In this document: piece by piece, positions 1-64,000 of the stretch
Layout: each line of letters opens with the position of its first letter
Numbering within the stretch: position 1 is the stretch's first letter
Source of the DNA: Nitrospirota bacterium
GTDB taxonomy: Bacteria; Nitrospirota; JACRHJ01
Assembly: GCA_963733375.1 (NCBI GenBank)
Contig: CAVTDB010000003.1
Coordinates: forward strand, 32,001 to 96,000
Length of the DNA: 64,000 bases
Reading direction: 5' to 3'
The notes under the pieces: model-generated
Database searches by the model: none
What the model was told of the DNA's origin: nothing
What the model saw: only the letters and a program-made list of their open reading frames with translations
Made by a program: the position numbers and the translations under genes

Positions 1-174
1 GGAACCGTAAAGAGGCCAAAACTCGAAAGAGCAATAACCTTCGATAAGGGAAAGAATTAAAATTCCTTGCTCATTGTTTTTTGGGGCGGGGCCCCTCCCA
101 AGGCTACATCCCGCCCGCTCATCTCTTCAAGTGCGCGTCCGGCGTATCCAGCCCGGTCCGTTTTTATTTCTTTT

Positions 175-709
175 TTATTCCTTCACGAATATAAGCGCTG
201 CGGAGTTCATGCAGTAGCGAAGGCCGGTGGGCGCGGGTCCGTCGTCGAATACGTGGCCCAGGTGCGCGTCGCACCTGCTGCAAAGCACCTCGGTCCTCGT
301 GATAAAAAAACCTTTATCAATTTTCGTATATACGTTTTCTTTCGCTATCGGCTGCCAGAAGCTCGGCCACCCGGTCCTGGAATCGTACTTGGCGTCGGAA
401 CTGAACAGGTCGAGTCCGCAGCAGACGCATTTATATATCCCTTTTTCGTGGTTGTCCCAGTAGGCGTTCTCATACGCCGGTTCCGTACCCGCTTCCCTCG
501 CCACATGGAACTGCTCCGGCGTGAGCAGCTTGCGCCACTCATCTTTTGATTTTATTACCTTCTCCGACATGATATATCCTTTCTTCCCGGCCGAATAAAC
601 CCTTATCGCATGCGGCCTTACAGCAGCCGAAGCATGACCGGCGCGGCCTTGCCGAGCATGAGCATACGGCAAGCGCCGCAAGTGCCAGTATCGCCGCCGA
701 AAATTTCAT
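175..709 (-). CDS. msrB: Peptide-methionine (R)-S-oxide reductase MsrB, probably with an N-terminal signal peptide in a shifted frame
   Basis: Core 175-570 has KLLTPEQFHVAREAGTEPAY, YKCVCCG, GWPSF, CSRCDAHLGHVF and RYCMNS. An upstream ATG at 709 has a GGAGG RBS and encodes MKFSAAILALAALAVCSC in another frame. Confidence 0.93.
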
Positions 710-837
710 CTGGTCCTCCATATTTTGTTTATTATAACATTTGTTCGTTATGTTATATTTTTAGAACACCTTTTCTTTTCTTTTACGAAAAGTCATCGCG
801 AGAAAGAAAACAAAAGAAAACGGGGGGTAAGGGACAA

Positions 838-1686
838 TTGCAGATAAAATGGGGGCCTGCGGTCATTCTGGCCGCCTACGTAATCCTGCTCGTCCTCGAA
901 ACTCTATTCCCGTTAAGGGGCAGGAAGCTTCCCCGAAAAGGCCGGTTCCTGGTAAACGCGTCCATGACCGCGCTCGTATTCTTAGCCGGGGGTTTAATCG
1001 TCCGGACGGTCGGCCTCTCCGTTGCGGCGTGGGCCGAAGCGAAACCCTTCGGGCTCCTTCACATTGCCCGATTGCCGGCCTGGGCCAGGTTTGCCCTGGG
1101 CTTCCTGCTCATGGACCTCTCCTTTTACTACTGGCACCGGATAAACCACGAACTGCCGATACTCTGGAGGTTCCATAACGTCCACCACGCAGACCCGGAC
1201 ATGGACGTCACCACCTCGTTCAGGTTTCACTTGGTCGAGGTGCTTTATTCCACGGGGTTCCGGGCGCTTCAGGTGCTGATAACCGGCGTGTCGCCTTTTA
1301 CCTATGCCGTTTACGAGATTTTCTTCGCCTGCGAAACGGCGTTCCATCACAGTAACCTCCGCCTCCCCGTCAGGTTAGAGTCATTACTGAACAAGATAAT
1401 CGTCACGCCCCGCATGCACGGCATACACCACTCTTTCGTCATGGAGGAGACCAACTCGAACTACTCCACTATCTTCAGGTGGTGGGACTGGCTTCACGGC
1501 ACCCTGGACCTGGGAGTGCCGCAGAAGGATATCACTATCGGCGTACCCGCCTACTCAGCGCCGGGGGATAACGGTTTTATGCGGCTTAACCTCATGCCGT
1601 TCGAAAAGCAGCGGGATTACTGGAGGCTGCCGGACGGCGGGATCAAAAAGCGCGGCGCGCACGACAGAAGGGCAATGGTGGAATAA
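838..1686 (+). CDS. Sterol desaturase / fatty acid hydroxylase family membrane protein
   Basis: His boxes YYWHRINH, FHNVHH, FHH and HGIHH plus hydrophobic segments. Start is uncertain (TTG at 838 chosen). Confidence 0.88.
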   Translation: MQIKWGPAVILAAYVILLVLETLFPLRGRKLPRKGRFLVNASMTALVFLAGGLIVRTVGLSVAAWAEAKPFGLLHIARLPAWARFALGFLLMDLSFYYWHRINHELPILWRFHNVHHADPDMDVTTSFRFHLVEVLYSTGFRALQVLITGVSPFTYAVYEIFFACETAFHHSNLRLPVRLESLLNKIIVTPRMHGIHHSFVMEETNSNYSTIFRWWDWLHGTLDLGVPQKDITIGVPAYSAPGDNGFMRLNLMPFEKQRDYWRLPDGGIKKRGAHDRRAMVE

Positions 1687-2649
1687 ATGAGATTCGAGGA
1701 AAAGATAGCGGGCTATACGGGCGGCGGGCTTAGGTGTACGGATATCGAAGTCCTGCAGGTGAACCTCGGGCTTAAATGCAACCAGGCTTGCCTCCATTGC
1801 CACGTCTCCGCCTCGCCGGATAGAGACGAGGTGATGCAGTGGCCGACCATGTCGTTAGTCCTTGACGCGGTGACTCAGGCCCGGCCGAAGCTCGTCGATC
1901 TGACGGGCGGCGCGCCGGAGATAAACCCTGATTTCAGGAGGTTCGTATCGGCCCTTTGCGACGGCGGTTCTACTGTCCAGGTAAGGACGAACTTAACCGC
2001 GCTCCTTCTGCCGGGAAACGAGGACCTGCCCGAATTTCTGGCACAGCGAAATGTCCGGCTTGCGGCTTCCATGCCCTGCTATCTCGAGGAAAACGTGCGC
2101 GCGCAACGCGGGGCGGGGGTATACGAAGACAGCATAACCGCGATAAAAAAACTGAACGCGCTTGGATACGGCGACTCATCCGGTCTGTCTATCCGGGCTC
2201 TCGGCTCGACCTTATCTACAACCCCGGCGGGACGTATCTGCCGCCTGGTCAGGGCGCGCTCGAAGCGGACTACAGAAGGGAGCTTTCGCTTCAGGTTCGG
2301 AGTAGTATTTTCGAACCTCCTGACTATCGCCAACATGCCGCTCGGGCGTTTTCGCTCTCAGCTGCCGGGAGAAAAAGAGCGCGAATACATGGAGCTTCTG
2401 GAAGGGTCTTTCAACCCGGAAACCCTGGAGGGGGTCATGTGCAGGCGCCAGGTGAGCGTCGGCTGGGACGGGCGGCTCTACGACTGCGATTTCAACCTCG
2501 CGCTCGGCCTCCCCATAGCCGGGGACGCGCCGCGCACCATAGCGGATTTCGACGCCTTAAAGCTTGCCCGCCGGAGCATCGCCACGGGCCCCCACTGCTA
2601 CGGCTGCACGGCCGGATGCGGCTCTTCCTGCAAAGGCGCGTTAGTATAA
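1687..2649 (+). CDS. arsS: ArsS-family radical SAM protein (rSAM/Cys-rich tail, DUF3641)
   Basis: LQVNLGLKCNQACLHCHV, LTGGAPE, YDCDFN and C-terminal HCYGCTAGCGSSC. Around 2190-2290 the alternative frame reads LDLIYNPGG, consistent with compensating frameshifts. Confidence 0.85.
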   Translation: MRFEEKIAGYTGGGLRCTDIEVLQVNLGLKCNQACLHCHVSASPDRDEVMQWPTMSLVLDAVTQARPKLVDLTGGAPEINPDFRRFVSALCDGGSTVQVRTNLTALLLPGNEDLPEFLAQRNVRLAASMPCYLEENVRAQRGAGVYEDSITAIKKLNALGYGDSSGLSIRALGSTLSTTPAGRICRLVRARSKRTTEGSFRFRFGVVFSNLLTIANMPLGRFRSQLPGEKEREYMELLEGSFNPETLEGVMCRRQVSVGWDGRLYDCDFNLALGLPIAGDAPRTIADFDALKLARRSIATGPHCYGCTAGCGSSCKGALV

Positions 2650-2653
2650 AACC

Positions 2654-2752
2654 GTTACTTTTCTTTCGCGGGAAAGAAAAGTAACACAAAAGAAAGCTGG
2701 ACTGTTAAACGCCCAAAAGTTTTTGGCGTTACCTTTTTCCTAAAAAGGTAAC
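2654..2752. repeat. Cluster of related hairpins (REP-like or bidirectional terminator) between convergent genes
   Basis: GTTACTTTTCTTTC-GCGG-GAAAGAAAAGTAAC (2654-2685) and GTTACCTTTTT-CCT-AAAAAGGTAAC (2728-2752). Confidence 0.6.
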
Positions 2753-2759
2753 AAAGGTT

Positions 2760-4106
2760 TTAATCTTTATAATAGATTTTCGCAAGCGTCTCCGGCTTCA
2801 CGCCCAGGGCGTACAGTATCCTTAACGCATGGTTCCTGACGGCGGAAAAATATATGCCGTCGGAAATATATTTTCTTGCCGAAGTCTCTGCGCGCTCTTT
2901 GAGGATGCGTATCCTGCCGCCGCGCCTCCGCACCCTTTTCATAAGCTCCACGTCTTCCATCAGGGGGATGTCTTTGTAACCGCCTATCTTATCGAAATAG
3001 TCCTTCCGGATGAAGATCGCCTGGTCGCCGTACGGGACCCGCGTAATACGCGAGCGGATACCCGCGGACCAGGTAACGAACTTCATAAACCGGCGGTCTG
3101 AATTAATCAGCAGGTCGAAGGCCCCGCCTATGTACCTGCCGGAGCTTATGACTTCGTCGATTTTCCTGAACGCATTTTCGGGGATAAGGGTATCCGCGTG
3201 CAGGAAGACCAATACCTCTCCGCGAGCCTTTGCCGCGCCTTCATTCATCTGCCTTGCGCGCCCTTTTCCGGCGGAGACCTTTATCACGCCTGCCTCTTCA
3301 ACCGCTTCCAATTCAACCGCTTCCAAAGTGTCCATCTCCGGGCTCCCGTCAACGACTATTATCTCAGCGGTTCGGCCCCGGTCGATTTTGCGCAGGTGCC
3401 TGATTACACGGTTGATATTCACCGCCTCGTTCAGGACCGGGATTATCACCGAGAATTTCTTGCGGACGGATAGCCCCGCGATCTCTATATCCTCCACCCG
3501 GTCGATATCCATCAGCTCCGGCAGGATGTGCGGCTCCGCCTCCGCCCCCCCCGCCGCGCCTGCCCCCCTCGCCGCCCCCGCCCGCTTGAAGGCGGCCATC
3601 GTATCAGTGAAAACTGTATCCGCGCCCCATCTGATCCCGTTAAAGACTTCGGGCAGAAAACCCTTTCGGCTGAAGCCGATAAGGTAGTATCCGCCGTCTT
3701 TTGCCGGGCCGATGGCCGCGCCGTTATCAGGAAGCTTCGAAAACGCCTCTTCGATAATATTGCCGCTTAAATCCGGGATATCGCTTCCGGCCAGGACGAC
3801 GTATGCGGCCCCGTCCGAGAAGGCGGATCTAAATGCGTTTTCCATCCGCTGGCCCAGGTCCGCCCCGGCTTGCGGAAAATACACGCGCCCCTCTCCCAGC
3901 CACGTCTTAACTTCCGCCGCCTTATCCGGCGGATAAAAGTCTATCCGTATGTCGTAGTCCCCGCCTTCGACGGCTTTCAGGGAACGCGCGCCGATTTCCT
4001 TATAGAGTTCAACGGCCAGGTCTCTGCCTATCTCCGCCGAAAGGCGCGTTTTTACCGCCCCCCGTTCGGGGGATTTGACGAAGAATATAAGGAGCCGCTT
4101 GTCCAT
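2760..4106 (-). CDS. Fused TIGR04282-like (DUF2064) and TIGR04283-like family 2 glycosyltransferase
   Basis: N-half has IFFVKSPERGAVKTRL, QAGADLGQRM, GSDIPDL, GPAKDGGYYLIG and DID. C-half has SVIIPVLNEA, VVDG, GRARQMNEGA, FLHADT, YGDQAIF and LMEDVE. Confidence 0.85.
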   Translation of the reverse strand: MDKRLLIFFVKSPERGAVKTRLSAEIGRDLAVELYKEIGARSLKAVEGGDYDIRIDFYPPDKAAEVKTWLGEGRVYFPQAGADLGQRMENAFRSAFSDGAAYVVLAGSDIPDLSGNIIEEAFSKLPDNGAAIGPAKDGGYYLIGFSRKGFLPEVFNGIRWGADTVFTDTMAAFKRAGAARGAGAAGGAEAEPHILPELMDIDRVEDIEIAGLSVRKKFSVIIPVLNEAVNINRVIRHLRKIDRGRTAEIIVVDGSPEMDTLEAVELEAVEEAGVIKVSAGKGRARQMNEGAAKARGEVLVFLHADTLIPENAFRKIDEVISSGRYIGGAFDLLINSDRRFMKFVTWSAGIRSRITRVPYGDQAIFIRKDYFDKIGGYKDIPLMEDVELMKRVRRRGGRIRILKERAETSARKYISDGIYFSAVRNHALRILYALGVKPETLAKIYYKD

Positions 4107-4266
4107 TATCAAAATATATGCCCGTTGAGCCAATGCAGTCAAATGTTATTCTCACAGCCATTTGAAATATACGGGATGCTGATATATACTTAACAAGATA
4201 AGGTCATATTAAGAGCATGGCAGAAGGTACTTAAGGACCTTGAATCAGCAGGGAGAAGTAACGGTA

Positions 4267-4911
4267 ATGTCCGAGTCGAAAGAGAAAAGACACGGCGAGG
4301 ACCAGGAGGGGCGCGGCATTGACCTGCATGTCCTGGGTCTTATAATCGCTTCGGAAAATGTCTTGTTCGCCCTGCCCGATGCATCCCGCATCGCGGAATA
4401 TTTCGGCGACACGCTCGTCTCAATACCCGGCATAAAAGGATGCCGCGTCTGTATTGACGGCACATCGGTGCAAAGGGGCGAGGTGGACGACGGCGACGCC
4501 TGCGGCGAATGCATGGCCCGGCACGCGACTGACGGCTCCCCGTTCCGATGCGGCCTTGAGGGTCAACCCGGCATACGGGTGATCCCGCTCGAGGCCAAGG
4601 AACATTTTTTCGGTTTCCTCGTCTTCAAGACGGACGAGACGGGCTCATTTATGCCGTACGAGCCCTTTATAGACAACCTCGCCACTTTCATTACGCTTTC
4701 ACTCGAGAACCGCCTCCAGAAAGACCTCCTGCAGGAGGCGCACGACAGCCTGGAATTAAAGGTGCGCGAGCGGACGGAAGAACTGAACGAAAAAGTGGAA
4801 GAACTCAAGAAATTCTCCAAAGTCGCCCTCGGCCGGGAGCTCAGGATAATAGAGCTAAAGGAAGAAGTCAAAAGGCTGAAAGACGAACTCTCACAAGGCA
4901 AAGCCGCCTGA
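4267..4911 (+). CDS. Hypothetical Cys-containing GAF-like protein with C-terminal coiled coil
   Basis: CRVC, CGEC and FRC motifs; GAF-like end FFGFLVF...LATFITLSLENRL; tail LELKVRERTEEL...RELRIIELKEEV. No kinase domain. Confidence 0.6.
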   Translation: MSESKEKRHGEDQEGRGIDLHVLGLIIASENVLFALPDASRIAEYFGDTLVSIPGIKGCRVCIDGTSVQRGEVDDGDACGECMARHATDGSPFRCGLEGQPGIRVIPLEAKEHFFGFLVFKTDETGSFMPYEPFIDNLATFITLSLENRLQKDLLQEAHDSLELKVRERTEELNEKVEELKKFSKVALGRELRIIELKEEVKRLKDELSQGKAA

Positions 4912-5015
4912 CACTACACCCGGCCATTAGCGCCAGGTTGCGGTAGTCACTTCCGCTGGTATACTTAATTAAATCAAAGCCGAGTCCGCTACTCCCCTGT
5001 TGAGAGCACAAAACC

Positions 5016-6197
5016 ATGCGTGATACCCAGGTCCGCCGGCTTTCTTGCCGTTCTTCGTTCACGACTGCTTTACTGGCCGCGCTCGCATGCCTTTGCCTGA
5101 GTGTTCCGGCATGCGGAAAGAAAAAACCGCCCGCGCCGCCTCCGCCGGCGGTCGAAGTCGTGAGCGTTATCCAGAGAGACATCCCCGTAATCCACGAGTG
5201 GGTCGGCTCCACGGACGGCCTGGTCAACGCCGCTATCAGGGCCCAGGTCACGGGGTATCTGATAAAACAGGACTATGTGGAAGGCGACGTCGTAAAGAAG
5301 GGGCAGGAACTCTTCGAGATAGACCCGCGGCCTTTCCGGGCCGCGCTGGACCAGGCCCAGGGGACTCTTTCACAGTACACGGCGCAGTGGGAGAATGCAA
5401 AGGCCACACTGGAAAGGGTCAAGCCTCTGGTCGCCCAGAACGCCCTGAGCAAGAAGGACCTGGACGACGCAACCGGCGCGGAACGCTCCGCAAAGGCTCA
5501 GGTCGCAGCCGCACGGGCGGCCGTGGAGAACGCCCGGATAAACCTTGGCTTCACAAAGATTATTTCACCCATCGGCGGCGTGGCGGGCCTCGCCACCACG
5601 CAGATAGGAACCTCGTCGGCCCCGCCCTTGGGGCGGAGTTGACTACGGTTTCGACAATCCAGCCGATAAAAATCTATTACGCGATAAACGAGGAGGCCTA
5701 TATCGACTTCATGCGGCAGTTCGGCTCCGATGCCGCGGGCTTAAGGCGGCCAGGAAGCTTAGGATTGAGCTGGTCCTGGCGGACGGTACGAAATATCCCT
5801 ATACAAGGGAACTTTTACGCACTGGACCGGCAGGTGGACGTGAGGACGGGTACGTTAAGGGTGGAGGCGCTCTTTCCAAACCCGCGCAACCTTCTGCGCC
5901 CCGGGCAGTTCGTGAGGGTACGGGTGCTGGCCGGCATGAGGAAAGGGGCGCTTTTACTGCCGCAGAGGGCGGTTACGGAGCTTCAGGGGGGCTATCAGGT
6001 GGCCGTGGTCGGCCCGGATAACAGGGTGTCTCTCAGGTCCGTCAAACCCGGCGAACAAATCGGGACGTTCTGGGTGATAGAGACGGGGCATAAGCCCGGG
6101 CGAGCGAGTGGTGGCGGAAGGCGCCCAGAAGGTGAAGCAGGGCCAATTGGTAAACCCGAGGCCGTTTGCCGTCAGCACCACAGCCGAAAAAAGGTAA
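5016..6197 (+). CDS. RND efflux periplasmic adaptor subunit (frameshifted)
   Basis: Lipobox VPAC, IRAQVTGYL, LFEIDPRPF, FTKIISPI, then VDVRTGTL and LRPGQFVRV in other frames. Confidence 0.88.
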
Positions 6198-6207
6198 ATA
6201 GCGCCCC

Positions 6208-9200
6208 ATGTACCGGTTCTTTATCAGACGCCCGATTGTCGCGATGGTCATCGCGATTATCATGATAATCGTGGGACTGGTCGCGATGTCCAGCCTGCCT
6301 GTCGCGCAGTATCCGAAGATCGTGCCGCCTGAAATCCTCGTCCAGACAACTTATGTCGGGGCCGACGCTCAGACCATAGAGCAGGCGATGGCCACGCCGC
6401 TTGAGCAGCAGATGAGCGGCGTGGACAACATGAACTACATGTACTCCATCAATTCCAACAACGGCCTGATGCGCCTGACGGTAAATTTCGACGTTGCGAC
6501 GGATCCGAATACGGACCAGATACTGGCCCAGCTGCGCGAGGGTCAGGCGGAACCGCAGTTCCCGGTGGACGTGCGCAACTACGGCATAACGGTGCAGAAA
6601 TCATATTCCACGCCGCTCGCGCTCTTCGCGCTGTATTCGCCCCACGGCACATACGACGCCACCTTCCTGGCCAACTATGCCTCCATAAACTTAAACGACC
6701 AGCTGACACGGGTAAAGGGTATCGGAAGCGTCGCCGTCTTCGGGGCGGGCCAGTACGCCATGCGCTGCTGGGTGCGTCCGGACGTCCTGGCAAAGCTGAA
6801 CATCACCATCCCCGAAATCGTGACGGCGCTCCAGAGGCAGAACACGGTGAACCCCGCGGGGCAGGTGGGCGGAGAGCCCGCACCGCCCGGGCAGGAATAT
6901 ACTTACGCAATCCAGGCGCAGGGGCGGTTAGTTACGCCGGAGGAGTTCGGGCGGATAGTCATAAGGGCGAACCCCGACGGCTCTTTAGTCCGTTTAAGCG
7001 ACGTGGCCAGGATCGACCTGGGCGCCCAGGACTACAGCCTCATCGGGCGCTTCAACGGAAAGCCCTCCGCCATACTCGCCCTCTACCAGCTGCCGGGCAC
7101 GAACGCGCTCGACGCCGTGGACGGCGTGAAGCAGGCGATGGCGAAGATGCGGCAGTCGTTCCCGCCGGACCTCGATTACGCGGTCGCGCTGGACACCACG
7201 CAGTCCGTGAGAGAAGGGATAAAAGAGATCGAGATAACGCTGGGGATTGCCATGCTGCTGGTGATCCTCGTGGTATTCGTCTTCCTCCAGGGATGGCGGG
7301 CCACGCTCATCCCCGCTATAGCCGTCCCGGTCTCCCTGATAGGCACCTTCGCCTTTTTCCCGCTACTTGGTTTTTCGATAAACCCCATCGCGCTCATGGG
7401 GATGGTGGTGGCGATAGGGCTCGTGGTGGACGACGCCATCGTCGTCGTCGAAGCCGTGGAGAGGCATATCGAGGACGGGCTGGCTCCGAAGGAGGCGGCA
7501 GAGAGGGCGATGGAGGAGGTCGCGGCTCCGGTCGCGGCCATCGCGCTGGTCCTGGCGGCTGTCTTCCTGCCGACCCTTTTCATACCCGGCATAACCGGAA
7601 GGCTTTATACGCAGTTTGCCGTCACTATCGCTATCTCGGTGCTGTTGTCCGCGTTCAACGCCCTGACGCTCTCCCCGGCGCTTTGCGGCGTCCTGCTCCG
7701 CCCGAAGAAGAAGACGCGCGGGCCGCTCGGCTGGTTTTACGGCTGGTTCAACCGGACCTTCGACCGCGCGCGCGAAGGCTACATCAGCATATCCCGCGCC
7801 ATCATCCGCAAGGCGGTAATCGGGTTTGTCATCCTGGCCGCGCTCACCGCCGGGATATATCTGCTCGGCAAGCAGATCCCGGGCGGCTTCCTGCCGGAGG
7901 AGGACCAGGGCTACCTGTTCAGCGTCATCCAGCTGCCCGACGCCTCCTCGCTCCAGCGCTCGTCGGAGGCCGCGCGCAATGTCGAGCGGGTAATCCTCGG
8001 CACGCCGGGTGTTAAGTCCTGCACCTCGGTCATCGGCTTCAGCCTCTTGAGCTTCGTGAGGAACACTTCAGCAGCTTCTTCTTCATTACCCTGAAGCCGT
8101 GGTCCGAGAGGGACGGTTGGAGAAGGCCCCGGACATCCTGGCCCATCTGAACCGGGACTTAAGCAAACTGCCGCAGGGCATCGCGGTGGCGTTTCCCCCG
8201 CCCGCCATACAGGGTGTCGGGTCCTCCGGGGGCGTTACGTTCATCTTCGAGGACCGCGCCGGCAAAGACATTAAATTCCTGGCGGACAACACGAAGAAGT
8301 TCATAGACGCGGCCGGGAAACGTCCGGAGATCGCGCGGGTCAGCACGACCATTCTGCCCAGCGTGCCGCAGTATTTCGTGGACGTGGACCGGGACAGGGT
8401 CTTAAGCCAGGGCGTGGACCTGGGGGAGGTTTACGGCACGCTCCAGTCGTTCATGGGAGGGCAGTTCGTAAATTACTTCAACCGTTTCGGCAGGCAGTGG
8501 CAGGTGTACGTGGAGGCCGAGGGCGATTACAGGACCAACGTCAGGCAGTTGGGCCAGTTTTACGTGCGAAACGCAAGCGGAGGCTCCGTGCCGCTCGCGG
8601 CTGTGACAAAGACGTCAAGCGCGGACGGGCCCGGAGTTTACCATGCGCTATAACGAATACCGCTCGGCGCAGATCAACGCGACCGCCGCCCCCGGCTACA
8701 GCACGGCGCAGGCGATGAAGGCCCTGGAGGAGGTATTCGCGAAGACGATGCCGCCCGAAATGGGATACGACTACCTGGGGATGTCGTACCAGGAACAGCT
8801 GGCAAGCAAGGGCATCCCTCCCGCGGCTATATTTTCTCTCTCGCTGGTTTTCGTCTTCCTGATACTCGCCGCTCTTTACGAAAGCTGGTCTTTGCCGTTC
8901 AGCGTCCTTTTGGGTACGCCCGTCGCGGTATTCGGCGCGTTCGCCGCACTCCTGCTCCGTGGGATGGTATTCAATATCTACGCGCAGATCGGGCTCATCG
9001 TATTGATAGGTCTCGCGGCCAAAAACGCGATACTCATAGTCGAATTCGCGAAGACGGAACATGAAAAAGGCAAAGGGCTGGAAGACTCGGCGCTGGCCGG
9101 GGCGAGGCTAAGGCTTCGCCCGATACTGATGACGTCCTTCGCGTTTATCTTGGGCAGCGTGCCGCTTGCGCTGGCCAGCGGTTCCGGCGCCATCGCCCGG

Positions 9201-9354
9201 CAGATTATGGGTACAGACGTCATCGGCGGGATGCTGGCGGCAACCGGCATCGCCATATTCTTAATCCCGATGATGTTCTATGTAATTGAGAAATTCAGCG
9301 AACGCGGGAAGAAAGTAACGCCGCCGAAATCCGGATGGGCAAGGACATGCGTAA
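6208..9354 (+). CDS. HAE1-family RND efflux permease, AcrB-like (split by frameshifts)
   Basis: [38 protein letters not shown] and [12 protein letters not shown] across ORFs 6208-8094, 8099-8653 and 8643 onward. End is approximate. Confidence 0.92.
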
Positions 9355-10772
9355 ACTTCTTTTCGCTATTTTTATCCTTTTCGCGTTTAACGGCTGCATG
9401 GTCGGCCCGGACTATAAACGCCCGACGGTGGACATACCGGGGTCGTGGCGCACGCCGGAGACAAACGCTCAGGACATGGCCGACACGGCCTGGTGGGAGC
9501 AGTTCGGCGACCCGGCGCTTAACGAGCTTATAAAAACGGCCATACAACAGAACAAGGACTTGAAAGTGGCCTCGTACAGGGTGGAGGAGTTCGAAGGCCA
9601 GGTTATCACGACGCGCGCGCCTTTGTTTCCGCAGGTGGGCGCGGGATTTAGCGCACAGAGGAACCGTATCTCCGAAAAGGGCCAGGAACCGCTTTCCGGC
9701 TCGATTAAAAACCCGGCCAATATATTCAACGCGTCGATAAACGCAAGCTGGGAGATAGACCTGTGGGGCAGGATACAGGCGTTCGACCGAAGCGGCGCGC
9801 GCGGACCTTCTAAGCACCGAGGAGGCAAGGAGAGGCGTCATCCTTACCCTCGTAACGCAGGTGGCCGGAAGCTACGTGAACCTCCTCGACCTGGACAACC
9901 AGTTGGATATCGCGAAGCGAACGGCGAAGACACGCGGGGACTATTACGGGATATTTCAAAAGCGCTACAAGGCGGGCATAATATCGGACTTAGAGCTGTA
10001 TCAGGCAAAATCGCAATACGAGCAGGCGCTGGCGGCCATACCGGCCCTGGAAAAAGCCATTGCCCAGCAGGAGAATGCCTTAAGCCTTTTGATTGGCCGC
10101 AATCCCGGCCCAATACCGAGGGGCAAAGGCATCAATGGTCTTAACCTGCCTCCCATACCCCAGGGGCTGCCGTCGGAGCTGCTTGAGCGGCGGCCCGACA
10201 TACTTCAGGCGGAACAGAATTTAATCGCGGCCAACGCCCGCATCGGGGCCGCGAAGGCCCAGTATTTCCCGGCGATAACGCTGACCGGCGCGTTCGGCTT
10301 TTCCAGCACGCAGTTGTCGAGCCTGTTCACCGGCCCGGCGCGCGCCTGGAACTGGATGGGCACCGCAATCCAGCCCATCTTCACGGTGGGCCTGATTTCC
10401 GGGCAGGTAAAATCGGCGAAGGCGGTCCGGGAGGAGGCCCTTTTCCAGTATGAAAAGGCAATCCAGGACGCCTTCCGGGACGTGGACGACGCGCTCGTGG
10501 ACCAGATGCGAACGAAAGAGCAGCTTGAGGAACAGGCAAGGCTGGTGGAGTCGTTAAGGGTTTCCGCCAGGGTTGCGCGGCTCCGCTACGATAACGGCTA
10601 CACGAGCTATATCGACGTGCTCGACGCCGAGCGCAGTCTCTTCGACGCCGAGCTTGGCTATACCCAGACGAAAGGCGCGTTATTTCAGGCGCTGATAAAC
10701 CTTTACAAGGCGATGGGAGGCGGCTGGATAACGATGGCGGAAACGCCGGTTTCAAAGGCGCCGCCGGATTGA
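9347..10772 (+). CDS. RND outer membrane factor lipoprotein, NodT/OprM family (frameshifted)
   Basis: [45 protein letters not shown] and LYKAMGGGW. Confidence 0.92.
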
Positions 10773-10838
10773 CAACCCGTGCCCCGGAGCTATAATTTTA
10801 GAAGGGCTATGAGATATTTTAATCAGGAGGGATGTACA

Positions 10839-11362
10839 ATGAAAAAGATTTTAGCTTCAATATCAATACTCAGCTTCATGCTGATGGTTACGGTTCTGTT
10901 CGCGCAGGCCGCGGAGAAAACTTGACCGGAAGGACATGAAATTTGTCCACGATGCCGCAATCGGCGGCATGCTGCAAGTTCAGCTTGGGCAGATTGTAAA
11001 GGACAAGGCCCAGTCGCAGGACGTGAAGGATTTCGGCGCGCGCATGGTAACCGACCACACCGGAGTCAATACCGCGTTGAAACAACTCGCAGATAAGAAG
11101 GGTATAATGCTGCCCGATAAGCTGGACGCAAAGCATGAAAAAATCGTCGATAAGCTCTCCAAGCTCTCCGGCGCGGACTTCGACAAGGAATACATGAAGC
11201 ATATGGTGAAGGGCCATGAAAGCGATGTGGCTGCTTTTAAAAAGGCGTCTAAGGAGCTTAAAGGACCCGGACCTGAAGGACTTTGCCGCAAAGACGCTGC
11301 CGGCTTACGAGGAACACCTGAAACTGGCAAAGGAAACCGCCGCTAAATTAGGGGCTAAATAA
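10839..11362 (+). CDS. DUF4142 domain secreted protein (frameshifted)
   Basis: GGAGG RBS, signal peptide MKKILASISILSFMLMV, then FVHDAAIGGMLQVQLG, VKDFGARMVTDH and FDKEYMKHMVKGH. Confidence 0.8.
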
Positions 11363-11390
11363 GCGGTTGTCGATACGACTTTGCCTTTTT

Positions 11391-11420
11391 AAGCCGCAGG
11401 GGTTTAACCCCCTGCGGTTT
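11391..11420. terminator. Probable bidirectional terminator
   Basis: CCGCAGGGG...CCCCTGCGG hairpin between convergent genes. Confidence 0.6.
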
Positions 11421-11435
11421 CTATTTCACTGAAGG

Positions 11436-11885
11436 TTATCTGGACGTTAAAGGTATGTAATCGATATGCGCGGAGTCCAGTGCAGGCTTTTTGCCTACCC
11501 CGTAATAGAAGTAGCTTCCGATTATCGTGAAATCCTTCTCTTCTCCATTTGTCTTCATCGTTATGGCAAAAGGCGAGGCCGGGTAGAACGGTGATTCTAT
11601 GTCTTCATCACGCGGCATCCCTTCAGCCGAATTCACTATCTTGCCCTGCTCGTCCAGCCCGACCAGACTCAGCTTGACCGCTTGCAGTCCATTATCGAGG
11701 CTGAACGGTTCGACGAACCCCTGTGCGGTAACGGTATTTTTATCCGGCCGGATAATGTTCCAGTACACCTTGATAAAAAGCGTATTCTTGCGGAACTGGT
11801 AGTCCCGGGCATGATACGTAGTGGCGGAGTAGTGCGCACAACCCGCGAGCAGCAAAAGCGTTATAACGAGCGCCAGCTTTTTCAT
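11436..11885 (-). CDS. Hypothetical lipoprotein
   Basis: MKKLALVITLLLLAGC lipobox and AGGAGG RBS. Confidence 0.75.
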   Translation of the reverse strand: MKKLALVITLLLLAGCAHYSATTYHARDYQFRKNTLFIKVYWNIIRPDKNTVTAQGFVEPFSLDNGLQAVKLSLVGLDEQGKIVNSAEGMPRDEDIESPFYPASPFAITMKTNGEEKDFTIIGSYFYYGVGKKPALDSAHIDYIPLTSR

Positions 11886-11971
11886 TGCGATTCCCCTCCT
11901 GAAGAAACTCTTTTATTTTATTATATCTTTTATTTTTTAATCAGAGGGAAAGCGGAAGCGGCGGAATCCGC

Positions 11972-12000
11972 TTGACAAGTAAACGATTGTTCACTATGCA
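11972..12000 (+). promoter_or_regulatory. sigma70-type promoter with a candidate LexA operator in the spacer
   Basis: TTGACA at 11972-11977 followed by the near-palindrome AGTAAAC-GATT-GTTCACT (11978-11995), directly upstream of lexA. Confidence 0.6.
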
Positions 12001-12019
12001 CTATATGCATGAGGAAATT

Positions 12020-12604
12020 ATGAGAGAAAGGACAAAGATGGAATCCCATATCGTGGAAATAAACAGCTTTTACCGCGAAAAAGGCAGGATGCCGTCTTAT
12101 TCGGAGATGGGCGAACTCGTCGGGTTTAAATCCAAAAATGCCGTATTCAAGCTTGTCGGCAGGCTTGAGGCGGCGAATGTCCTGAAAAGAGACGATAAAG
12201 GCAGGCTTATCCCCGTCTCGATTAAAAATACGACGAAGGTGCTGGGCACGGTCGAGGCGGGCTGGCCGTCTCCCGCCGAAGAGGAGCTTGCCGACACTTT
12301 ATCCCTGGATGAATTTCTCATAGAGAACCCTGCCGCTACTTTCATGTTAAAAGTCTCGGGGGACTCCATGACGGGGGCCGGGATAATGCCGGGCGATATG
12401 GTCCTGGTCGATAAAGGCGCGGTGCCGAAAAGCGGAGATATAGTAATCGCCGAAGTCGATAACGAATGGACGATGAAATACTTGCGTAAAAGAGGCGAAA
12501 GCGTCTCGCTGGTCCCTGCAAATCCCGCTTACAAACCGATAAAGCCAAAAGACGAACTCCGCATTGCAGGCGTGGTAACCGCGGTAATAAGGAAGTATAA
12601 GTAA
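12020..12604 (+). CDS. lexA: LexA-family repressor (wHTH + S24 peptidase)
   Basis: MPSYSEMGELVGFKSKNAVFK HTH, EAG cleavage site, GDSM serine and TMKYL lysine. Confidence 0.88.
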   Translation: MRERTKMESHIVEINSFYREKGRMPSYSEMGELVGFKSKNAVFKLVGRLEAANVLKRDDKGRLIPVSIKNTTKVLGTVEAGWPSPAEEELADTLSLDEFLIENPAATFMLKVSGDSMTGAGIMPGDMVLVDKGAVPKSGDIVIAEVDNEWTMKYLRKRGESVSLVPANPAYKPIKPKDELRIAGVVTAVIRKYK

Positions 12605-12622
12605 CCCCCACGGCAGCGCCAG

Positions 12623-13937
12623 ATGAATAATCAGCCTTTAACTATTTCCTCGTGGCCGCGGGCCATCCTCCATGTGGACGCCGACGCTTTCTTTGCGTCA
12701 TGCGAGCAGTCCCTGCACCCCGAATACAAGAACAGGCCGGTTATAACGGGCAAGGAGCGCGGTATAGTAGCCGCGTTCAGTTATGAGGCCAAGGCACGGG
12801 GCGTGAAGCGGGGCATGCGGCTTTTCGAGGCGAAGAAAGTTTGTCCCGACGCCGTGATACTTCCGTCCGATTATGAAAGTTACGGGCTCTTCTCTTTGCG
12901 CATGTTCGAGATACTTCGCCGGTTTTCCCCGGACGTGGAGGAGTACAGCATCGACGAGGCCTTCGTGGATTTAACCGGATTAAGGAGGAGCTTCCACGGC
13001 TCCTACGGGTCCATTGCCGAAAAGGTCCAGCAGACAATCCAGAAAGAGCTGGACCTTTCCGTGTCGGTCGGGGTGAGCCTCTCCAAGGTCCTTGCGAAGA
13101 TTGGATCAAAAAACAATAAACCCCATGGCATTACCATTATTCCCGGACGTGAAATCCATACATACCTTGAAAAACTACCCAGTGGAAAGCGTCTGGGGCA
13201 TCGGGAGAAATACCGCCGCCTATCTTAATAAATTCGGGATAAAGACGGCCCTGGACTTTGCCGGAAAAGACGAGGCTTTTCTAAAGAAACACTTATCGAA
13301 ACCGTATCAGGCCGTATGGCATGAGTTAAACGGCAGGAGCGTGTTCCCGGTAACGACGGAGACCAAAACCACCTATCAATCCATCGGAAAATCAAGGACG
13401 TTTACCCCGCCCTCAAGCGACAAGTCTTTCGTTTACGCCCAGCTGTCGAAAAACCTGGAAAACGCATGCATAAAAGCCAGGCGCTATAACCTCGCCGCCA
13501 AGCGGCTAATCCTTTTCTTAAAGAGGCAGGATTTCAGTCATGACGGTCTGGAGATTTCGCTGACACGGCCCACGGCGTATCCCGTCGAATTATTCGAGAC
13601 GTTAAGGGAGGGATTTTCCCAGGTATTCAAATCTAAAGTCTTATACCGTTCCACGGGTGTCGTCCTTGCGGGCCTCATGCCGGAGGTCCAGGTCCAGTAT
13701 ACCCTCTTCGACGACACCGCGAAGATTAAGAAGATGGAAAAGATATACAGCGCCATCGACGCCTTATCGAATAAATACGGGAAACATACAGTCCAGCATT
13801 GTTCAAGCCTGCCGACTAAAATACAGGCCCAGCATGAGGGCGAGCGCGGGGACGTGCCCGTGAGGAAAGACGACCTGTTAAGGGGAGAGAACAAACGGCA
13901 GCGGATAGGAGTCCCGATGGTTTATATCAAGATTTAG
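12623..13937 (+). CDS. dinB: Y-family DNA polymerase IV (frameshifted near 13180)
   Basis: ILHVDADAFFASCEQ, SYEAKARGV, YSIDEAF and VWGIG; C-terminal little-finger region. Confidence 0.9.
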
Positions 13938-13980
13938 GGGCAAGCGGAAGCCCGCGCAGTTTAGCGCTGCGGTCCCACAA

Positions 13981-14010
13981 AAAAGGCCCCGGAATATTCC
14001 GGGGCCTTTT
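13981..14010. terminator. Bidirectional rho-independent terminator
   Basis: Perfect 30-bp palindrome AAAAGGCCCCGGAATATTCCGGGGCCTTTT between convergent dinB and csp. Confidence 0.85.
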
Positions 14011-14033
14011 GGATTTACCAATCGTTTTTCAGT

Positions 14034-14231
14034 TTACGCGTTCCTGACGTTGACCGCCTGTGGTCCCTTCGGGCCGTCAGTCACTTCAAACTCTACCTGC
14101 TGTCCTTCGCTCAGGCTCTTGAAACCTTCCATCTTTATCTCGGAAAAATGCACGAACACGTCCTTGCCTTCTTCCGGAGTGATGAAACCATAGCCCTTGC
14201 TCTCATTGAACCACTTCACTGTACCCTTCAA
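14034..14231 (-). CDS. Cold-shock protein
   Basis: [25 protein letters not shown] and [10 protein letters not shown]. Confidence 0.95.
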
Positions 14232-14433
14232 TTCAATACCCCTTTTTCCTTGGCGGGCGCAAATTTGCGCTTTTCGCCAGTTGTAAACCTGTTAAAATGT
14301 CATTTAATATAGATCTACAAGAAAACAGGCATAAAGAAAGCTGCCAGCAACGCTGGCTGCAACACTTGATATAATTATATCTGATTATCGCCGGGATGTA
14401 CAGTTTTAATTAAGCGCCCTGTAAAGAGGTGGC

Positions 14434-14823
14434 ATGATGAAATTTATAGTCCTGCCGGGAAGAATACTTTTTGCGGCGATATTCGTCATGGCCGCGCCGA
14501 ACCACTTCAAGGCGGCCACCATCGCATACGCCTCGGGGCACGGCGTCCCCATGGCCGGCATACTCGTGCCGCTATCGGGGGTGATGGCGCTCATGGGGGG
14601 CCTCAGCATAATCCTCGGATATAAGGCGCGGTACGGGGCATGGCTCCTGGTGCTGTTCCTTGTCCCGGTGACCTTTACGATGCATAACTTCTGGGCCGTG
14701 GCCGACCCGTCGGCGGCGAAGTTCCAGCAGGTCATGTTCATAAAAAATATCTCGATGCTGGGCGCGGCACTGATGATCACTTACTTCGGGTCCGGGCCGT
14801 TCAGCCTCGACAGGGGAAAATAA
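14434..14823 (+). CDS. DoxX family membrane protein
   Basis: GRILFAAIF, GYKARYGA, HNFW and FIKNISMLG. Confidence 0.88.
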   Translation: MMKFIVLPGRILFAAIFVMAAPNHFKAATIAYASGHGVPMAGILVPLSGVMALMGGLSIILGYKARYGAWLLVLFLVPVTFTMHNFWAVADPSAAKFQQVMFIKNISMLGAALMITYFGSGPFSLDRGK

Positions 14824-14869
14824 CTGAGAGATATTATGAATTTGCAGGCCCGGAAATAATCCCCCATAG

Positions 14870-16645
<1,776 letters not shown>

Positions 16646-16659
<14 letters not shown>

Positions 16660-16945
16660 CGGGTTGAGCAGGAAGGACTTCTTAAAGGAAGTTGACGACG
16701 AGTCCAGGCGGCTGAAGGCCTCGAGGGGCGACAAAAAGGGGATGTGGCATTACCTCGCCTCGTCGGTCTCGGTTGGGTGGCTCGTAGTCATTCCGGCCTT
16801 GGGCGGCGCGTACCTGGGCAGGTACCTGGACCGCCGCCTGAACATGGGCGGATTTTGGACTCTGAGCCTCATGATGGCGGGCATTGTGGCCGGGATATTC
16901 TGGATATGGTATTCGGGTATGGGAAGAGGCGGTAAACTGAAATGA
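16646..16945 (+). CDS. N-ATPase AtpQ (AtpZ/AtpI-like)
   Basis: VGWLVVIPALGGAYLGRYLD and WTLSLM; lies between atpC and atpB. Confidence 0.82.
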
Positions 16946-17626
16946 CGAACATATCGTCCGACATCATTTTCACGGCTGGGCCCTGTCGAAATCTCGGACG
17001 CCGTGGTGATAACCTGGGCCGGGATGGCGGTCGCGATAATCCTGGGTTACATCGCGGGCAAGAGGCTCAAGCTTTACCCGCGCAAGTGGCAGAACCTGCT
17101 CGAAGCCGCGGCTACCGGCGTGAACTCCGCCATCGAGGAGGTCATGGAGCGCGACCCGTGGCCTTTTTTCCCGTTGATAGCGACAATATGGTTCATGATT
17201 GGCTGCGCCAACCTGACGGGAATAGTCCCGGGCCTCATTTCACCCACGAGGGACATAAGCACCGCGGCGGCGCTGGCCGCGATATCGTTTCTATCCGTCC
17301 ATTACTTCGGGATCAGGTACAGAGGGTTCCTGCACTACCTCAAGCACTACATGGAGCCTGTCTGGGTACTCTTTCCGTTCCACATAATAAGCGAGCTGTC
17401 CAGGACCGTCGCCCTGATGCTGAGGCTTTTCGGAAACGTAATGAGCGGCGAGATGATAGCCGGCGTGCTCCTTATCGTGGCGGGGTTTTTGGTGCCCGTC
17501 CCTTTCGCGCTGCTCGAGGTAGTCGTGGCAATCCTTCAGGCATACATATTCGGGATGCTGACGCTCATATTCATAGCGGCCGGCGTACAGGCCATTGAGG
17601 TCGAGAAAACAAAGGAGGCGGCTTAA
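16942..17626 (+). CDS. atpB: N-ATPase a subunit (frameshift near the start)
   Basis: [10 protein letters not shown], then [27 protein letters not shown] and LQAYIF. Confidence 0.92.
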
Positions 17627-17627
17627 A

Positions 17628-17894
17628 ATGGATTCCAAAACGATCGTGGTAGTCGTATCCATCGCGGCGGCGGCGCTGGCCATCGCGATCGGAGGTTACG
17701 GTCCGGCAAGGTCCGAGGGCGAGGCTGTCGCGAAGGCGATGGAGGCGATAGCCAGACAGCCTGAGTCGTCCGGCCAGATAATGAGGACGCTCTTCGTGGG
17801 CCTGGCCTTCATCGAGGCGATAGCGATATACGCGCTCGTTATAGCCATGGTCATCCTGTTCGCCAACCCGCTCCTGGAGTTCATCAAAAAATGA
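17628..17894 (+). CDS. atpE: N-ATPase c subunit
   Basis: GPARSEG, AIARQPE and [14 protein letters not shown]; AAGGAGG RBS. Confidence 0.95.
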
Positions 17895-18625
17895 AATTCA
17901 GCATAACGACATTCGTTATACAGATAATCAATTTCGTGCTGCTCTCCTACATCCTGTACCGCGTCCTGTACAAGCCGCTCAGGAACATCATGGAGAAACG
18001 CAGGCGGCTCGTGATGGAAGACATCGACCGCGCCTTGCGGATGAAGGAGGACGCTGTAAAGCTCAAGGAGAAGTACGAAAAACTGATGAAGGAGATCGAC
18101 AGCTTCGAGAAGAAGGAGATGGAAAAGGCGGTGGGACAGGGCGAAGAGGCCAAAGCCGCAATACTCGAACGTGCCTCGCGCGAGGCGCGTGAAGAAAAAG
18201 AGAAAGCCGCCGCGGTCATAGAGAATGAGCGCAGGGAGATGATGTCTTCACTGAAGATGGACGCCGCCGAGATCAGCGCGGAGCTGGCTTCAAGGCTCCT
18301 TTCCTCCCTGGCGGACGTGTCGCTCCACAGGAAGCTGGTGGAGATGATGCTTAAGGAGCTTGAGGAACATCCGCCTTCCGTGGCCGGGAGGCCCGGCGAA
18401 GGCGCGAAGGCGGTCGTGGCGTCCGCGTACGCCCTTGACGAATCGGAGTCCAGAAGCATGGAGACGCTGCTGAAGGACTACGTCGGGCAAAGGGTCGCCA
18501 TAGAACAGAAGGTCGAGCCGGAACTTATCGCGGGCGTGAGGCTGTGGCTGGACGGACACGTGCTCGACGGGAGCATCAAGGGCCAGCTGGCCGCATTCAA
18601 GGAACGCGCCCTGGAGGGGCCTTAA
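17891..18625 (+). CDS. atpF: N-ATPase b subunit fused to a delta-like domain
   Basis: [14 protein letters not shown], coiled coil, C-terminal PELIAGVRL...DGSI. Confidence 0.9.
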
Positions 18626-18630
18626 GCGAA

Positions 18631-20172
18631 GTGGATGCGATAATAGAAAAACTGAGGCAGGCGGCGGGCCGCGCCTCCATGCAGGTCGTCAGGCAGTCGG
18701 AGGGCGTGGTGCTCTCCGTGGGCGACGGCATCGCGACGATAAGCGGGCTATACGGCGCGAGCCTTTACGAATTGCTGGAGTTTCCGGGCGGCGTCAAGGG
18801 TATCGCTTTCGACCTGGACCCGGAGGTGATCCGTGTGGTGCTCCTTGAAGGCGAGGAGGGCATAAGCACGGGGGACACGGTAAGGCTGACCGGCAGGACG
18901 CTCTCGGTACCAGTGGGCGAGGGCTTTATCGGGCGGGTAATCAGCCCGATCGGGAGGCCGCTCGACGGGTTTGCGCCGCCCGCGGCGTCCAGCTACTACC
19001 CGCTTGAACGCGTCGCGCCGGCCGTGGTAAAGAGGGACTACGTCTCCCAGCCTGTTTATACCGGCATCCGCGCGATCGATTCCATGATACCAATCGGAAG
19101 GGGCCAGCGCGAGCTTATCGTGGGCGACAGCGCAAGCGGCAAGACGTCGATCGCCATAGACACCATAATCAACCAGAAGGGCAAGGACATCCTGTGCGTG
19201 TATGTGGCGGTAGGCCAGAAGGTCTCCACTACGCTAAGGGTGGTCGAGCAGCTTAAGAAGCATGACGCGATGGGGCATACGTTAATCGTGTGCGCCGGCG
19301 CGGACACCCCGCTTGGGCTTCAGTACATTGCGCCTTACGCGGGCTGCGCCATCGCCGAGTCTTTTTTCGACAGGGGCATCGATACGCTTGTCGTATACGA
19401 CGACCTGACAAGGCACGCCGAGGCGTACCGCTCGCTTTCGCTTTTGCTGAGGCGTCCTCCCGGCAGAGAGGCGTTTCCGGGTGATATCTTCTTCCTGCAC
19501 TCCCGGCTGCTGGAGCGCTCCGCCAAGCTCGCAAGCCACTACGGCGGCGCGTCCATGACCGCCTTGCCGATAGTCGAGACGCAGTCCGGCAGGATATCGA
19601 GCTACATCCCCACGAACCTCATCTCGATAACGGACGGCCAGATATACCTTGACCCCGAGCTGTTCGACAAGGGCATACTGCCGGCCATTGACCTGCGGAA
19701 ATCGGTTTCGAGGGTCGGCGGCAAGGCGCAGGCGCCGGCGATGCGCGAGGTATCAAAGAGGCTGAAGATAGAATACGAGCATTTCATGGAGGTGGAGGTA
19801 TTCACCAAGTTCGGGGCGAAGTTAGACAGTGAGACGCTCTCGGTATTGAGGCGCGGCGAGCTTTTAAGAGAGATACTGAAGCAGGAGCGGTTCAAGCCAA
19901 TGCCTGCCGAGGAGCAGGTCTGCGTGTTCCATGCCCACGGGCAGGGATACCTGGACGGACTGAAGCCGGAGGAGGTCTGGCCGTTTCTCGGCGCGTATAT
20001 AAAAGAGCTTCACTCGCTGCAGGAGGACCTCTTAGACGAGTTGCGGGGCGACAAGACGCTTACATCCAGGATGAAGACCAGGCTTGAAAAAACCCTGAAA
20101 AGGATGACAGCCAGGAAAACGGTGACGGATGATATCGAGCAGGGAACTGGAGAACCGGAGAAAGAGCAATAA
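18631..20172 (+). CDS. atpA: N-ATPase alpha subunit
   Basis: VGDGIA, PIGRGQRELIVGDSASGKT, RRPPGREAFPGD and PTNLISITDGQI. Confidence 0.95.
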   Translation: MDAIIEKLRQAAGRASMQVVRQSEGVVLSVGDGIATISGLYGASLYELLEFPGGVKGIAFDLDPEVIRVVLLEGEEGISTGDTVRLTGRTLSVPVGEGFIGRVISPIGRPLDGFAPPAASSYYPLERVAPAVVKRDYVSQPVYTGIRAIDSMIPIGRGQRELIVGDSASGKTSIAIDTIINQKGKDILCVYVAVGQKVSTTLRVVEQLKKHDAMGHTLIVCAGADTPLGLQYIAPYAGCAIAESFFDRGIDTLVVYDDLTRHAEAYRSLSLLLRRPPGREAFPGDIFFLHSRLLERSAKLASHYGGASMTALPIVETQSGRISSYIPTNLISITDGQIYLDPELFDKGILPAIDLRKSVSRVGGKAQAPAMREVSKRLKIEYEHFMEVEVFTKFGAKLDSETLSVLRRGELLREILKQERFKPMPAEEQVCVFHAHGQGYLDGLKPEEVWPFLGAYIKELHSLQEDLLDELRGDKTLTSRMKTRLEKTLKRMTARKTVTDDIEQGTGEPEKEQ

Positions 20173-20983
20173 ATCAATCCTGGGCGTCGTCAAGGCGATG
20201 AAGGCCCTGTCCGCGGCGAACGTCCGGAAAGGCGGGAGCGTGCTCGAACACACGCGCCGGTACAGGGAGTTCGTGGACCGGGCCGCTTCAGTCGCGGCCT
20301 CGCTTCCGGGAGTCAGCATACTGCCGCAGGGCGAAAAGACGCTGATCGTGGCTTTCGGCTCTCAGTACGGGCTATGCGGGGCGCTGAACGAACGGGTATT
20401 GGAAGAGGTTGCCGAGGCCGTCACTGGGCGGGCGGATATAGCGGGAATAATCTACACGGGCAGGCGTATAGCGGACCGGGCACCCACCCTTTTCATCCCG
20501 GCGGAAGACATCGACGCGCCGGGCTCCGTAGATGGGCTCGACGAGACGGTCAGCGAGCTTCTGACGATGATTTACAACAGATACAAGGACGAGGTTTTTG
20601 GAGAGCTGCTCTTCATATACCCGTCGTTCGCACAGGATACGCTCATGGTAAACCGGCACCCCGTCCTGCCGCCCCCCTTCAAGCCGCAAGAGATGGAGCG
20701 TGCCTTGCCGCCCATGCTCTACATCCCGCCTGCCTCCGTGATGGAAGGGGTGTTAGAGGAATATATTTATGTCCAGCTTTACGCCACCGCGCTCGAGACG
20801 GTGATAGCGGAGAACGAAAGCCGGATGCGGAGCATGGACTACGCCGAAAAAAATATCAAGAAGCGCATCGATGAGCTGTCGAGTTCCTACAATTACGCGC
20901 TCCAGGAGGAGGTCACGGGAGAGATCCTCGAGATAATCGGCGGATACGAGGCCCTCGGGGTGCATTTAAAAAACACGCGATAA
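20129..20983 (+). CDS. atpG: N-ATPase gamma subunit
   Basis: GVVKAMKALSA, GLCGALN, ENESRMRSM and QEEVTGEILEI. Confidence 0.92.
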   Translation: MISSRELENRRKSNKSILGVVKAMKALSAANVRKGGSVLEHTRRYREFVDRAASVAASLPGVSILPQGEKTLIVAFGSQYGLCGALNERVLEEVAEAVTGRADIAGIIYTGRRIADRAPTLFIPAEDIDAPGSVDGLDETVSELLTMIYNRYKDEVFGELLFIYPSFAQDTLMVNRHPVLPPPFKPQEMERALPPMLYIPPASVMEGVLEEYIYVQLYATALETVIAENESRMRSMDYAEKNIKKRIDELSSSYNYALQEEVTGEILEIIGGYEALGVHLKNTR

Positions 20984-21014
20984 ATGATTTAAATCAGCAT
21001 GGTTTTGCACCAAA

Positions 21015-21041
21015 AATAAGCCACCCTTACGGTGGCTTATT
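21015..21041. terminator. Terminator hairpin
   Basis: AATAAGCCACC-CTTAC-GGTGGCTTATT with flanking A/T runs. Confidence 0.75.
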
Positions 21042-21048
21042 GATTTTT

Positions 21049-21075
21049 GCCGCCCGGGCCGGGACTCGAAACCAA
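21049..21075 (-). other. Degenerate tRNA 3'-end fragment (att-site-like remnant)
   Basis: Minus strand reads TTCGAGT-CCCGG-CCCGGGC-GGCA: T-loop, 3' T-stem and acceptor strand. No 5' half of a tRNA is present. Confidence 0.5.
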
Positions 21076-21128
21076 GGGTATAATTACGCTACTCCTGCCC
21101 TTATCCCGCCCTTAACGGCGCTAATCCA

Positions 21129-21596
21129 TCATGCCGCTTTTTTGAACGCGACTTTGGCAGCCTCCTCGATTTCCTTCGCCGTCATGTCCTTTACATGGGT
21201 GGCGAGGCTCCAGCAGTACCCGAACTGGTCATGCACCGTGCCGACCCGGTCTCCCCAGAACATGTCATCTACGGCCATCTTGGACTGGGCGCCCGCTGTT
21301 ACGGCCTTTTTGTAGGCTTCGTCCACGTTTTCGAGGTAAATATAGAAGCTGACGGGGGAGCCTCCCAGGGTTTCCGCGCTTTTATTTTGCATCTGCGGGT
21401 TTTCATCCATAATCATGAAGATCGAGTCGCCTATCTGGATTTCCGCGTGCATCACCCCTTTGCCGTCCGGTCCGGGCATGGCGTAGCGCTCAACGGCGCC
21501 AAGGGCCTTTTTGTAAAAATCGATGGCCTTTCGGGCGTCCTTGAACGTCAACGTCGGCGTGACGCTGTGATATCCTTCCGGTATTGCTTTTGGCAT
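21129..21596 (-). CDS. VOC family (PhnB/glyoxalase-like) protein
   Basis: IPEGYHSVTP, AIDFYKKALGA, MHAEIQIGDS and DMFWGDR. Confidence 0.9.
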   Translation of the reverse strand: MPKAIPEGYHSVTPTLTFKDARKAIDFYKKALGAVERYAMPGPDGKGVMHAEIQIGDSIFMIMDENPQMQNKSAETLGGSPVSFYIYLENVDEAYKKAVTAGAQSKMAVDDMFWGDRVGTVHDQFGYCWSLATHVKDMTAKEIEEAAKVAFKKAA

Positions 21597-21749
21597 TTCC
21601 AGCACCTCCTTGTAATACAGGCTTTTTCTCCTTTATATATAATTTTAGCACATATATGGAGGTAATCAAATTTGCCGCAATCCGGCTGCTCCGTTATATA
21701 TCTAAAAAGGCTTGCGCTGGCAGAAAGGGGTATTCGTCGGCTTAAGAAG

Positions 21750-22082
21750 TTATTTTGAATCGGACGGGAGGCGATAGGCTACGAAGGCGAAACAGAAAGA
21801 GATAAAGATGGCGATACAGGCTATGGTGTATGCGAGCTGTTGCCCATGCCATAACCCGTCAAACCACTGCATGAATTCCGTCGCAAGCACATTAGCGGTC
21901 CCGCCGTAGATTTCCACCTCGCGCAGGTACGCCTTGGAATTATCGAGCCCGGGCATCGGCACGCTATCCGGCGGGCCGCCGGAGGAAAGATAAATAGAAA
22001 GGGCGCCAGTCAAACCAACCAGTAGAATTATGGCGGAAATGAGGTAGAGCAGCGTCCGCTTTTGTATTGTCGTCTTTTGCAA
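21750..22082 (-). CDS. Small hypothetical membrane protein
   Basis: Two hydrophobic segments flanking YGGTANVLA...WFDGLWHG. Confidence 0.6.
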   Translation of the reverse strand: MQKTTIQKRTLLYLISAIILLVGLTGALSIYLSSGGPPDSVPMPGLDNSKAYLREVEIYGGTANVLATEFMQWFDGLWHGQQLAYTIACIAIFISFCFAFVAYRLPSDSK

Positions 22083-22257
22083 ATTTTATCCTGCATATCA
22101 ATAAAAAAGTCAGGCCGGGAGCCTTAAAGGCAGGCTCCCTGCCCGACCGTGACGCCGTCTAATCGAAGCCCGACACTATTCCTCCCCTTCTTCCTTTTCC
22201 CCACCCATCTTCATTTTATCCATCTTCATTTTATCGCAGCAGGCCATGCCGCAACCC

Positions 22258-22794
22258 TTATGCAGGTGCCTTCAGGCTTTTAAGCTGCTCGGGAGTCAGC
22301 ACGTCGCGCGCCTGCGCGGCATGTTGCAGGACGGCCGTTTCAAGCGCCAGACGAGCGTCTTCGACATCTTTCAGCTTCGCCGCCGCGTCCTCTACTTTAT
22401 AGTCCGGCCTCTCCAGGGTTTCCTTAAGGTCAATCCTCTTCAGCATCACGTCGGCGCCTTTGGATATGAAATCCTTCTTCATATCGAAGGATATCTTTTT
22501 CAGGGAAGCCAGCTGGTCGTCGGTCAGTTTCAACTCCTTCGCGTGCATGATGTAAAACCGCGGCATTTTGCCGGCCATCAAATCGCCCATGCGGCCGAAT
22601 TCGCCGCGTCCGCGTTCCATGCCTCTGCCATGCATCATGCCTCCCATGCCCCCGCCTTGATCGCCCTTCATGCCGCAGGACATGCCAGGCGCCCCGGGAC
22701 GGCCTGCCTCTCCCGGCCCCTCGTGCGCCATCGACACTATCGGGACAGACACGGCAAACAGAAAAGTAAAGACAAACATAGTAAGCTTCTTCAT
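22258..22794 (-). CDS. Spy/CpxP-like periplasmic protein (heavy-metal sensor type)
   Basis: Signal peptide, Met/Gly-rich segment, ELKLTDDQ and VLTPEQ motifs. The C-terminus may continue in another frame. Confidence 0.78.
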   Translation of the reverse strand: MKKLTMFVFTFLFAVSVPIVSMAHEGPGEAGRPGAPGMSCGMKGDQGGGMGGMMHGRGMERGRGEFGRMGDLMAGKMPRFYIMHAKELKLTDDQLASLKKISFDMKKDFISKGADVMLKRIDLKETLERPDYKVEDAAAKLKDVEDARLALETAVLQHAAQARDVLTPEQLKSLKAPA

Positions 22795-23019
22795 CTGGAA
22801 CCTCCGGGTTGATTGTATCATGTCGCCATCAGTGTAGAGGGCCGCCTTTTCATCTTTATTAAATTTTCCCGCACACCTCCATTTTTAAGTTAAACTCCGA
22901 AATTTAGCGGTGTCAAATGCCCGACGAGTTAATTAGAAAGACGGCATGTCCGGCAGAGAAGTTACAGAATAATCCGGCTTTTTTTTGCCTGATCGATTAA
23001 TTCTGCTTGTGCCCTTACG

Positions 23020-23130
23020 GACAACGCATTAAGATATTCCCCGGCAGGTTCAATAGTAGAAGTAAGCGGTACTGTTTGAGATAGAAGTTGCCGGCCACGG
23101 CCACGGTTTGCCGGAGGAAGATGAGAAAGG
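23020..23130 (+). pseudogene. Remnant of a KdpD-like histidine kinase HATPase domain
   Basis: Translates as DNALRYSPAGSIVEVSG, then EIEVAGHGHGLPEEDE in a shifted frame (N and G1 box relics), just upstream of kdpE. Confidence 0.5.
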
Positions 23131-23148
23131 GAAAAATGCCTCTTGGAA

Positions 23149-23835
23149 ATGAACCAGTCTAAAATACTCATAGTCGATGACGAGAAGGCCATCCAGCGTT
23201 TCTTGAGAAATGCTTTAAGCGGCGGGGAATTCGCGCTGCATGAGGCTGAAACCGGGCAGGAAGCCCTTGCGGCGGCGGCACAGCTGCGCCCCGACCTGAT
23301 TATCCTGGACTTGGGGCTCCCGGACATGGACGGCCTGGAAGTCATACACCGGCTCCGGGAGTGGACGAAGATACCCGTAATCGTATTAACGGTGCGTGAA
23401 CGCGAAAGCGACAAGATCTCCGCCCTCGATGCCGGGGCCGACGATTACCTGACAAAGCCTTTCGGGATTGGAGAGCTGCTGGCGAGGATGCGCGCGGCCC
23501 TGAGGCGCTCGGTCCAGGAAGCCTCCGAGCCGGCATATAAAATAGAAGGACTCGAAGTGGACCTGGCCAGGCGCAGGGTGCTTGTCGGGGGGCGGGAAAT
23601 ACAGCTTACGCCGACTGAATACGACGTCCTGAAGCTATTGGTCATGCACGCGGGGAAGGTGCTTACCCACCGCCATATGCTGAGCCAGATATGGGGGCCG
23701 ACTTATCTTGAACAGCCTCATATCCTGCGCGTAACCATCAGCAACCTGCGGCACAAGCTGGAGCCGGAGCCGGAACGCCCCCGCTATATCCTGACGGAGC
23801 CGGGGGTCGGCTATCGCCTTAAAGCAAATTTTTAA
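23149..23835 (+). CDS. kdpE: KdpE-type OmpR-family response regulator
   Basis: ILDLGLPDMDG, ALDAGADDYLTKPF, LTPTEY, HAGKVLTH and ILTEPGVGYRL. Confidence 0.88.
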   Translation: MNQSKILIVDDEKAIQRFLRNALSGGEFALHEAETGQEALAAAAQLRPDLIILDLGLPDMDGLEVIHRLREWTKIPVIVLTVRERESDKISALDAGADDYLTKPFGIGELLARMRAALRRSVQEASEPAYKIEGLEVDLARRRVLVGGREIQLTPTEYDVLKLLVMHAGKVLTHRHMLSQIWGPTYLEQPHILRVTISNLRHKLEPEPERPRYILTEPGVGYRLKANF

Positions 23836-26800
23836 ACCTTCAGCATATCCTGGACTTTCTCAAGAAGCTTATTAATCTTATACGGCTTCTCCAGGACGAG
23901 CGGTCCTGCCCAGCCCCTCCATCAGCTCCTTCATTTCAATCTCATGGTAGCCGCTTAAAAGCAGGATACTTATGTCATCCCTTATATTCCGCATCTCTTT
24001 AGCCGCTTCGTCACCCCGTACATGCGGCATGATCAGGTCCATTATCACGGCGGAAACAGAGTCCCGGTTCTTCTTGAAAATTTCAATGCCCTCGGCCCCG
24101 TCCGCCGCGGTCAGCACTTTATATCCCACGGTCTCAAGCACTTTTTTCGCCATCAGCCGCGAATCCTCTTCATCGTCCACGACCAAGATAGTGCCTTTGC
24201 CATCCCGGATGTCTTCGGTCCCAGGCCTTATTCGCGGCCGCCTCCACCGGCGTCGCGGGGACCGGCAGAAGCACCCGGAAGGTCGCGCCGCAAGCTTCCT
24301 CGGTTTGAAGCCCGATCCCCCCGCCATGCCCGATCGCTATTCCGAATACAGCCGAGAGACCGAGGCCCCGGCCCATGAACTTAGTGGTAAAAAATGGGTC
24401 GAATATCCTCTTTCGCGTCTCCTGGCTCATGCCGCAGCCCGTGTCCGAGACCTCGACATATACGTATCCGCCCTCCGGGAGCCCGGCCGGATGCAGGGTG
24501 TCCAGGTACTGGCGGTCGGCATTTAAAATTCCCGTCGAGATACTTATGGCCCCCTTCTTCTCGCCCAGGGCATCCGAGGCGTTAATGATAAGGTTCATCA
24601 CCACCTGCTGCATGTTCTGCGGGTTGGCCATTATCACGGGGAGGCCGTCCGCCAGGCTATATTCAAGCTCGGCCTTTTTAGAGACGGAGGCTATAAGGAG
24701 GCGCGCCGGTTTCCTTTACTACGTCGTTCAACCGGACCGGCTCTTTATTCTCATCTTTTTTGCCGGTAAAGCTCAGTATCTGCTTTGAGAAACCGGCTAC
24801 CTTTTCCGCCGCGTCTTCTATGCCGGTCAAGTATTCCTTTACAAGGGAATCGTTGCCCAGGGCCCTTATCGCCAGGCCGGCGTTGCCTTCGACGGCGACC
24901 ATCATATTGTTTAAGTCGTGCGCTATGCCTCCCGCCAGGACCCGGAGGCTCTCCAGCTTCTGCGTCCTGAGCGCCTCGTCCTCGAGCCGTTTGCGCTCGC
25001 TGATGTCGCGTGTAACCTTTGAGAAGCCGCGCAGCCTCCCGTCCTCGTCATAAATGGCGGTAATAACCGTATTGGCCCAGAACGCGGACCCGTCCTTCCG
25101 TATCCGCAGGCCTTCTTCCTCCTCATAACTGCCCAGTGAGGCGGCATATTCGAGCTGCCGTGCGGGTTTTCCGTCGAGGACGTCTTCCCTGGGATAAAAG
25201 CACGAGAAATGCCTGCCTAATATCTCAGACTCGGCATAGCCCTTTATCCGCTCGGCCCCCTCATTCCAACTGACTACCTCGCCGGCCGGGCTGAGCATCA
25301 GGATCGCGTAGTCCTGGACGCCGGATACCATCAAACGGAAGCGTTCCTCGCTCTCCCTCAGCGCCTCGTCCGCCCGCCGCTTCTCGGTTACATCGTGAAA
25401 TACCAGGACCACGCCGATGATGTTGCCGCCGCCGTCGCGGATGGGCGCCGCGCTGTCCTCAATCGGTATTTCGCTTCCGTCCTTCCTGATTAAAGCCGTA
25501 TGGTTGGCAAGTCCCACGACATGGCCTTCCTGCAGCACTTTCACTACCGGGTTCTGTACGGGCTTACGTGTCTGTTCATTGATTATATGGAAAACCTTTT
25601 CAAGCGGCTGGCCTTCGGCCTCGGCGGATTCCCAACCCGTAGCCATGCTCCGCGACCGGGTTTAGAAACGTGACGCGGCCTTCTTTGTCCGTCGCGATTA
25701 CCGCATCGCCTATGCTCTTTAGCGTCACGCTCAGCTGCTCGCTCTGCCGCCGGATCTCAAGGTTCATCGCGTCGAGTTCGGCCGTACGCGCGCGGACAAG
25801 ACCTTCGAGTTCCTCCTCGGAGCGCTTCTGCTCGGTAATGTCGGTATTAGTGCCAAACCAGCGGACTACCTTCCCCTCCCCATCCAGTACCGGCATTCCC
25901 CGCGTCAGGAAGGGACGAAATACTCCGTCCGCGCCGCGCAGCGGAAAAACCATCTCGAACGGGTTCCCGGTCGCAATAGAAGCCCGCCATTTATCCATGA
26001 CCCCAGGCAGCGCCACGGGGTCGTGTACAGACTGCCAGCCCCATCCTTCCATCTGCTTTGGCGTGGCGCCTGTATACTCATACCAGCGCTGGTTATACCA
26101 GGATATCCAGCCGTCGGCGTTCGCCATCCAGCACAACTGGGGTATGGCGTCGGCAAAGGTGCGGAACTGCGTTTCACTTTCCTTAAGCGCCTCTTCCGAA
26201 CGGAACTTGGACAGGGCCACGGCCAGATAGCCCGCCAACCTCTCCCAATGGGCGACGGCTTCGGGTGTAAGAAGCCCCTTTCGCCGGTCGTTCAGCTGAA
26301 GGAGTCCCAGCCTTTCCTGGCCGACGCGCAGGGCAATCAGGGCCATCGACTCGTATCCCTCGCCGTTGCACCGGTTGCGCGTGCGGGCCTGCCTGTCGGC
26401 CTCGGTCGTGCTGGCGAGGAGTTCCGTAGTGCCGTTGGTCCAGAAATTGCCGAGTTCCGTGAAGAAGGGTTTCGACGGGTCGAACCGTTCCCGGATGACA
26501 TTCCCGCACATGCAATAAAGCACCGGGTTGCCGACTTCATCCCTGATAATCTCGCCCGCCCCGTCTCTGGCGCAGAGCGAGCTTTCCATCTGGATGAACT
26601 TCGCCGGAAATCCCCGCGCCTCGTAATAAGGGAAGTCGTCTCCATCTTTTAAGCGGATGCCCACGGCCTCGAAGCCGGATTGCTCCTTTATGAAGGTGAC
26701 GACCGACCGGACCAGGTCCCGCGTCCCGGTGCTCTGGTTTACTATGCGCAGGAATTCCACCGTTATCTTGCGTTCCTCTTCCTCCCGCCTGAGCTCGGTG

Positions 26801-27923
26801 ATATCGGTATTATAGACGCGTATGAACCCCATCTCGGGCGCATAAGATAACGACTGGTTGAAGACTAATCCGCCCACTTCGAAATCCCGTACAATTTTCC
26901 GCCTTTGGCCTTTTTTAAATTCGGCAATCACCGAAGGCCAATCTTTTAATAGCGGATGCCTGCCTGTTTCCAGGAATTCAGGGAAAGCCTTCTTCGCGGC
27001 GGAGTTTACGTATGTAATATTCCCTTCGATATCAGTCTTGATAATGAAGTTTGGGTTCAGTTCGGGAAATGACGCCAGATGGGCAACCCGCTCCTCCGCC
27101 CGCTTGCGCTCGGTGATATTATCAAAGACGGCCACGAAGTATTCTTTTGCCGGGCTGTAAACCGAGATGGAAAACCATATTCCCAAAGATCTTACTTCAG
27201 TTTCGAACCTCTCTGGCTGGCCCGTCAACGCGACGCGGCCGTAAATCTCGAATAACTCCGGATTCGATTCTCTTACCCCCGGAATGACCTCGGTCACTTT
27301 TTTACCGATTACGTTTTTCAGGCCGGTCAATTTTCCGAATGCGCTATTGACGTCGAGATAGACGAAATCTTCCGGACGGCCTGCTCATCATAAAGCATCC
27401 TGCAATATGCGAAGCCGTCCAACATGTTTTCAAAAAGCGACCGATAATGCTCCTCGCTTGCGCGTACTGCCTCCTCCGCCCGTTTGCGCTCGGCCTCCGC
27501 CCTGTGTTTTTCCGTTACGTCGTGGAATACGATGACTACCCCGATGGTAATCGCCGCCGGAGTCGCGGATGGGCGCTGCGCTGTCTTCGATGGGGATCTT
27601 TTTCCGCCCCGTCTTTCCTTATCAGGGTAGCAGCTATGGTTGGCCAGACCTACGACATGGCCTTCGCGCAGGACGCGTTCCACCGGGTTCTCGGTGAGCT
27701 TCTGCGTTTCTGCTCATTGATGATATGGAAAACCTTTTCGAGCGGCTGGCCTTCAGCCTCGGCGGATTTCCAGCCCGTCGCCCTCTCTGCGACCGGGTTC
27801 AGGAAACGTGACGTGGCCTTCCCTGTCCGCCGCGATTACTGTGTCACCTATACTTTCAAGGGTTACGCTGAGCCATTCGCGCTGCTGCCTGAGCTGTTCG
27901 GCGGCTTCCTTGTCTCTCATCAT
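23832..27923 (-). CDS. Large multi-PAS + GAF hybrid histidine kinase with C-terminal REC (about 6 frameshifted pieces)
   Basis: Several PAS/PAC domains, GAF with CMCGNVI, H-box LAGGIAHDLNN, FTTKFMGRGLGLS and REC ILVVDDE...MDLIMP. Confidence 0.85.
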
Positions 27924-28264
27924 TGCAGACCTCGGTTTTACATATCTTTATTTTTTGTCAGGGGATTTGCGGGACGAGTTGGCGTACGTGGACGGTTGCG
28001 AGTATGAAGGCCTTTCCCCGTGGACTTGACTGCAATAATTTTCAATTAATGCGAAGTTGTGTAATTGTATCATAATAAGTAAAAAAATAACAACCGTGGC
28101 GAATATAAAAATTTTCCTGAAATCGCGTACGCCTGGTTTTAATTAATTTACTTTAAACTGGACAAAATAATGACCCATATAATAATATTATCCGTCTTAT
28201 CAATTAAATCATAAATTTAATAAGGCCTGAACTCCACGGGAGATTATTATGGCTCGAGCACGGG

Positions 28265-28888
28265 ATGGATAATTTAATTGCGATGATCCTCGAGGGCGAC
28301 TGCGCCGCATCGGTTTCACAGGCCAAAGCCCTGCTCGAAGAGGGGGTCAGCCCAAAACAGATCGTCACGGGCGGCATCGAGGCCGCCATGTCCACGTTGA
28401 ACGCAAAATGCACCCTTGAACAGTTCAACCTGCTGGAGATCATGCTGGCGGGCCGCGCGGTCATGGAGATAATGAAATTTCTTAACCTGGCCGGCCCGGC
28501 GATGGGGCGGCAAGGGACAATCCTAACTGCCACCCGGCAAGGTGATATCCACGACTTAGGCAAAAACGTCCTTAAAACGGTACTTATCGGCAGGGGATAT
28601 AATGTCGTGGACTGCGGCAAGGACTGCCCTTTGCAAAAGCTTATCGAGACCGCGGTAAAGGAGCAGCCCCTGGCAGTCGCCATCAGCGGCCTTATTACCC
28701 CCATCATCCCGCTGGTGAGACAGGTAAAGGACCTCCTTTTCATCCGGGGCTTAAGCGACGTGAAGGTAATCGCCGGAGGCGCGGCGTTAAAGCAGTCATC
28801 AAATGACAGGCTGAATGTCGATTTCCTGGCTGAATCGGCATTTGACGTCCTTCCCTATCTTGACGGGTTGACCGGGGGGACGCCATGA
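28265..28888 (+). CDS. Corrinoid (B12-binding) protein, MtaC/MttC-like
   Basis: Four-helix cap followed by GDIHDLGKN (DxHxxG), ISGL and IAGG. Confidence 0.9.
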   Translation: MDNLIAMILEGDCAASVSQAKALLEEGVSPKQIVTGGIEAAMSTLNAKCTLEQFNLLEIMLAGRAVMEIMKFLNLAGPAMGRQGTILTATRQGDIHDLGKNVLKTVLIGRGYNVVDCGKDCPLQKLIETAVKEQPLAVAISGLITPIIPLVRQVKDLLFIRGLSDVKVIAGGAALKQSSNDRLNVDFLAESAFDVLPYLDGLTGGTP

Positions 28889-29893
28889 ACAGCCTGGAAC
28901 GGGTGAGCGCCGCCGTCAATTTCAGACAGACGGACCGGGTGCCGGTAATCGCCCAGGTGTTCGGCCACGCGGCAACGCTCTCTGGCGTGCCTGTGAGTGA
29001 TTACGTACGCGACGGCGGAACGCTTGCGAAGTGTCAGTTACAGGCACTCAAGCGGTACGGTTATGACGCGGTCTTCTCGGTGATGGACGTGAGCGTGGAG
29101 ACCGAAGCGGCGGGCTCGGTCTTGCGTTACCCGAAGACAATTATCCCGTGGTCGAGAAATACGCATTCTCCGCCGACGGCGACCGGGACGGCCTTTCCAT
29201 CCCGGACCCGCATAAAGACGGCCGGATGCCGGAAATGCTAAGGGCGCTGGAAATCCTGAGGCGGAAGACCAATGGCGAGACGCTGGTGGTCGGCTGCGTC
29301 ATGGGCCCATTTACGCTTACTACGCAGCTCCTCGGCATGGAGGACGCGCTTTATATGGCGGTTGACGACGCGCCACGCATGGAGCGTCTGATGGATTTTG
29401 CAACCGAGACTATTATCCGGTTCGGCAAGGCCCAGCTCGAAGCGGGAGCGCATCTGCCCATAGTCTTCAACCCTTCCGCATCGCCCGCCGTTATCCCGCC
29501 GCAATTTTTCCGGGAATTCGAACTGCCCAGGCTTGGGCGGATATTCAAGGCCTTCATGGAAAGCGGCTCCCTGGCAAACTGGCTTCATATCGCGGGCCCT
29601 GTCGGTCCGATCCTGCCGTATTATAATACCGCCGGAGTCACTATAGCGAACTTCGATTACTGCATAAGCCCCGAGACCGCGATGGAAGGACTCCCCGCCG
29701 TCTGCGTTGACGGAAATATCAAACCCGTAACTTTTGTGGACGGCACCCGGCAGACATCGAATCGGACGCCGTGAACCTGCTCGGCGCTTTCAAAAAGCGC
29801 GGAGGCTTTATCCTTTCCTCGGGCTGCGAAATCCCTCCCGAATCAAGACCGGAGAATATAGCCGCGATGGTCGATTCGGTCCGGGCAAGGTAA
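28885..29893 (+). CDS. MtaA/CmuA-like (URO-D family) methyltransferase homologue (frameshifted)
   Basis: MNSLERV, DRVPVI, VETEAAG, GPFTLT, NPSAS, GNIKP and FILSSGCEIP across three frames. Confidence 0.85.
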
Positions 29894-29899
29894 CCTAAG

Positions 29900-31489
29900 A
29901 TGCCGCAGCTCACGGTTATTACAAATGATATAGCGCGGAAGATATCCTTCAATAAAGGGGACTCTCTCCGCGAACTTTTATCCGGCGCCGGCCTCAGGGT
30001 CCGTTCCGGATGTCTGGGGAACGGGGCCTGCGGCCTGTGCCTTGTGCAGGTTGAGGCCGGGAATGCTGGCGAGCCGACCAAAACCGAACTCATAAGCCTG
30101 TCTCCCGAACAGCTGGCGGCTGACGTGCGACTTGCCTGCCAGTTAAAGCCGGAGGGCGACCTCCGCGTCAGGATTATAGACTCCGCCTCGACATCCCATT
30201 GGCGGGACCTGGGCCCTGGCCCATTCACCCCGGCGGATATCGGCCCTTCGGCCGGTGCGTCCTCCGAAACCGCATATGGCCTGGCGGTGGACCTGGGGAC
30301 GACCCATATCAGCCTCTCCCTCTGGGACTTAAACCTGGAAGCAGGCTTGCCGGGCGCATTGGCTTAAACCCCCAGTCCATCTGCGGCCAGGACGTGGTGA
30401 CGCGCTTGATCGCCGCCGGGCAGTCGCCGGAAAATGCAGGCAAGATCGCCAGGATGCCGCTCGACGCCCTCTACGAGGGCTTACTGGATATGTGCTCACG
30501 GGAAGGTTTCGGCCTCCGGGACGTGGTCCGGGCCGTCATCGTAGGCAATACCGCCATGCTTGCCCTGCTGACGGGATCAGACCCCCGGATATTACTTCTG
30601 CCTGATTCCTGGACACTGCCGGTCGACCTGAACCAGGACTACGCCAAAGCCTGGGCGGAGGCCATCGGGCTAAGTCCAAAGGCGGTGGTGGATGTAGTTT
30701 CACCTCTCGCGGGGTTCGTGGGCTCAGACCTTCTTGCCGGAGTGGTCGCCACGCGCCTGACGGAGCGGCCGGGCAGCCTTTTGATAGATTTCGGGACGAA
30801 CTCGGAGATGGCGCTCTGGGACGGCGGGACGCTATGGGTGACATCCGCCGCGGGCGGGCCGGCGTTTGAAAGCTGTGGGATGCAGTGCGGCATGCCCGCG
30901 GAGCCGGGCGCAATCTACCGCGTTACTCGGCAACAGGAAGGCGAAATGGATTTTCAGGTAATAGGCGGCGGCGAGGCCAAAGGGCTCTGCGGTTCAGGAC
31001 TGGTAGACCTTATTGCCTTGCTGTGCGACTGCGGGGGAATTGAAGCCCACCGGGAAGTTTGATTCCGGGGACGGTTTTGCCGTCCAGAAGGAAGGTCCGG
31101 CAATCCGCCTCACCAAGGGAGACGTGGACATGTTTCAGCGTGCGAAGGCGGCTATCGGCGTCGGGATAAAGACGCTCTTGGGGAAGGCGCAGATAGGAGC
31201 GGACGGCCTTCGGCGCGTATGCGTATGCGGGGTGTTCGGCGCCCGGCTGAATACCCGGAACGCACGGAAAGTCGGTCTCCTGCCGGATATCCCGGACGAA
31301 CGGATCGAACTTTGCGGGAATACCGCGCTGGCCGGATGCGAAAGCCTGCTCCTGTCGCCGGAATGGAAGCGGAGTTGGCAGCGGCTTAGAGGACGGACGG
31401 CCATCATCAACCTCTCACATATACCGGATTTCGAGGAGCTTTTCCTGGAGAACCTGTACCTGCGGCCGATGAAGGTGGACAAGGCATGA
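29900..31489 (+). CDS. RACo-type ASKHA corrinoid activator (DUF4445) with 2Fe-2S domain (frameshifted)
   Basis: CLGNGACGLC...RLAC, AVDLGTT, DFGTNSEM, SAAGGPAFE, GLCGSG and GNTALAG. Confidence 0.9.
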
Positions 31490-34238
31490 AAAATATACAA
31501 TACGACAGCGCACAGTTGTTCGAGGCCTTCGTCAAATCGGCCCAGTATCTTGTCCGCCTCAATTCACGAGCTGGACGTCTGGGAACACTTAGGCAAGTTT
31601 ATAGCGACTTACTTTCCCGCGGATTGGACCGCCCTGGTGCAGCAAGACCCCGTGGACGGGGTCTTTGTCCAGCACTGCACACTGCCCGAAGAGGCCGCCG
31701 CGCTGATCATCCGCACGGATGGAGTAAAGACACTCATAGCCGACGCGCTTGACACCGGCTTTCTGGCAACGGAGGTCATCCTCACCCCTCGGCCATCCAT
31801 GACCGCCTTCCTTCCCATCGCGGGGGAACAAAAAGTCATACTGATAGGCCACGAGACTACCGGGCCGATTTCGAAAGAGCTGCTTAATACCTACCTCGCG
31901 ATAGCCGGCATGGCAGCCACGACCTTCGAGCGGCTACGTGCCGAGGAAGCGCTCCGGCTGGCGGGCAGCTATAACCGGAACCTCCTGGAAGCGAGCCTCG
32001 ACCCGCTCGTCACCATCGGCCCGGACGGAAAAGTGACGGACGTGAACGCGGCGACGGAGACGGTTACAGGATATTCCAGGGACCGCCTCATCGGGACCGA
32101 CTTCTCGGACTATTTCACGGAGCCGGATAAGGCGCGCGCGGGGTACCAGCAGGTTTTCCGCGAGGGCGCGGTCAGGGATTACCCGCTTGAAGTAAGGCAT
32201 AAAGACGGACGCATAACGCCCGTGCTTTACAACGCGTCGGTCTATAAAGACGACTCCGGAAACGTCATAGGCGTGTTCGCCGCCGCCCGCGATATTACGG
32301 AGATGAAGCGGGCGGAAGGTATACTCAAGAACCTCGCTTCCCAAAACAAGCTTATACTGGATTCCGCGGGCGAAGGCATATTGGGGATGGACGCGTCTGG
32401 AAGGCACACGTTCGCAAACCCCGCGGCGGCCAGGATGCTGGGCTGGGAGGCTCGAAGAGCTTATCGGCAGGCAGAGCCACTCGATATGGCACCATACCAG
32501 GCCGGACGGCAGCCCATATCCTGAAGAGGAGTGTAATATCCATGCCTCGTCCCGGTACGGCGTCGCCCACCATGAATCCGAAGAGGTGTTCTGGAAAAAG
32601 GACGGCACTTCCATCCCGGTCGAGTATACGAGCACGCCGGTCTGGGAAGACGGCAAGCCTGTCGGGGTAGTCGTCACCTTCAACGACATAACCGAGCGCA
32701 AGCGGGCCGAGGAAGCGCTGCAGGTATCTGAAAAACGTTACCGCATGCTGTTCGACACAATCGACGAAGGCTTCTGTATCGTCGAGATGATATTTGATGA
32801 ACACGAACGTCCGGTCGATTACCGCTTTCTGGAGATTAATCCGTCGTTCGAGAAACAAACGGGATTAGTCGGTGCGCAGGGCAAGAGAATGCGCGAACTT
32901 GCCCCGCAGCACGAGGAGTTTTGGTTTGAGACTTACGGAAAAATCGCGTTAACTGGCGAACCGGCCCGTTTTCAGAACCTTGCCGAACAACTGAGCCGGT
33001 GGTATGACGTTTACGCCTTCCGTTTCGGCCAGCCGGAAAACCGGCAGGTTGCCATCCTTTTTAACGACATCACCGAGCGCAGGCTTACGGAAGAGGCGCT
33101 CCGGGAGAGCGAGGAGAAGTTCAGACTCCTGGTTGACAGTGCGCAGGACTATGCGATTGTAATGCTGGGCACCGACGGACGGGTTGTGAGCTGGAACGCG
33201 GGCGCACAGAGGATGAAGGGATATACCGCCTCTGAGATAATCGGAAAACATTTTTCGTGTTTTTATCCCGAAGACGATGTCCGCGCCGGAAAGCCCGGGC
33301 GTGAGCTTAAAATCGCCTCGGAGACCGGGAGGTTTGAAGACGAAGGCCTGAGGGTGCGCAAGGACGGGTCACACTTCCAGGCCAATGTCGTAATCAACGC
33401 CATCAGGGACAAGTCCGGGAAACTGCGCGGCTTTTCAAAGATTACCAGAGACGTTACCGAGCGGAAACAGGCCGAGGACGAGATAAAGAAGCTGAACGAG
33501 GACCTGGAGCAGAGGGTCGTGGAGCGGACGACGGAAGTTACGGCGGTTAACAAGGAACTTGAGGCTTTTACATATTCGGTGTCTCACGACCTGCGGGCCC
33601 CGCTTCGGCACATACACGGGTTCGTTGACCTTCTTATCCAGAACTCCAGCCAGAGCCTGGACGATAAAGGCAAGAGATATCTTACGACGATATCCAAGGC
33701 GGCATCCCAGATGGGGAACCTTGTGGACGACCTCCTTACCTTTTCCCGGATGGGTCGCACCGAGATAAAGAAGCATTCCATAGACCTGGAAAACCTGGTT
33801 CACGGCGTGATCGACGAGATGAGGTATGAGCTGAGGGAAAGGGATATAGAGTGGAAGGTAGGCAGCCTCGCGCCGGTTTACGGCGACCCATCCCTGCTCA
33901 GGCTTGTGATGGTAAACCTGATATCCAACGCGGTGAAGTTCACAAGGCATCGGGACAAGGCGGTGATTGAGATAGGCTCCTATACCGAAGCCGGCGGCGG
34001 GGATGTGGTGTACGTCAAGGATAACGGCGTAGGGTTCGACATGCGGTACGTGGACAAGCTCTTTGGCGTGTTCCAGAGGCTCCACAGTATCGAGGAGTTT
34101 GAAGGGACCGGCATCGGGCTCGCCAATATCCGGAGGATTATAGGCCGGCACGGCGGCAGGACCTGGGCCGAGGGCGCGTTAGGCACGGGTGCGGCATTTT
34201 ATTTTTCCTTGCCTTCTATGGACGGGGATAATGTATAA
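31486..34238 (+). CDS. Cytoplasmic sensor histidine kinase with GAF-like N-terminus and PAS domains (frameshifted)
   Basis: ATGA overlap with the RACo stop; about four PAS/PAC domains; FTYSVSHDLRAPLRH, DNGVGFD, FQRLH and GTGIGLA. Confidence 0.88.
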
Positions 34239-34282
34239 TCTATAATGACGTATGATTTTACGGGTTATAAGAGAGGAAACCG

Positions 34283-34750
34283 ATGACAAGGAACGCTGAA
34301 TTAAAAAGGATACTGCTTGCGGACGACAACCCTAACGATGTCGAGCTGACGCTTGAGGCGCTCGAACAATATAACCTGGCAAACGAGGTCATGGTGGTAA
34401 AGGACGGGGCCGACGCGCTCGATTACCTTTACAGGCGCGGGGCGTACGATGAGCGCACGGGCGGCGATCCGGCGGTTATACTGCTGGACCTGAAGATGCC
34501 CAAAGTGGACGGGCTGGAGGTGCTTCGGCAGATAAAATCGGACCCGGCTCTTAAATGCGTCCCGGTCGTCGTCCTGACCTCCTCCCACGAGGAGAGGGAC
34601 CTGGTTGACAGCTACAACCTGGGCACGAACGCATACGTGGTAAAGCCCGTGGACTTCAAGGACTTCGTAGAGGCGATAAAGGGCCTGGGCTCCTTCTGGG
34701 CGGTATTGAACGAGCCTCCGGCGGGATGCGTCAGAAGAGAGAAAAGCTAA
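34283..34750 (+). CDS. Single-domain response regulator (Rcp1-like)
   Basis: ILLADDN, LLDLKMPKVDGLEVL, VVVLTSS and YVVKPV. Confidence 0.92.
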   Translation: MTRNAELKRILLADDNPNDVELTLEALEQYNLANEVMVVKDGADALDYLYRRGAYDERTGGDPAVILLDLKMPKVDGLEVLRQIKSDPALKCVPVVVLTSSHEERDLVDSYNLGTNAYVVKPVDFKDFVEAIKGLGSFWAVLNEPPAGCVRREKS

Positions 34751-34751
34751 A

Positions 34752-36353
34752 ATGGCACATAAGCATCAGCTTCGCATACTCCATCTGGAAGACAACCCGC
34801 TCGATGCCGAGCTGGTTGCCGCCGCGTTTGATACCGCCGGCCTGAAATGCGGGATAACCCGTGTCGAGACGGAGCAGGCATTCACCTCCGCCCTGGAATC
34901 AGGCGGCATGGATTTAATCCTGGCCGATTACTCCCTGCCTTCTTTCGACGGCGTTTCCGCCCTGAAACTCGCGCATGAAAAATGCCCGGACATACCTTAT
35001 ATCTTCGTTTCCGGCCAGATGGGCGAGGACATCGCCGTGGAGTCGCTTAAGCTGGGGGCGACGGATTATATCCTTAAGAACAACCTGAGCAGGCTAATGC
35101 CATCGGTGCGCCGCGCCCTAAATGAGGCGCTGGACAGGCGCGAGCGAAAGAAGGCGGAGGAAAAGACTGCCGCGGCGGAGAAGGCGCTCTGGGAATCGGA
35201 AGCGAGGATGCAGAAGCTGGAAAGCCTCAGAGCCCTTGCCGGGGGCATAGCCCACGACCTGAATAACCTGATGGTGGCCGTGGATGCGAACGCGGGGCTG
35301 GCGCTTAAGGCGTTAGCTCCCGACTCTCCCGCGCGCGAGCTGATAGAGGGCATCGAGAAGGCGGTCGCCAAGGTATCCACTTTCTCGAAGCAGATAATGA
35401 GCTTTACGGGAAAGTTCGAGGCGATGAAGGAGCCGGTCAGCTTGAACGAGGCTGTGGAGGACACGTCTCATTTCCTGCTCGCGTCCATTTCGAAGGACGC
35501 CGCACTTGAATTCCGCCTCTCGGACGGCCTTCCGGTCATCATGGCCGACCCGCAGAACATCCAGCAGGTGGTTATGAACCTGATTTTAAACGCCTCCGAC
35601 GCCCTTGAGAAAAGAAAAGGGAAGATCGAGGTCTGCACCGGGAAGCTCTTTGCTGAGCGTCCATACCTGGACTCGATGCACTTGGGGAAGGACCTGGCTG
35701 AGGGAGAGTATTTGTTCATAGAAGTCTCCGACAGCGGCTGCGGCATGGACGAAGAGACAAAGGGGCGGGTATTCGACCCGTTTTATACCACGAAGTTCAC
35801 GGGCCGCGGGCTTGGGCTCTCCGCCGTTTTCGGGATAGTAAAAGGGCATGGCGGGGCGATTGGCCTGACGAGCGCGAAGGGGCGCGGCACGAGTTTCAAG
35901 GTACTCCTTCCGATACCGGAAGAGCCTTTGCAGGCCGGAGTCGAAAAGCAGGAATCAAAGGACGTCTGGTCCGGGGGCGGGACTATACTTGTAGTGGACG
36001 ACGACGAAAGCGTCCGCATGCTTACCAAAAAAGTCCTGGAGACCGCAGGCTATAAAGTACTCACCGCCCCCGACGGACAGCAGGGGATTGAAATTTTCAG
36101 GCAGAGCGGCGAATCGATATCTTTAGTCCTGATAGACCTGATAATGCCGCAGATGCGGGGCGACGAAGCGGCAAAGGAGATGCGGAAATTAAAAGACGGT
36201 ATAAAAATTTTATTCCTCAGCGGGTATAGCGACCTCCAACTGGCGGACATGGCCGATGGGCCCGGTAAGGCGGCGATTATGATGAAGCCATACAAGGTGA
36301 CAAAGCTGCTTCAAAAAGTTCAGGAGGTCCTGGAGCAGAATGTCCGTCAATAG
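34752..36353 (+). CDS. REC-HisKA-HATPase-REC hybrid kinase
   Basis: ILHLED...ADYSLP, GIAHDLNN, YTTKFTGRGLGLS and ILVVDDD...IDLIMP. Confidence 0.92.
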   Translation: MAHKHQLRILHLEDNPLDAELVAAAFDTAGLKCGITRVETEQAFTSALESGGMDLILADYSLPSFDGVSALKLAHEKCPDIPYIFVSGQMGEDIAVESLKLGATDYILKNNLSRLMPSVRRALNEALDRRERKKAEEKTAAAEKALWESEARMQKLESLRALAGGIAHDLNNLMVAVDANAGLALKALAPDSPARELIEGIEKAVAKVSTFSKQIMSFTGKFEAMKEPVSLNEAVEDTSHFLLASISKDAALEFRLSDGLPVIMADPQNIQQVVMNLILNASDALEKRKGKIEVCTGKLFAERPYLDSMHLGKDLAEGEYLFIEVSDSGCGMDEETKGRVFDPFYTTKFTGRGLGLSAVFGIVKGHGGAIGLTSAKGRGTSFKVLLPIPEEPLQAGVEKQESKDVWSGGGTILVVDDDESVRMLTKKVLETAGYKVLTAPDGQQGIEIFRQSGESISLVLIDLIMPQMRGDEAAKEMRKLKDGIKILFLSGYSDLQLADMADGPGKAAIMMKPYKVTKLLQKVQEVLEQNVRQ

Positions 36354-36441
36354 GATTTTTTAGCCGACGGCATTAATCCCCGTAACGTCGAAACCATGCA
36401 CCAGCCCCCGTTCTCCTTGAACTTTTCTCATCCCGCGGGGT

Positions 36442-39400
36442 TCACTGCTTCTTTTTAAACAGGCTTTCATCCATCTTGACCCTCAGCCTGAAGTACGGCC
36501 CCTGCCCCCAATAGCTGTCCTGTTTCAGGTCCGCGTCGAACCGGTCGAAGGAGTATCCCAACGAGAACCAGAGGTTTTTTATCACCCTGTAGCCCACCTC
36601 GGCGGAACCGCCGTGCAGGAGCGAGCCGGCTTCCGCATTGTTCATCAGCCTGTACTCAAGCCCGACATCCACGCGGTCCGTCAGGTCGTAGAGCATACCC
36701 ACCCCCGCGAGTTGCGTATACGAGCTGATGCCGCCGTCGCCCGTCAGCTTGCCGGCATATTTACCGGTGAGCTGCAGTCTCCTGGAAGCCTGCATGCACC
36801 ACTCCGTCGATGTGATTAACGACAACGTCCTCAGGCTGTCGGTAAGTGAAGAGTTATCGTCGTACTTGTATTCCAGTTTTAAAAAGCCGTCCAGCCTGTC
36901 GTCATCGACCGGCCTGTAGGCTCCGCTCACGGAAGTGCGGTTAGTGGTACGTTTGCCGCCGGTGCCGATATCTTCCCTGCTGAAACGCTCCTGGAACAGA
37001 AGGGTCATCGATTGGGCCAGCCTGTACGCCGTGCCTTGTTCTATCAGGTAACTGTCGTTACCCGTGGCGGCAAGCTCGTGCCTGTACTCGACCCTTCCGG
37101 TCGCCTTCAGGTCTTCCCTGATCAGGTACTCGAGCCCGGCTGTGGCGGCTACGGCGTCCGCCTGGGACTGTATCTGGGGCCCGCTTAAGGTCCTTAAGTA
37201 TTCTACCGACGTACTCCCGTTCAGCTTATCGGTAAGCTTGAAGGTATTCTTCAGGCCTATGACCTGCTGGTTCCTGCTGCCGTCCGCCCCGTCGTCCAGG
37301 CGGTACTCGCTGTATCCGCTGACGCCCTTCATCAACTGCGTCTCCGCGCCGACGACGGTCCTGGCCTGGCCCTGTATTTCGGTCTTCAGGTATTCCTCGC
37401 GCACGTATAACTTGCTTATATCGCTCAGTTGATATTTCAGCCCGGCCGACGTTGTCAAAGTCCTTGCCGCTCACGATGTCCTGCTTGTGGGTGACGTCCA
37501 GGTCCAGCTTCGGGAAAAGCTGGGCACTCAATGTGATCCCAAGACCGGCGAACTTTTGCCAGACGTACGGACTGCTGTCGAACGGCAGGCGGCTGTTCGG
37601 GTCCGTGGGCGGGATGAACTTTGTATTGGAGGTCTCGCGCTCAAGCTCTAATGTGAGCTTGAACTTATTGAACTTCATCTCGGCCCCCAGGGAGACCAGG
37701 TTGTTGCTTGTCGCGTTAAGTTTGTCGTCGTCGCTGAAGGCCTTCATCCGGAAGACCACGCGCTCCCACGGCTCGTAACTCGCCTCCCCGCCGTACTTGG
37801 TCGCGCCACGGAAGACGTCGGTCGCGGAGGGGTTGTTGAAGCCGTCGTCGGCCTTGTGGTAGTAACCGGATATTTTAAAATCCTTAAAGGGAGTGGACAG
37901 GAGGTCCACCGCATAGGCCGAGCCCTGCCGCCTGGACAAGATGCCGTCTGTCGCCGCCATCATCGAATCCGTGCTGGCAAATTCCGCCTTCAGGTCTGTC
38001 TTGTACGGAAGCTTCAACTGCAAGTCCGCGCCTTCCAGGCGGTAATCCCCGCCGTCCTGTTCCTCCACGGCGCCGGTGACTCCGGCCTTGACCCAGGGAA
38101 GCGGACTCAATGTCGCGCGGCCTCCGTAGATATAGTGCTTCGCCCCGTCCTGTATGCTCTCGTATACCGCGATTATGTACACCGGGTTCAGGTCGGCGTC
38201 GTGGCTCGGGACCGGCGCCTTGAAGAGTATCGTGCCCATCTCGATGTCGAGATAATAATCGCTCCCGCGTGCAAGGGTCTGCCGGTCGAGTACGATATCC
38301 GGGCGCAGGCGGTCGCGCGTTTCTATGCTGATCTGCTCGGAGCCCTCGACTATCGGCGACTGGCTCAGGTAGTAGAACCCCGATATGCCGAGGCCCGGCA
38401 AGGCGTCAACGACCTGCGTCTGGTCCGTATAGCTCGCGAAGCCGCGCACCCTGAGCGAAGACATGGGGTTTATGTCGGCTTGAATCCCCGTAAGCGTCCG
38501 CTTATACGCGGCGAGCTTTACGTCGTCGAAACCGGTGTCGTAGTCTCCGTACAGCAGGTACGACCTGTCCTTCTCAAGCTTGACATATAACTTGTCGGCT
38601 GATTTTGCCTCGTACCCCAGCTTGCTCTCGTCGCCGTATATCTGGTATTTGTTGTCCGCCTGATAGTCCGTCGCCGCCGCGTTCTGCAGGTCCGGAGTTT
38701 TCTTCTTGCCCGAGTCGTACGCCGCCGTGACATATAGGTTGTCGAACAGGTTCCCCTTGAGGAAGAACGCGCCGCGCTCCTGCGAGAACGCGCCCTTGTC
38801 GAACCAGCCGTCCATGCTGAGCGGGCTGAACGCGCCTCCCGCGGAGCCGTAGCCCACCTTGATCTCGCCGACGCCCGCAATCATTACAGGACGCTTCGGC
38901 GGGGAGAAGAACACCTTGAACGTCTCGGTTATATCCTCGACGGAGACGCTGACCGTGGCCTCGCCACTCCCGCGGGGCGACAGGATGTCGAACTCGGCGC
39001 CCTTCTCGAAATACGGTATCTGCACGCCCCCCTGGGCCTGGTCCATGTCCTTCTGGACGACTTCTCCCCTGGTCGTCACGATGGTGATGAACGTGGACGG
39101 CCGCGCCGGTTGCCCCTTGGCGTCCCAGGCGGTGACGGTTACGTGGAGCTTCGACACTCCGTCGGCCGGGACGTCGCTCTCGTCCGGCTTGACCAGCAGT
39201 TTGGCCGGCTTGACGGGAGCCTCGACCGTTACCTCTTTTGTCTCCCGGATGTTCCCGAACGGGTCCTTGGTCTCGGCCTTGATGAGCGTCTTGCCGGTCT
39301 CGCCGACCTTGACCCCTATGTACTCGTATACCGTTACGTTATTTGCTTTGTCTACTATCGTCTCGCCGACCCTGTTATGGCCCACGGGCTCTCCGTTAAC

Positions 39401-41606
39401 AAAAAGGAGCGCTTCGCGGTCCGACGCCGCCTTCACGACCACCTTTACGGCGCCCTTCGTTATAACTTCGCCTTCTTTTGGAGACAGTATCTCAAGGGCG
39501 GTGGTGAAACCCTTTATCTGTTCAGCCATGCTTTCGTCCGCTTCGGGCTTGTCCGCCGCGGGGGCGGACCCGGCATTGTCATTTGTCCCGGCCCGTACCG
39601 CGTCCGCCGGCGCCGTAACTGCGAAATCCGCCCTGACCAGCCCGCTCGACTTCATGTCGATGAACTGCGAGCCGCCGTCGCCCATGGACCGGTTTGATGT
39701 CGGCACGAGCGCCGCGCCGCCGGGCAGGGACAACGTGTCTACCTTCAGGACGTGGGTGCCGGGGTCAACGTAGGGTATCGAGTACTTGCCGTCCTTGTCG
39801 GTTATCACCCTGGCTGCCATTCTCCAAGTAAAGGACCGCGCCGCCCAGGCCTTTCTCGCCCGCCTGCCGGAAACCGTCGCCGTTGCCGTCCAGGAACACC
39901 CTGCCTATTATCGTGCCTTTAGACGTGAATACGCCCTCGCTGATGGTCAGCTTGAACGATGCCCTCATGGATACGGAGGCGCCGGCGACGGCATAGGCGA
40001 CGTTAACGCCGTCGCCCTTCATGCTGTCCGGGCCGACGATGGCGCTGTAACGGAGCTCTACGGTTTTCCCCGCGGCCAGGTCGCCGATATGCCAGACGAG
40101 CGACTGGCCGTCCTGGCCCGGGTCCGCCGCCTTGACGCCGCCTATCAGTGTGGAGCCTTTGACATAGGGGACGTCATGCGGCATGCCGTCTCTGACCTGC
40201 ACGTCGTTTAGCGCGGTCTTGGCCGTTGTTAGTCACAGTGACCGTATAATGCACCACGTCGCCTATCGAGACAATGTTCTTGTCCGCCGTCTTGGTAATC
40301 CCCAGCGCTGTCCTGGGCGGGTCCACCGGTATGTCGAAGGTCACCGGGCTCATTCCGGCCGCCAGGGTAAAACTCTGGCCACGAGACCCGGCGCCAACCG
40401 TGTAGCCCGGCGGCAGCTTCGGCGTTGGCACTTTGGACGGGAATATGTAACTGCCGCCGGGCTCGACCTTGAGGCGGTAAGTCCCGGCATCCAGGTACTG
40501 GAACTGGAACTTCCCGTCTGCGCCTGTCGTGATCGGGTTTGACTGCGCCACAAGAAACGGCGTCAGGGGCAAGGCGGCCGGCAGGCCGGTACTTATCGTC
40601 TATGAGCGTCACGACCGCGCCCGCGACGGGCAGCCCGGTAGCCGTGTCGAAGACCGTGCCCAGAGGGTCCACGAACACATTGTCGTCATGTGAGGGGACG
40701 GCGTCGAGCGGGTCCGTGTATATAACCTCTATCGGCGTGTACGGCTGTATCGAGAGTATCCCGTCCCCTGTCAACGGGGGCCCGGAATTGGTCGGGAGGT
40801 TGCCTACGAACACGCCCGTGTTCGGGCCCGTTTCCTGGCACGTTACGGCCTCCTGGTCGTCAACGCTCCTGGAGCCGCCGGGCAGGACTGCGTAGTGGTA
40901 CACGGTGACGGTTATGGTGTCGATGGCCGCCGGGTCGATGTTTCGATCAGGGTCCGTCACTTTTATATATGAGATGTCGCCCAGGTTATAGCTGTAGACC
41001 CTGTTGTATGAGGAATCAGTAAAAATCACGACTCCCGGCGTCCGGGCCTTGACCGTCGTAGTCGCCGTCCGCGGTGCTGGCCGCGCCCTCGCTGCATGAG
41101 GCGTGCACGGTATCCGGTATGACAGTGTTGTTCGCCGCATGCTTGTCCACCGCCACCGTTAAATGCACGGTCGAGGAAGAGCCGGGAGCGAGGGCGCCAA
41201 CCGTCCACGCCACGGATCCGGAGGCGTATGCTCCACCAGAGTCCGCGCTGACAAAAGTCGTGCCCGACGGGAGCGTGTTCTTCAGAGTCACGGCGGAGAG
41301 CGGGTCACTGCCCGGGTTGCTGGCGTTGATGGTGTATTCTATGTTATCGCCGGCCCATACCACGTCCGCCGCCGATATTACTACATTTATGACGGGGGCG
41401 GTTACCGTCAGGCTGGCACTCGCGCCCTCCTGAGGCATGGCGACGTTCTTTTGCGTCTGGTAATCGCAGGTCGCGTTATTGACCACTTGAGCGGCTCGGG
41501 CCGGGGATGCGGCAAATGCCCACATGGAGGCGCAGGCGAATAACAGGAGGACGAAAATGCCCGCCTGCCGCCTTAAACTCTCCTGATATGCAGTTATTGC
41601 CGCCAT
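36442..41606 (-). CDS. Large outer-membrane protein: DUF11 and SdrD-B-like Ig domains plus C-terminal beta-barrel (about 6 frameshifted pieces)
   Basis: Signal peptide ending PARA; DUF11 motifs; GTIIGRVFLDGNGDG; GAFFLKG, AAYDS and LYVKLEK; long alternating beta-strand C-terminus ending GPYFRLRVKMDE. Confidence 0.75.
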
Positions 41607-41654
41607 TCTTCCTTTACCGCTGGTCCATTAGCCGTTCCCGCGGCAGTCAGCGAA

Positions 41655-42917
41655 TCAGTTGACTGTCGCGTCGAACGTCACTGCGGCAGTGGCGCCCGCG
41701 GCGATCGAGTTGATATTGACCTGTATAAGACTTCCGGCGGGGTTGGGCTGCGTGAGTCCGTTCAGCTTTAATGTCCCCGCCTTGTATGTGACAGGCAGTG
41801 CGTTTAAATCATCTTTTATGACGACGTTCCCCGCCGCGTCATTACCCGCATTCCGCGCGGTGATGGTATATGTAACGGTATCTCCGGGTTTGGCCGAGGC
41901 CGGGCTTACGGCCTTGGTAGTGCTTATCGCCGGCGAGAGGACGGTAATACTTACCGGCGCCGAATCAACCGGCGAAGCGCCGTCCGCGGCGGCTTCCGCC
42001 ACGTTGCTGGCGCCCGCTCCGCTCAGGCTGACCGCCTGGGCGTGGTTCGATGGCCTGTTGATATTGACGCTGAACACCAAAGTCGCGGTCGCGTTCGGGC
42101 CGAGAGTCCCGACGGGCGCCGTGATGACGTTACCGGACAGCAGGCTGTCGTTCTGCGCCACTGTGTTCAGCTTGATTGAGCCGCTTACGAACGTCGATAT
42201 CCCGAGGACGCTTCCTATGTTGTCGGTGACGGTGACGTTCGTCACGTCGGATGTCCCGGCGTTTCTTACCGTAATCGTGTAAGTAACGGCATCGCCGGGC
42301 GTGGGGTTGTTATTGCTTACCGACTTCGTTATCGTCAGTACCGACCCGCCGACTGTCGTCTGAGACTCCGGGGATACGCCAAGGACGGAAGTATTGCTGG
42401 TGGATGTGGCCCTGGCGTCGTCGTTTGAGCGCGTGTTTGCCGCCGCGCTCCCGGGTATGGGCAGCTTCATATACACCAGCATGGACCCGCCCGCGGCGAT
42501 AGGCCCGATCGGCGCGGTAATCAAAGACGACGCGCCCGGGTCGGAAAAGAACTGGACGGCGCCGGGGTTGAACGTGGATGCGCCCGCGTCGTGATCAGAT
42601 GACAGGGTGAACGAATCGGCGGCGTTGCCGGTGTTGGTTACCGTTACCGTATAAACCACGGATGCCCCGGCTGACCCGGAAAGCGTGGCCGGAGCAATCA
42701 GGACGCTCGCGCCCTGCTTTTGCAGTATGGTGACGTCTACCGACGCCGACACCAGCGGCATCGGGTTGCCGCCGCTGTCCCCGTAACTGACGTTGGCGGT
42801 GTTAACCAATGGCCCTGGCGGGGCGACCGCGGCCATCGCCGGGCAATAGCCCAGAAGCGTGGCCGTGAAGGCGGCCGCCAGTACCGTTAAAAGTTTCCTG
42901 ACTATTCTATTGCCCAT
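41655..42917 (-). CDS. Secreted DUF11 protein (putative minor or adaptor fibre subunit)
   Basis: Signal peptide, N-terminal LVNTANVSY, TITKSVS..GDAVTYTITVRN and TTKAVS..GDTVTYTITARN. Confidence 0.85.
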   Translation of the reverse strand: MGNRIVRKLLTVLAAAFTATLLGYCPAMAAVAPPGPLVNTANVSYGDSGGNPMPLVSASVDVTILQKQGASVLIAPATLSGSAGASVVYTVTVTNTGNAADSFTLSSDHDAGASTFNPGAVQFFSDPGASSLITAPIGPIAAGGSMLVYMKLPIPGSAAANTRSNDDARATSTSNTSVLGVSPESQTTVGGSVLTITKSVSNNNPTPGDAVTYTITVRNAGTSDVTNVTVTDNIGSVLGISTFVSGSIKLNTVAQNDSLLSGNVITAPVGTLGPNATATLVFSVNINRPSNHAQAVSLSGAGASNVAEAAADGASPVDSAPVSITVLSPAISTTKAVSPASAKPGDTVTYTITARNAGNDAAGNVVIKDDLNALPVTYKAGTLKLNGLTQPNPAGSLIQVNINSIAAGATAAVTFDATVN

Positions 42918-42997
42918 AAAAGCTCGGATTTGCCTCGTGCTCGGAATAGATAAGCCGGCCGGCGGCCCTTGGGCCGCCGACCGGCTTCCGACTCGAC

Positions 42998-44320
42998 TTA
43001 GTTCGCGTTTACCGTTACTCTGTAGAAGAACTCCGCTTTGCCGGTCAAGGCAGGAAGTGTGCCTCCGGTCACATTTCCGGATACGACGCCGGCAGCAAAA
43101 GTAGGCGCGCAGTTAAGCGGGTTTATAAATGGTACGCTATCCGCTCCCGCGCCATCAGACGCTTGCAATATTTTGCCGAACGTCACGAAGCCCGACAGCG
43201 TATCGGCGATAACCACTGCGTTTGCGACGTCGTGCCCGTTGTTGGTCACCGTAACGTGGTAGTTGATCGTGCCGTTGGGGAGGGCGGAGGACACGTCGGC
43301 GGTTTTCGTCACTGCCAGCAAAGGCGCGTCGACTGTCACCACAACTGCGGGCGTGTCAAACTGCGGCTCCGGAGTCGTATCGGTGCCGGACTTGTAATTG
43401 ATGGACGCGACGTTAGATAATGTCGTACCGTCCACTATTCCCGGGGTCGTGTTTTTGATCTTGCCGGTTATGGTGATGTCGGTCTCGCCATTAGTCGAGC
43501 CGGCCTTGGCAGCCACCGTTTGAGCGCTGGACGTGAATACGTTGCCGGAAAACGTCCCATAGGTGCTGGCGAGCGTGTCGATGTCGGCGGGAATCGTGTC
43601 CGTTACGACCACGCCGGTAGCGCCTACCGTGCCCGAGTTGATGAGCTTTATGGTGTAGGTGATGGCCTGGTTAGCCTTGTAGTGCAGTCCGGCCTGGTCC
43701 ACCCCCTTGGTAGAGCCGGTGAGGTTGGCCGAGTCGGTGGTCGTGGTCAGCGTGGTGGTATCGAAGACCGGGGCGACCGTTCCGCCCGTCGCGTCCTTCG
43801 TGTTGGTGGTGGACGTGGCTTTAATGGCTTCCGTGTTGCTCGTCGGGGCTACGGCGTCCGGGATAACGATATGCACCCAAATCTTCTGACTCCCGCCCGC
43901 CGCGATCACGTCCGTGGTGGAGCCTGCAAGGACTGTGGACGTTTCGGTGCCGCTTCCGTTGTCACGGTAGAACGTAAACGTAGTCGGGGTCCATGCGCCA
44001 CCCGAGGTATTGGACATAGTGAAGCTGTCCGACGCGTTACCGACGTTATTGACAGTTACCGCGTAGTCCACCGTGCCCAGGTTGTTGCTGAGTATCGTGG
44101 ACGGGGACGGGGTGAGGGTCACGCCGTAGAGATAGGTCACGGACACGGTAACCGAGGCGGTCACCGGAGTCATGGCGTTGGCATTTACGTCATTGTAAGT
44201 CGCTGAAACTGTATTCGTGATATTACGGCTGAAGGTCGCGGTTGCCGCGAAGGCGTTGCCTATGGCGAATAACGCCATTATGCAGGCGATGGACAGAGTG
44301 ATCGAAATCTTCTTAAACAT
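42998..44320 (-). CDS. Secreted DUF11 protein (putative major fibre subunit)
   Basis: Signal peptide ending AFA, ITNTVSATY, STKGVD..YTIKLIN..DTIP and VTKTAD..YHVTVTN..DTL; AAGGAG RBS. Confidence 0.85.
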   Translation of the reverse strand: MFKKISITLSIACIMALFAIGNAFAATATFSRNITNTVSATYNDVNANAMTPVTASVTVSVTYLYGVTLTPSPSTILSNNLGTVDYAVTVNNVGNASDSFTMSNTSGGAWTPTTFTFYRDNGSGTETSTVLAGSTTDVIAAGGSQKIWVHIVIPDAVAPTSNTEAIKATSTTNTKDATGGTVAPVFDTTTLTTTTDSANLTGSTKGVDQAGLHYKANQAITYTIKLINSGTVGATGVVVTDTIPADIDTLASTYGTFSGNVFTSSAQTVAAKAGSTNGETDITITGKIKNTTPGIVDGTTLSNVASINYKSGTDTTPEPQFDTPAVVVTVDAPLLAVTKTADVSSALPNGTINYHVTVTNNGHDVANAVVIADTLSGFVTFGKILQASDGAGADSVPFINPLNCAPTFAAGVVSGNVTGGTLPALTGKAEFFYRVTVNAN

Positions 44321-44404
44321 GATTTTCTCCTTTTTTCTGTTGAACTTCGGTTAACTCGTTTTAAACCAAAAAACTAACCCAATCCTGATGTGTCACCTCC
44401 TTTA

Positions 44405-44924
44405 CTACTTAACCTTTACTTTGAAATTTACATGCCCGGACTCGCCGGGCTGGACATCCTTCTTTACGGTCCACTGAACCTGCGTGTACGCCTCGGCCGG
44501 GGCGGCCTTTTCCACAACCTTGCCGGACTTATCCTTCTGCTTGACCATCACCGGCGGCTTTTGGTACGTCTTGCCGCCGTCAACGCTGAATGCTATCTCG
44601 GTATTGCCGCCTTCAGCGCTCCCAGGCACGTATGCCGTGTTCTCCGGGACAGGGTCGATTATCTTCGCGTCCCTGGCAACGCTTTGACCCTCGTTTTTAT
44701 ACGTTATGGAATACACTACGGTGTCGCCCGCAACGACCTTCCCGGCGGGCACCAACGTTACGACCTCCTTGCCGTTCTTGCTTGTCTTCACCTCCTTTGC
44801 CATAGAAATAGTGAGTTTCAACTTTGGCCCCTGAGCGGCCGCCCAGGCGGATATGCCCGTTAACATGAATACCGCGGCGACTGACCAATATCGCCGCCTT
44901 TACCGTTCTGCCTGAAATACTCAT
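44405..44924 (-). CDS. Small single-domain periplasmic DUF11-like protein (putative chaperone; frameshift in signal peptide)
   Basis: AWA cleavage motif, GDTVVYSITYKNEG, IIDPVPENTAYVPGSA, FSVDGGKTY and YTQVQW. Confidence 0.8.
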
Positions 44925-45071
44925 TTCATCCCCTCCATTGTTATGATTGTCATCACTAAAGCCCGCCTATGCCCGTTTTCTGCTTTCGGGCCTCCCCGGC
45001 ATGCGTCACGCGGTTTGTGCAGTACCGTCTTTTCAGGTTTGACTATAAATATCATTTGTCGCCTCCCTCCG

Positions 45072-48000
45072 TCAGTTAGGGTTGATAGTTACTTGTAAAT
45101 AGACTTTGCCCTCGCCGCCCGGCGCCAGGGTGCCGCTAACGATGAACACCGCGCTACCCCCGGACAGGTTGTCCGAGACCGGCGTTGCGGTGGCGTAGGT
45201 CGAGCTTGCGTTCCCGGCCCTCATGCTCCCGGTAACATACGACGTGTAGGTAGGGATATTGTCGGTTATGATTATTAAAGCGGCGTCGCCCGTGCCGTCG
45301 TTTTTGTAGTCTACCGTGTACGTAAGCGTGTCACCCGGTTTGGGCGTGGGCTTGTCTACCGTTTTTGTCAGCGTTATGTGCGGGTTCGTTACCGTAACCC
45401 CCGCAGTGCCGCCGGTGGATTGGACGGGGTATCCGGTCGGCGTGAACGATGCGTTATTGAGATACGTGCCGGATGCCGCAGCCGCCGTGGACTGGAAATT
45501 AAGCGTCAATGCGCCGGTCGCGGGAAGCGTCCATGAGCCGCTCCAGGTAATCGTTCCGGTCGTACCGGCAGGGTTGGCCGTCGTCATGCCCGTGGTCGTG
45601 CCCGTCCGGTATGAGAACCCGGCGGGGAGCGTGTCCGTGACGCTTGTGACCGGTATGCTCAAAGGTCCTGTGTTCGTCATGGTGATCGTGTAGCTTACCG
45701 TCCCTGCCGCCGTGGTAGTGGACGGGGACGCGCTTTTGGTTATGCCGAGCGCAAAAACGGTCACGGGCGCGGTGTCTCCGGTGGGGTAAGTCGTCTGCCC
45801 GCTAACCGTCCATGTAGCGTTATTGTAATATGTGCCCGTTGTCGGGCCTGCATATGCGTGGAAGACGAGCGTCAGCGAGCCGCCGTTCCTGCCGATAGCC
45901 CAGTTCCCGCTCCACGTAAGCACCTGGCCGGCCACGGCCGGGTTGTTAGTCGTCGTGCCCGTGGTCGAACCGCTTATGTAAGAGAACCCGGCCGGCAGCG
46001 TATCTACAACTCTTGTGACGGTCCTGTTGTTCCCGCTGTTGTTTGTCATCGTGATGGTATAGACCACCTCTCCGCCGGGCAGTACCGCCGAAGGGCTGAC
46101 GGTCTTGTTTATGTCATAGGTGGAGACGATGACCGGCGCCGTATTGGAGATAGTCTGCACCCCGCAGCCCGTCGCCGTGAATGTCGCAGTGGGGTTGTTA
46201 TACGTACCGTTCGTGTTGTTCACGGTGACATCGAAATTGAGCGTTAAGGTGCCGTTGGCGGGCAGAGTCCAGGAGCCGTTCCATGTAAGCGTTCCGGTCG
46301 TCCCGGTCGGGTTGTTCGTCGTCATGCCGTCGGTCGTGCCGCTGACATACGTGAAATTGCCTCCGGTCGAGTTGAGCGTATCCGTCACCCGTGTGACGGG
46401 TATGTCAGACGGGCCTGTGTTTGACAGCGTAATCGTGTAGGTTACCGTCCCGGCGTGGGCGACCTCGCCCGGAGCCACCGTCTCGGATATGCCCAGGTGG
46501 AAGACCGTAACAGGCGCGGTATCCCCGGTTGACTGGACCGGATAGCCGGTCGGGGTGAAAGAAGCGTTGTTGTTATACGTGCCATCCGTACCGCTCGCCG
46601 TGGCGGAGAAGTTAAGCGTCAGCGTGCCGCCGTTCGCGGGCAGCGTCCATGAACCGTTCCATGTAAGCGCCTGGCCGGCCACGGCCGGGTTGGCGGTCGT
46701 CATGCCGGTGGTCGTGCCCGCATTGTAGGAGAACCCCGCCGGGAGCGTATCCGTTACGCTTGTGACCGGTATCGACGCGCTGCTCGGGTTTGTCATCGTG
46801 ATGGTATAGGATGCGGTCCCGCCGGCAATGACCGAGGCTGAGGCCGCGGTCTTGGCTATGTTTAAATGAAAAACCGTAACGGGGGCGGTCGGGCCCGTGG
46901 TAGTGTCCGGATATCCGGTGGCGGAAAACGACGCGTTGTTGTTATACGTGCCGTCGGTAGAGCTCGCCGCGGACTGGAAGTTGAGCGTGAGGGTTCCGTT
47001 CGCGGGCAGCGTCCAGCTTCCGTTCCACGTGAGCGTCTGCCCGGCCACGGCCGGGTTGGCCGTCGTCATGCCGGTCGTCGTGCCCGTCTTGTATGAAAAG
47101 CCCGCCGGGAGGGTATCTACCACGCTTGTAACTGTCGTGGCGGAGCCGCTGTAGCTGGTCAGGGTCATCGTATAGCCTACGGTACCGCCCGCTATGACCG
47201 CTGACTGGCTCGCGGTCTTTGCCATTTTTAGGGTAAATACGCTGACAGGCGCGGTCGGTCCTGTGGAGGTGCTGGGGTATCCGGTGGCTGCGTAAGATGC
47301 GGTGTTGGTGAAAGTCCCCACGGACGAGCCCGCGGCGGACTGGAAGTTGAGCGTGAGGGTGCCGTTCGCGGGCAGCGTCCAGCTTCCGTTCCACGTGAGC
47401 GTCTGTCCGGCCACGGCCGGGTTGGCCGTCGTCATGCCGGTAGTCGTGCCCGTCTTGTAGGAAAAGCCCGCCGGGAGGGTATCTACCACGCTTGTGACAG
47501 TTGTGGCGGAACTGCTGACGCTGGTCATTGTAACCGTGTATGTTACCGTCCCGCCGGTCTGGACAGTGGACGGGGTTACCGTCTTAGCCGCCGAGAGGTT
47601 AAGTATCGCGTCGGTATCCGTGGCGGTGTTGTTTGTCAGGACCGGGTCCGTAGTGTTGTACGGGGGATTGACCGTGACGGAATTCACGATTGTCGGGCTG
47701 CCTCCCTGTACGGTCCCTTGCAGCGTCAGCACCGCACTCTGCCCGGAGGCGAGGTTGATCCCGCTCCAGTACTGCGTCGTGCCGTTGTATATGCCCCTGT
47801 CCGGGCTGAAGACCGGGCTCTGGAGGTTTGCCGGGATTGTGTCCCTTACCCAGCAGCTCGATATGCTGCTCGGCCCGTTGTTGGTGACTGTTATGATATA
47901 GGTGGCCGCGCTTCCGGGCAGAGCCGTCGTCTGGTTGTCGGTCATTGCGATTGACAGGTCCGCCTGGGGGGTGAGGGCGTCGCTGTCAGTGGCCGCGTTG

Positions 48001-50297
48001 TTCGCTGAATTGGTGTCCGTAATTCCCGGCGGCGGCGTTACGGTCGCGGTAACAGAGAGCGTCCCCGTGGCCGCCGGGTCTATGGTACCCGCAATGGTAA
48101 GGGTAACGTGCTGCCCTGACGCGAGGCTCAGGCCGGTCCACGCGCCGGTGCCCGAGTTGTACGCCCCGGTCGAAGCCGTATATAAAGGGGACTGTACCGA
48201 AGTTGGCAGGGGAACACTCAGCGTAAGGCTCGTAACGGCGCCCGGCCCGTTGTTGGTGACCGTGACGGTATAGCTGTCGGCGTTGCCTGGTATGATGCTC
48301 GTCACGCCGTCCGTTATTGCTACGCCGAGGTCCGCGTTGACGGGAGATGTGCTTCCGATTGCCTGCACGGAAGGGTCCGTCCCGGCGGTGCCGTTGGGAT
48401 AGATGGTGGCCGTGTTGGTTATCGGCAGGGAGGCGGTCGGGCACGTCGATTTGAAAACGACCGTGACCGTATCGCCGGCATTGACCACGCCCGATGCCCT
48501 GCCCGGGCCGTTTATCAGCCGGCCCGGGGTCGAAAAAGGCATGTTCCCGCCCACGTCGGCGACGGCGCCGCCGTTCATTTTCGTGGACCCGGCTACATAT
48601 GCCGTGCCGGCGGGTATGCCGTCAAGAAGCCACGACCCGGCAGTGTTCGTCAGGCCGGTATTTGAAGCCGTTATGGTCCATGTGATAGTCGCCGTGCCGC
48701 CGACGGTGCTCACGCTCGCGGTCTTGGCGGTATCGAGCCTGTCTACCAGCGTCGCGGTCGTGTAGTTGGAGGTCGTGGTAGCCTGGAGAGGAGCTGACAG
48801 AGCAGTTGGTTAAAAAATTGTACGTCCAGCTCGAATTGGTGACATAAGACGCAGCCGCGGGCGAGGGCGGCACCGCATTAACCGCTGCCTGGTACTGGAC
48901 CCACAACTGGGCGCCCACGGCGATGCCGCCGATATTGAAGCCGGCGGATGGGTTTGCGCCGGACAATGTGGTATAGGTGACGCCGTCCGTGCTGGTTTTC
49001 GCGGTCCCAGGGATGAACGATGTATACGGCGGCGGGACTGATGTATATATCACGTTTTGCGCGCTTGTCGAGCCGGCGGTGTTGTCGAGCCTTGTAGTGT
49101 ATGTCAGGGTATCGCCCACATGGGTCGTTGTCTTGTCGACGGTCATGACGGTTGTGGGGAAAGTTGGCGCGCCGACGTCCACCTGTATTCCGATGGAGCT
49201 TATGGTGTACGCGTCCTGGTTTGAAGTACCCTGGGCGCTGGCCTCGGTCTGACCGTGCTGGAGTATGCCGGAGACGTCAACGTTTGTTATGTCCCAGCCA
49301 TGACGCGTCCCATTTGTGGCCGCGCCGCTGCCAGTGGTGGTGGTAGGTGTGTCGTTCAGGCTGCCGAACGTCCCGGACGTATCGACGGTGCCGTTGTCCT
49401 TGTTTATCTGGCTTGCGAAGAAGTTGCTCGCAAGGTTGTTCGGTCCGGATACCGGCTGCATGGCGCCGACCGGCCCGAAAAGCATCTGGTCGCCAGCGAT
49501 GAACGAGTCGCCCTCCATGGCGCTTACCATCAGGCGGGCGTTTATAGTGCCGGCGCTGTTCACGCAGAAGCCGCTCACCGCGTATCGCGGAGGAGTACCC
49601 GCTCGCCGCGTGAACTCGCAGCCGACGAATACAGACATGCTCCTTATCGGCAGGGTGGTGTTCCTGTAGACCACCGCGAGCGTCCAGCCCGCGCAGTTGC
49701 TGTTGTTTTCATTCGGGTCGCTCGTCGCTGGGACGCCGCCCACGGTGTATGTCCCGGCGCCGGCTGACTGCACGTAGGCGGTCACGTCCGCCGAAGCCGA
49801 CATAGTAGTATTGGCCTCCGGTATCCCCGGTACGTCTTTTGCCGTCGCGGCATCAGGCGCGACTGAATAAGTGCCGGAGGGTGTCGCCATCGTTACGCTG
49901 CTGTCCAGCGACGACGACACGTTCTGGTTTGCGGTCTGCATAACAGCCGCCCCAGATAAGCTCGGCGTAAAGGATGGTGCTCCCCGCCGGTATGTTGAGC
50001 TGCGCTGCTGACGAGTTCTGGGACCACGTGAGTGTCGTCCCGGCCGGATAATGTGCCGACCTGTGAAGAAGGGTTGGTGGTTATGAATGCGCCTATGGCG
50101 CCCGCCGCTCCAGGGTTGTTCTGGTTCGCTATCTTGTCGAGACCGAGCGTGTTGCCGGTAAAGGTCATTGCGCCCGTGTCGACCGCCGTGAAACGCGTGA
50201 TATATGAGGCATGCGCCGGGACCGCGAGACAAAGGACCGCCATCGCCGCAAAGCATATCGCCGTAATGGCCGTGACTAAAACTTTTGACTTTCGCAT
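45072..50297 (-). CDS. Large DUF11-repeat adhesin, about 1740 aa (frameshifted into 3 or more ORFs)
   Basis: Signal peptide ending AHA, N-terminal head (TFTGNT, AGWTLAVVY, EGD, GWDI), about 11 Thr-rich DUF11 domains. Confidence 0.85.
45390..47600 (-). repeat. Six tandem repeats of about 360 bp / 120 aa (DUF11)
   Basis: Recurrent DTLPAGFSY..GTTTGMTTANPAVAGQTLTWNGSWTLPANGTLTLNF; DNA at about 46970-47130 and 47330-47490 is near-identical. Confidence 0.85.
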
Positions 50298-50308
50298 ACT
50301 TTTAATCT

Positions 50309-50530
50309 CTATACGCAGGAGTTAAACCGCTTGATCCGGTCGTCCAGCCAGAACTCTTCCGCCTGTGCCAGACGTGCAAAGTCCAGCGACCCTACGATAT
50401 GGCGTTCCGCATCGGTTAAGTCATACCCCTCTTCGATGCAGACCGCGTCCAATTCACGTGAAGCCCTTTCACGAAAACTAGCATCGGTAACAAGGCGCCC
50501 GATGAACTGCTCTACTGCTTTTTGAGACAT
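50309..50530 (-). CDS. Os1348-family / NHLP-clan small protein
   Basis: MSQKAVEQFIGRLVTDASFR...GYDLTDAE resembles nitrile-hydratase-leader-like proteins; GAGG RBS. Confidence 0.75.
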   Translation of the reverse strand: MSQKAVEQFIGRLVTDASFRERASRELDAVCIEEGYDLTDAERHIVGSLDFARLAQAEEFWLDDRIKRFNSCV

Positions 50531-50604
50531 GGCGATTTTCCTCGGTTAAATTAAACAGCTAATGATTATTAGATTAGAAACGTTATTCCTAGTACATTAA
50601 TATT

Positions 50605-50621
50605 AGCAAGAGTCGTGCCAA
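50605..50621 (-). promoter_or_regulatory. sigma54 (-24/-12) promoter
   Basis: Minus strand TTGGCACGACTCTTGCT matches the TGGCACG-N4-TTGCW consensus, about 75 bp upstream of the operon start. Confidence 0.88.
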
Positions 50622-50673
50622 AAAAAAATACCTTGAAATTCAAATAGTTATTATAAAAGCAGATGACGTGGCC

Positions 50674-50827
50674 TGGCCCATTCAGGGCCAATGATTTCTC
50701 GATGTACGCCTTGACGATGCCCGATTAGGTGCGAGAGGAGCGGAATTAAAGGAAATTTCTCTGAAAAATTAGATAGTTGACTATGGGGGGAACTAACGGC
50801 GGAAAGGTTTTGGCCCAAATTGGGCCA
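50674..50827. promoter_or_regulatory. Two candidate enhancer (UAS) palindromes TGGCCC-N5-GGGCCA
   Basis: TGGCCCATTCAGGGCCA (50674-50690) and TGGCCCAAATTGGGCCA (50811-50827), upstream of the sigma54 promoter. Confidence 0.6.
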
Positions 50828-50847
50828 TAATCCCAAATCTTCAGGTC

Positions 50848-52236
50848 CTAATTATCTTTTTCCATTGACGTTTTTTTCCGGTTGAACATCTTCCGGTTAA
50901 TCTTCAGACGCTGTGCGGCAAGCGACTTGTTGCCGTCGCAGCTTTTCAGCGTCTCCTCCAAAACCCGGTTTACCACGGCTTCGAGAGAAAGCTCGCCTTC
51001 ATTAAATTTGAGATGGAAGTCCACGCCGCCATCCGATGCGGCCTTGTTGTCTTTATAAATTACGAGGTGCTCCGGGCGGACCAGTTCTCCGTTTACAAGG
51101 ATAGCGGCCCGCTCCAGACAGTTTCGCAGTTCCCGTATATTTCCGGGCCAATCATATGCCATGATCACTTCCATGGCCTTGCGGGATATTCCGGGAAGGT
51201 CCTTTCCCTGGTGTTGGCGGAATTGGGGCAAAAATTGCTCCACGAATAACAGGATGTCTTCCTTCCGTTCTCTGAGAGGCGGGATAACGATGGGGAAGAC
51301 ATTCAACCGGTGGAACAGGTCTTCCCTGAATTTTCCCTGCCGGACAAGGGCTTCAAGGTCCCGGTGGGTTGCCGCGATTACGCGGAAGCCAACCGGCAGC
51401 AGCCGGTCGGAGCCGATTTTATAATAGACGCGCTCCTCAAGGACCCTGAGGAGCTTGACCTGGAGGGGAAGCGGCATGTCGCCTATCTCGTCTAACAGCA
51501 TGGTGCCGCCATCGGCCAGCGCGAACTTGCCGTCCCTGTCCCTGTCGGCCCCGGTGAAGGCTCCCCTGACATGGCCGAAAAGCTCGCTTTCCAGGAGGGT
51601 TTCGGGGACCGCCGCGCAATTGACCGCCACGAAATTGGACGGCATGCCGCCGCTCGCAAAATGGATGTCCCGCGCCAGGACCTCCTTTCCAACTCCGCTT
51701 TCGCCGTAGATGGCAACGGTGGTACGCGGCGAGGCCGCCACCATTTCAGCGGCTTTCAACGCCTCGCTCATAGCCGGGGAATGGGTCATTATAGACTGGA
51801 AAAGGTGGCGGCTTACCACATATTCCTTGAACTTCTTATTCGAGCTGTTCTCTATCGTCAGACGGCCAAATTCCAGCGCCCGTTTTATTACCACGTCCAG
51901 TTCGTCGCGGGAAGCAATCCTTTTTCAGGTAATCGAATGCGCCGCTCTTCATGGCTTTGACGGCTGTCTCCACGTCGCCCTGGGCGGTAAAGATAATAAA
52001 CGGCGTATCGGATCCTTTTTCGCCCGTAAAACGCGAGCAGCTCCAGTCCGTCCATCCCCGGCATAACGAGGTCGGAGATAATAAGCTGGTAAGGCTATCC
52101 TTCTCCAAGGAGTGCAATTGCTTTTTCCGCGGAGCGCGCCAGGGTAATCTCGTACCCAAGGTCACTCAACTGGCTCTTCAATAATCTGGCGCTGGCTGGC
52201 GTTGTCTTCCACGATGAGGATGCGGGCGGCGGTCAT
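50848..52236 (-). CDS. NtrC-family sigma54-dependent response regulator (frameshifted)
   Basis: REC start RILIVED, GESGVGKE, ESELFGHVRGAFTGA, LLDEIG, WPGNIREL and Fis-type HTH. Confidence 0.92.
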
Positions 52237-52541
52237 GATAACGTACTCGCTTTGGGTTCAGCCTTTTCGCCTGAACAAGACGCAAAGGCAATTACTAATT
52301 CTACGCTAATAGGCACCGTTGGCATTCTAACCTATTGCGGAATAATTTTCAATCACGATGATGTCATCGAGACCTCGCAACTGCCGCTGAACGCTTTTAT
52401 GTCGATTTGACATAAATTATCTGCGGCGTACACTTTTAAATAATATTCCGGGGCGCCACGGACAGGCGGGGATTCATGAAATTTTCCGCGATGGCGGCAA
52501 GCGCCGAAAGCCGCTTATAACCTTAGCCGGAGAAGACCACG

Positions 52542-53493
52542 ATGGCAGAACCTGAAAATTTCATCAAGGACGGGGAGATGATATATCGCACGCTTGGGCG
52601 TACCGGGGAGAGGATATCGGCCATAGGCCTGGGCGGCTACCATATCGGTGGCGTAAAAAGCGACGGCGAGAGCATAAGGATTATCCGCTCCGCTATCGAC
52701 AGGGGCATCACCTTCATGGACAATTCCTGGGACTACCATGACGGCACGAGTGAAAAGAGGATGGGAGAGGCCCTCAAGGACGGATACCGGCAGAAGGTAT
52801 TCCTGATGACAAAGTTCGATGGACGTACAAAAAATGAGGCGATGAAGCAGATAGACGAGTCGCTTAAAAGGCTGAAGACAGACCACCTGGACCTCCTGCA
52901 GATCCATGAGGTTATCAGGCTCGAAGACCCCGACAGGGTTTTCGCCGAGGGCGGAGCGATAGAGGCGCTGACTGAGGCAAAGAAATCGGGAAAGACAAGG
53001 TTTGTGGGTTTTACAGGGCATAAAGACCCGATGGTGCACATGCGTATGCTGGAGCAGGCCGCGGAGCATAATTTCCATTTCGATACGGTCCAGATGCCCC
53101 TGAACGTGATGGACGCCCATTTCCGCAGTTTTGAAAAAATAGTCCTGCCCGTTCTGGCGCAAAAGGGCATCGGCGTGCTGGGGATGAAGTCAATGGGCTC
53201 TTCCGTTATTCTGGAAAGCAAGTCGGTCAAGCCAATCGAATGTCTGCACTACGCCATGAACCTTCCGACATCAACCGTCATCACCGGTATTGACAGCATG
53301 GAAATTCTTAAACAGGCGTTTGAGGCTGCAAGGACTTTTAAGCCGATGACGAGAGTCGGAAGTGGCGAAATTACTGGCACGGACGGCGGAAGCCGCGAGA
53401 GGGGGTAAATACGAGCCTTTCAAGACTTCCGACGAGTTCGACAGCACGGCCCATAATCCCAGGTGGCTGGGACCTATACCGAAGGCGCCTTAA
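52542..53493 (+). CDS. Aldo/keto reductase (frameshift near the C-terminus)
   Basis: YRTLGRTG, IGLGG, DNSWDY, FLMTK, SLKRLKTDHLDL and GFTGH. Confidence 0.9.
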
Positions 53494-54237
53494 CTATGCC
53501 GTTACAGTGGCTTTAGCCTCTTTGTCGAAAGGGTTTGTCCTGAACTCAAGCGAAAAAAGAAATGGATACTGTTCATTTAAGTGCTTGATATAGGCCACCC
53601 ACTCGACAAGCAACAGGCTGTAAGCCCGCTCGATGTCTCCCGCCAGGTGTTTGCCGTCCGTAACCGGGATATCGTCAAGGTTGCCCCTTCGCGCCAGCTC
53701 TTCCATCAGATGAAAAATCGCCCAGAGCAGGTCGGTAAAGGTTTCATGTTCCAGGAGGTTCGGGTTTTCAAGGAGCCCAAGGAGGAACTGCCTTTTCTCT
53801 AGCAGGATATTTCTCAGCTCGCCAAGGTCCCCAAGCTTATAATCTATATCGAGCGCATGGGCGGAAATCTTTCTTGAAAGCGAGTCGAAATCCTCCGGCT
53901 TCCATTCGGACGATAAACTATAAACCTTTGAGAGCCCTTCCCTGTCCGGGTCGAACTCCTGGAATTTTTTCAGCATGTCTCTGCCTATCTCGCTGAAGAA
54001 GACCCCGATTACCATATTCATCTTATTAAGCCGCAGTTCCCGCTCTTTCCTGTCCAATAGCTTATGGATTATCAGTGTGACTACCAGGACCTCGACCGGC
54101 AGGAAGGCCAGCTCACCGACCAGATAAATAAAAATATGACGGAGGTCGTGAAATAAGAGGTAATGCAGGAAGTATAATGCGGCGGCAAGGAGCAGCAGGA
54201 TAATGCCGAATTTAATCTGCCAGCGGTCTTTTCTCAT
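53494..54237 (-). CDS. Conserved hypothetical membrane protein
   Basis: Two N-terminal TM helices, KMNMVIGVFFSEIG, LLENPNLLEHETFTDLLWA and RTNPF. Confidence 0.7.
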   Translation of the reverse strand: MRKDRWQIKFGIILLLLAAALYFLHYLLFHDLRHIFIYLVGELAFLPVEVLVVTLIIHKLLDRKERELRLNKMNMVIGVFFSEIGRDMLKKFQEFDPDREGLSKVYSLSSEWKPEDFDSLSRKISAHALDIDYKLGDLGELRNILLEKRQFLLGLLENPNLLEHETFTDLLWAIFHLMEELARRGNLDDIPVTDGKHLAGDIERAYSLLLVEWVAYIKHLNEQYPFLFSLEFRTNPFDKEAKATVTA

Positions 54238-54305
54238 GCGTGGATAATAGCGGGAAAAGAGGCCTTATGCAACTTTTTTTGGGAAAAATCAGGACGGCAA
54301 TCGTG

Positions 54306-55109
54306 TCATTTTGTTCGCCCCGAATTATTGGGGACCAGCCTGATAGCCAGACAGTCATATGCGAACCGGCCGCCTTCGTAGGAGACTTTTTCCCGCCGCA
54401 GAATGCGCCACTCGCCGTTCTGGTACACGCCGTCGGCGGCCAGCTTCTCTATAAGCCCGGTCGCGGTGTCGAGCCATTCCGCGAGTCTGGGATTGTGCGT
54501 AAGGGCAATCGGTTTCATATTCGGACTCGATATCAGGGTGACCGGCTCTACAATCAGGTTCGAAAGTTCGCGGAAGGAGACAGCTTCGGCGGCTGGCTTG
54601 GCTTGCAGCCGGATCATCCTGGCCCGCGCATCCGGCCCGGCCGTTTCCTTGGTGGCGTCAATTAAGTCGAGCAGATGGCTGCGAATATCGTTTAAGTCTT
54701 TCGCTTCTCGCAATTTTTCGAGGCCGGGATAGGTTTCAAGCGCCTTGGCGAGCATGGATATCTCGCGCAGGTAATGGTTCCTCTGGTTATCCGGGACCAG
54801 GTACATGACGACCAGCGACACGGGCTTTCCGTCCGGCGCTCCGTAATCGATACCCGCCGGGCTCCATCCGATCACGCACATGAGGTCTTCATCGAACGGT
54901 ACGCGCGCATGGGGGCAGGCCCATCCCTTGCCGAGCGCGGTGTTGGTCTCCTGCTCCCTGTCCATGACATGTCCGACCACGTCCGTCCCGGCAGGAACTT
55001 CCGGAAAGGCTTCGATGATATGCGCTAAAAACTGTAACGCGTGCCCCTTATCGTTTTCAGGCAGTTCGAACAGCCTGCCTTCCTGAATGGCATCCAAGAG
55101 GCTATCCAT
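54306..55109 (-). CDS. PTS EIIA (PtsN/fructose-type) domain protein with C-terminal extension
   Basis: REQETNTALGKGWACPHAR and GIDYGAPDGKPV. Confidence 0.82.
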   Translation of the reverse strand: MDSLLDAIQEGRLFELPENDKGHALQFLAHIIEAFPEVPAGTDVVGHVMDREQETNTALGKGWACPHARVPFDEDLMCVIGWSPAGIDYGAPDGKPVSLVVMYLVPDNQRNHYLREISMLAKALETYPGLEKLREAKDLNDIRSHLLDLIDATKETAGPDARARMIRLQAKPAAEAVSFRELSNLIVEPVTLISSPNMKPIALTHNPRLAEWLDTATGLIEKLAADGVYQNGEWRILRREKVSYEGGRFAYDCLAIRLVPNNSGRTK

Positions 55110-55111
55110 TA

Positions 55112-57775
55112 TCAATTACCTCCATAACGATTGAAGAACCAGGTTTTCACCCGATGGGTCAATACGGCGTATGTCGCCAGGAACAACATTATCCATAGCC
55201 AGTAGACGCCGGGCAGCGGGACCATCCCCAGAGTCCGCCGCGAAAGGCGAGTAGGGCAGCCACGCCCCGATGGCCATGATGGTCAGCGTGGTCATGGTCA
55301 AATGCAGGGAGGCCCGGCTTCCGAAGAAAGGCACCCGCCTTGTCCTGATGATGTGGACGATCAGCGTCTGGGTCAGCAGCGATTCCACGAACCATCCCGT
55401 CTGAAAGAGCTTCGCCAATGACCCCTTTTGCAACGGGCTCGCCGCGGGATCGCAGAAAGACATTGCAGCGGAAGAAGAACCACATCAGGGCGAAGGTGGC
55501 GTAATCGAAGATGGAGCTGATCGGCCCGATGAAGACCATGAACCGCTTGATGTTGGCGATGTCCCATTTGAGGGGCCTTGCTGATAAGCTCCTCGTCCAC
55601 GTTGTCCGTCGGGATGCCGGTCTGGGAGAAGTCGTAAAGCAGGTTGTTGGTAAGGATCTGCACCGGCCGCATCGGAAGGAACGGCAGCAGGTAGCTGGCG
55701 CCGACCACGCTGAACATGTTGCCGAAATTGGAGCTTGCCCCCATGCGGATGTATTTGACGATGTTGGCGAAGACCCTCCGGCCCTCCATGATGCCCTCTT
55801 CCAGGACAAGAAGGCTCTTCTCCAGGAGCACGATGTCCGCCGATTCCTTGGCCACGTCCACGGCGGAATCCACCGAGATGCCGACGTCGGCCGCTTTCAG
55901 CGCCGGGGCGTCGTTGATGCCGTCCCCCATGAACCCCACCACGTGGCCGTTGTTGCGCAGGGCTTTGACGATCTGCTCTTTTTGCGCCGGGGACAGCTTT
56001 ACGAAGACGTTGCTTTCCTCCACCGTCTTTGAAAACTCCTCCGGCGAAAGCTGCGACAGCTCGGCCCCCGTAACCATCCGGTCCACATCGAGGCCCACGT
56101 CCCGGCAGACCTTCTCGGTCACCAGGCCGTTATCGCCGGTCAGGACCTTGACCGGTACTCCGGCTCCGGACAGAAGCCGCGAGCGCCTCGGTGGCGGAGT
56201 CCTTGGGCGGGTCGAAGAACGCGATATAGCCGAGCAGGATCAAGCTGGCTTTCGTCATCGACCGTGAAAACGCTCTTGTCGCGCGGGAACTCCCGATAAG
56301 CGATTCCCAGCACCCGGAAACCGTCACGGTTGAGCCTCTCGTACTTCCTCGAACAGGTCCCCGCGGATCATGTCGATCAGGGGGTAGATCTCTTCATCGA
56401 TCTGGTAGCGTCTGCAACACGCGTAAATTTCTTCCACCGCGCCCTTGCAGATCAGCACATGGTCCCCTTCATAGTCCACCACCACGGACATGCGGCGGCG
56501 CTGGAAATCAAATGGAAGTTCGTCCACAAGCCGGCAGTCGTGTTCGACATCCAGGTCGGCATGGTCGATGACCGCGCAGTCTATCAGGTTGCGCAGGCCG
56601 GTCTGGTAGTAGCTGTTGAGATAGGCGTAGTTAAGAACCTCTTCGCTGGTGTGTCCGACGATATCCACATAGTGCTCCAGGACCACGCGGTCCTCGGTCA
56701 GGGTCCCTGTCTTGTCCGTGCAAAGGATGTCGATGGCCCCGAAGTTCTGGATAGCCGGGAGCCGCTTGACGATGACCTTCTTCTTGGCCATGGTCAGCGC
56801 CCCTTTGGCCAGGTTGACGGTGACGATCATCGGCAGCATTTCAGGGGTAAGGCCGACCGCGATGGAGAGACCGAAAAGCAGCGCCTCCAGCCAGTTGCCT
56901 TTGGTCAGGCCGACGATCAGGAACACCGCGCAGACCATCACCACCATGAACCGGATCATGAGCCAGGTGAAGGAACGGACTCCCCGGTCGAAGCTGGTTT
57001 CCTCGCGCTTTTCCGACAGCCGCTCCGAGATGGCGCCGAACAGGGTGCGGATGCCGGTGTTCACCACGACGCCCTTAGCCGTGCCGCTGGTGACCGAGGT
57101 GCCCATGAAACAGGCGTTCGGCAGTTCAATGGCGGACTGGCAGGATAAGCCTGCGCTTGCAATCGTTTTCTCGACGGGCATGGATTCCCCGGTCAGCGTC
57201 GACTCGCTGACGAAGAAATCCTTGACGGCGATCAGGCGCAGGTCCGCCGGAATGATGGAGCCGGCCTGCAGGAGCACGACATCGCCGGGAACGATTTCGG
57301 ATATCCTGACCTCGGACGCCGCCCCGTCCCTCAAGACGAAGGTCCTGGACTGGACGCGCTTGCCGAGGGTTTCGACCGCCCGGCTGGACCGGCGGTCAAG
57401 GATGTAGGACAACCCGACGCTTAGAAGTATCATCGCGCCGACGATGACGGCGGATTTCCACTCGCCTATGAGCCCCGAGACCGAAGCGATTATCAGGAGT
57501 TGAACGATCAGCGGGCTTCTCAGGCGGCGAAACATGTCGGCCCCGAAACTCAACCGCTTGAGATGAGACAGCTCGTTGGAGCCGTACTCGTTCAGGCGGC
57601 GTTCCGCTTCTTCGGCGCTCAACCCCTGAAGAGTGGTTTTGAGCGTAGCCAGCGCCTCCTGGATGGGCGCCGCGCAAAGCTCCGCCATCTGCCGTTCGTG
57701 GCCGTTCAAACCGCGCTGTCCGTATGGTTGCGCCTGTGAGACGTTTGAGAACTTCGTGAACAAACCTTTTCTCAT
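55112..57775 (-). CDS. mgtA: Mg2+-translocating P-type ATPase (frameshifted)
   Basis: [42 protein letters not shown] and FQTGWFVES. Confidence 0.93.
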
Positions 57776-57892
57776 GGCGCAACCCTCGAGTTCAATGGTG
57801 GTGTTGCTTGACTTAGGGGCGGGTTGGCAGGGCATCGCTATGGACCGCGACACCGCGCATGCCTTAATGGAAAGAAAAAATAGCCGAGATCC

Positions 57893-58273
57893 TCATCCGC
57901 CGGCCGGGCGTTTAAAAAACAGCTTTAACAATTCCCCTTTGGGTTCGTATACAACGCTGACAAGCTCCCATCCCTCCGCGCCGAGGGCGTTGATATATTC
58001 CGGCAGTTCGCTTACCTGCCCTTTATCCTTGAATTTGCCGATCGCCTTGATTGCAATATTCCGTGAACTGGTTATCCAGTGGGATGCATCTTTCGCGAGC
58101 TTCCTGAATTCCTCCTCGCCCATCCCAATATTTATAAATCCCTCGTAAGACAGGACCTCTTTGTATTCCCACCTCTTCACTGAATGAAAAACCTCTTCCC
58201 TCGTATCCTGGATGAGCGTATTAATGCCGGAAGCCTTGAAAGGGTCCTTGCCCAACCGCGCCTTATCCGTCAT
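57893..58273 (-). CDS. Small ParA-partner-like protein with DUF4177-like C-terminus
   Basis: N-terminal KARLGKDPF; WEYK...INALGAEGWELVSV..FFKRP; overlaps the parA stop. Confidence 0.65.
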   Translation of the reverse strand: MTDKARLGKDPFKASGINTLIQDTREEVFHSVKRWEYKEVLSYEGFINIGMGEEEFRKLAKDASHWITSSRNIAIKAIGKFKDKGQVSELPEYINALGAEGWELVSVVYEPKGELLKLFFKRPAGG

Positions 58274-59044
58274 GGCTTACCCCGTTGTAAAATTTCCTTG
58301 CAAAGGTTCATATAGTCTTCCGCCCCGGCGCTTCCAGGCCTGTATTCAAATATAGTCTTTCCGAAACTCGGGGCCTCCGCCAGGGCTATATTATCTCTTA
58401 TGAGGGTGCCAAAGAGCTTGTTGCCGAAACTCTCCCTGATTTTCTCCACTACTTCCTGGTTCAGTTTTTTACGGCGGTGGAACCGCGTGCCTATTATGCC
58501 TGTGATATCAAGCCCCGGGTTTAACCGCCTCTTTACAAGCTGGACCGTTTCCACCAGCTTGGCCATACCCTGTAACGCCAGATACTCCGTCTGCAATGGG
58601 ATGAACGCTTCCTGCGCGGACGTGAGGGCGTTTAGCGTGAGGACGCCGAGGCTCGGAGGGCAGTCCATAAGCACGAAATCGTATCCAGCCGAGCCCTTCC
58701 AAAATTTCTTTGAGTAAAAATTCCCTTCCCGCCATCCCGGAGAGCTCTATTTCAGCCCCTGAGAGGTTTATGCTGGAAGGGATAACATCGATAAACGAAC
58801 TGGAATCCGGGATTTTACGCTTAAAAACCACTTTATCCAGTTTTGATTCGCCTTTTAAGAGCTCGTAAACAGTCAGTTTTAGCTCATGGGCCGGAATACC
58901 AAGCGAATAGGTAAGCTGCGCCTGCGGGTCGAGGTCGACCAGAAGGATTTTTTTACCCAACTGCCTGAGCCCGGCGCCAATATTTACCGTGGTTGTAGTT
59001 TTACCTACACCACCTTTCAGGTTCACTAAGGCTATGACCCGCAC
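58270..59044 (-). CDS. ParA/Soj-family ATPase (frameshifted)
   Basis: KGGVGKTT, VDLDPQ, DCPPSLG and LAEAPSFG. Confidence 0.9.
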
Positions 59045-59058
59045 TGGCCGCGTCCTGT

Positions 59059-59661
59059 TTATGCGCTTTTCCTCTTAGGAAGCGCGGCGCTGGCCACCTC
59101 TTTTACGCTGCCCTCCACTCCGACGAGTATGTCCCGTACGGCAGCTACGGCAGTGGTTCCGAGCGAGCCCGCAGCCTCGATAGCGCCGCGCACCGCGGAA
59201 ACCGCAACGCCTACCACGTTCCCGCCTACCTCGCTTGCGGCCTCGATAACCCCGTCCACTGCGCCCTTTGCCACAATGGCGACATCCGCGCCGACTTCGG
59301 CGGCGCCCTTAACGGCGCCTCTTGCGGTCTGGCTTGCGGCCGTGACAACGTCTCCGCTAATATCGCTTATCCCCATCACGGCGCCTTTAGCGACGTTTCT
59401 CGTGCTGTTGATAAGGTTCGCGCCTACTTCCTCGGAGGCCTGTATCGCCCCTTTCAGGACATCCGCAGTCACGTTGACGGCATCGTCCGCCACCGCGCCG
59501 GTGGCTTTGAGTGTGTTTGAAACCGTATCGCGCACAAGGGTCACTATCTCCGCCTCAATCTCGTTCAGCCCTTGCAGGCTGGACGCAATCTCTCCTTTTA
59601 CGGTAGTGCCTGCCTTTCCTAACGCTTCCCCGCCATGACTCAACGCCTTTTCCCTTGGCAT
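59059..59661 (-). CDS. Ala/Val/Gly-rich protein with 22-aa amphipathic repeats
   Basis: Units VLKGAIQASEEVG, VAKGAVMGISDIS, TARGAVKGAAEVG, AVDGVIEAASEVG and AVRGAIEAAGSLG at 22-aa spacing; GGAGG RBS. Confidence 0.75.
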   Translation of the reverse strand: MPREKALSHGGEALGKAGTTVKGEIASSLQGLNEIEAEIVTLVRDTVSNTLKATGAVADDAVNVTADVLKGAIQASEEVGANLINSTRNVAKGAVMGISDISGDVVTAASQTARGAVKGAAEVGADVAIVAKGAVDGVIEAASEVGGNVVGVAVSAVRGAIEAAGSLGTTAVAAVRDILVGVEGSVKEVASAALPKRKSA

Positions 59662-59790
59662 ATCATCCTCCCGATTTTTTAACGTACATAGTTATAAGTA
59701 TATAGCATTACTCAGCCTTTTGAAGGCTGTATCCCTCTTTTTTTCATTATTTGTCTATATCGTTTGATAGGCGTTCAATTTTGACCCGGC

Positions 59791-60762
59791 CTATTCTTCC
59801 ACCATCCTCCAGGTCTGGTCCGGGTCGTATTCCTCCATTTTGCGGGCAATCTCCTCGGTTTTCGGCCCCAGGTCCTTCTGATATACCCTGCCGCGCTGGT
59901 TCACGATGAAGGTCATCACTCCCGAGACTCCCCACCGGGCGGGGTAGGCGACCAGCGCATGGCCCGCCACCATGTTGCCGTTAACGATATAGCTGAACTT
60001 CCCGCCCGGGGCGCTTGGCCCCTGCCGCTTGAGCATCCGGAAATAGTAGCCGTGGAAAGGCCGGGGGCCGCTCTCGCCCGCGTTGCGCTTTCCCATGTAC
60101 CCCTCTTCCTTGGCCTTGGCGACCAGCGGGCCGAGCGGGCTCTCTTTCTCTCCGTCTGCGGTCGGCCAGTAGAGGCCGTCCTTTCTGCCCGGAGAGCTGA
60201 TCATATGCTGGGCGTACTTGGGGATCTGTACGCCGTCCGGCTCCGGCATGTTGTAATATTCCCGTTGCGCCTCCACGTAGGCGCGGCAGGCATTGATCGC
60301 AAGCAGTTCGTTGTGGCCTATGCGCCGGTTTAAAATCTCTTCGCGGCCCGCCTCGGTGTCAAATATCCAGGTGTCTCCTTTTTTTACTATCGGCACGGGA
60401 AACGGCCATTTTTTAGCGCCGATAACAAGGGTGAACCTGGTCTGCCCTTCCTTGACAAGCTCCGCGCCTTCCAGCACGTGCTGGGCGAAATGCTCGAACT
60501 CGGAGGCCTGCTCCACCGGGTCGCCCGGCTCAAGCTCGCAGGCGACCGGCCCGAAAATCGCCCTCACGGCCTCCTGGTCATTTGCCTTAGCCGCCGCAAT
60601 CAATGCCTGGCGTACCTCCTCGGGCGAGGAAAAAACCCGTTGGGCAGGGCAGGGCTGGGCGGCAAGGCTGACGGCCGGAAGCGCCGCCATCACCAGCAGC
60701 ACGGCTGCCATGCAGCAAAATTCCGCGCATCGGGAAAGAAACTTTTTAATATCCTTCATCAT
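59791..60762 (-). CDS. DUF2950 family protein
   Basis: WPFPVPIVK, EEILNRRIGHNEL, DGLYWP, SPLGPL, PFHGYYF and GVMTFIVN. Confidence 0.9.
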   Translation of the reverse strand: MMKDIKKFLSRCAEFCCMAAVLLVMAALPAVSLAAQPCPAQRVFSSPEEVRQALIAAAKANDQEAVRAIFGPVACELEPGDPVEQASEFEHFAQHVLEGAELVKEGQTRFTLVIGAKKWPFPVPIVKKGDTWIFDTEAGREEILNRRIGHNELLAINACRAYVEAQREYYNMPEPDGVQIPKYAQHMISSPGRKDGLYWPTADGEKESPLGPLVAKAKEEGYMGKRNAGESGPRPFHGYYFRMLKRQGPSAPGGKFSYIVNGNMVAGHALVAYPARWGVSGVMTFIVNQRGRVYQKDLGPKTEEIARKMEEYDPDQTWRMVEE

Positions 60763-60828
60763 GCCTGCTTCCCTTTCTTAATAAGGCATGCACGCCGGAT
60801 GCCCGGCCATTGAAGCCGATGTTTCTGT

Positions 60829-62028
60829 CTACCGCCGGCCGCCGCCGCCCCCACCGCCCCCGAAGCCGCCACCGCCGCCTCGACCGCCACCACCGCCTCC
60901 GCCCCCGCCGCCACTGCCGCGACCGCCCCCGCCACCGCCGCCGCCGCCACGACTGCCGCCTGAAGTTGCAGGTTGCCGGCTTGGAGCAGGCCGGTTAAAC
61001 TGCTGCATATTCTCGCGGCTGGTCTTGCCGCGCTCGCGGTAAGTTGCGGCGTCCCCGCTGGTGCCATAGCCGCCATAACCCGAAACTGACGCAGGTTTTT
61101 TTGTCTGTACGTCCCGGCCACGGTACACGTCGCTGTTATCAGTGCGTACCGGCGGGCGGTTTCCGGTAATGGCCGGACGGGGCTGCGTAACCTTGGCCGG
61201 GGACGCAACCTTGCCGGTAAACTCACGGCGCTTCTGCACATCACGGCGGAGCCCCTCACGGTAGCCTGCCGTATCGTGCCGCGTCACCTTCCTGTTGACG
61301 TCGATGACGGAGTATCTGTCGTTTATGTATCTGTTGTTCCGGTCATGGATGTGCGGCCGGAAACGGCCAATCCAGCCGCCGCCCTGCCAGCCGTGGTAAT
61401 GGATGCGGTGCCCGTGCCAGTCGCAGTCGCGGTTCAGCCAGACTCCTATCGGCAGCCCGATGCCGAAGGTAATGAACCCGTAGGACGGGGGTTCGAAGTA
61501 CACCTCCATGGGGTCGTACTGGGGCACATAGATTACCTCGGGCTCGACCGGAACGATGCTGATAGTCCCATCTTCATTATTGATCACCTGCTGCTCCGGG
61601 GTGGAGACCAGGTTGCCCTCCGCCAGCGCCTGCGCGCGCAGCCGCTGGATCGAATCGAACACGTCGTCTTGCTGGTTGACGAAGGCCTGCCCCAAAGAAA
61701 CAGTCCAGTCGTATTTCTGGTCCATCATTAAAAGGACGCTGGGGTAGTGGGCCACGGCCCTGACGCTCACGTCCCAGGGCTGGTCGTCAACCTGGGCCGA
61801 GTTCCCGTACTGCCCGACGTAGCGCGCCGCTTCGTCGATCTGGTCGATGAAGGTCGCGGCCGGCAGCATCTGGGCGAGAAGCGGGTCCGGGTAGAGGGCG
61901 ATAGGGGCTAACATGTCGTCAAGCTCGTCCGCGTTGAACGGGATATAGTCGTCGGCCCACGCCGTATGCCCCGCGACCATGCCCAGAAAAAGGAGCGCGA
62001 CGGGTATCGTGATAAGAAATTTTTTCAT
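60829..62028 (-). CDS. DUF3300 family protein with Gly/Arg-rich tail
   Basis: LAPIALYPDPLLAQ, WDVSV, LGQAF..QQDDV, IQRLR and YVPQYDP. Confidence 0.9.
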   Translation of the reverse strand: MKKFLITIPVALLFLGMVAGHTAWADDYIPFNADELDDMLAPIALYPDPLLAQMLPAATFIDQIDEAARYVGQYGNSAQVDDQPWDVSVRAVAHYPSVLLMMDQKYDWTVSLGQAFVNQQDDVFDSIQRLRAQALAEGNLVSTPEQQVINNEDGTISIVPVEPEVIYVPQYDPMEVYFEPPSYGFITFGIGLPIGVWLNRDCDWHGHRIHYHGWQGGGWIGRFRPHIHDRNNRYINDRYSVIDVNRKVTRHDTAGYREGLRRDVQKRREFTGKVASPAKVTQPRPAITGNRPPVRTDNSDVYRGRDVQTKKPASVSGYGGYGTSGDAATYRERGKTSRENMQQFNRPAPSRQPATSGGSRGGGGGGGGGRGSGGGGGGGGGGRGGGGGFGGGGGGGGRR

Positions 62029-62348
62029 TTGTCCCCCACGAAATTGGTGCGTCTTGCCGGGCTGTTACACTTAATTAGTATACCAATAAAAAAACATCCA
62101 ATGGCTTTCGAGCAAACTCAATCTCCCCTTGTTCAGTTGACGTTTTTCAAATAAAAGAGGTTACGGAAATTCCGGAACCTCTGGATTTTATGCCAGGCGA
62201 TACTGGTTTTCGAACCAGTGACCTTGGCTATGCGGGCACTGGATAATATTTAAAAAACCGCATCTTCGTACTCTGCCCCGATCCTCGCCATCAAGGCCTC
62301 GGTTTACATGTCCCCGTCCTGCCCCAGTGTCCCGTCCTGGTAATTTAT

Positions 62349-62377
62349 AAAAAAAAGGGGTTGCGATGTGCAACCCC
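62349..62377 (-). terminator. Rho-independent terminator
   Basis: GGGGTTGC/GCAACCCC hairpin followed on the minus strand by a T run, downstream of the SYLF gene. Confidence 0.75.
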
Positions 62378-62396
62378 CCCTTGAGCTTAGTCAAGC

Positions 62397-63089
62397 TTAA
62401 TCCTTCATGGAACGCCTTTCAATCATGGCGCATATCCGCCCGCCTTTCGACGGCCCCGCGCCCGAGATAAGTATGTCCGCAGGGCTCACGGCCTTTCCGT
62501 AATATTTGGCGTTATCTTCCCCTTTCGCCGCCACAACCCCGCCTTCAACGGTCAGGCCCGCAAAGGCGCCCTTGGCCCTTACAAACGCGATGAAGGCAGC
62601 GGCCGTCAAAGGAGATGCCTCACCCGCCGTGCCGACGCCGACCGGCCCGGCAGCGATTGAAGCGTCCGCCCCGAGCTTGAACTGGGGCGAAAGCATCGCA
62701 TTGACCGCCTCGTTAGTCATTGCGAGGATTACAACCTCCGCCTTCTCGGCGCCTATCTGAAGGCCGTAAGTGACGGAACCCATCCCGTAAAATGCCGGGC
62801 CCCTGCACTCGCCGGTTTTCTGGTCCACAGAGAAATAGACGCCGCTTCCGCCCGAGCCGCCGAGTATTAACCCCGCCTTCACCAGGCTCGGTACTATCAA
62901 TACCCCCTTCGCCTTGGGCAACTCTTCTCTAAACCAGGCCATTTCAGGGGCTTTTTGAAAATCCCTGAGTGTTATCTGTGCCTGGTCGACCAGCACCTGC
63001 TGCTCGTTCGGCTCCGATGCATATGCCGGAAACGCTAAGCCGGCGGCCAGCATCGTTACACCAAAAAAGGCCAACAATAGTACTTTCAT
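62397..63089 (-). CDS. Lipid-binding SYLF (Ysc84) domain protein
   Basis: Signal peptide, AKGVLIVP..KAGLILGG, GLQIG, LGADASIAAGPVG and KGAFAG. Confidence 0.88.
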   Translation of the reverse strand: MKVLLLAFFGVTMLAAGLAFPAYASEPNEQQVLVDQAQITLRDFQKAPEMAWFREELPKAKGVLIVPSLVKAGLILGGSGGSGVYFSVDQKTGECRGPAFYGMGSVTYGLQIGAEKAEVVILAMTNEAVNAMLSPQFKLGADASIAAGPVGVGTAGEASPLTAAAFIAFVRAKGAFAGLTVEGGVVAAKGEDNAKYYGKAVSPADILISGAGPSKGGRICAMIERRSMKD

Positions 63090-63399
63090 GGTTACCTCCG
63101 CAAGAAGGTCCTTATCAGTAACTGTATCTAATAGAGTAGCACTTTTTTTCAAAAGTGCTTGCTTAGTGCTGAACGGCGCAATAATAATCCACTTTAAGGG
63201 TAATCGGCGCCTAAAATTGCCACACACTTTACAGGGGTATAAATTAAATTCCTTGCATTTAATCTTAAAAGAAAATAACATGATAACAATTGTCCATTAG
63301 AATAATAAGGCCCTGCCGGACAAAACAGACCTCCTGCGCGCAAGTTTTAGTTCATCCAGTCATTCGTAAGGGCGCTGGCCGCGACAAAAGGAGCTTCCA

Positions 63400-64000
63400 A
63401 TGATATGCCCTAAATGCGACCTACATTTCGGAGAAGACAAGAAATTCTGCCGCAACTGCGGGACACCCCTCGTCAGCGACCAACAGGGTAAGAACCTCAG
63501 AAAAAAACCCTTCTTCACCGGTTTTGCCGTATTCGCGGCGGTATTCGCGATACTCTTAGCCGGCACCATATTCTCGGTTAAATACTTCCTTCCCGGCGAG
63601 CGGCTTGCCGCCCACTTCAATACACCGGAAAAACAGGCGTGCAACGTCGCGGCGCCGGCCGACTTGTCGAAACAGGTGCCTAAATATGATGATATAACGT
63701 TCAGGCATGAACACGGGCGCGGCAAGGCGCAAAAGAGCGGGAGCCTCCTGGTCAAAACCGATGGCGGGGAGTACGAGACCACTGCGGCGCTTATCGAGGA
63801 CGGAAGCGACAACCTGGGCCTGAGGATCGGCATTAAACCAAATGACGCTGTATTGTTCTTTGACGGCCAGATGCGCGGCTATGCGCCGCTGGAAGTAAGG
63901 GACCTCCTGCCCGGAAAGCACGTCATCGGGATAACCAAACCCGGCTACAAGACGAGGAACATAACCGTGAACCTCGTGAGCGGCGTTGACAAGGAGTGCA
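63400..64000 (+). CDS. Zinc-ribbon + TM + PEGA domain protein (partial, runs off the window)
   Basis: My translation: MICPKC...FCRNCG, a TM segment, then PNDAVLFFDG..GYAPL..LLPGKHVIGITKPGY. Absent from the ORF track because there is no stop. Confidence 0.75.
   Translation, partial: MICPKCDLHFGEDKKFCRNCGTPLVSDQQGKNLRKKPFFTGFAVFAAVFAILLAGTIFSVKYFLPGERLAAHFNTPEKQACNVAAPADLSKQVPKYDDITFRHEHGRGKAQKSGSLLVKTDGGEYETTAALIEDGSDNLGLRIGIKPNDAVLFFDGQMRGYAPLEVRDLLPGKHVIGITKPGYKTRNITVNLVSGVDKEC

Follow-up and report, generated by a model that had tools for sequence, protein, structure and literature searches.

Six co-oriented genes were located by ORF and Pfam analysis between positions 28265 and 36353 of the window, the 64,000-nucleotide stretch of a Nitrospirota genome analysed here. 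The corrinoid protein is abbreviated C, the methyltransferase U, the reductive activator R and the sensor kinase K, while N denotes the segment of about 150 residues with which K begins. The features are as follows:

28159..28188, + strand: sigma-70-like promoter match ahead of the gene for C; weak, by consensus alone
28265..28888, + strand: corrinoid protein C; intact ORF, 207 aa
28885..29893, + strand: U, MtaA-like URO-D-fold methyltransferase; in three frames, with breaks near 29137 and 29743
29900..31489, + strand: R, RACo-type reductive activator; in three frames, with breaks near 30337 and 31029
31486..31936, + strand: N, predicted divergent GAF domain at the N-terminus of K; break at about 31569 inside N
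31937..34238, + strand: rest of K, with PAS repeats, HisKA and HATPase_c; break near 32451
34283..34750, + strand: receiver-only response regulator, 155 aa; Pfam Response_reg at 72.9 bits
34752..36353, + strand: hybrid kinase of the order REC-(dimerisation region)-HATPase_c-REC, 533 aa; two Response_reg matches, HATPase_c at 70.8 bits

This arrangement bears out the preliminary description as to the identity, co-orientation and packing of the genes. ORFs and Pfam domains lie where it placed them, the ORF ends account for the ATGA overlaps at 28885 and 31486, the 6-bp gap can be read directly as 29894-29899, and the 1-bp gap is position 34751. MT1, a folate enzyme and a transporter are likewise absent from 28265-36353 by Pfam search, as had been reported. 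What was overlooked is that the reading frames of U, R and K are broken. The promoter match agrees with the consensus at 10 of 12 hexamer positions; the region holds 9 sigma-70-like sites against 4.3 ± 1.9 in shuffles, so that the match by itself is no evidence of function.

When intact orthologues were used in tblastn searches, U, R and K were each found to carry two 1-nt frameshifts and to run through three frames apiece, the positions listed above being approximate. All of the frame changes are single-base indels relative to a genome of the same genus (88% nucleotide identity, 4586 columns), in which the cassette ORFs present are intact, with K extending past the contig end. The cassette genes are also intact in a second, different genus. 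Within the window, AcrB is split as well, one piece covering only profile positions 806-1020, the IMS and IMS_C domains of Pol IV lie in overlapping frames, and there are many further overlapping same-strand ORF pairs. Because orthologues are intact in two genomes and unrelated window genes are split alike, the six cassette frameshifts are probably assembly errors. That the indels are real and the cassette of the window, as distinct from the family, is a decaying pseudogene cluster we regard as quite improbable. Two frameshifts in each of three genes would suit such decay, as would the departure of the window's C from near-invariant residues immediately ahead of its DxHxxG motif. Four wetland or peat runs yielded contigs 90-95% alike; these covered 29133, 30336 and 31028/31031 and differ from the window there by one base (in 1 run, in 4/4 runs and in 3 runs, respectively); absence of the indels from related contigs fits a strain-private change. 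Decay is opposed by the equally split AcrB and Pol IV genes and the many overlapping ORF pairs, by the source genome, a MAG of only 26 contigs yet rated 81% complete, which is the pattern of assembly indel errors, and by the lack of stop-codon substitutions or larger deletions over 4.6 kb at 88% identity.

The window's C matches the Pfam B12-binding family PF02310 at 59.7 bits and the cassette HMM at 317 bits (positions 4-211), with the B12-binding_2 cap PF02607 at 20.8 bits, slightly below the cut-off of 23. A four-helix cap is followed by a Rossmann B12 domain, the order seen in MtaC and MttC, and the DxHxxG motif reads DIHDLG, which makes the protein a His-on type. Among solved structures the C profile matches MttC best (7xcn, E 3.2e-29, positions 6-206). 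It falls below the curated family cut-off (TIGR02370, 112.9 bits vs 215.3) and far under those of the named NCBIfam equivalogs MtaC, MtbC and MtgC. Residues C53, D99, H101, G104, C126 and S146 are invariant in 58/58 sequences. Three cysteines (C53, C122 and C126) are specific to the family, which has DCGKDCP in place of DLGxDVP, and C53 aligns with a Phe of MttC (7xcn) and of T. thermophilus MetH (8ssd, 9cbp).

Pfam URO-D matches U of the window on two pieces, and the cassette HMM covers positions 1-88, 79-290 and 283-335 in frames 1, 0 and 2. Intact orthologues are 336 aa long and match URO-D (PF01208) at 245.4 bits over profile positions 3-345. With a mean column identity of 76% (18 sequences), U is the most conserved component of the cassette. 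Its best solved relative is MtaA (4ay7, E 6.6e-26), and it scores below the curated cut-offs (TIGR01463, 164.4 vs 235.4; MtaA, 118.4 vs 400; MtbA, 119.2 vs 600). At the zinc site, LHICG of MtaA is aligned to LHIAG of U, leaving His-Ala-Cys in place of His-Cys-Cys; 18/18 sequences have H235-I236-A237, and the distal C315 is retained. The rule that MtaA/CmuA-type enzymes use His-Cys-Cys as zinc ligands is taken from PMC10418091, where the His-Ala-Cys pattern is ascribed to O-methyltransferases of the UroD superfamily, and on this ground U may itself be the substrate-side enzyme. The earlier label of an MT2-like protein with no substrate methyltransferase is therefore sound as homology (MtaA-like) but not as a statement of function.

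On R, Pfam Fer2, Raco_middle and RACo_C_ter fall on three pieces in as many frames, with cassette HMM positions 3-155, 151-391 and 380-539. Intact orthologues have 532 and 535 aa, and an intact sequence matches PF00111 at 37 bits, PF17651 at 108 bits and PF14574 at 205 bits. The order of an N-terminal 2Fe-2S Fer2 domain, a middle domain and a C-terminal ASKHA ATPase is the RACo/RACE architecture; the AcsV model scores under its cut-off (241 vs 800). Family membership points to ATP-dependent reduction of Co(II) to Co(I) as the probable activity. Of 70 loci, 4 lack R and 7 have it in reduced form. In five loci its 2Fe-2S domain is fused in frame to N-HisKA-HATPase, a polypeptide that amounts to a sensor bearing the module whose known target is corrinoid cobalt.

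HisKA (52.4 bits) and HATPase_c (72 bits) at 32586-34238 identify K as a histidine kinase, and several Pfam PAS families lie ahead of HisKA. No Pfam family, the GAF model included, matches residues 1-160 of K at E<=0.01; the cassette HMM for N covers positions 2-21 and 20-145 in the window, the latter at 150 bits. The AF2 model of N (pLDDT 88, pTM 0.84) has an alpha/beta fold. Foldseek gave 17 matches to this model at E<=0.001, the top-ranked being GAF domains at TM 0.55-0.66 (best 3ci6_B, E 5.6e-5, TM 0.64), with cAMP-, haem- and bilin-binding GAFs among the matches, and Atlas structures match at TM 0.74-0.79 to GAF_2 regions. By its predicted fold, N is a divergent GAF domain. Residues Q20, Y21, F92 and P110 are invariant; the family alignment of N contains no invariant Cys or His that could ligate cobalt, which counts against ligation of the metal by N. 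Conservation is lowest, at 0.28, in the helix that usually forms the lid of the GAF pocket, against 0.61-0.71 for H1, E5 and H5.

N occupies residues ~1-158 in nearly all of the 150 representatives listed among 367 that match. The outputs behind it in 57 complete proteins are mostly HATPase_c (45) and HisKA (38), more rarely GGDEF, SpoIIE, HisKA_2 or HWE_HK (3 each); Pfam GAF matches counted among these proteins are later domains of some members, outside N. The N-terminal domain of the kinase had been called unusual from the outset, and it has no Pfam match and was found only beside the C/U/R cassette. A complex prediction for C with N, proposed in the preliminary description as a check, passed, weakly, with a score of 0.33 against 0.02 for the best of three controls (contact agreement at least 75%, partner pLDDT at least 79). 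In a benchmark the pass mark was reached by 58/80 solved complexes and 2/110 mismatched pairs, and passes at 0.60 or under comprised 7/80 solved complexes and both passing mismatches. The model lends weak support to a contact, passes in this score range being more often wrong than right unless contact is likely beforehand.

Downstream of K, the response regulator consists of a receiver for which Pfam finds no output domain, and the hybrid kinase falls below every NCBIfam cut-off, with CckA-like models giving the best scores. A co-directional gene follows K within 150 nt in only 26/64 loci, and in one genome (G007) a multihaem cytochrome stands where the window has these two genes. The response regulator and hybrid kinase, originally taken as part of the unit, are a variable accessory outside the conserved core. 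Among 44 co-directional ORFs downstream of K there are 22 receivers and 11 further kinases, while the DNA-binding partners are one sigma-54 activator and one IclR-type regulator; sigma-54 activators number two among 74 upstream ORFs. The prevalence of receivers and kinases over DNA-binding regulators downstream of K was counted in favour of a sensor.

Conservation of the cassette was followed in both directions, with a forward census that took the U subfamily as seed and covered 80 genome loci, and a reverse census in which N alone was the seed, covering 66 metagenome loci. N lies downstream of U in 68 of the 70 U-seeded loci having at least 2200 nt downstream, and C is present in 76 of the 77 having at least 700 nt upstream. 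R or U adjoins N in 58/58 N-seeded loci having at least 300 nt upstream; where enough upstream sequence exists, U is found in 29/29 and C in 25/25. When 1069 neighbour ORFs were grouped, the families present in most loci were U (78), C (67), K (66) and R (64), the next family occurring in 13. Among the neighbour ORFs of U-seeded loci, no conserved family is an MT1, a folate methyltransferase or a transporter, and no second methyltransferase or downstream pathway gene is conserved among these neighbours or the 44 downstream and 74 upstream ORFs. The core is a four-gene cassette of C, U, R and an N-bearing transducer, near-obligate in both directions, and the expectation of a conserved trio plus kinase without MT1 is strongly upheld.

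The 4-nt overlap of C and U is kept in 47/69 loci and the R-K spacing lies between -10 and +20 nt in 46/50, which argues for conserved translational coupling. The window and 79/80 loci have a single U in each cassette; only one locus (L057) has a second, divergent C-U pair. Carriers are anaerobic bacteria and archaea under roughly a dozen phylum-level labels. They include Methanocellaceae and Methanoregula MAGs, and because these are hydrogenotrophic methanogens, not methylotrophs, their presence was counted in favour of a sensor. Three genomes (G000, G001 and G007) have 3 Pterin_bind matches each elsewhere in the genome, so that a folate-type methyltransferase may be encoded there.

We give a probability of about one half to a reading in which the cobalt state of C is set by U, reset by R and read by N. 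U would move a methyl group onto or off the cobalt of C, driven by an environmental methyl donor or acceptor, the donor being at a guess of O-methyl or halide type. The state of C, meaning its cobalt form (Co(I), Co(II) or CH3-Co(III)) and whether its cap is closed or displaced, would pass to N by a direct docking that we infer, and N would control whichever transmitter is fused behind it. Here a PAS histidine kinase would pass phosphate to the receiver-only response regulator and the downstream hybrid kinase. By ATP-driven re-reduction of Co(II) to Co(I), R would keep the sensor responsive, and C53 in the cap stands where a Phe covers the upper face of cobalt in solved modules. The varying outputs, the Fer2-N fusions, the cap cysteine C53 and the weak pass of C with N fit a sensory better than a purely catabolic role. 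Of the B12-sensing idea as first put forward, the fixed linkage of the trio to N holds, cobalt state as the signal stays conjectural, and membership of the response regulator and hybrid kinase falls away. Several points count against a sensor. The cassette encodes no route for demethylation of CH3-Co(III) unless U is reversible, which leaves resetting unexplained; the loss of R from 4/70 loci and its reduction in 7 also weigh against it, as do the three of four core genes out of frame in the window.

A more specific form, to which we give somewhat less than even odds, is an enzyme-coupled B12 chemosensor in which U would methylate or demethylate C in proportion to an environmental methyl donor. 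Methyl halides, methoxylated aromatics and methylated chalcogenides are candidate donors in peat and sediment. C53 would alternate between covering or ligating cobalt and being displaced, the private GAF would read the conformation of C and relay it to kinases, cyclases or phosphatases, and RACo, driven by ATP, would reset the system.

With lower probability, the unit may be a corrinoid methyltransferase module of the ordinary catabolic or assimilatory kind (O-demethylase, methyl-S, methyl-Se or halomethane) with its own regulator; N would then bind a substrate or product as a small ligand, K would tune expression through a regulator encoded elsewhere, and a second methyltransferase would likewise lie elsewhere. 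Catabolic clusters with their own kinase-regulator pair do exist, which counts against a sensor: mec pairs methyltransferases with MecA (PocR-HK) and MecD, the kinases being presumed substrate sensors (10.1101/2021.08.30.458270). Type 1 mlp clusters, as described in PMC10418091, likewise come without a folate methyltransferase and are proposed to be metabolic, and zinc-free UroD-fold MT1 enzymes such as CdmB are known (PMC13222342). Small-ligand binding is common among GAFs, as the Foldseek matches illustrate, and the Pterin_bind proteins elsewhere in three genomes also fit. A catabolic module is harder to reconcile with the fixing of N to C and U in every N-seeded locus that could be judged, with GGDEF and SpoIIE outputs in place of operon-specific regulators, with so few sigma-54 or IclR-type partners on either side, and with the lack of a conserved second methyltransferase, transporter or pathway gene nearby. 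The GAF-pocket lid helix is the least conserved element of N, and Fer2-N fusions are hard to square with a mere regulator.

Improbable, too, is a redox, oxidant or gas sensor, in which O2, N2O, NO or a redox shift would oxidise Co(I)/Co(II) on C, R would report the supply of ATP and reductant, and U would be only priming or structural. Co(I) is very prone to oxidation and R exists as its reversal (PMC6739815), in some variants the 2Fe-2S domain, fused to the sensor, is all that remains of R, and C53, C122 and C126 could make a thiol or Co-S redox switch. However, it is U that is kept, being the most conserved component and present in 29/29 N-seeded loci, and R that is lost or reduced; a pure redox sensor would be expected to show the reverse.

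The cassette shares tight operon packing with the methanol/methylamine:CoM and bacterial O-demethylase systems (MT1, corrinoid protein, MT2 and RamA/RACE), as well as a His-on corrinoid protein (MttC), a URO-D methyltransferase (MtaA) and a RACo/RACE activator. Unlike them, it has one methyltransferase with His-Ala-Cys instead of His-Cys-Cys, misses all NCBIfam equivalog and subfamily cut-offs, and is obligately linked to a transducer that carries a private GAF; neither a transporter nor a second methyltransferase is conserved beside it. Type 1 mlp clusters are similarly widespread in anaerobic bacteria and archaea, yet according to PMC10418091 they contain two or three Mlps with His-Cys-Cys sites, occur mainly in Firmicutes, show no conserved synteny and have links to genes of S/Se metabolism. 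The cassette instead combines a sensor with a single His-Ala-Cys U, and its genes keep the order C-U-R-N. The available text of PMC10418091 does not mention the word sensor and uses kinase only in names of metabolic enzymes. Compared by description, a Type 1 mlp cluster (at least Mlp2 and Mlp3, hence two or more UroD-family genes, with corrinoid protein and RACE) differs from the cassette, with its one U in 79/80 loci.

The dichloromethane cassette mec likewise groups MtaA/CmuA-type methyltransferases and a corrinoid protein with a histidine kinase and an activator of RACo type. As described in 10.1101/2021.08.30.458270, its ten genes include those for a transporter, an MtrH-type methyltransferase and a kinase that has a PocR domain, together with a DNA-binding partner, and close homologues occur in only few dechlorinators. 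The present cassette has four genes and roughly a dozen phylum-level labels, and the MtrH-type methyltransferase, PocR kinase and transporter are absent from the six genes of the window and the neighbours in G007 and G001. The MAG of a dichloromethane degrader (L061) carries the cassette as a separate C-U-R-N unit. In the chloromethane system Cdm, CdmB is a zinc-free UroD-fold methyltransferase that offers its substrate to Co(I) of a partner corrinoid protein, but cdmBCA, as described in PMC13222342, includes the folate-side MTII CdmA and no sensor. Its authors group CdmB with O-demethylases (PMC13222342), while U scores best with MtaA-type models, and the two are set apart by description.

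Light, one of the signals first suggested, is disfavoured, since C gives no CarH-type match (NF052513, 28.7 bits vs a cut-off of 400), and C has no HTH (MerR) domain. The CarH-type cap motif is W-x9-EH, whereas the cap consensus of C holds no Trp. Once the signal has arrived, CarH uses a cap residue as a cobalt ligand, and by analogy C53 could play such a role. Photoglobin-B12 modules are a further use of the B12-binding module in signalling. In contrast to both, the cassette has no DNA-binding or globin domain, and N has a predicted alpha/beta GAF fold. With CarH and AerR it would share the use of a cap plus Rossmann B12 module for signalling, not catalysis (PMC8717448). The cassette's reductive activator and its methyltransferase suggest that the chemistry is of the Co(I)/methyl kind rather than adenosyl photolysis. 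H-NOX is a stand-alone sensor protein that docks onto an adjacent partner histidine kinase or cyclase, and it resembles the cassette in placing a cofactor protein beside a transmitter whose output type varies between species; in the cassette, however, the cofactor state would be set by U and R, and the transmitter has N as a dedicated receiving domain.

Full-text literature searches found no description of the cassette, and an undescribed chemical sensor based on B12 is its most probable reading. A pairing of a B12 trio with a private sensor domain has been kept across many anaerobic bacteria and archaea. If the chemosensor reading is true, this would be the first enzyme-coupled B12 chemosensor, cobalt-carbon chemistry would serve as a signalling currency in the dark, and the system would be common to anaerobic bacteria and methanogens by horizontal transfer.

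Pfam scanning of the ORFs in the window places six genes on the same strand:

28265-28888, + strand: corrinoid protein (C), 207 aa, with a B12-binding domain (59.7 bits), a cap domain (20.8 bits) and the motif DIHDLG
from 28885, + strand: URO-D/MtaA-like protein (U)
from 29900, + strand: RACo-type activator (R), with Fer2, Raco_middle and RACo_C_ter
from 31486, + strand: PAS histidine kinase (K)
34283-34750, + strand: receiver-only response regulator
34752-36353, + strand: REC-HATPase-REC hybrid kinase

The co-orientation and tight packing recorded in the preliminary description hold, including ATGA overlaps at 28885 and 31486, a 6-bp gap at 29894-29899 and a 1-bp gap at 34751. That description did not remark that U, R and K each lie in three reading frames in the window. 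Searches by tblastn with intact orthologues put the frame changes near 29137 and 29743 in U, 30337 and 31029 in R, and 31569 and 32451 in K, and HMMs built from the families give the same three-frame picture. The same genes are intact in G001, a genome of the same genus, and in G007, from another genus of the family (U 336 aa, R 532 and 535 aa); K is 697 aa long in G007 and is cut off by the contig end in G001. When the window is aligned with G001 DNA (88% identity, 4586 columns), the frame breaks resolve into single-base indels, and one compensating pair is present at 31362 and 31383. Contigs 90-95% alike to the window, from four wetland or peat sequencing runs of four studies, differ from it by one base at 29133 (one run), 30336 (four of four) and 31028/31031 (three runs); the breaks at 29743, 31569 and 32451 have no listed row in this comparison, and the shares in the run search of the window are small, at most 0.17 of words. 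The window's MAG is a 2.39-Mb assembly in 26 contigs with a completeness rating of 81%, and the nearest protein matches bear a Nitrospirota source label. Elsewhere in the window an AcrB-family transporter (5045-9533, + strand) and Pol IV (12623-13937, + strand) are split, the AcrB fragment being limited to positions 806-1020 of a 1021-position profile and the IMS and IMS_C domains of Pol IV lying in overlapping frames; many other ORFs overlap on the same strand. The AcrB and Pol IV breaks are of the same kind as those of the cassette, which suggests that indel errors run through the assembly. Assembly error is the most likely cause of the cassette's frame breaks, and real decay private to the window's strain is improbable.

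A stretch of C at 28500-28560 is 3 nt shorter than in relatives, with AC and A put in by the contigs of all four runs. Here the window's protein departs from the near-invariant Ala/Glu directly ahead of DxHxxG (…TATRQGDIHDLG vs consensus …IATLEGDVHDLG), which may be a further sequence error or true divergence.

A U alignment, run against one genome per species, gave 89 relatives, of which the best 80 were kept as loci. When the 1069 ORFs of these loci are clustered, only four families recur: the number of loci is 78 for U, 67 for C, 66 for K and 64 for R, against 13 for the next family, a receiver of about 149 aa. The ORFs that matched an HMM of N, the N-terminal domain of K, number 70; they are spread over 68 of the 80 loci and without exception lie directly 3' of R or U. 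Linkage was counted on six-frame HMM matches instead of called ORFs because the caller sometimes takes the wrong strand (e.g. upstream in L016). Where at least 2200 nt of room was available, N lies downstream of U in 68 of 70 loci, the exceptions being L076, with U alone, and the degenerate-looking L065. C lies upstream of U in 76 of 77. A complete R is found in 59 of the 70 loci; 7 have a reduced R and 4 have none. In the reverse direction, 66 metagenome loci were seeded with N alone; R or U adjoins N in all 58 with at least 300 nt upstream, and where room sufficed U was present in 29 of 29 and C in 25 of 25. The neighbourhood analysis proposed in the preliminary description, for a conserved trio plus kinase without MT1, thus came out positive both ways. 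C and U overlap by 4 nt in 47 of 69 loci, and in 46 of 50 the spacing of R and K falls between -10 and +20 nt; such spacing indicates translational coupling of C with U and of R with K in most loci.

Cassettes lacking R (C-U-N) were seen in genome loci L027, L038 and L043, labelled Thermoleophilia, Actinomycetes and Anaerolineae, and in metagenome loci L124, L126, L127 and L131. Locus L057 carries a second, divergent C-U pair (218-2007) and L066 a second RACo-like gene (5439-7265), each ahead of the main cassette by a few kb.

At least 120 protein clusters are 66-100% identical to the U of G001, which marks a sharply bounded subfamily; the organism labels among those 120 listed number only three, two Nitrospirota and one Anaerolineae. 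By record title, the majority of the 80 loci belong to Nitrospirota and to MAGs of delta-proteobacterial or Desulfobacterota type. The remainder include Acidobacteriota, Chloroflexota, Actinomycetota, Planctomycetota, Chitinispirillaceae/Chitinivibrionales, Fermentibacteria, Endomicrobiales, Armatimonadota and Gammaproteobacteria, one Dichloromethanomonas MAG, three Acetobacterium loci (one of them, L059, from cultured A. tundrae DSM 9173) and six archaeal MAGs (Methanocellaceae, Methanoregula(ceae), Methanomicrobiales). Hydrogenotrophic methanogen lineages are among the carriers. The cassette is not confined to one MAG and spreads over roughly a dozen phylum-level labels. Within the window's phylum it is patchy: a close C occurs in 3 of 41 related genomes searched (the window's own 100%, G001 91%, G007 79%), the best identity in the others being at most 34%. 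Contigs 90-95% alike cover the cassette in all four peat or wetland runs tested.

No Pfam model matched the first 150 or so residues of K. Of 1.84 billion representative proteins, just 367 match an N profile at E<=0.001, and 205 do so at E<=1e-30; among the 150 matches listed N almost always occupies residues ~1-158, the proteins themselves ranging from 135 to 1921 aa. The AlphaFold2 model (62 sequences; pLDDT 88, pTM 0.84) has the element order alpha-alpha-beta-beta-alpha-alpha-beta-beta-beta-alpha. Foldseek matched it to GAF domains (best 3ci6_B, E 5.6e-5, TM 0.64; 17 matches at E<=0.001) and the ESM Atlas agreed, so that N is, on its predicted structure, a divergent GAF domain. A photoglobin identity was rejected, the fold being alpha/beta GAF and not globin; in the photoglobin paper the B12-globin fusions come without URO-D or RACo, unlike the C-U-R-N cassette. 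A PocR-type sensor, as in MecA, had no Pfam match in the window's genes or in the G007 and G001 neighbours. Q20, Y21, F92 and P110 of N are invariant, and no Cys or His is invariant in the 62 aligned sequences. A His-Cys pair of three Nitrospirota orthologues, considered as a methyl acceptor, was discarded because its positions are unconserved in that alignment. Helix 1, strand 5 and the C-terminal helix are the best conserved elements (0.61-0.71), and helix 3 is the least conserved (0.28). Because helix 3 occupies the position of the usual lid of a GAF ligand pocket, this is a soft hint that selection may act on a protein surface of N rather than on a pocket.

The outputs attached to N vary. 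Among 57 complete N-proteins (five at contig ends were dropped beforehand) HATPase_c was found in 45, HisKA in 38 and a receiver in 8, with GGDEF, SpoIIE, HisKA_2 and HWE_HK in 3 each. A fixed input domain with exchanged outputs is the usual mark of a sensory module. At five loci R is cut to its 2Fe-2S Fer2 domain and fused in frame with N-HisKA, with HATPase_c in four of the five. These single ORFs, of the architecture Fer2(2Fe-2S)-N(GAF)-HisKA-HATPase, are:

L019:9112-10665: Fer2-N fusion
L022:8942-11011: Fer2-N fusion
L023:9149-10687: Fer2-N fusion
L030:9094-10683: Fer2-N fusion
L093:9047-10663: Fer2-N fusion

In them the ASKHA ATPase part of RACo is gone and the ferredoxin domain is joined to the sensor kinase; metagenome loci L098-L101, L104, L110 and L121 show the same short-R pattern.

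A co-directional ORF within 150 nt downstream of K is present in only 26 of 64 loci. The 44 such ORFs include 22 receivers, 11 HATPase_c proteins, one sigma-54 activator and one IclR domain. Since downstream genes vary between loci, the window's response regulator and hybrid kinase, previously counted as part of the module, are indeed present but represent one of several accessory arrangements. In the 74 ORFs that immediately precede C, receivers (7) and HATPase_c (7) are again the commonest families. The 25 of 85 families listed there include no methyltransferase and no pterin-binding family; as the downstream listing likewise gives 25 of 46, a methyltransferase at a single locus could be hidden.

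Several observations concern the surroundings. At L014:10852-13497 (G007) a large multihaem cytochrome c of at least 882 aa takes the response regulator's position directly 3' of the sensor kinase. Divergently upstream of the window's cassette, at 25600-27683 (- strand), a 576-aa PAS-domain ORF abuts a 118-aa ORF of the same strand, possibly one frameshifted gene; the pair is not conserved beside the cassette in other genomes. At 32665-32864 and 33065-33264 contigs of all four runs accumulate to a summed depth of up to 1640, with numerous loose ends and joints. The two regions are conserved PAS-linker stretches (DITERKRAEE-type) common to many unrelated PAS kinases and not a repeat of the locus. 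A very large DUF11-repeat protein (45072-50256, - strand; 9 repeats, 366 bits) is overlapped on its strand by a 544-aa ORF with no Pfam match, and the two are probably one giant surface protein, possibly split. An Rfam scan of the whole window found no family, and so no cobalamin riboswitch ahead of C; a promoter and terminator scan gave weak consensus matches only.

D99, H101 and G104 (DxHxxG), S146, C53 and C126 are invariant in 58 aligned C proteins, and C122 nearly so. C has DCGKDCP in place of DLGrDVP in MttC and NLGIKVP in MetH. In alignments with solved structures the counterpart of C53 is a Phe, that of 'ekF' in MttC (7xcn) and that of 'dlF' in Thermus thermophilus MetH (8ssd, 9cbp). 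We take this Phe to be F708 of E. coli MetH, lying over the methyl group on the upper corrin face. In photolysed CarH a cap histidine ligates cobalt, and by analogy a thiol at the C53 position could ligate or guard the metal. None of C, U or R reaches a curated NCBIfam cut-off. The best solved relative of U is MtaA (4ay7, E 6.6e-26), whose LHICG corresponds to LHIAG in U, the distal Cys being retained. Across 18 aligned U proteins (mean column identity 76%) NWLHIAGP and SSGCEIPPE are invariant, as is the Ala of LHIAG in all 18. According to Kountz and Balskus (PMC10418091), S-methyltransferases of the UroD superfamily carry His-Cys-Cys, and O-methyltransferases have other residues in place of one or both Cys. 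CdmB (PMC13222342) is a zinc-free UroD-fold enzyme that can present halomethanes to Co(I), and the title of the MtsA paper, as cited in PMC10805028, has one such enzyme catalysing both half-reactions. On the strength of its His-Ala-Cys site, the O-methyltransferase rule and the CdmB and MtsA examples, U may well be a substrate-side enzyme; the earlier label 'MT2-like' stands as a statement of homology, MtaA being closest, but perhaps not as one of function.

Contact between C and N, for which complex modelling had been proposed, was predicted in a single run set with alignments of 58 paired rows. The score was 0.33 vs 0.02 for the best of three controls, runs agreed in at least 75% of contacts, and partner pLDDT was at least 79. 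Among 80 solved complexes 58 pass the score mark, as do 2 among 110 mismatched pairs, yet passes at or below 0.60, the range in which C+N falls, comprise only 7 of the solved complexes and both mismatches. The prediction lends weak support to a C-N contact and adds modestly to the likelihood that the linkage and the Fer2-N fusions had already given it.

The reading best supported, to which we give a probability of about one half, is that the cassette is a corrinoid-based sensor. U would set the methylation state of the cobalt in C in response to a methyl donor or acceptor from outside, R would restore Co(I), and N would read the state of C and drive the fused transmitter. The main rival, which is less likely, takes the cassette for a metabolic module that has its own dedicated regulator and whose second methyltransferase is encoded elsewhere. 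Three proteins in each of G000 (the window's own genome), G001 and G007 match Pterin_bind, and mec-type clusters offer precedent for a corrinoid module with its own regulator; with those Pterin_bind matches, a genome-wide lack of a folate methyltransferase had to be abandoned as an argument. A purely redox sensor is doubtful, and agrees less with a cassette in which conservation is strongest in U and R can be dispensed with.

Signalling roles known for B12 are those of light-sensitive chromophore (CarH, AerR) and riboswitch ligand. In the searchable texts the Co(I)/methyl-Co cycle of a corrinoid protein is undescribed as an input to two-component, c-di-GMP or PP2C signalling. The full-text literature searched, which takes in few subscription journals but includes papers on mlp clusters, the mec cassette, Cdm, photoglobin, wetland methylotrophy and an O-demethylase activator, gives no account of the C-U-R-N cassette, although an earlier mention is possible. 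As the carrier A. tundrae DSM 9173 is cultured, the sensor hypothesis is directly testable. In PMC10805028 substrate-nonspecific mtxA/mtxC and activase genes are taken as supporting evidence of methylotrophy. A survey in which mtaA-, mtxC- or ramA-like genes stand for methylotrophy would score cassettes of this kind as metabolism.

Follow-up and report, generated by a model that had tools for sequence, protein, structure and literature searches.

A candidate surface-fibre operon with split DUF11 domains in a soil Nitrospirota bacterium

Closest described systems

Part of the logic of chaperone-usher pili is textbook background: tip, rod and terminator are joined where a neighbour fills an unfinished Ig fold. 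In type 1 and P pili the N-terminal extension of the next subunit fills the incomplete fold, the tip (FimH) is acceptor only, rod subunits are donor and acceptor, the terminator is of the donor type, and there is a large outer-membrane (OM) barrel (PMC13721041). The operon described here, from a soil Nitrospirota bacterium (a diderm), has counterparts of these features but donates a two-strand hairpin, has a predicted covalent lock, and places the last donor on the barrel protein itself. Chaperone-usher pili, in contrast, donate one strand non-covalently and depend on a 24-strand usher together with a chaperone of the PapD type; within the locus there were no Pfam matches to chaperone or usher families.

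The repeated domain, DUF11/CLIPPER (PF01345), is a CnaA-like intramolecular isopeptide domain with a crystal structure (9IFR; Protein Sci 2025, PMC12617251), which corrects the CnaB-like class assumed in the original prediction; the intramolecular isopeptide of DUF11, published in 2025, is thus already known. Complete internal domains of the locus belong to the same Pfam family and share the Lys-Asp-Asn triad and its spacing, and both occur in stalks of Gram-negative fibrillar adhesins. In CLIPPER, however, the triad lies within one chain and is stabilising, whereas here the terminal domain is split over two polypeptides, so that identical chemistry would join separate proteins. The term "donor strand" is absent from the text of PMC12617251, which mentions intermolecular bonds in general terms, and our literature search found no published account of a split, intermolecular use of DUF11.

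Covalent donor-strand systems are described elsewhere. The archaeal thread (Saci_0406; Nat Commun 2022, PMC9715654), a filament with a putative donor-only cap protein, resembles the proposed system in Sec export, head-to-tail N-terminal donor-strand complementation, an intermolecular isopeptide and the lack of a sortase. It differs in donating a single strand and in its non-canonical bond, which links the side chain of Asn57 to the alpha-amine of Asp24 two subunits along (n+2); it also has no Pfam domain and no barrel anchor, and the archaeon has no outer membrane. In Clostridium perfringens the TasA-family protein BsaA assembles by "donor-strand exchange and lock" (bioRxiv 2024.11.04.621531, PMC11580942); its N-terminal segment enters the next monomer's sheet, an Asn-Glu-Lys triad divided between chains forms the bond, and mutants lose oligomers. 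It departs from our case in its TasA/camelysin fold, Gram-positive host, SipW signal peptidase, single donated strand and lack of an OM component. SpyTag/SpyCatcher likewise divides an isopeptide Ig domain in two, a tag strand with one reactive residue ligating spontaneously to a catcher with Lys and a catalytic acid (PMC6539128), but it was engineered from CnaB2 and forms a Lys-Asp bond; the split here would be natural and CnaA-like, with a two-strand tag and a predicted Lys-Asn bond. Sortase-assembled Gram-positive pili (BcpA, SpaD, GBS80) are similar in fold (Z 10.4-13.2) and in the tip-shaft-base layout and covalent Lys-based subunit links proposed here. Unlike them, this system belongs to a diderm, shows no LPXTG tails among the translated locus proteins, and has a bond predicted to form autocatalytically within the completed domain; the genome (81% complete) yielded no sortase domain, in keeping with the sortase-free assembly originally proposed.

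Gene content of the operon

The operon lies on the minus strand of the window (the whole 64,000-nucleotide stretch analysed), to which all coordinates below refer, in the order sigma-54 promoter, 73-aa ORF, tip, small DUF11 protein, P440, P420 and OM protein. The upstream sequence TGGCACGACTCTTGCT (50605-50620) is the sole zero-mismatch match in the window to what we take to be the sigma-54 promoter consensus, and the same consensus precedes the operon in 4/4 close relatives. A sigma-54-dependent activator gene directly upstream (50848-51894; Pfam Sigma54_activat, E 8.5e-64), which also neighbours the operon in all four, is likely its regulator. The 73-aa first ORF (50312-50530) has no signal peptide and is Frankia_peptide/Nif11-like, although its PF14407 score (45.3 bits) falls below the 48-bit cut-off; it is kept upstream of the tip gene in four relatives and in locus L057. 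Position 50530, the upper limit of the region in the original prediction, is where this separate ORF, overlooked there, starts; the tip gene itself starts at about 50297.

The tip protein (45072-50297), a putative adhesin, comprises a signal peptide, a head of about 500 aa and at least 10 DUF11 domains, and occupies four frame segments in the window, with junctions near 50053-55, 49916-26 and 48736-88 (tblastn with the G001 tip protein). Its C-terminus (...ITLTKTVD...IIITDNIP...YLQVTINPN, end at 45072) contains an acceptor domain (45075-45377) with K1117 and D1151 of the 1213-aa ORF, which terminates after strand E without the Asn strand. The small protein (44405-44924), a signal peptide plus one truncated DUF11, is also acceptor only; its start is restored by deleting one inserted base at 44884 that is absent from contigs of runs X1 and X4. 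The three acceptors named in the original prediction stand, but its tally overlooked this fourth. Neither the Lys (kept in 6/13) nor the Asp (8/13) of the small protein is conserved, and our guess is that it might cap hairpins transiently, as a chaperone or an alternative cap.

Shaft protein P440 (42998-44320; 440 aa) consists of a signal peptide, a donor hairpin, a CARDB-like domain (D1), a complete DUF11 domain (D2; K205/D241/N303) and a truncated one (D3; K339/D373). The hairpin (residues 33-61, 44138-44224; ITNTVSATY..TPVTASVTV) contains invariant Asn36 and Tyr42, and the acceptor D3 (residues 335-440, 43001-43318), delimited by alignment, ends ...AVTKTAD...VIADTL...FFYRVTVNAN. P420 (41655-42917; 420 aa) shares this layout, with a hairpin (residues 36-64, 42726-42812; LVNTANVSY..PLVSASVDV) carrying Asn39, a D3 with K335/D369 ending ...STTKAVS...IKDDL...TFDATVN, and a match to the TIGR04226 isopeptide-forming fimbrial domain (47.1 bits). 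Across nine shaft proteins the hairpin residues N36 and Y42, the D2 triad, and K339/D373 of D3 (where Asn is missing) are invariant. Triad spacing (K-to-D 34-36, K-to-N 98) is near that of K715/D748/N806 in PDB 9IFR (PMC12617251), and the D2 fold matches Gram-positive pilins (BcpA, Z 13.2, rmsd 2.4, 120 aligned; SpaD, Z 11.3).

The OM protein (36442-41606; ~1730 aa), in six frame segments in the window, has the order signal peptide, donor hairpin, DUF11, CarboxypepD_reg, DUF11, SdrD_B, Big_1-like Ig and giant beta-barrel. An intact ortholog (P0240; 1733 aa, 83-89% identical) spans all six segments, and intact ORFs in relatives measure 1607-1751 aa. Its hairpin (residues 40-69, 41400-41489; VVNNATCDY..ASASLTV) includes Asn43, and its own chain offers no incomplete domain to match it; the internal DUF11 domains retain their own Asn hairpins and are already complete, so the N-terminal hairpin is surplus. 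In the G006 and G008 proteins the first DUF11 domain is absent and the hairpin is retained. The barrel region lies at approximately 36445-38860, as mapped via P0240; an AF2 model of the G002 ortholog (pLDDT 82.8, pTM 0.76) has about 35-40 strands, and the barrel may double as an export pore.

Split-domain anatomy, conservation and complex prediction

All four secreted DUF11 proteins (tip, small, P440 and P420) stop exactly after strand E. In a MAFFT alignment of 19 domains, the C-terminal ones match the internal ones through this strand (LNFQSAA / VYLQVTIN / LQFDVTVN) and then end, whereas internal domains run some 30-40 residues further (GT-YNN-NASF ... TAPVTVF); the terminal domains are incomplete, as had been claimed. 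All four keep Lys and Asp but have neither the Asn strand nor the final one, and the missing two-strand hairpin sits just after the signal peptide of P440, P420 and the OM protein. The quoted strings, acceptor ends and donor hairpins were all found on the minus strand, and the halves are distributed as the original prediction had them: acceptor-only tip, donor-plus-acceptor shafts, donor-only OM anchor. In the window as well as in G001, G002, G006 and G008, the core runs to the very end of the protein in tip, small protein and shafts alike; among 150 giant DUF11 proteins just four have the last core within 5 residues of the C-terminus, and those four look like contig-end fragments.

The motif [IVL].N.[AV].[AVLITC].[YF], drawn up post hoc from data already seen, has 30 matches among the 1.2 million residues of the genome's six-frame ORFs. 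The locus accounts for four of these, namely all three N-terminal hairpins plus a single internal one. When 18 internal F-G segments from relatives were made into a profile, it recovered internal hairpins of the window's tip, five of them at E<1e-3, but did not pick up any of the N-terminal three at E<=10; what ties the N-terminal hairpins to the internal ones is therefore their motif, their position, their conservation and the fold prediction.

The split pattern recurs in four close relatives, seven distant Nitrospirota loci and one Lentisphaerae MAG, together with the gene order and with one to three shaft paralogs per locus. Asn is present in 16/17 readable shaft hairpins, the acceptor Asp in 27/27 sequences, and the Lys in 19/20 where its column aligned. 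The OM family matched 361 clusters at E<=1e-5; of the 120 proteins listed, 105 begin with what looks like a signal peptide, and 82 of those carry a strict hairpin motif, with Asn in 80 and His in two. Geobacter-type loci consist of tip and OM protein only and keep the split architecture. There His replaces the hairpin Asn in 9/9 OM proteins, and all 11 upstream partners have Glu at the Lys column and S/N/A/T at the Asp column. Donor Asn and acceptor Lys/Asp, on separate proteins, have been lost jointly in this clade, a covariation that is essentially confined to it and counts as one evolutionary event. Two exceptions were noted: in L057 the acceptor has Gln at the Lys position while the donors still have Asn, and the shaft hairpin of L059_7974 has Ser at the Asn position.

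Complex prediction used full-length mature P440 with a second, isolated D3 (three runs, three controls). It gave ipSAE values of 0.81, 0.81 and 0.85 against 0.00 for the top control, a mark reached by 58/80 solved complexes and 2/110 mismatched pairs; at least 93% of contacts were common to the runs, with partner pLDDT at least 90. The donor side comprises the hairpin (32-63) and D1 loops (95-98, 141, 172-175), and the acceptor side residues 332-349 (including K339), 364-376 (including D373) and 437-440. In 3/3 runs the hairpin docked in trans despite the presence of its own D3 in cis, agreeing with the originally proposed pairing of hairpin and C-terminal domain. The pass may reflect the model's memory of, or likeness to, intact CnaA-like Ig domains, and close cousins of true partners pass too, so the score is no demonstration of specificity or homopolymerisation.

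Proposed assembly and alternatives

Our reading, with a probability of roughly 0.7, is that this operon, under sigma-54 control, encodes a surface fibre made of modules that join head to tail, a two-strand donor hairpin completing a split CnaA-like domain of the DUF11/CLIPPER type. Each acceptor is a terminal DUF11 with strands A-E, bearing the isopeptide Lys on A and the catalytic Asp, with F and G missing; the next cell-proximal module has exactly F and G just after its signal peptide, with Asn on F. Insertion would finish the fold, let the donor's first domain stack on the acceptor in the style of tandem-repeat adhesins, and gather Lys, Asp and Asn so that an autocatalytic Lys-Asn isopeptide bond could lock the joint. 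With the tip as acceptor only, the shafts as donor and acceptor, and the OM protein as donor only, the one-sided and two-sided modules suggest a chain of tip, shaft(s) and OM anchor, a pseudo-continuous polypeptide running from a distal N-terminus to the C-terminal barrel. The split anatomy, its conservation, the triad covariation and the predicted docking in trans are the observed part of this reading; the covalent bond is a prediction. That the N-terminal Asn hairpin completes the terminal domain in trans, as first suggested, is supported by conservation, the orphan halves, complex prediction and triad covariation, and held up in each computational test applied.

Whether the shaft polymerises or enters each fibre once we put at about even odds. 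A split adhesin of fixed length, complemented and locked in trans at joint-specific interfaces, with one tip, each shaft paralog once and one OM anchor, is a serious possibility, if somewhat short of even: gene order equals the proposed chain order, shaft paralogs vary from one to three as though genes set length, Geobacter-type loci make do without a shaft, and giant single-chain DUF11 filaments are known fixed-length stalks (bioRxiv 10.1101/2025.08.19.671072). Against joint specificity, the homotypic pairing of P440 hairpin with P440 D3 scored 0.81 (control 0.00), though pairs that are only cousins of true partners pass as well; the window's three hairpins have a common core pattern that makes cross-fitting plausible, and the sequence contains no feature that would prevent one shaft from adding to another. 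A chaperone-usher-like interlock without the isopeptide, with Lys, Asp and Asn kept for fold stability, seems unlikely. Complementation can evidently work triad-free, since the Geobacter-type clade retains the split without all three residues, and BsaA N35A oligomers are still SDS-stable until heated (PMC11580942); but the residues are near-invariant in Asn-type systems, occupy the bond-forming positions of the solved CLIPPER domain, and vanish jointly, never singly, the two exceptions above aside.

Closure in cis, each shaft's hairpin filling its own C-terminal domain to leave separate monomeric surface proteins, has a precedent in pilin self-complementation by FimA (PMC6615685), and the hairpin has a pLDDT of about 80 in the AF2 monomer model. 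We consider it very improbable: the tip and small proteins have a groove only and the OM protein a surplus hairpin, so these cannot be completed in cis; the P440 hairpin was modelled in trans despite a cis groove; and a hairpin-D1 linker of about five residues would require a three-domain ring to reach D3. That the locus has decayed, with tip and OM genes as frameshifted pseudogenes and the pattern a relic, would explain the three tip and five OM frame breaks in the window, which the original prediction overlooked. This we regard as scarcely credible. Contigs of runs X1, X2 and X4, from three studies, drop one base at four of the five OM junctions (37453/6, 39815/6, 40222/3 and 40591/3, the four of the eight tip and OM junctions that the comparison covers) as well as at 44884, and the ORFs are intact in relatives. 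Because the other contigs lack these bases, the window's frameshifts are best read as assembly errors in genes that are intact in nature. A second gene of the window, an AcrB-family ORF covering only profile positions 806-1021, also appears broken, which argues in the same direction.

Operon Layout and Frame Breaks

The genome that contains the window (a 2.39-Mb metagenome-assembled genome [MAG] in 26 contigs, with the window at C3:32001-96000) gives 19 DUF11 matches in a whole-genome count at 81% completeness, all within a single locus. A gene for a sigma-54-dependent activator (50848-51894, minus strand; Pfam family match) precedes a perfect sigma-54 promoter consensus (50605-50620, minus strand), the sole zero-mismatch match in 64 kb. 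Behind this promoter, all on the minus strand, lie a 73-aa ORF (50312-50530) as the first gene, the tip gene (about 50297 to 45072), the gene of a small DUF11 protein (44924-44405), the genes of two shafts, P440 (44320-42998) and P420 (42917-41655), and that of a large outer-membrane barrel protein (OM protein; 41606-36442). This layout comes from the ORF listing together with a three-frame reading; the tip gene is read in four frame segments and the OM gene in six. Conservation of the gene order had been proposed as a check on the original prediction, and the order 73-aa ORF, tip, small protein, shaft, OM protein is indeed found in four close relatives (G001, G002, G006, and G008), each with a sigma-54 consensus upstream of the operon.

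The 73-aa ORF has no signal peptide; it shows a weak match to Frankia_peptide (45.3 bits; cut-off 48) and also one to Nif11, and it is kept 5′ of the tip gene in the four relatives and in one further locus (L057). The activator ORF encodes 348 aa from a GTG start and lacks a receiver domain; the relatives' versions have 457-459 aa, so its 5′ end is probably affected by another frame error. Immediately downstream of the OM gene, the plus strand (32586-36353) carries, opposite in direction to the operon, genes for a PAS histidine kinase, a single-domain response regulator, and a hybrid kinase/receiver; in G006 and G008 the OM gene is likewise followed by a kinase-like gene.

The frame breaks in the tip and OM genes are interpreted as single bases wrongly inserted during assembly rather than as decay of the genes. 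The OM genes of the relatives are single ORFs (1607-1751 aa), and a database ortholog of 1733 aa (P0240; 83-89% identical) spans all six OM segments of the window. Contigs of four other public runs were aligned to the locus, and in runs of three studies one base is omitted relative to the window at 37453/37456, 39815/39816, 40222/40223, and 40591/40593; these rows cover four of the five OM frame junctions and none of the three in the tip gene. A further base is omitted at 44884, and without it the small protein regains a signal peptide. Overlapping same-strand ORFs are common in the window. An AcrB-family ORF (8643-9533) spans profile positions 806-1021 only, an OEP/TolC-like gene and a PAS kinase show up as ORFs that overlap on the same strand, and the stretches 6208-10772 (plus strand) and 24678-27330 (minus strand) look broken by indels; the state of these genes is consistent with an error-prone assembly.

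DUF11 Domains Split between Proteins

The secreted proteins of the operon match the DUF11 family (PF01345; cut-off 24.6 bits) with 366 bits for the tip (10 stretches), 98.7 for P420, 53.2 for P440, 31.2 for the small protein, and 60.9 for the OM N-terminus. An intramolecular isopeptide bond in this CnaA-like domain, also called CLIPPER, was published in 2025 together with a structure from a Gram-negative adhesin (PMC12617251). The original prediction starts from the observation that the last DUF11 domain of three proteins stops before a hairpin that appears instead at the N-terminus of three proteins, two of which have both features. This observation is confirmed: every quoted sequence string is present in the window, and the strand-E ends and the N-terminal hairpins were all found.

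With a home-made DUF11 core HMM, the core ended at the C-terminus in every tip, small, and shaft protein of the window and the four relatives; because its last positions are fuzzy, and in tip-type repeats extended into strand F, domain ends were re-derived by a MAFFT alignment of 19 whole domains. Terminal domains match internal ones through strand E (e.g., WTLPANGTLTLNFQSAA vs. GTLAPGGEGKVYLQVTIN) and then stop, whereas internal domains continue for 30-40 further residues that include first the Asn strand (GTYNNNASF, ITNTANIQF) and then a last strand (TAPVTVF). Strands F and G, which form a two-strand hairpin, are thus missing from the terminal domains; these belong to the family in split form and lack, within one chain, the complete CLIPPER fold with its Asn strand and last strand. 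Internal domains have the Lys/Asp/Asn triad within one domain (K205/D241/N303 of P440, invariant in nine shaft proteins), at a spacing resembling that of K715/D748/N806 in structure 9IFR (PMC12617251).

The three N-terminal segments share the motif [IVL]-x-N-x-[AV]-x-x-x-[YF], followed by a loop and a hydrophobic-alternating strand. When nine shafts (27-84% identical) were aligned, the invariant columns included N36 and Y42 of the hairpin and K339 and D373 of the truncated third domain, D3. The hairpin motif, which was defined post hoc, occurs 30 times in 1.2 million residues of genome ORFs, four of them in this locus; two contig-26 ORFs with the motif were rejected as unrelated, pseudopilin-locus-like proteins. 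One search counts against the likeness of N-terminal and internal hairpins: a profile built on 18 F-G segments of the relatives' internal domains did not retrieve the three N-terminal hairpins among six-frame ORFs of the genome at E ≤ 10; the profile is dominated by tip-type repeats, with strand E included, and did recover the tip's internal hairpins.

Upstream of the OM gene, seven more distant Nitrospirota loci have one to three shaft-like genes together with the gene of a small protein and, in some loci, that of a large tip; a Lentisphaerae MAG also has the order tip, small protein, shaft, OM protein, with a barrel 40% identical. All the shaft-like, small, and tip ORFs of the seven loci terminate in the strand-E motif; the HMM core ends at most three residues from the terminus in 11 of 21, local alignment having halted early in the other 10. 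Shaft hairpins have the Asn in 16 of 17 readable cases (the remaining one has Ser). Among acceptors, Asp is present in 27/27 sequences and Lys in 19 of the 20 where its column aligned (one has Gln; seven further sequences were cut by a 118-residue window). The small protein is found in 13/13 loci of this Asn type but keeps Lys in only six and Asp in eight, which sets it apart from the structural acceptors.

A donor hairpin might complete the groove of its own chain, and P440 possesses both halves. The OM protein's internal DUF11 domains each have their own Asn hairpin after them, which leaves the one at its N-terminus as a surplus; the OM proteins of G006 and G008 do without the first DUF11 domain and still carry the hairpin right behind the signal peptide. 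The tip and the small protein are the reverse case, with a groove and no hairpin. These orphan halves can be satisfied only between chains. Complex prediction, which had been proposed for each hairpin with each C-terminal domain, was run for the P440 hairpin/D3 pair, as a competition in which full-length mature P440, with its own hairpin and groove, met a second, isolated D3. The hairpin was predicted in the partner D3 in all three runs, even though the cis groove was available (ipSAE 0.81, 0.81, and 0.85; best of three controls, 0.00). Of 80 solved complexes, 58 reach the pass mark, as do two of 110 mismatched pairs. The three runs have at least 93% of their contacts in common, and the partner's pLDDT is 90 or higher. 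In the predicted complex, hairpin strand 1 (34-43) runs antiparallel to 366-371, leading to D373, strand 2 (53-59) pairs with the K339-bearing A strand (335-346), and loops of the first domain, D1, contact the partner like a following tandem domain. The predicted pairing (F-C and G-A) is that expected for an Ig sandwich, so resemblance to intact CnaA-like domains could by itself account for the pass, and this modeled docking does not demonstrate specificity. Completion of the Ig fold by the next subunit's N-terminal extension is thus a prediction from sequence anatomy and trans docking.

A metagenome scan with six His-type OM proteins gave 33 loci (L065-L097) of a Geobacter-type variant, in which a single tip-like protein without a hairpin lies immediately before the OM gene (e.g., L066:5540-9127). 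The OM hairpins read G-[ST]-V-I-x-H in 9/9 cases, and in the 11 partners the Lys column is always Glu, the Asp column being Ser (six), Asn (three), Ala (one), or Thr (one). The split architecture is retained despite replacement of the triad, and this two-gene variant is probably a non-covalent version. Between the Asn-type and Geobacter-type loci, donor Asn and acceptor Lys and Asp are thus all present or all absent. Such all-or-none behavior across two proteins is what a shared catalytic triad predicts; the co-loss is probably one evolutionary event, so the covariation is suggestive and not a statistic. The clade without the triad offers a ready natural control for what the predicted bond does; cultured Geomonas has the His-type variant.

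A Proposed Covalent Surface Fiber

The original interpretation of the split domains as a self-crosslinking, sortase-free fiber is supported by independent computational lines: the split anatomy, its conservation, the predicted docking, and the triad covariation. Modules would leave the cytoplasm by Sec, the hairpin of the proximal module would complete the last domain of the distal module, and a Lys-Asn bond would then form at the joint. The chain would consist of tip, shaft(s), and OM protein, approximating one giant adhesin with an N-terminal passenger and a C-terminal barrel, cut at the boundaries between strands E and F. More speculatively, the chain might grow at its base, since the proximal end would always expose an empty groove; the giant barrel might be a conduit; the OM protein's own hairpin might end and anchor the chain; and the small protein might reversibly cap hairpins. 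The odds are about even between self-addition of shafts (a pilus) and a single joining (a fixed stalk). The full reading, to which we assign a probability of roughly 0.3, is that of an unrecognized and widespread class of diderm fibers with its own assembly pathway: two-strand donor-hairpin polymerization, an autocatalytic Lys-Asn lock, export through and covalent anchoring to a dedicated single-chain barrel (about 36 strands) that terminates the fiber with its own N-terminal hairpin, and a small DUF11 protein that acts as a periplasmic reverse chaperone capping donors. There is a real chance that the assembly pathway is a distinct one.

Parts of this scheme have precedents. Donor-strand complementation with an intermolecular isopeptide bond is known from archaeal threads (PMC9715654) and has been proposed, with mutants, for BsaA (PMC11580942); the subunits described here give only DUF11-related Ig families in Pfam. 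The likeness to the TasA/BsaA family and to the archaeal-thread subunit Saci_0406 is one of mechanism only. Chaperone-usher pili follow the same tip/rod/terminator logic but are non-covalent (PMC13721041), and Pfam scans of all locus proteins and intact OM orthologs found no PapD-like chaperone or PF00577 usher. The sortase family PF04203 was not found in the genome (81% complete), and, unlike the subunits of sortase-assembled pili, the proteins lack an LPXTG C-terminal signal, ending instead in VTVN before the stop codon. The portions of the literature compared, a 2026 review among them, describe no split DUF11/CLIPPER domain, no such operon with this barrel family, and no natural isopeptide Ig domain split between polypeptides in diderms; the supplementary tables of a 2025 survey (DUF11 domains lacking signatures) lie outside this comparison and might bear on it.

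If the reading is true, diderms would build covalent surface stalks without sortase, PapD-like chaperone, or usher, reusing between proteins the chemistry of an intramolecular isopeptide domain. Such operons would be a natural SpyTag/SpyCatcher from which orthogonal tag/catcher pairs could be drawn for protein ligation; the known secretion and anchoring machines would gain a new giant-barrel OM protein, and many "DUF11 domain-containing" and "OmpA family" annotations would be explained.

The Barrel Family and the Exposed Modules

Intact OM proteins comprise the hairpin, DUF11, CarboxypepD_reg, DUF11, SdrD_B, and Invasin_D3/Big_1-like domains, then about 830 residues without an assigned family. 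A model of the barrel (50 homologs; pLDDT 82.8, pTM 0.76) has an invasin/intimin-like Ig domain followed by roughly 35-40 beta strands. Its best coverage is with the 36-strand SprA translocon (Z 15.0, 615 aligned, rmsd 12.5), followed by FimD (Z 13.5, 364 aligned, rmsd 13.3), which is a generic-barrel alignment only, and SlpA (Z 13.2); SlpA complexes are the top Foldseek matches (E = 1.9e-10, TM 0.25). These fold matches say "very large barrel" and no more. Autotransporters (type V) share the order of passenger then barrel, but their barrels have 12-16 strands, and no autotransporter family matched the OM protein. Some family members, including the Geobacter-type OM protein, have an extra C-terminal OmpA domain, which places the C-terminus in the periplasm. 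In the ESM Atlas, residues 900-1738 of the G002 OM protein (P0165) lie nearest, by features, to unnamed clusters of stand-alone "outer membrane protein" sequences of about 850 aa, mostly from Pseudomonadota (0.96-0.97; leads only), and the giant barrel may also exist without an Ig passenger.

A profile of the shaft alignment (A2), tried as a tracer of the split architecture against 1.84 billion representatives, gave 62,305 matches at E ≤ 0.001, and the 150 listed were all giant multi-repeat DUF11 proteins; the barrel was therefore taken as the marker. Only 4/150 giant DUF11 proteins end within five residues of a core, and these are fragment-like. The barrel family comprises 361 protein clusters at E ≤ 1e-5, annotated as Nitrospirota, Syntrophales, Thermodesulfobacteriota, Geomonas, and Lentisphaerota (Oligosphaeraceae), and the barrel is present in 55 of 301 sampled Nitrospirota genomes. 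Among 120 listed family proteins, 105 have a signal-peptide-like start; 82 of these show the strict hairpin motif (80 Asn, two His), and the other 23 have mostly a looser G-T-x-I-x-N/S/H, as judged by eye. Barrels of the relatives (L018-L021) are 74-82% identical to that of the window, and shafts of the same genomes about 30%; by these identities, change is much faster in the exposed modules than in the membrane platform. A word-based homolog search with P440 returned 14 proteins, three of them clear orthologs.

An AF2 model of the second shaft domain, D2 (pLDDT 73), matches the middle domains of sortase pilins, including BcpA (Z 13.2, rmsd 2.4, 120 aligned), SpaD, EbpB, and GBS80, and P420 also matches TIGR04226 ("isopeptide-forming domain-containing fimbrial protein"). 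Against PDB sequences, phmmer found nothing at E ≤ 0.01 for P440 and chance-level matches only for the tip's last 575 residues. The head of the G001 tip (L020:11883-15266, residues 45-385) has no Pfam family; in the ESM Atlas it lies nearest to unnamed Bacillota "cell surface protein" clusters (0.96-0.97), with weak leads to DUF3344.
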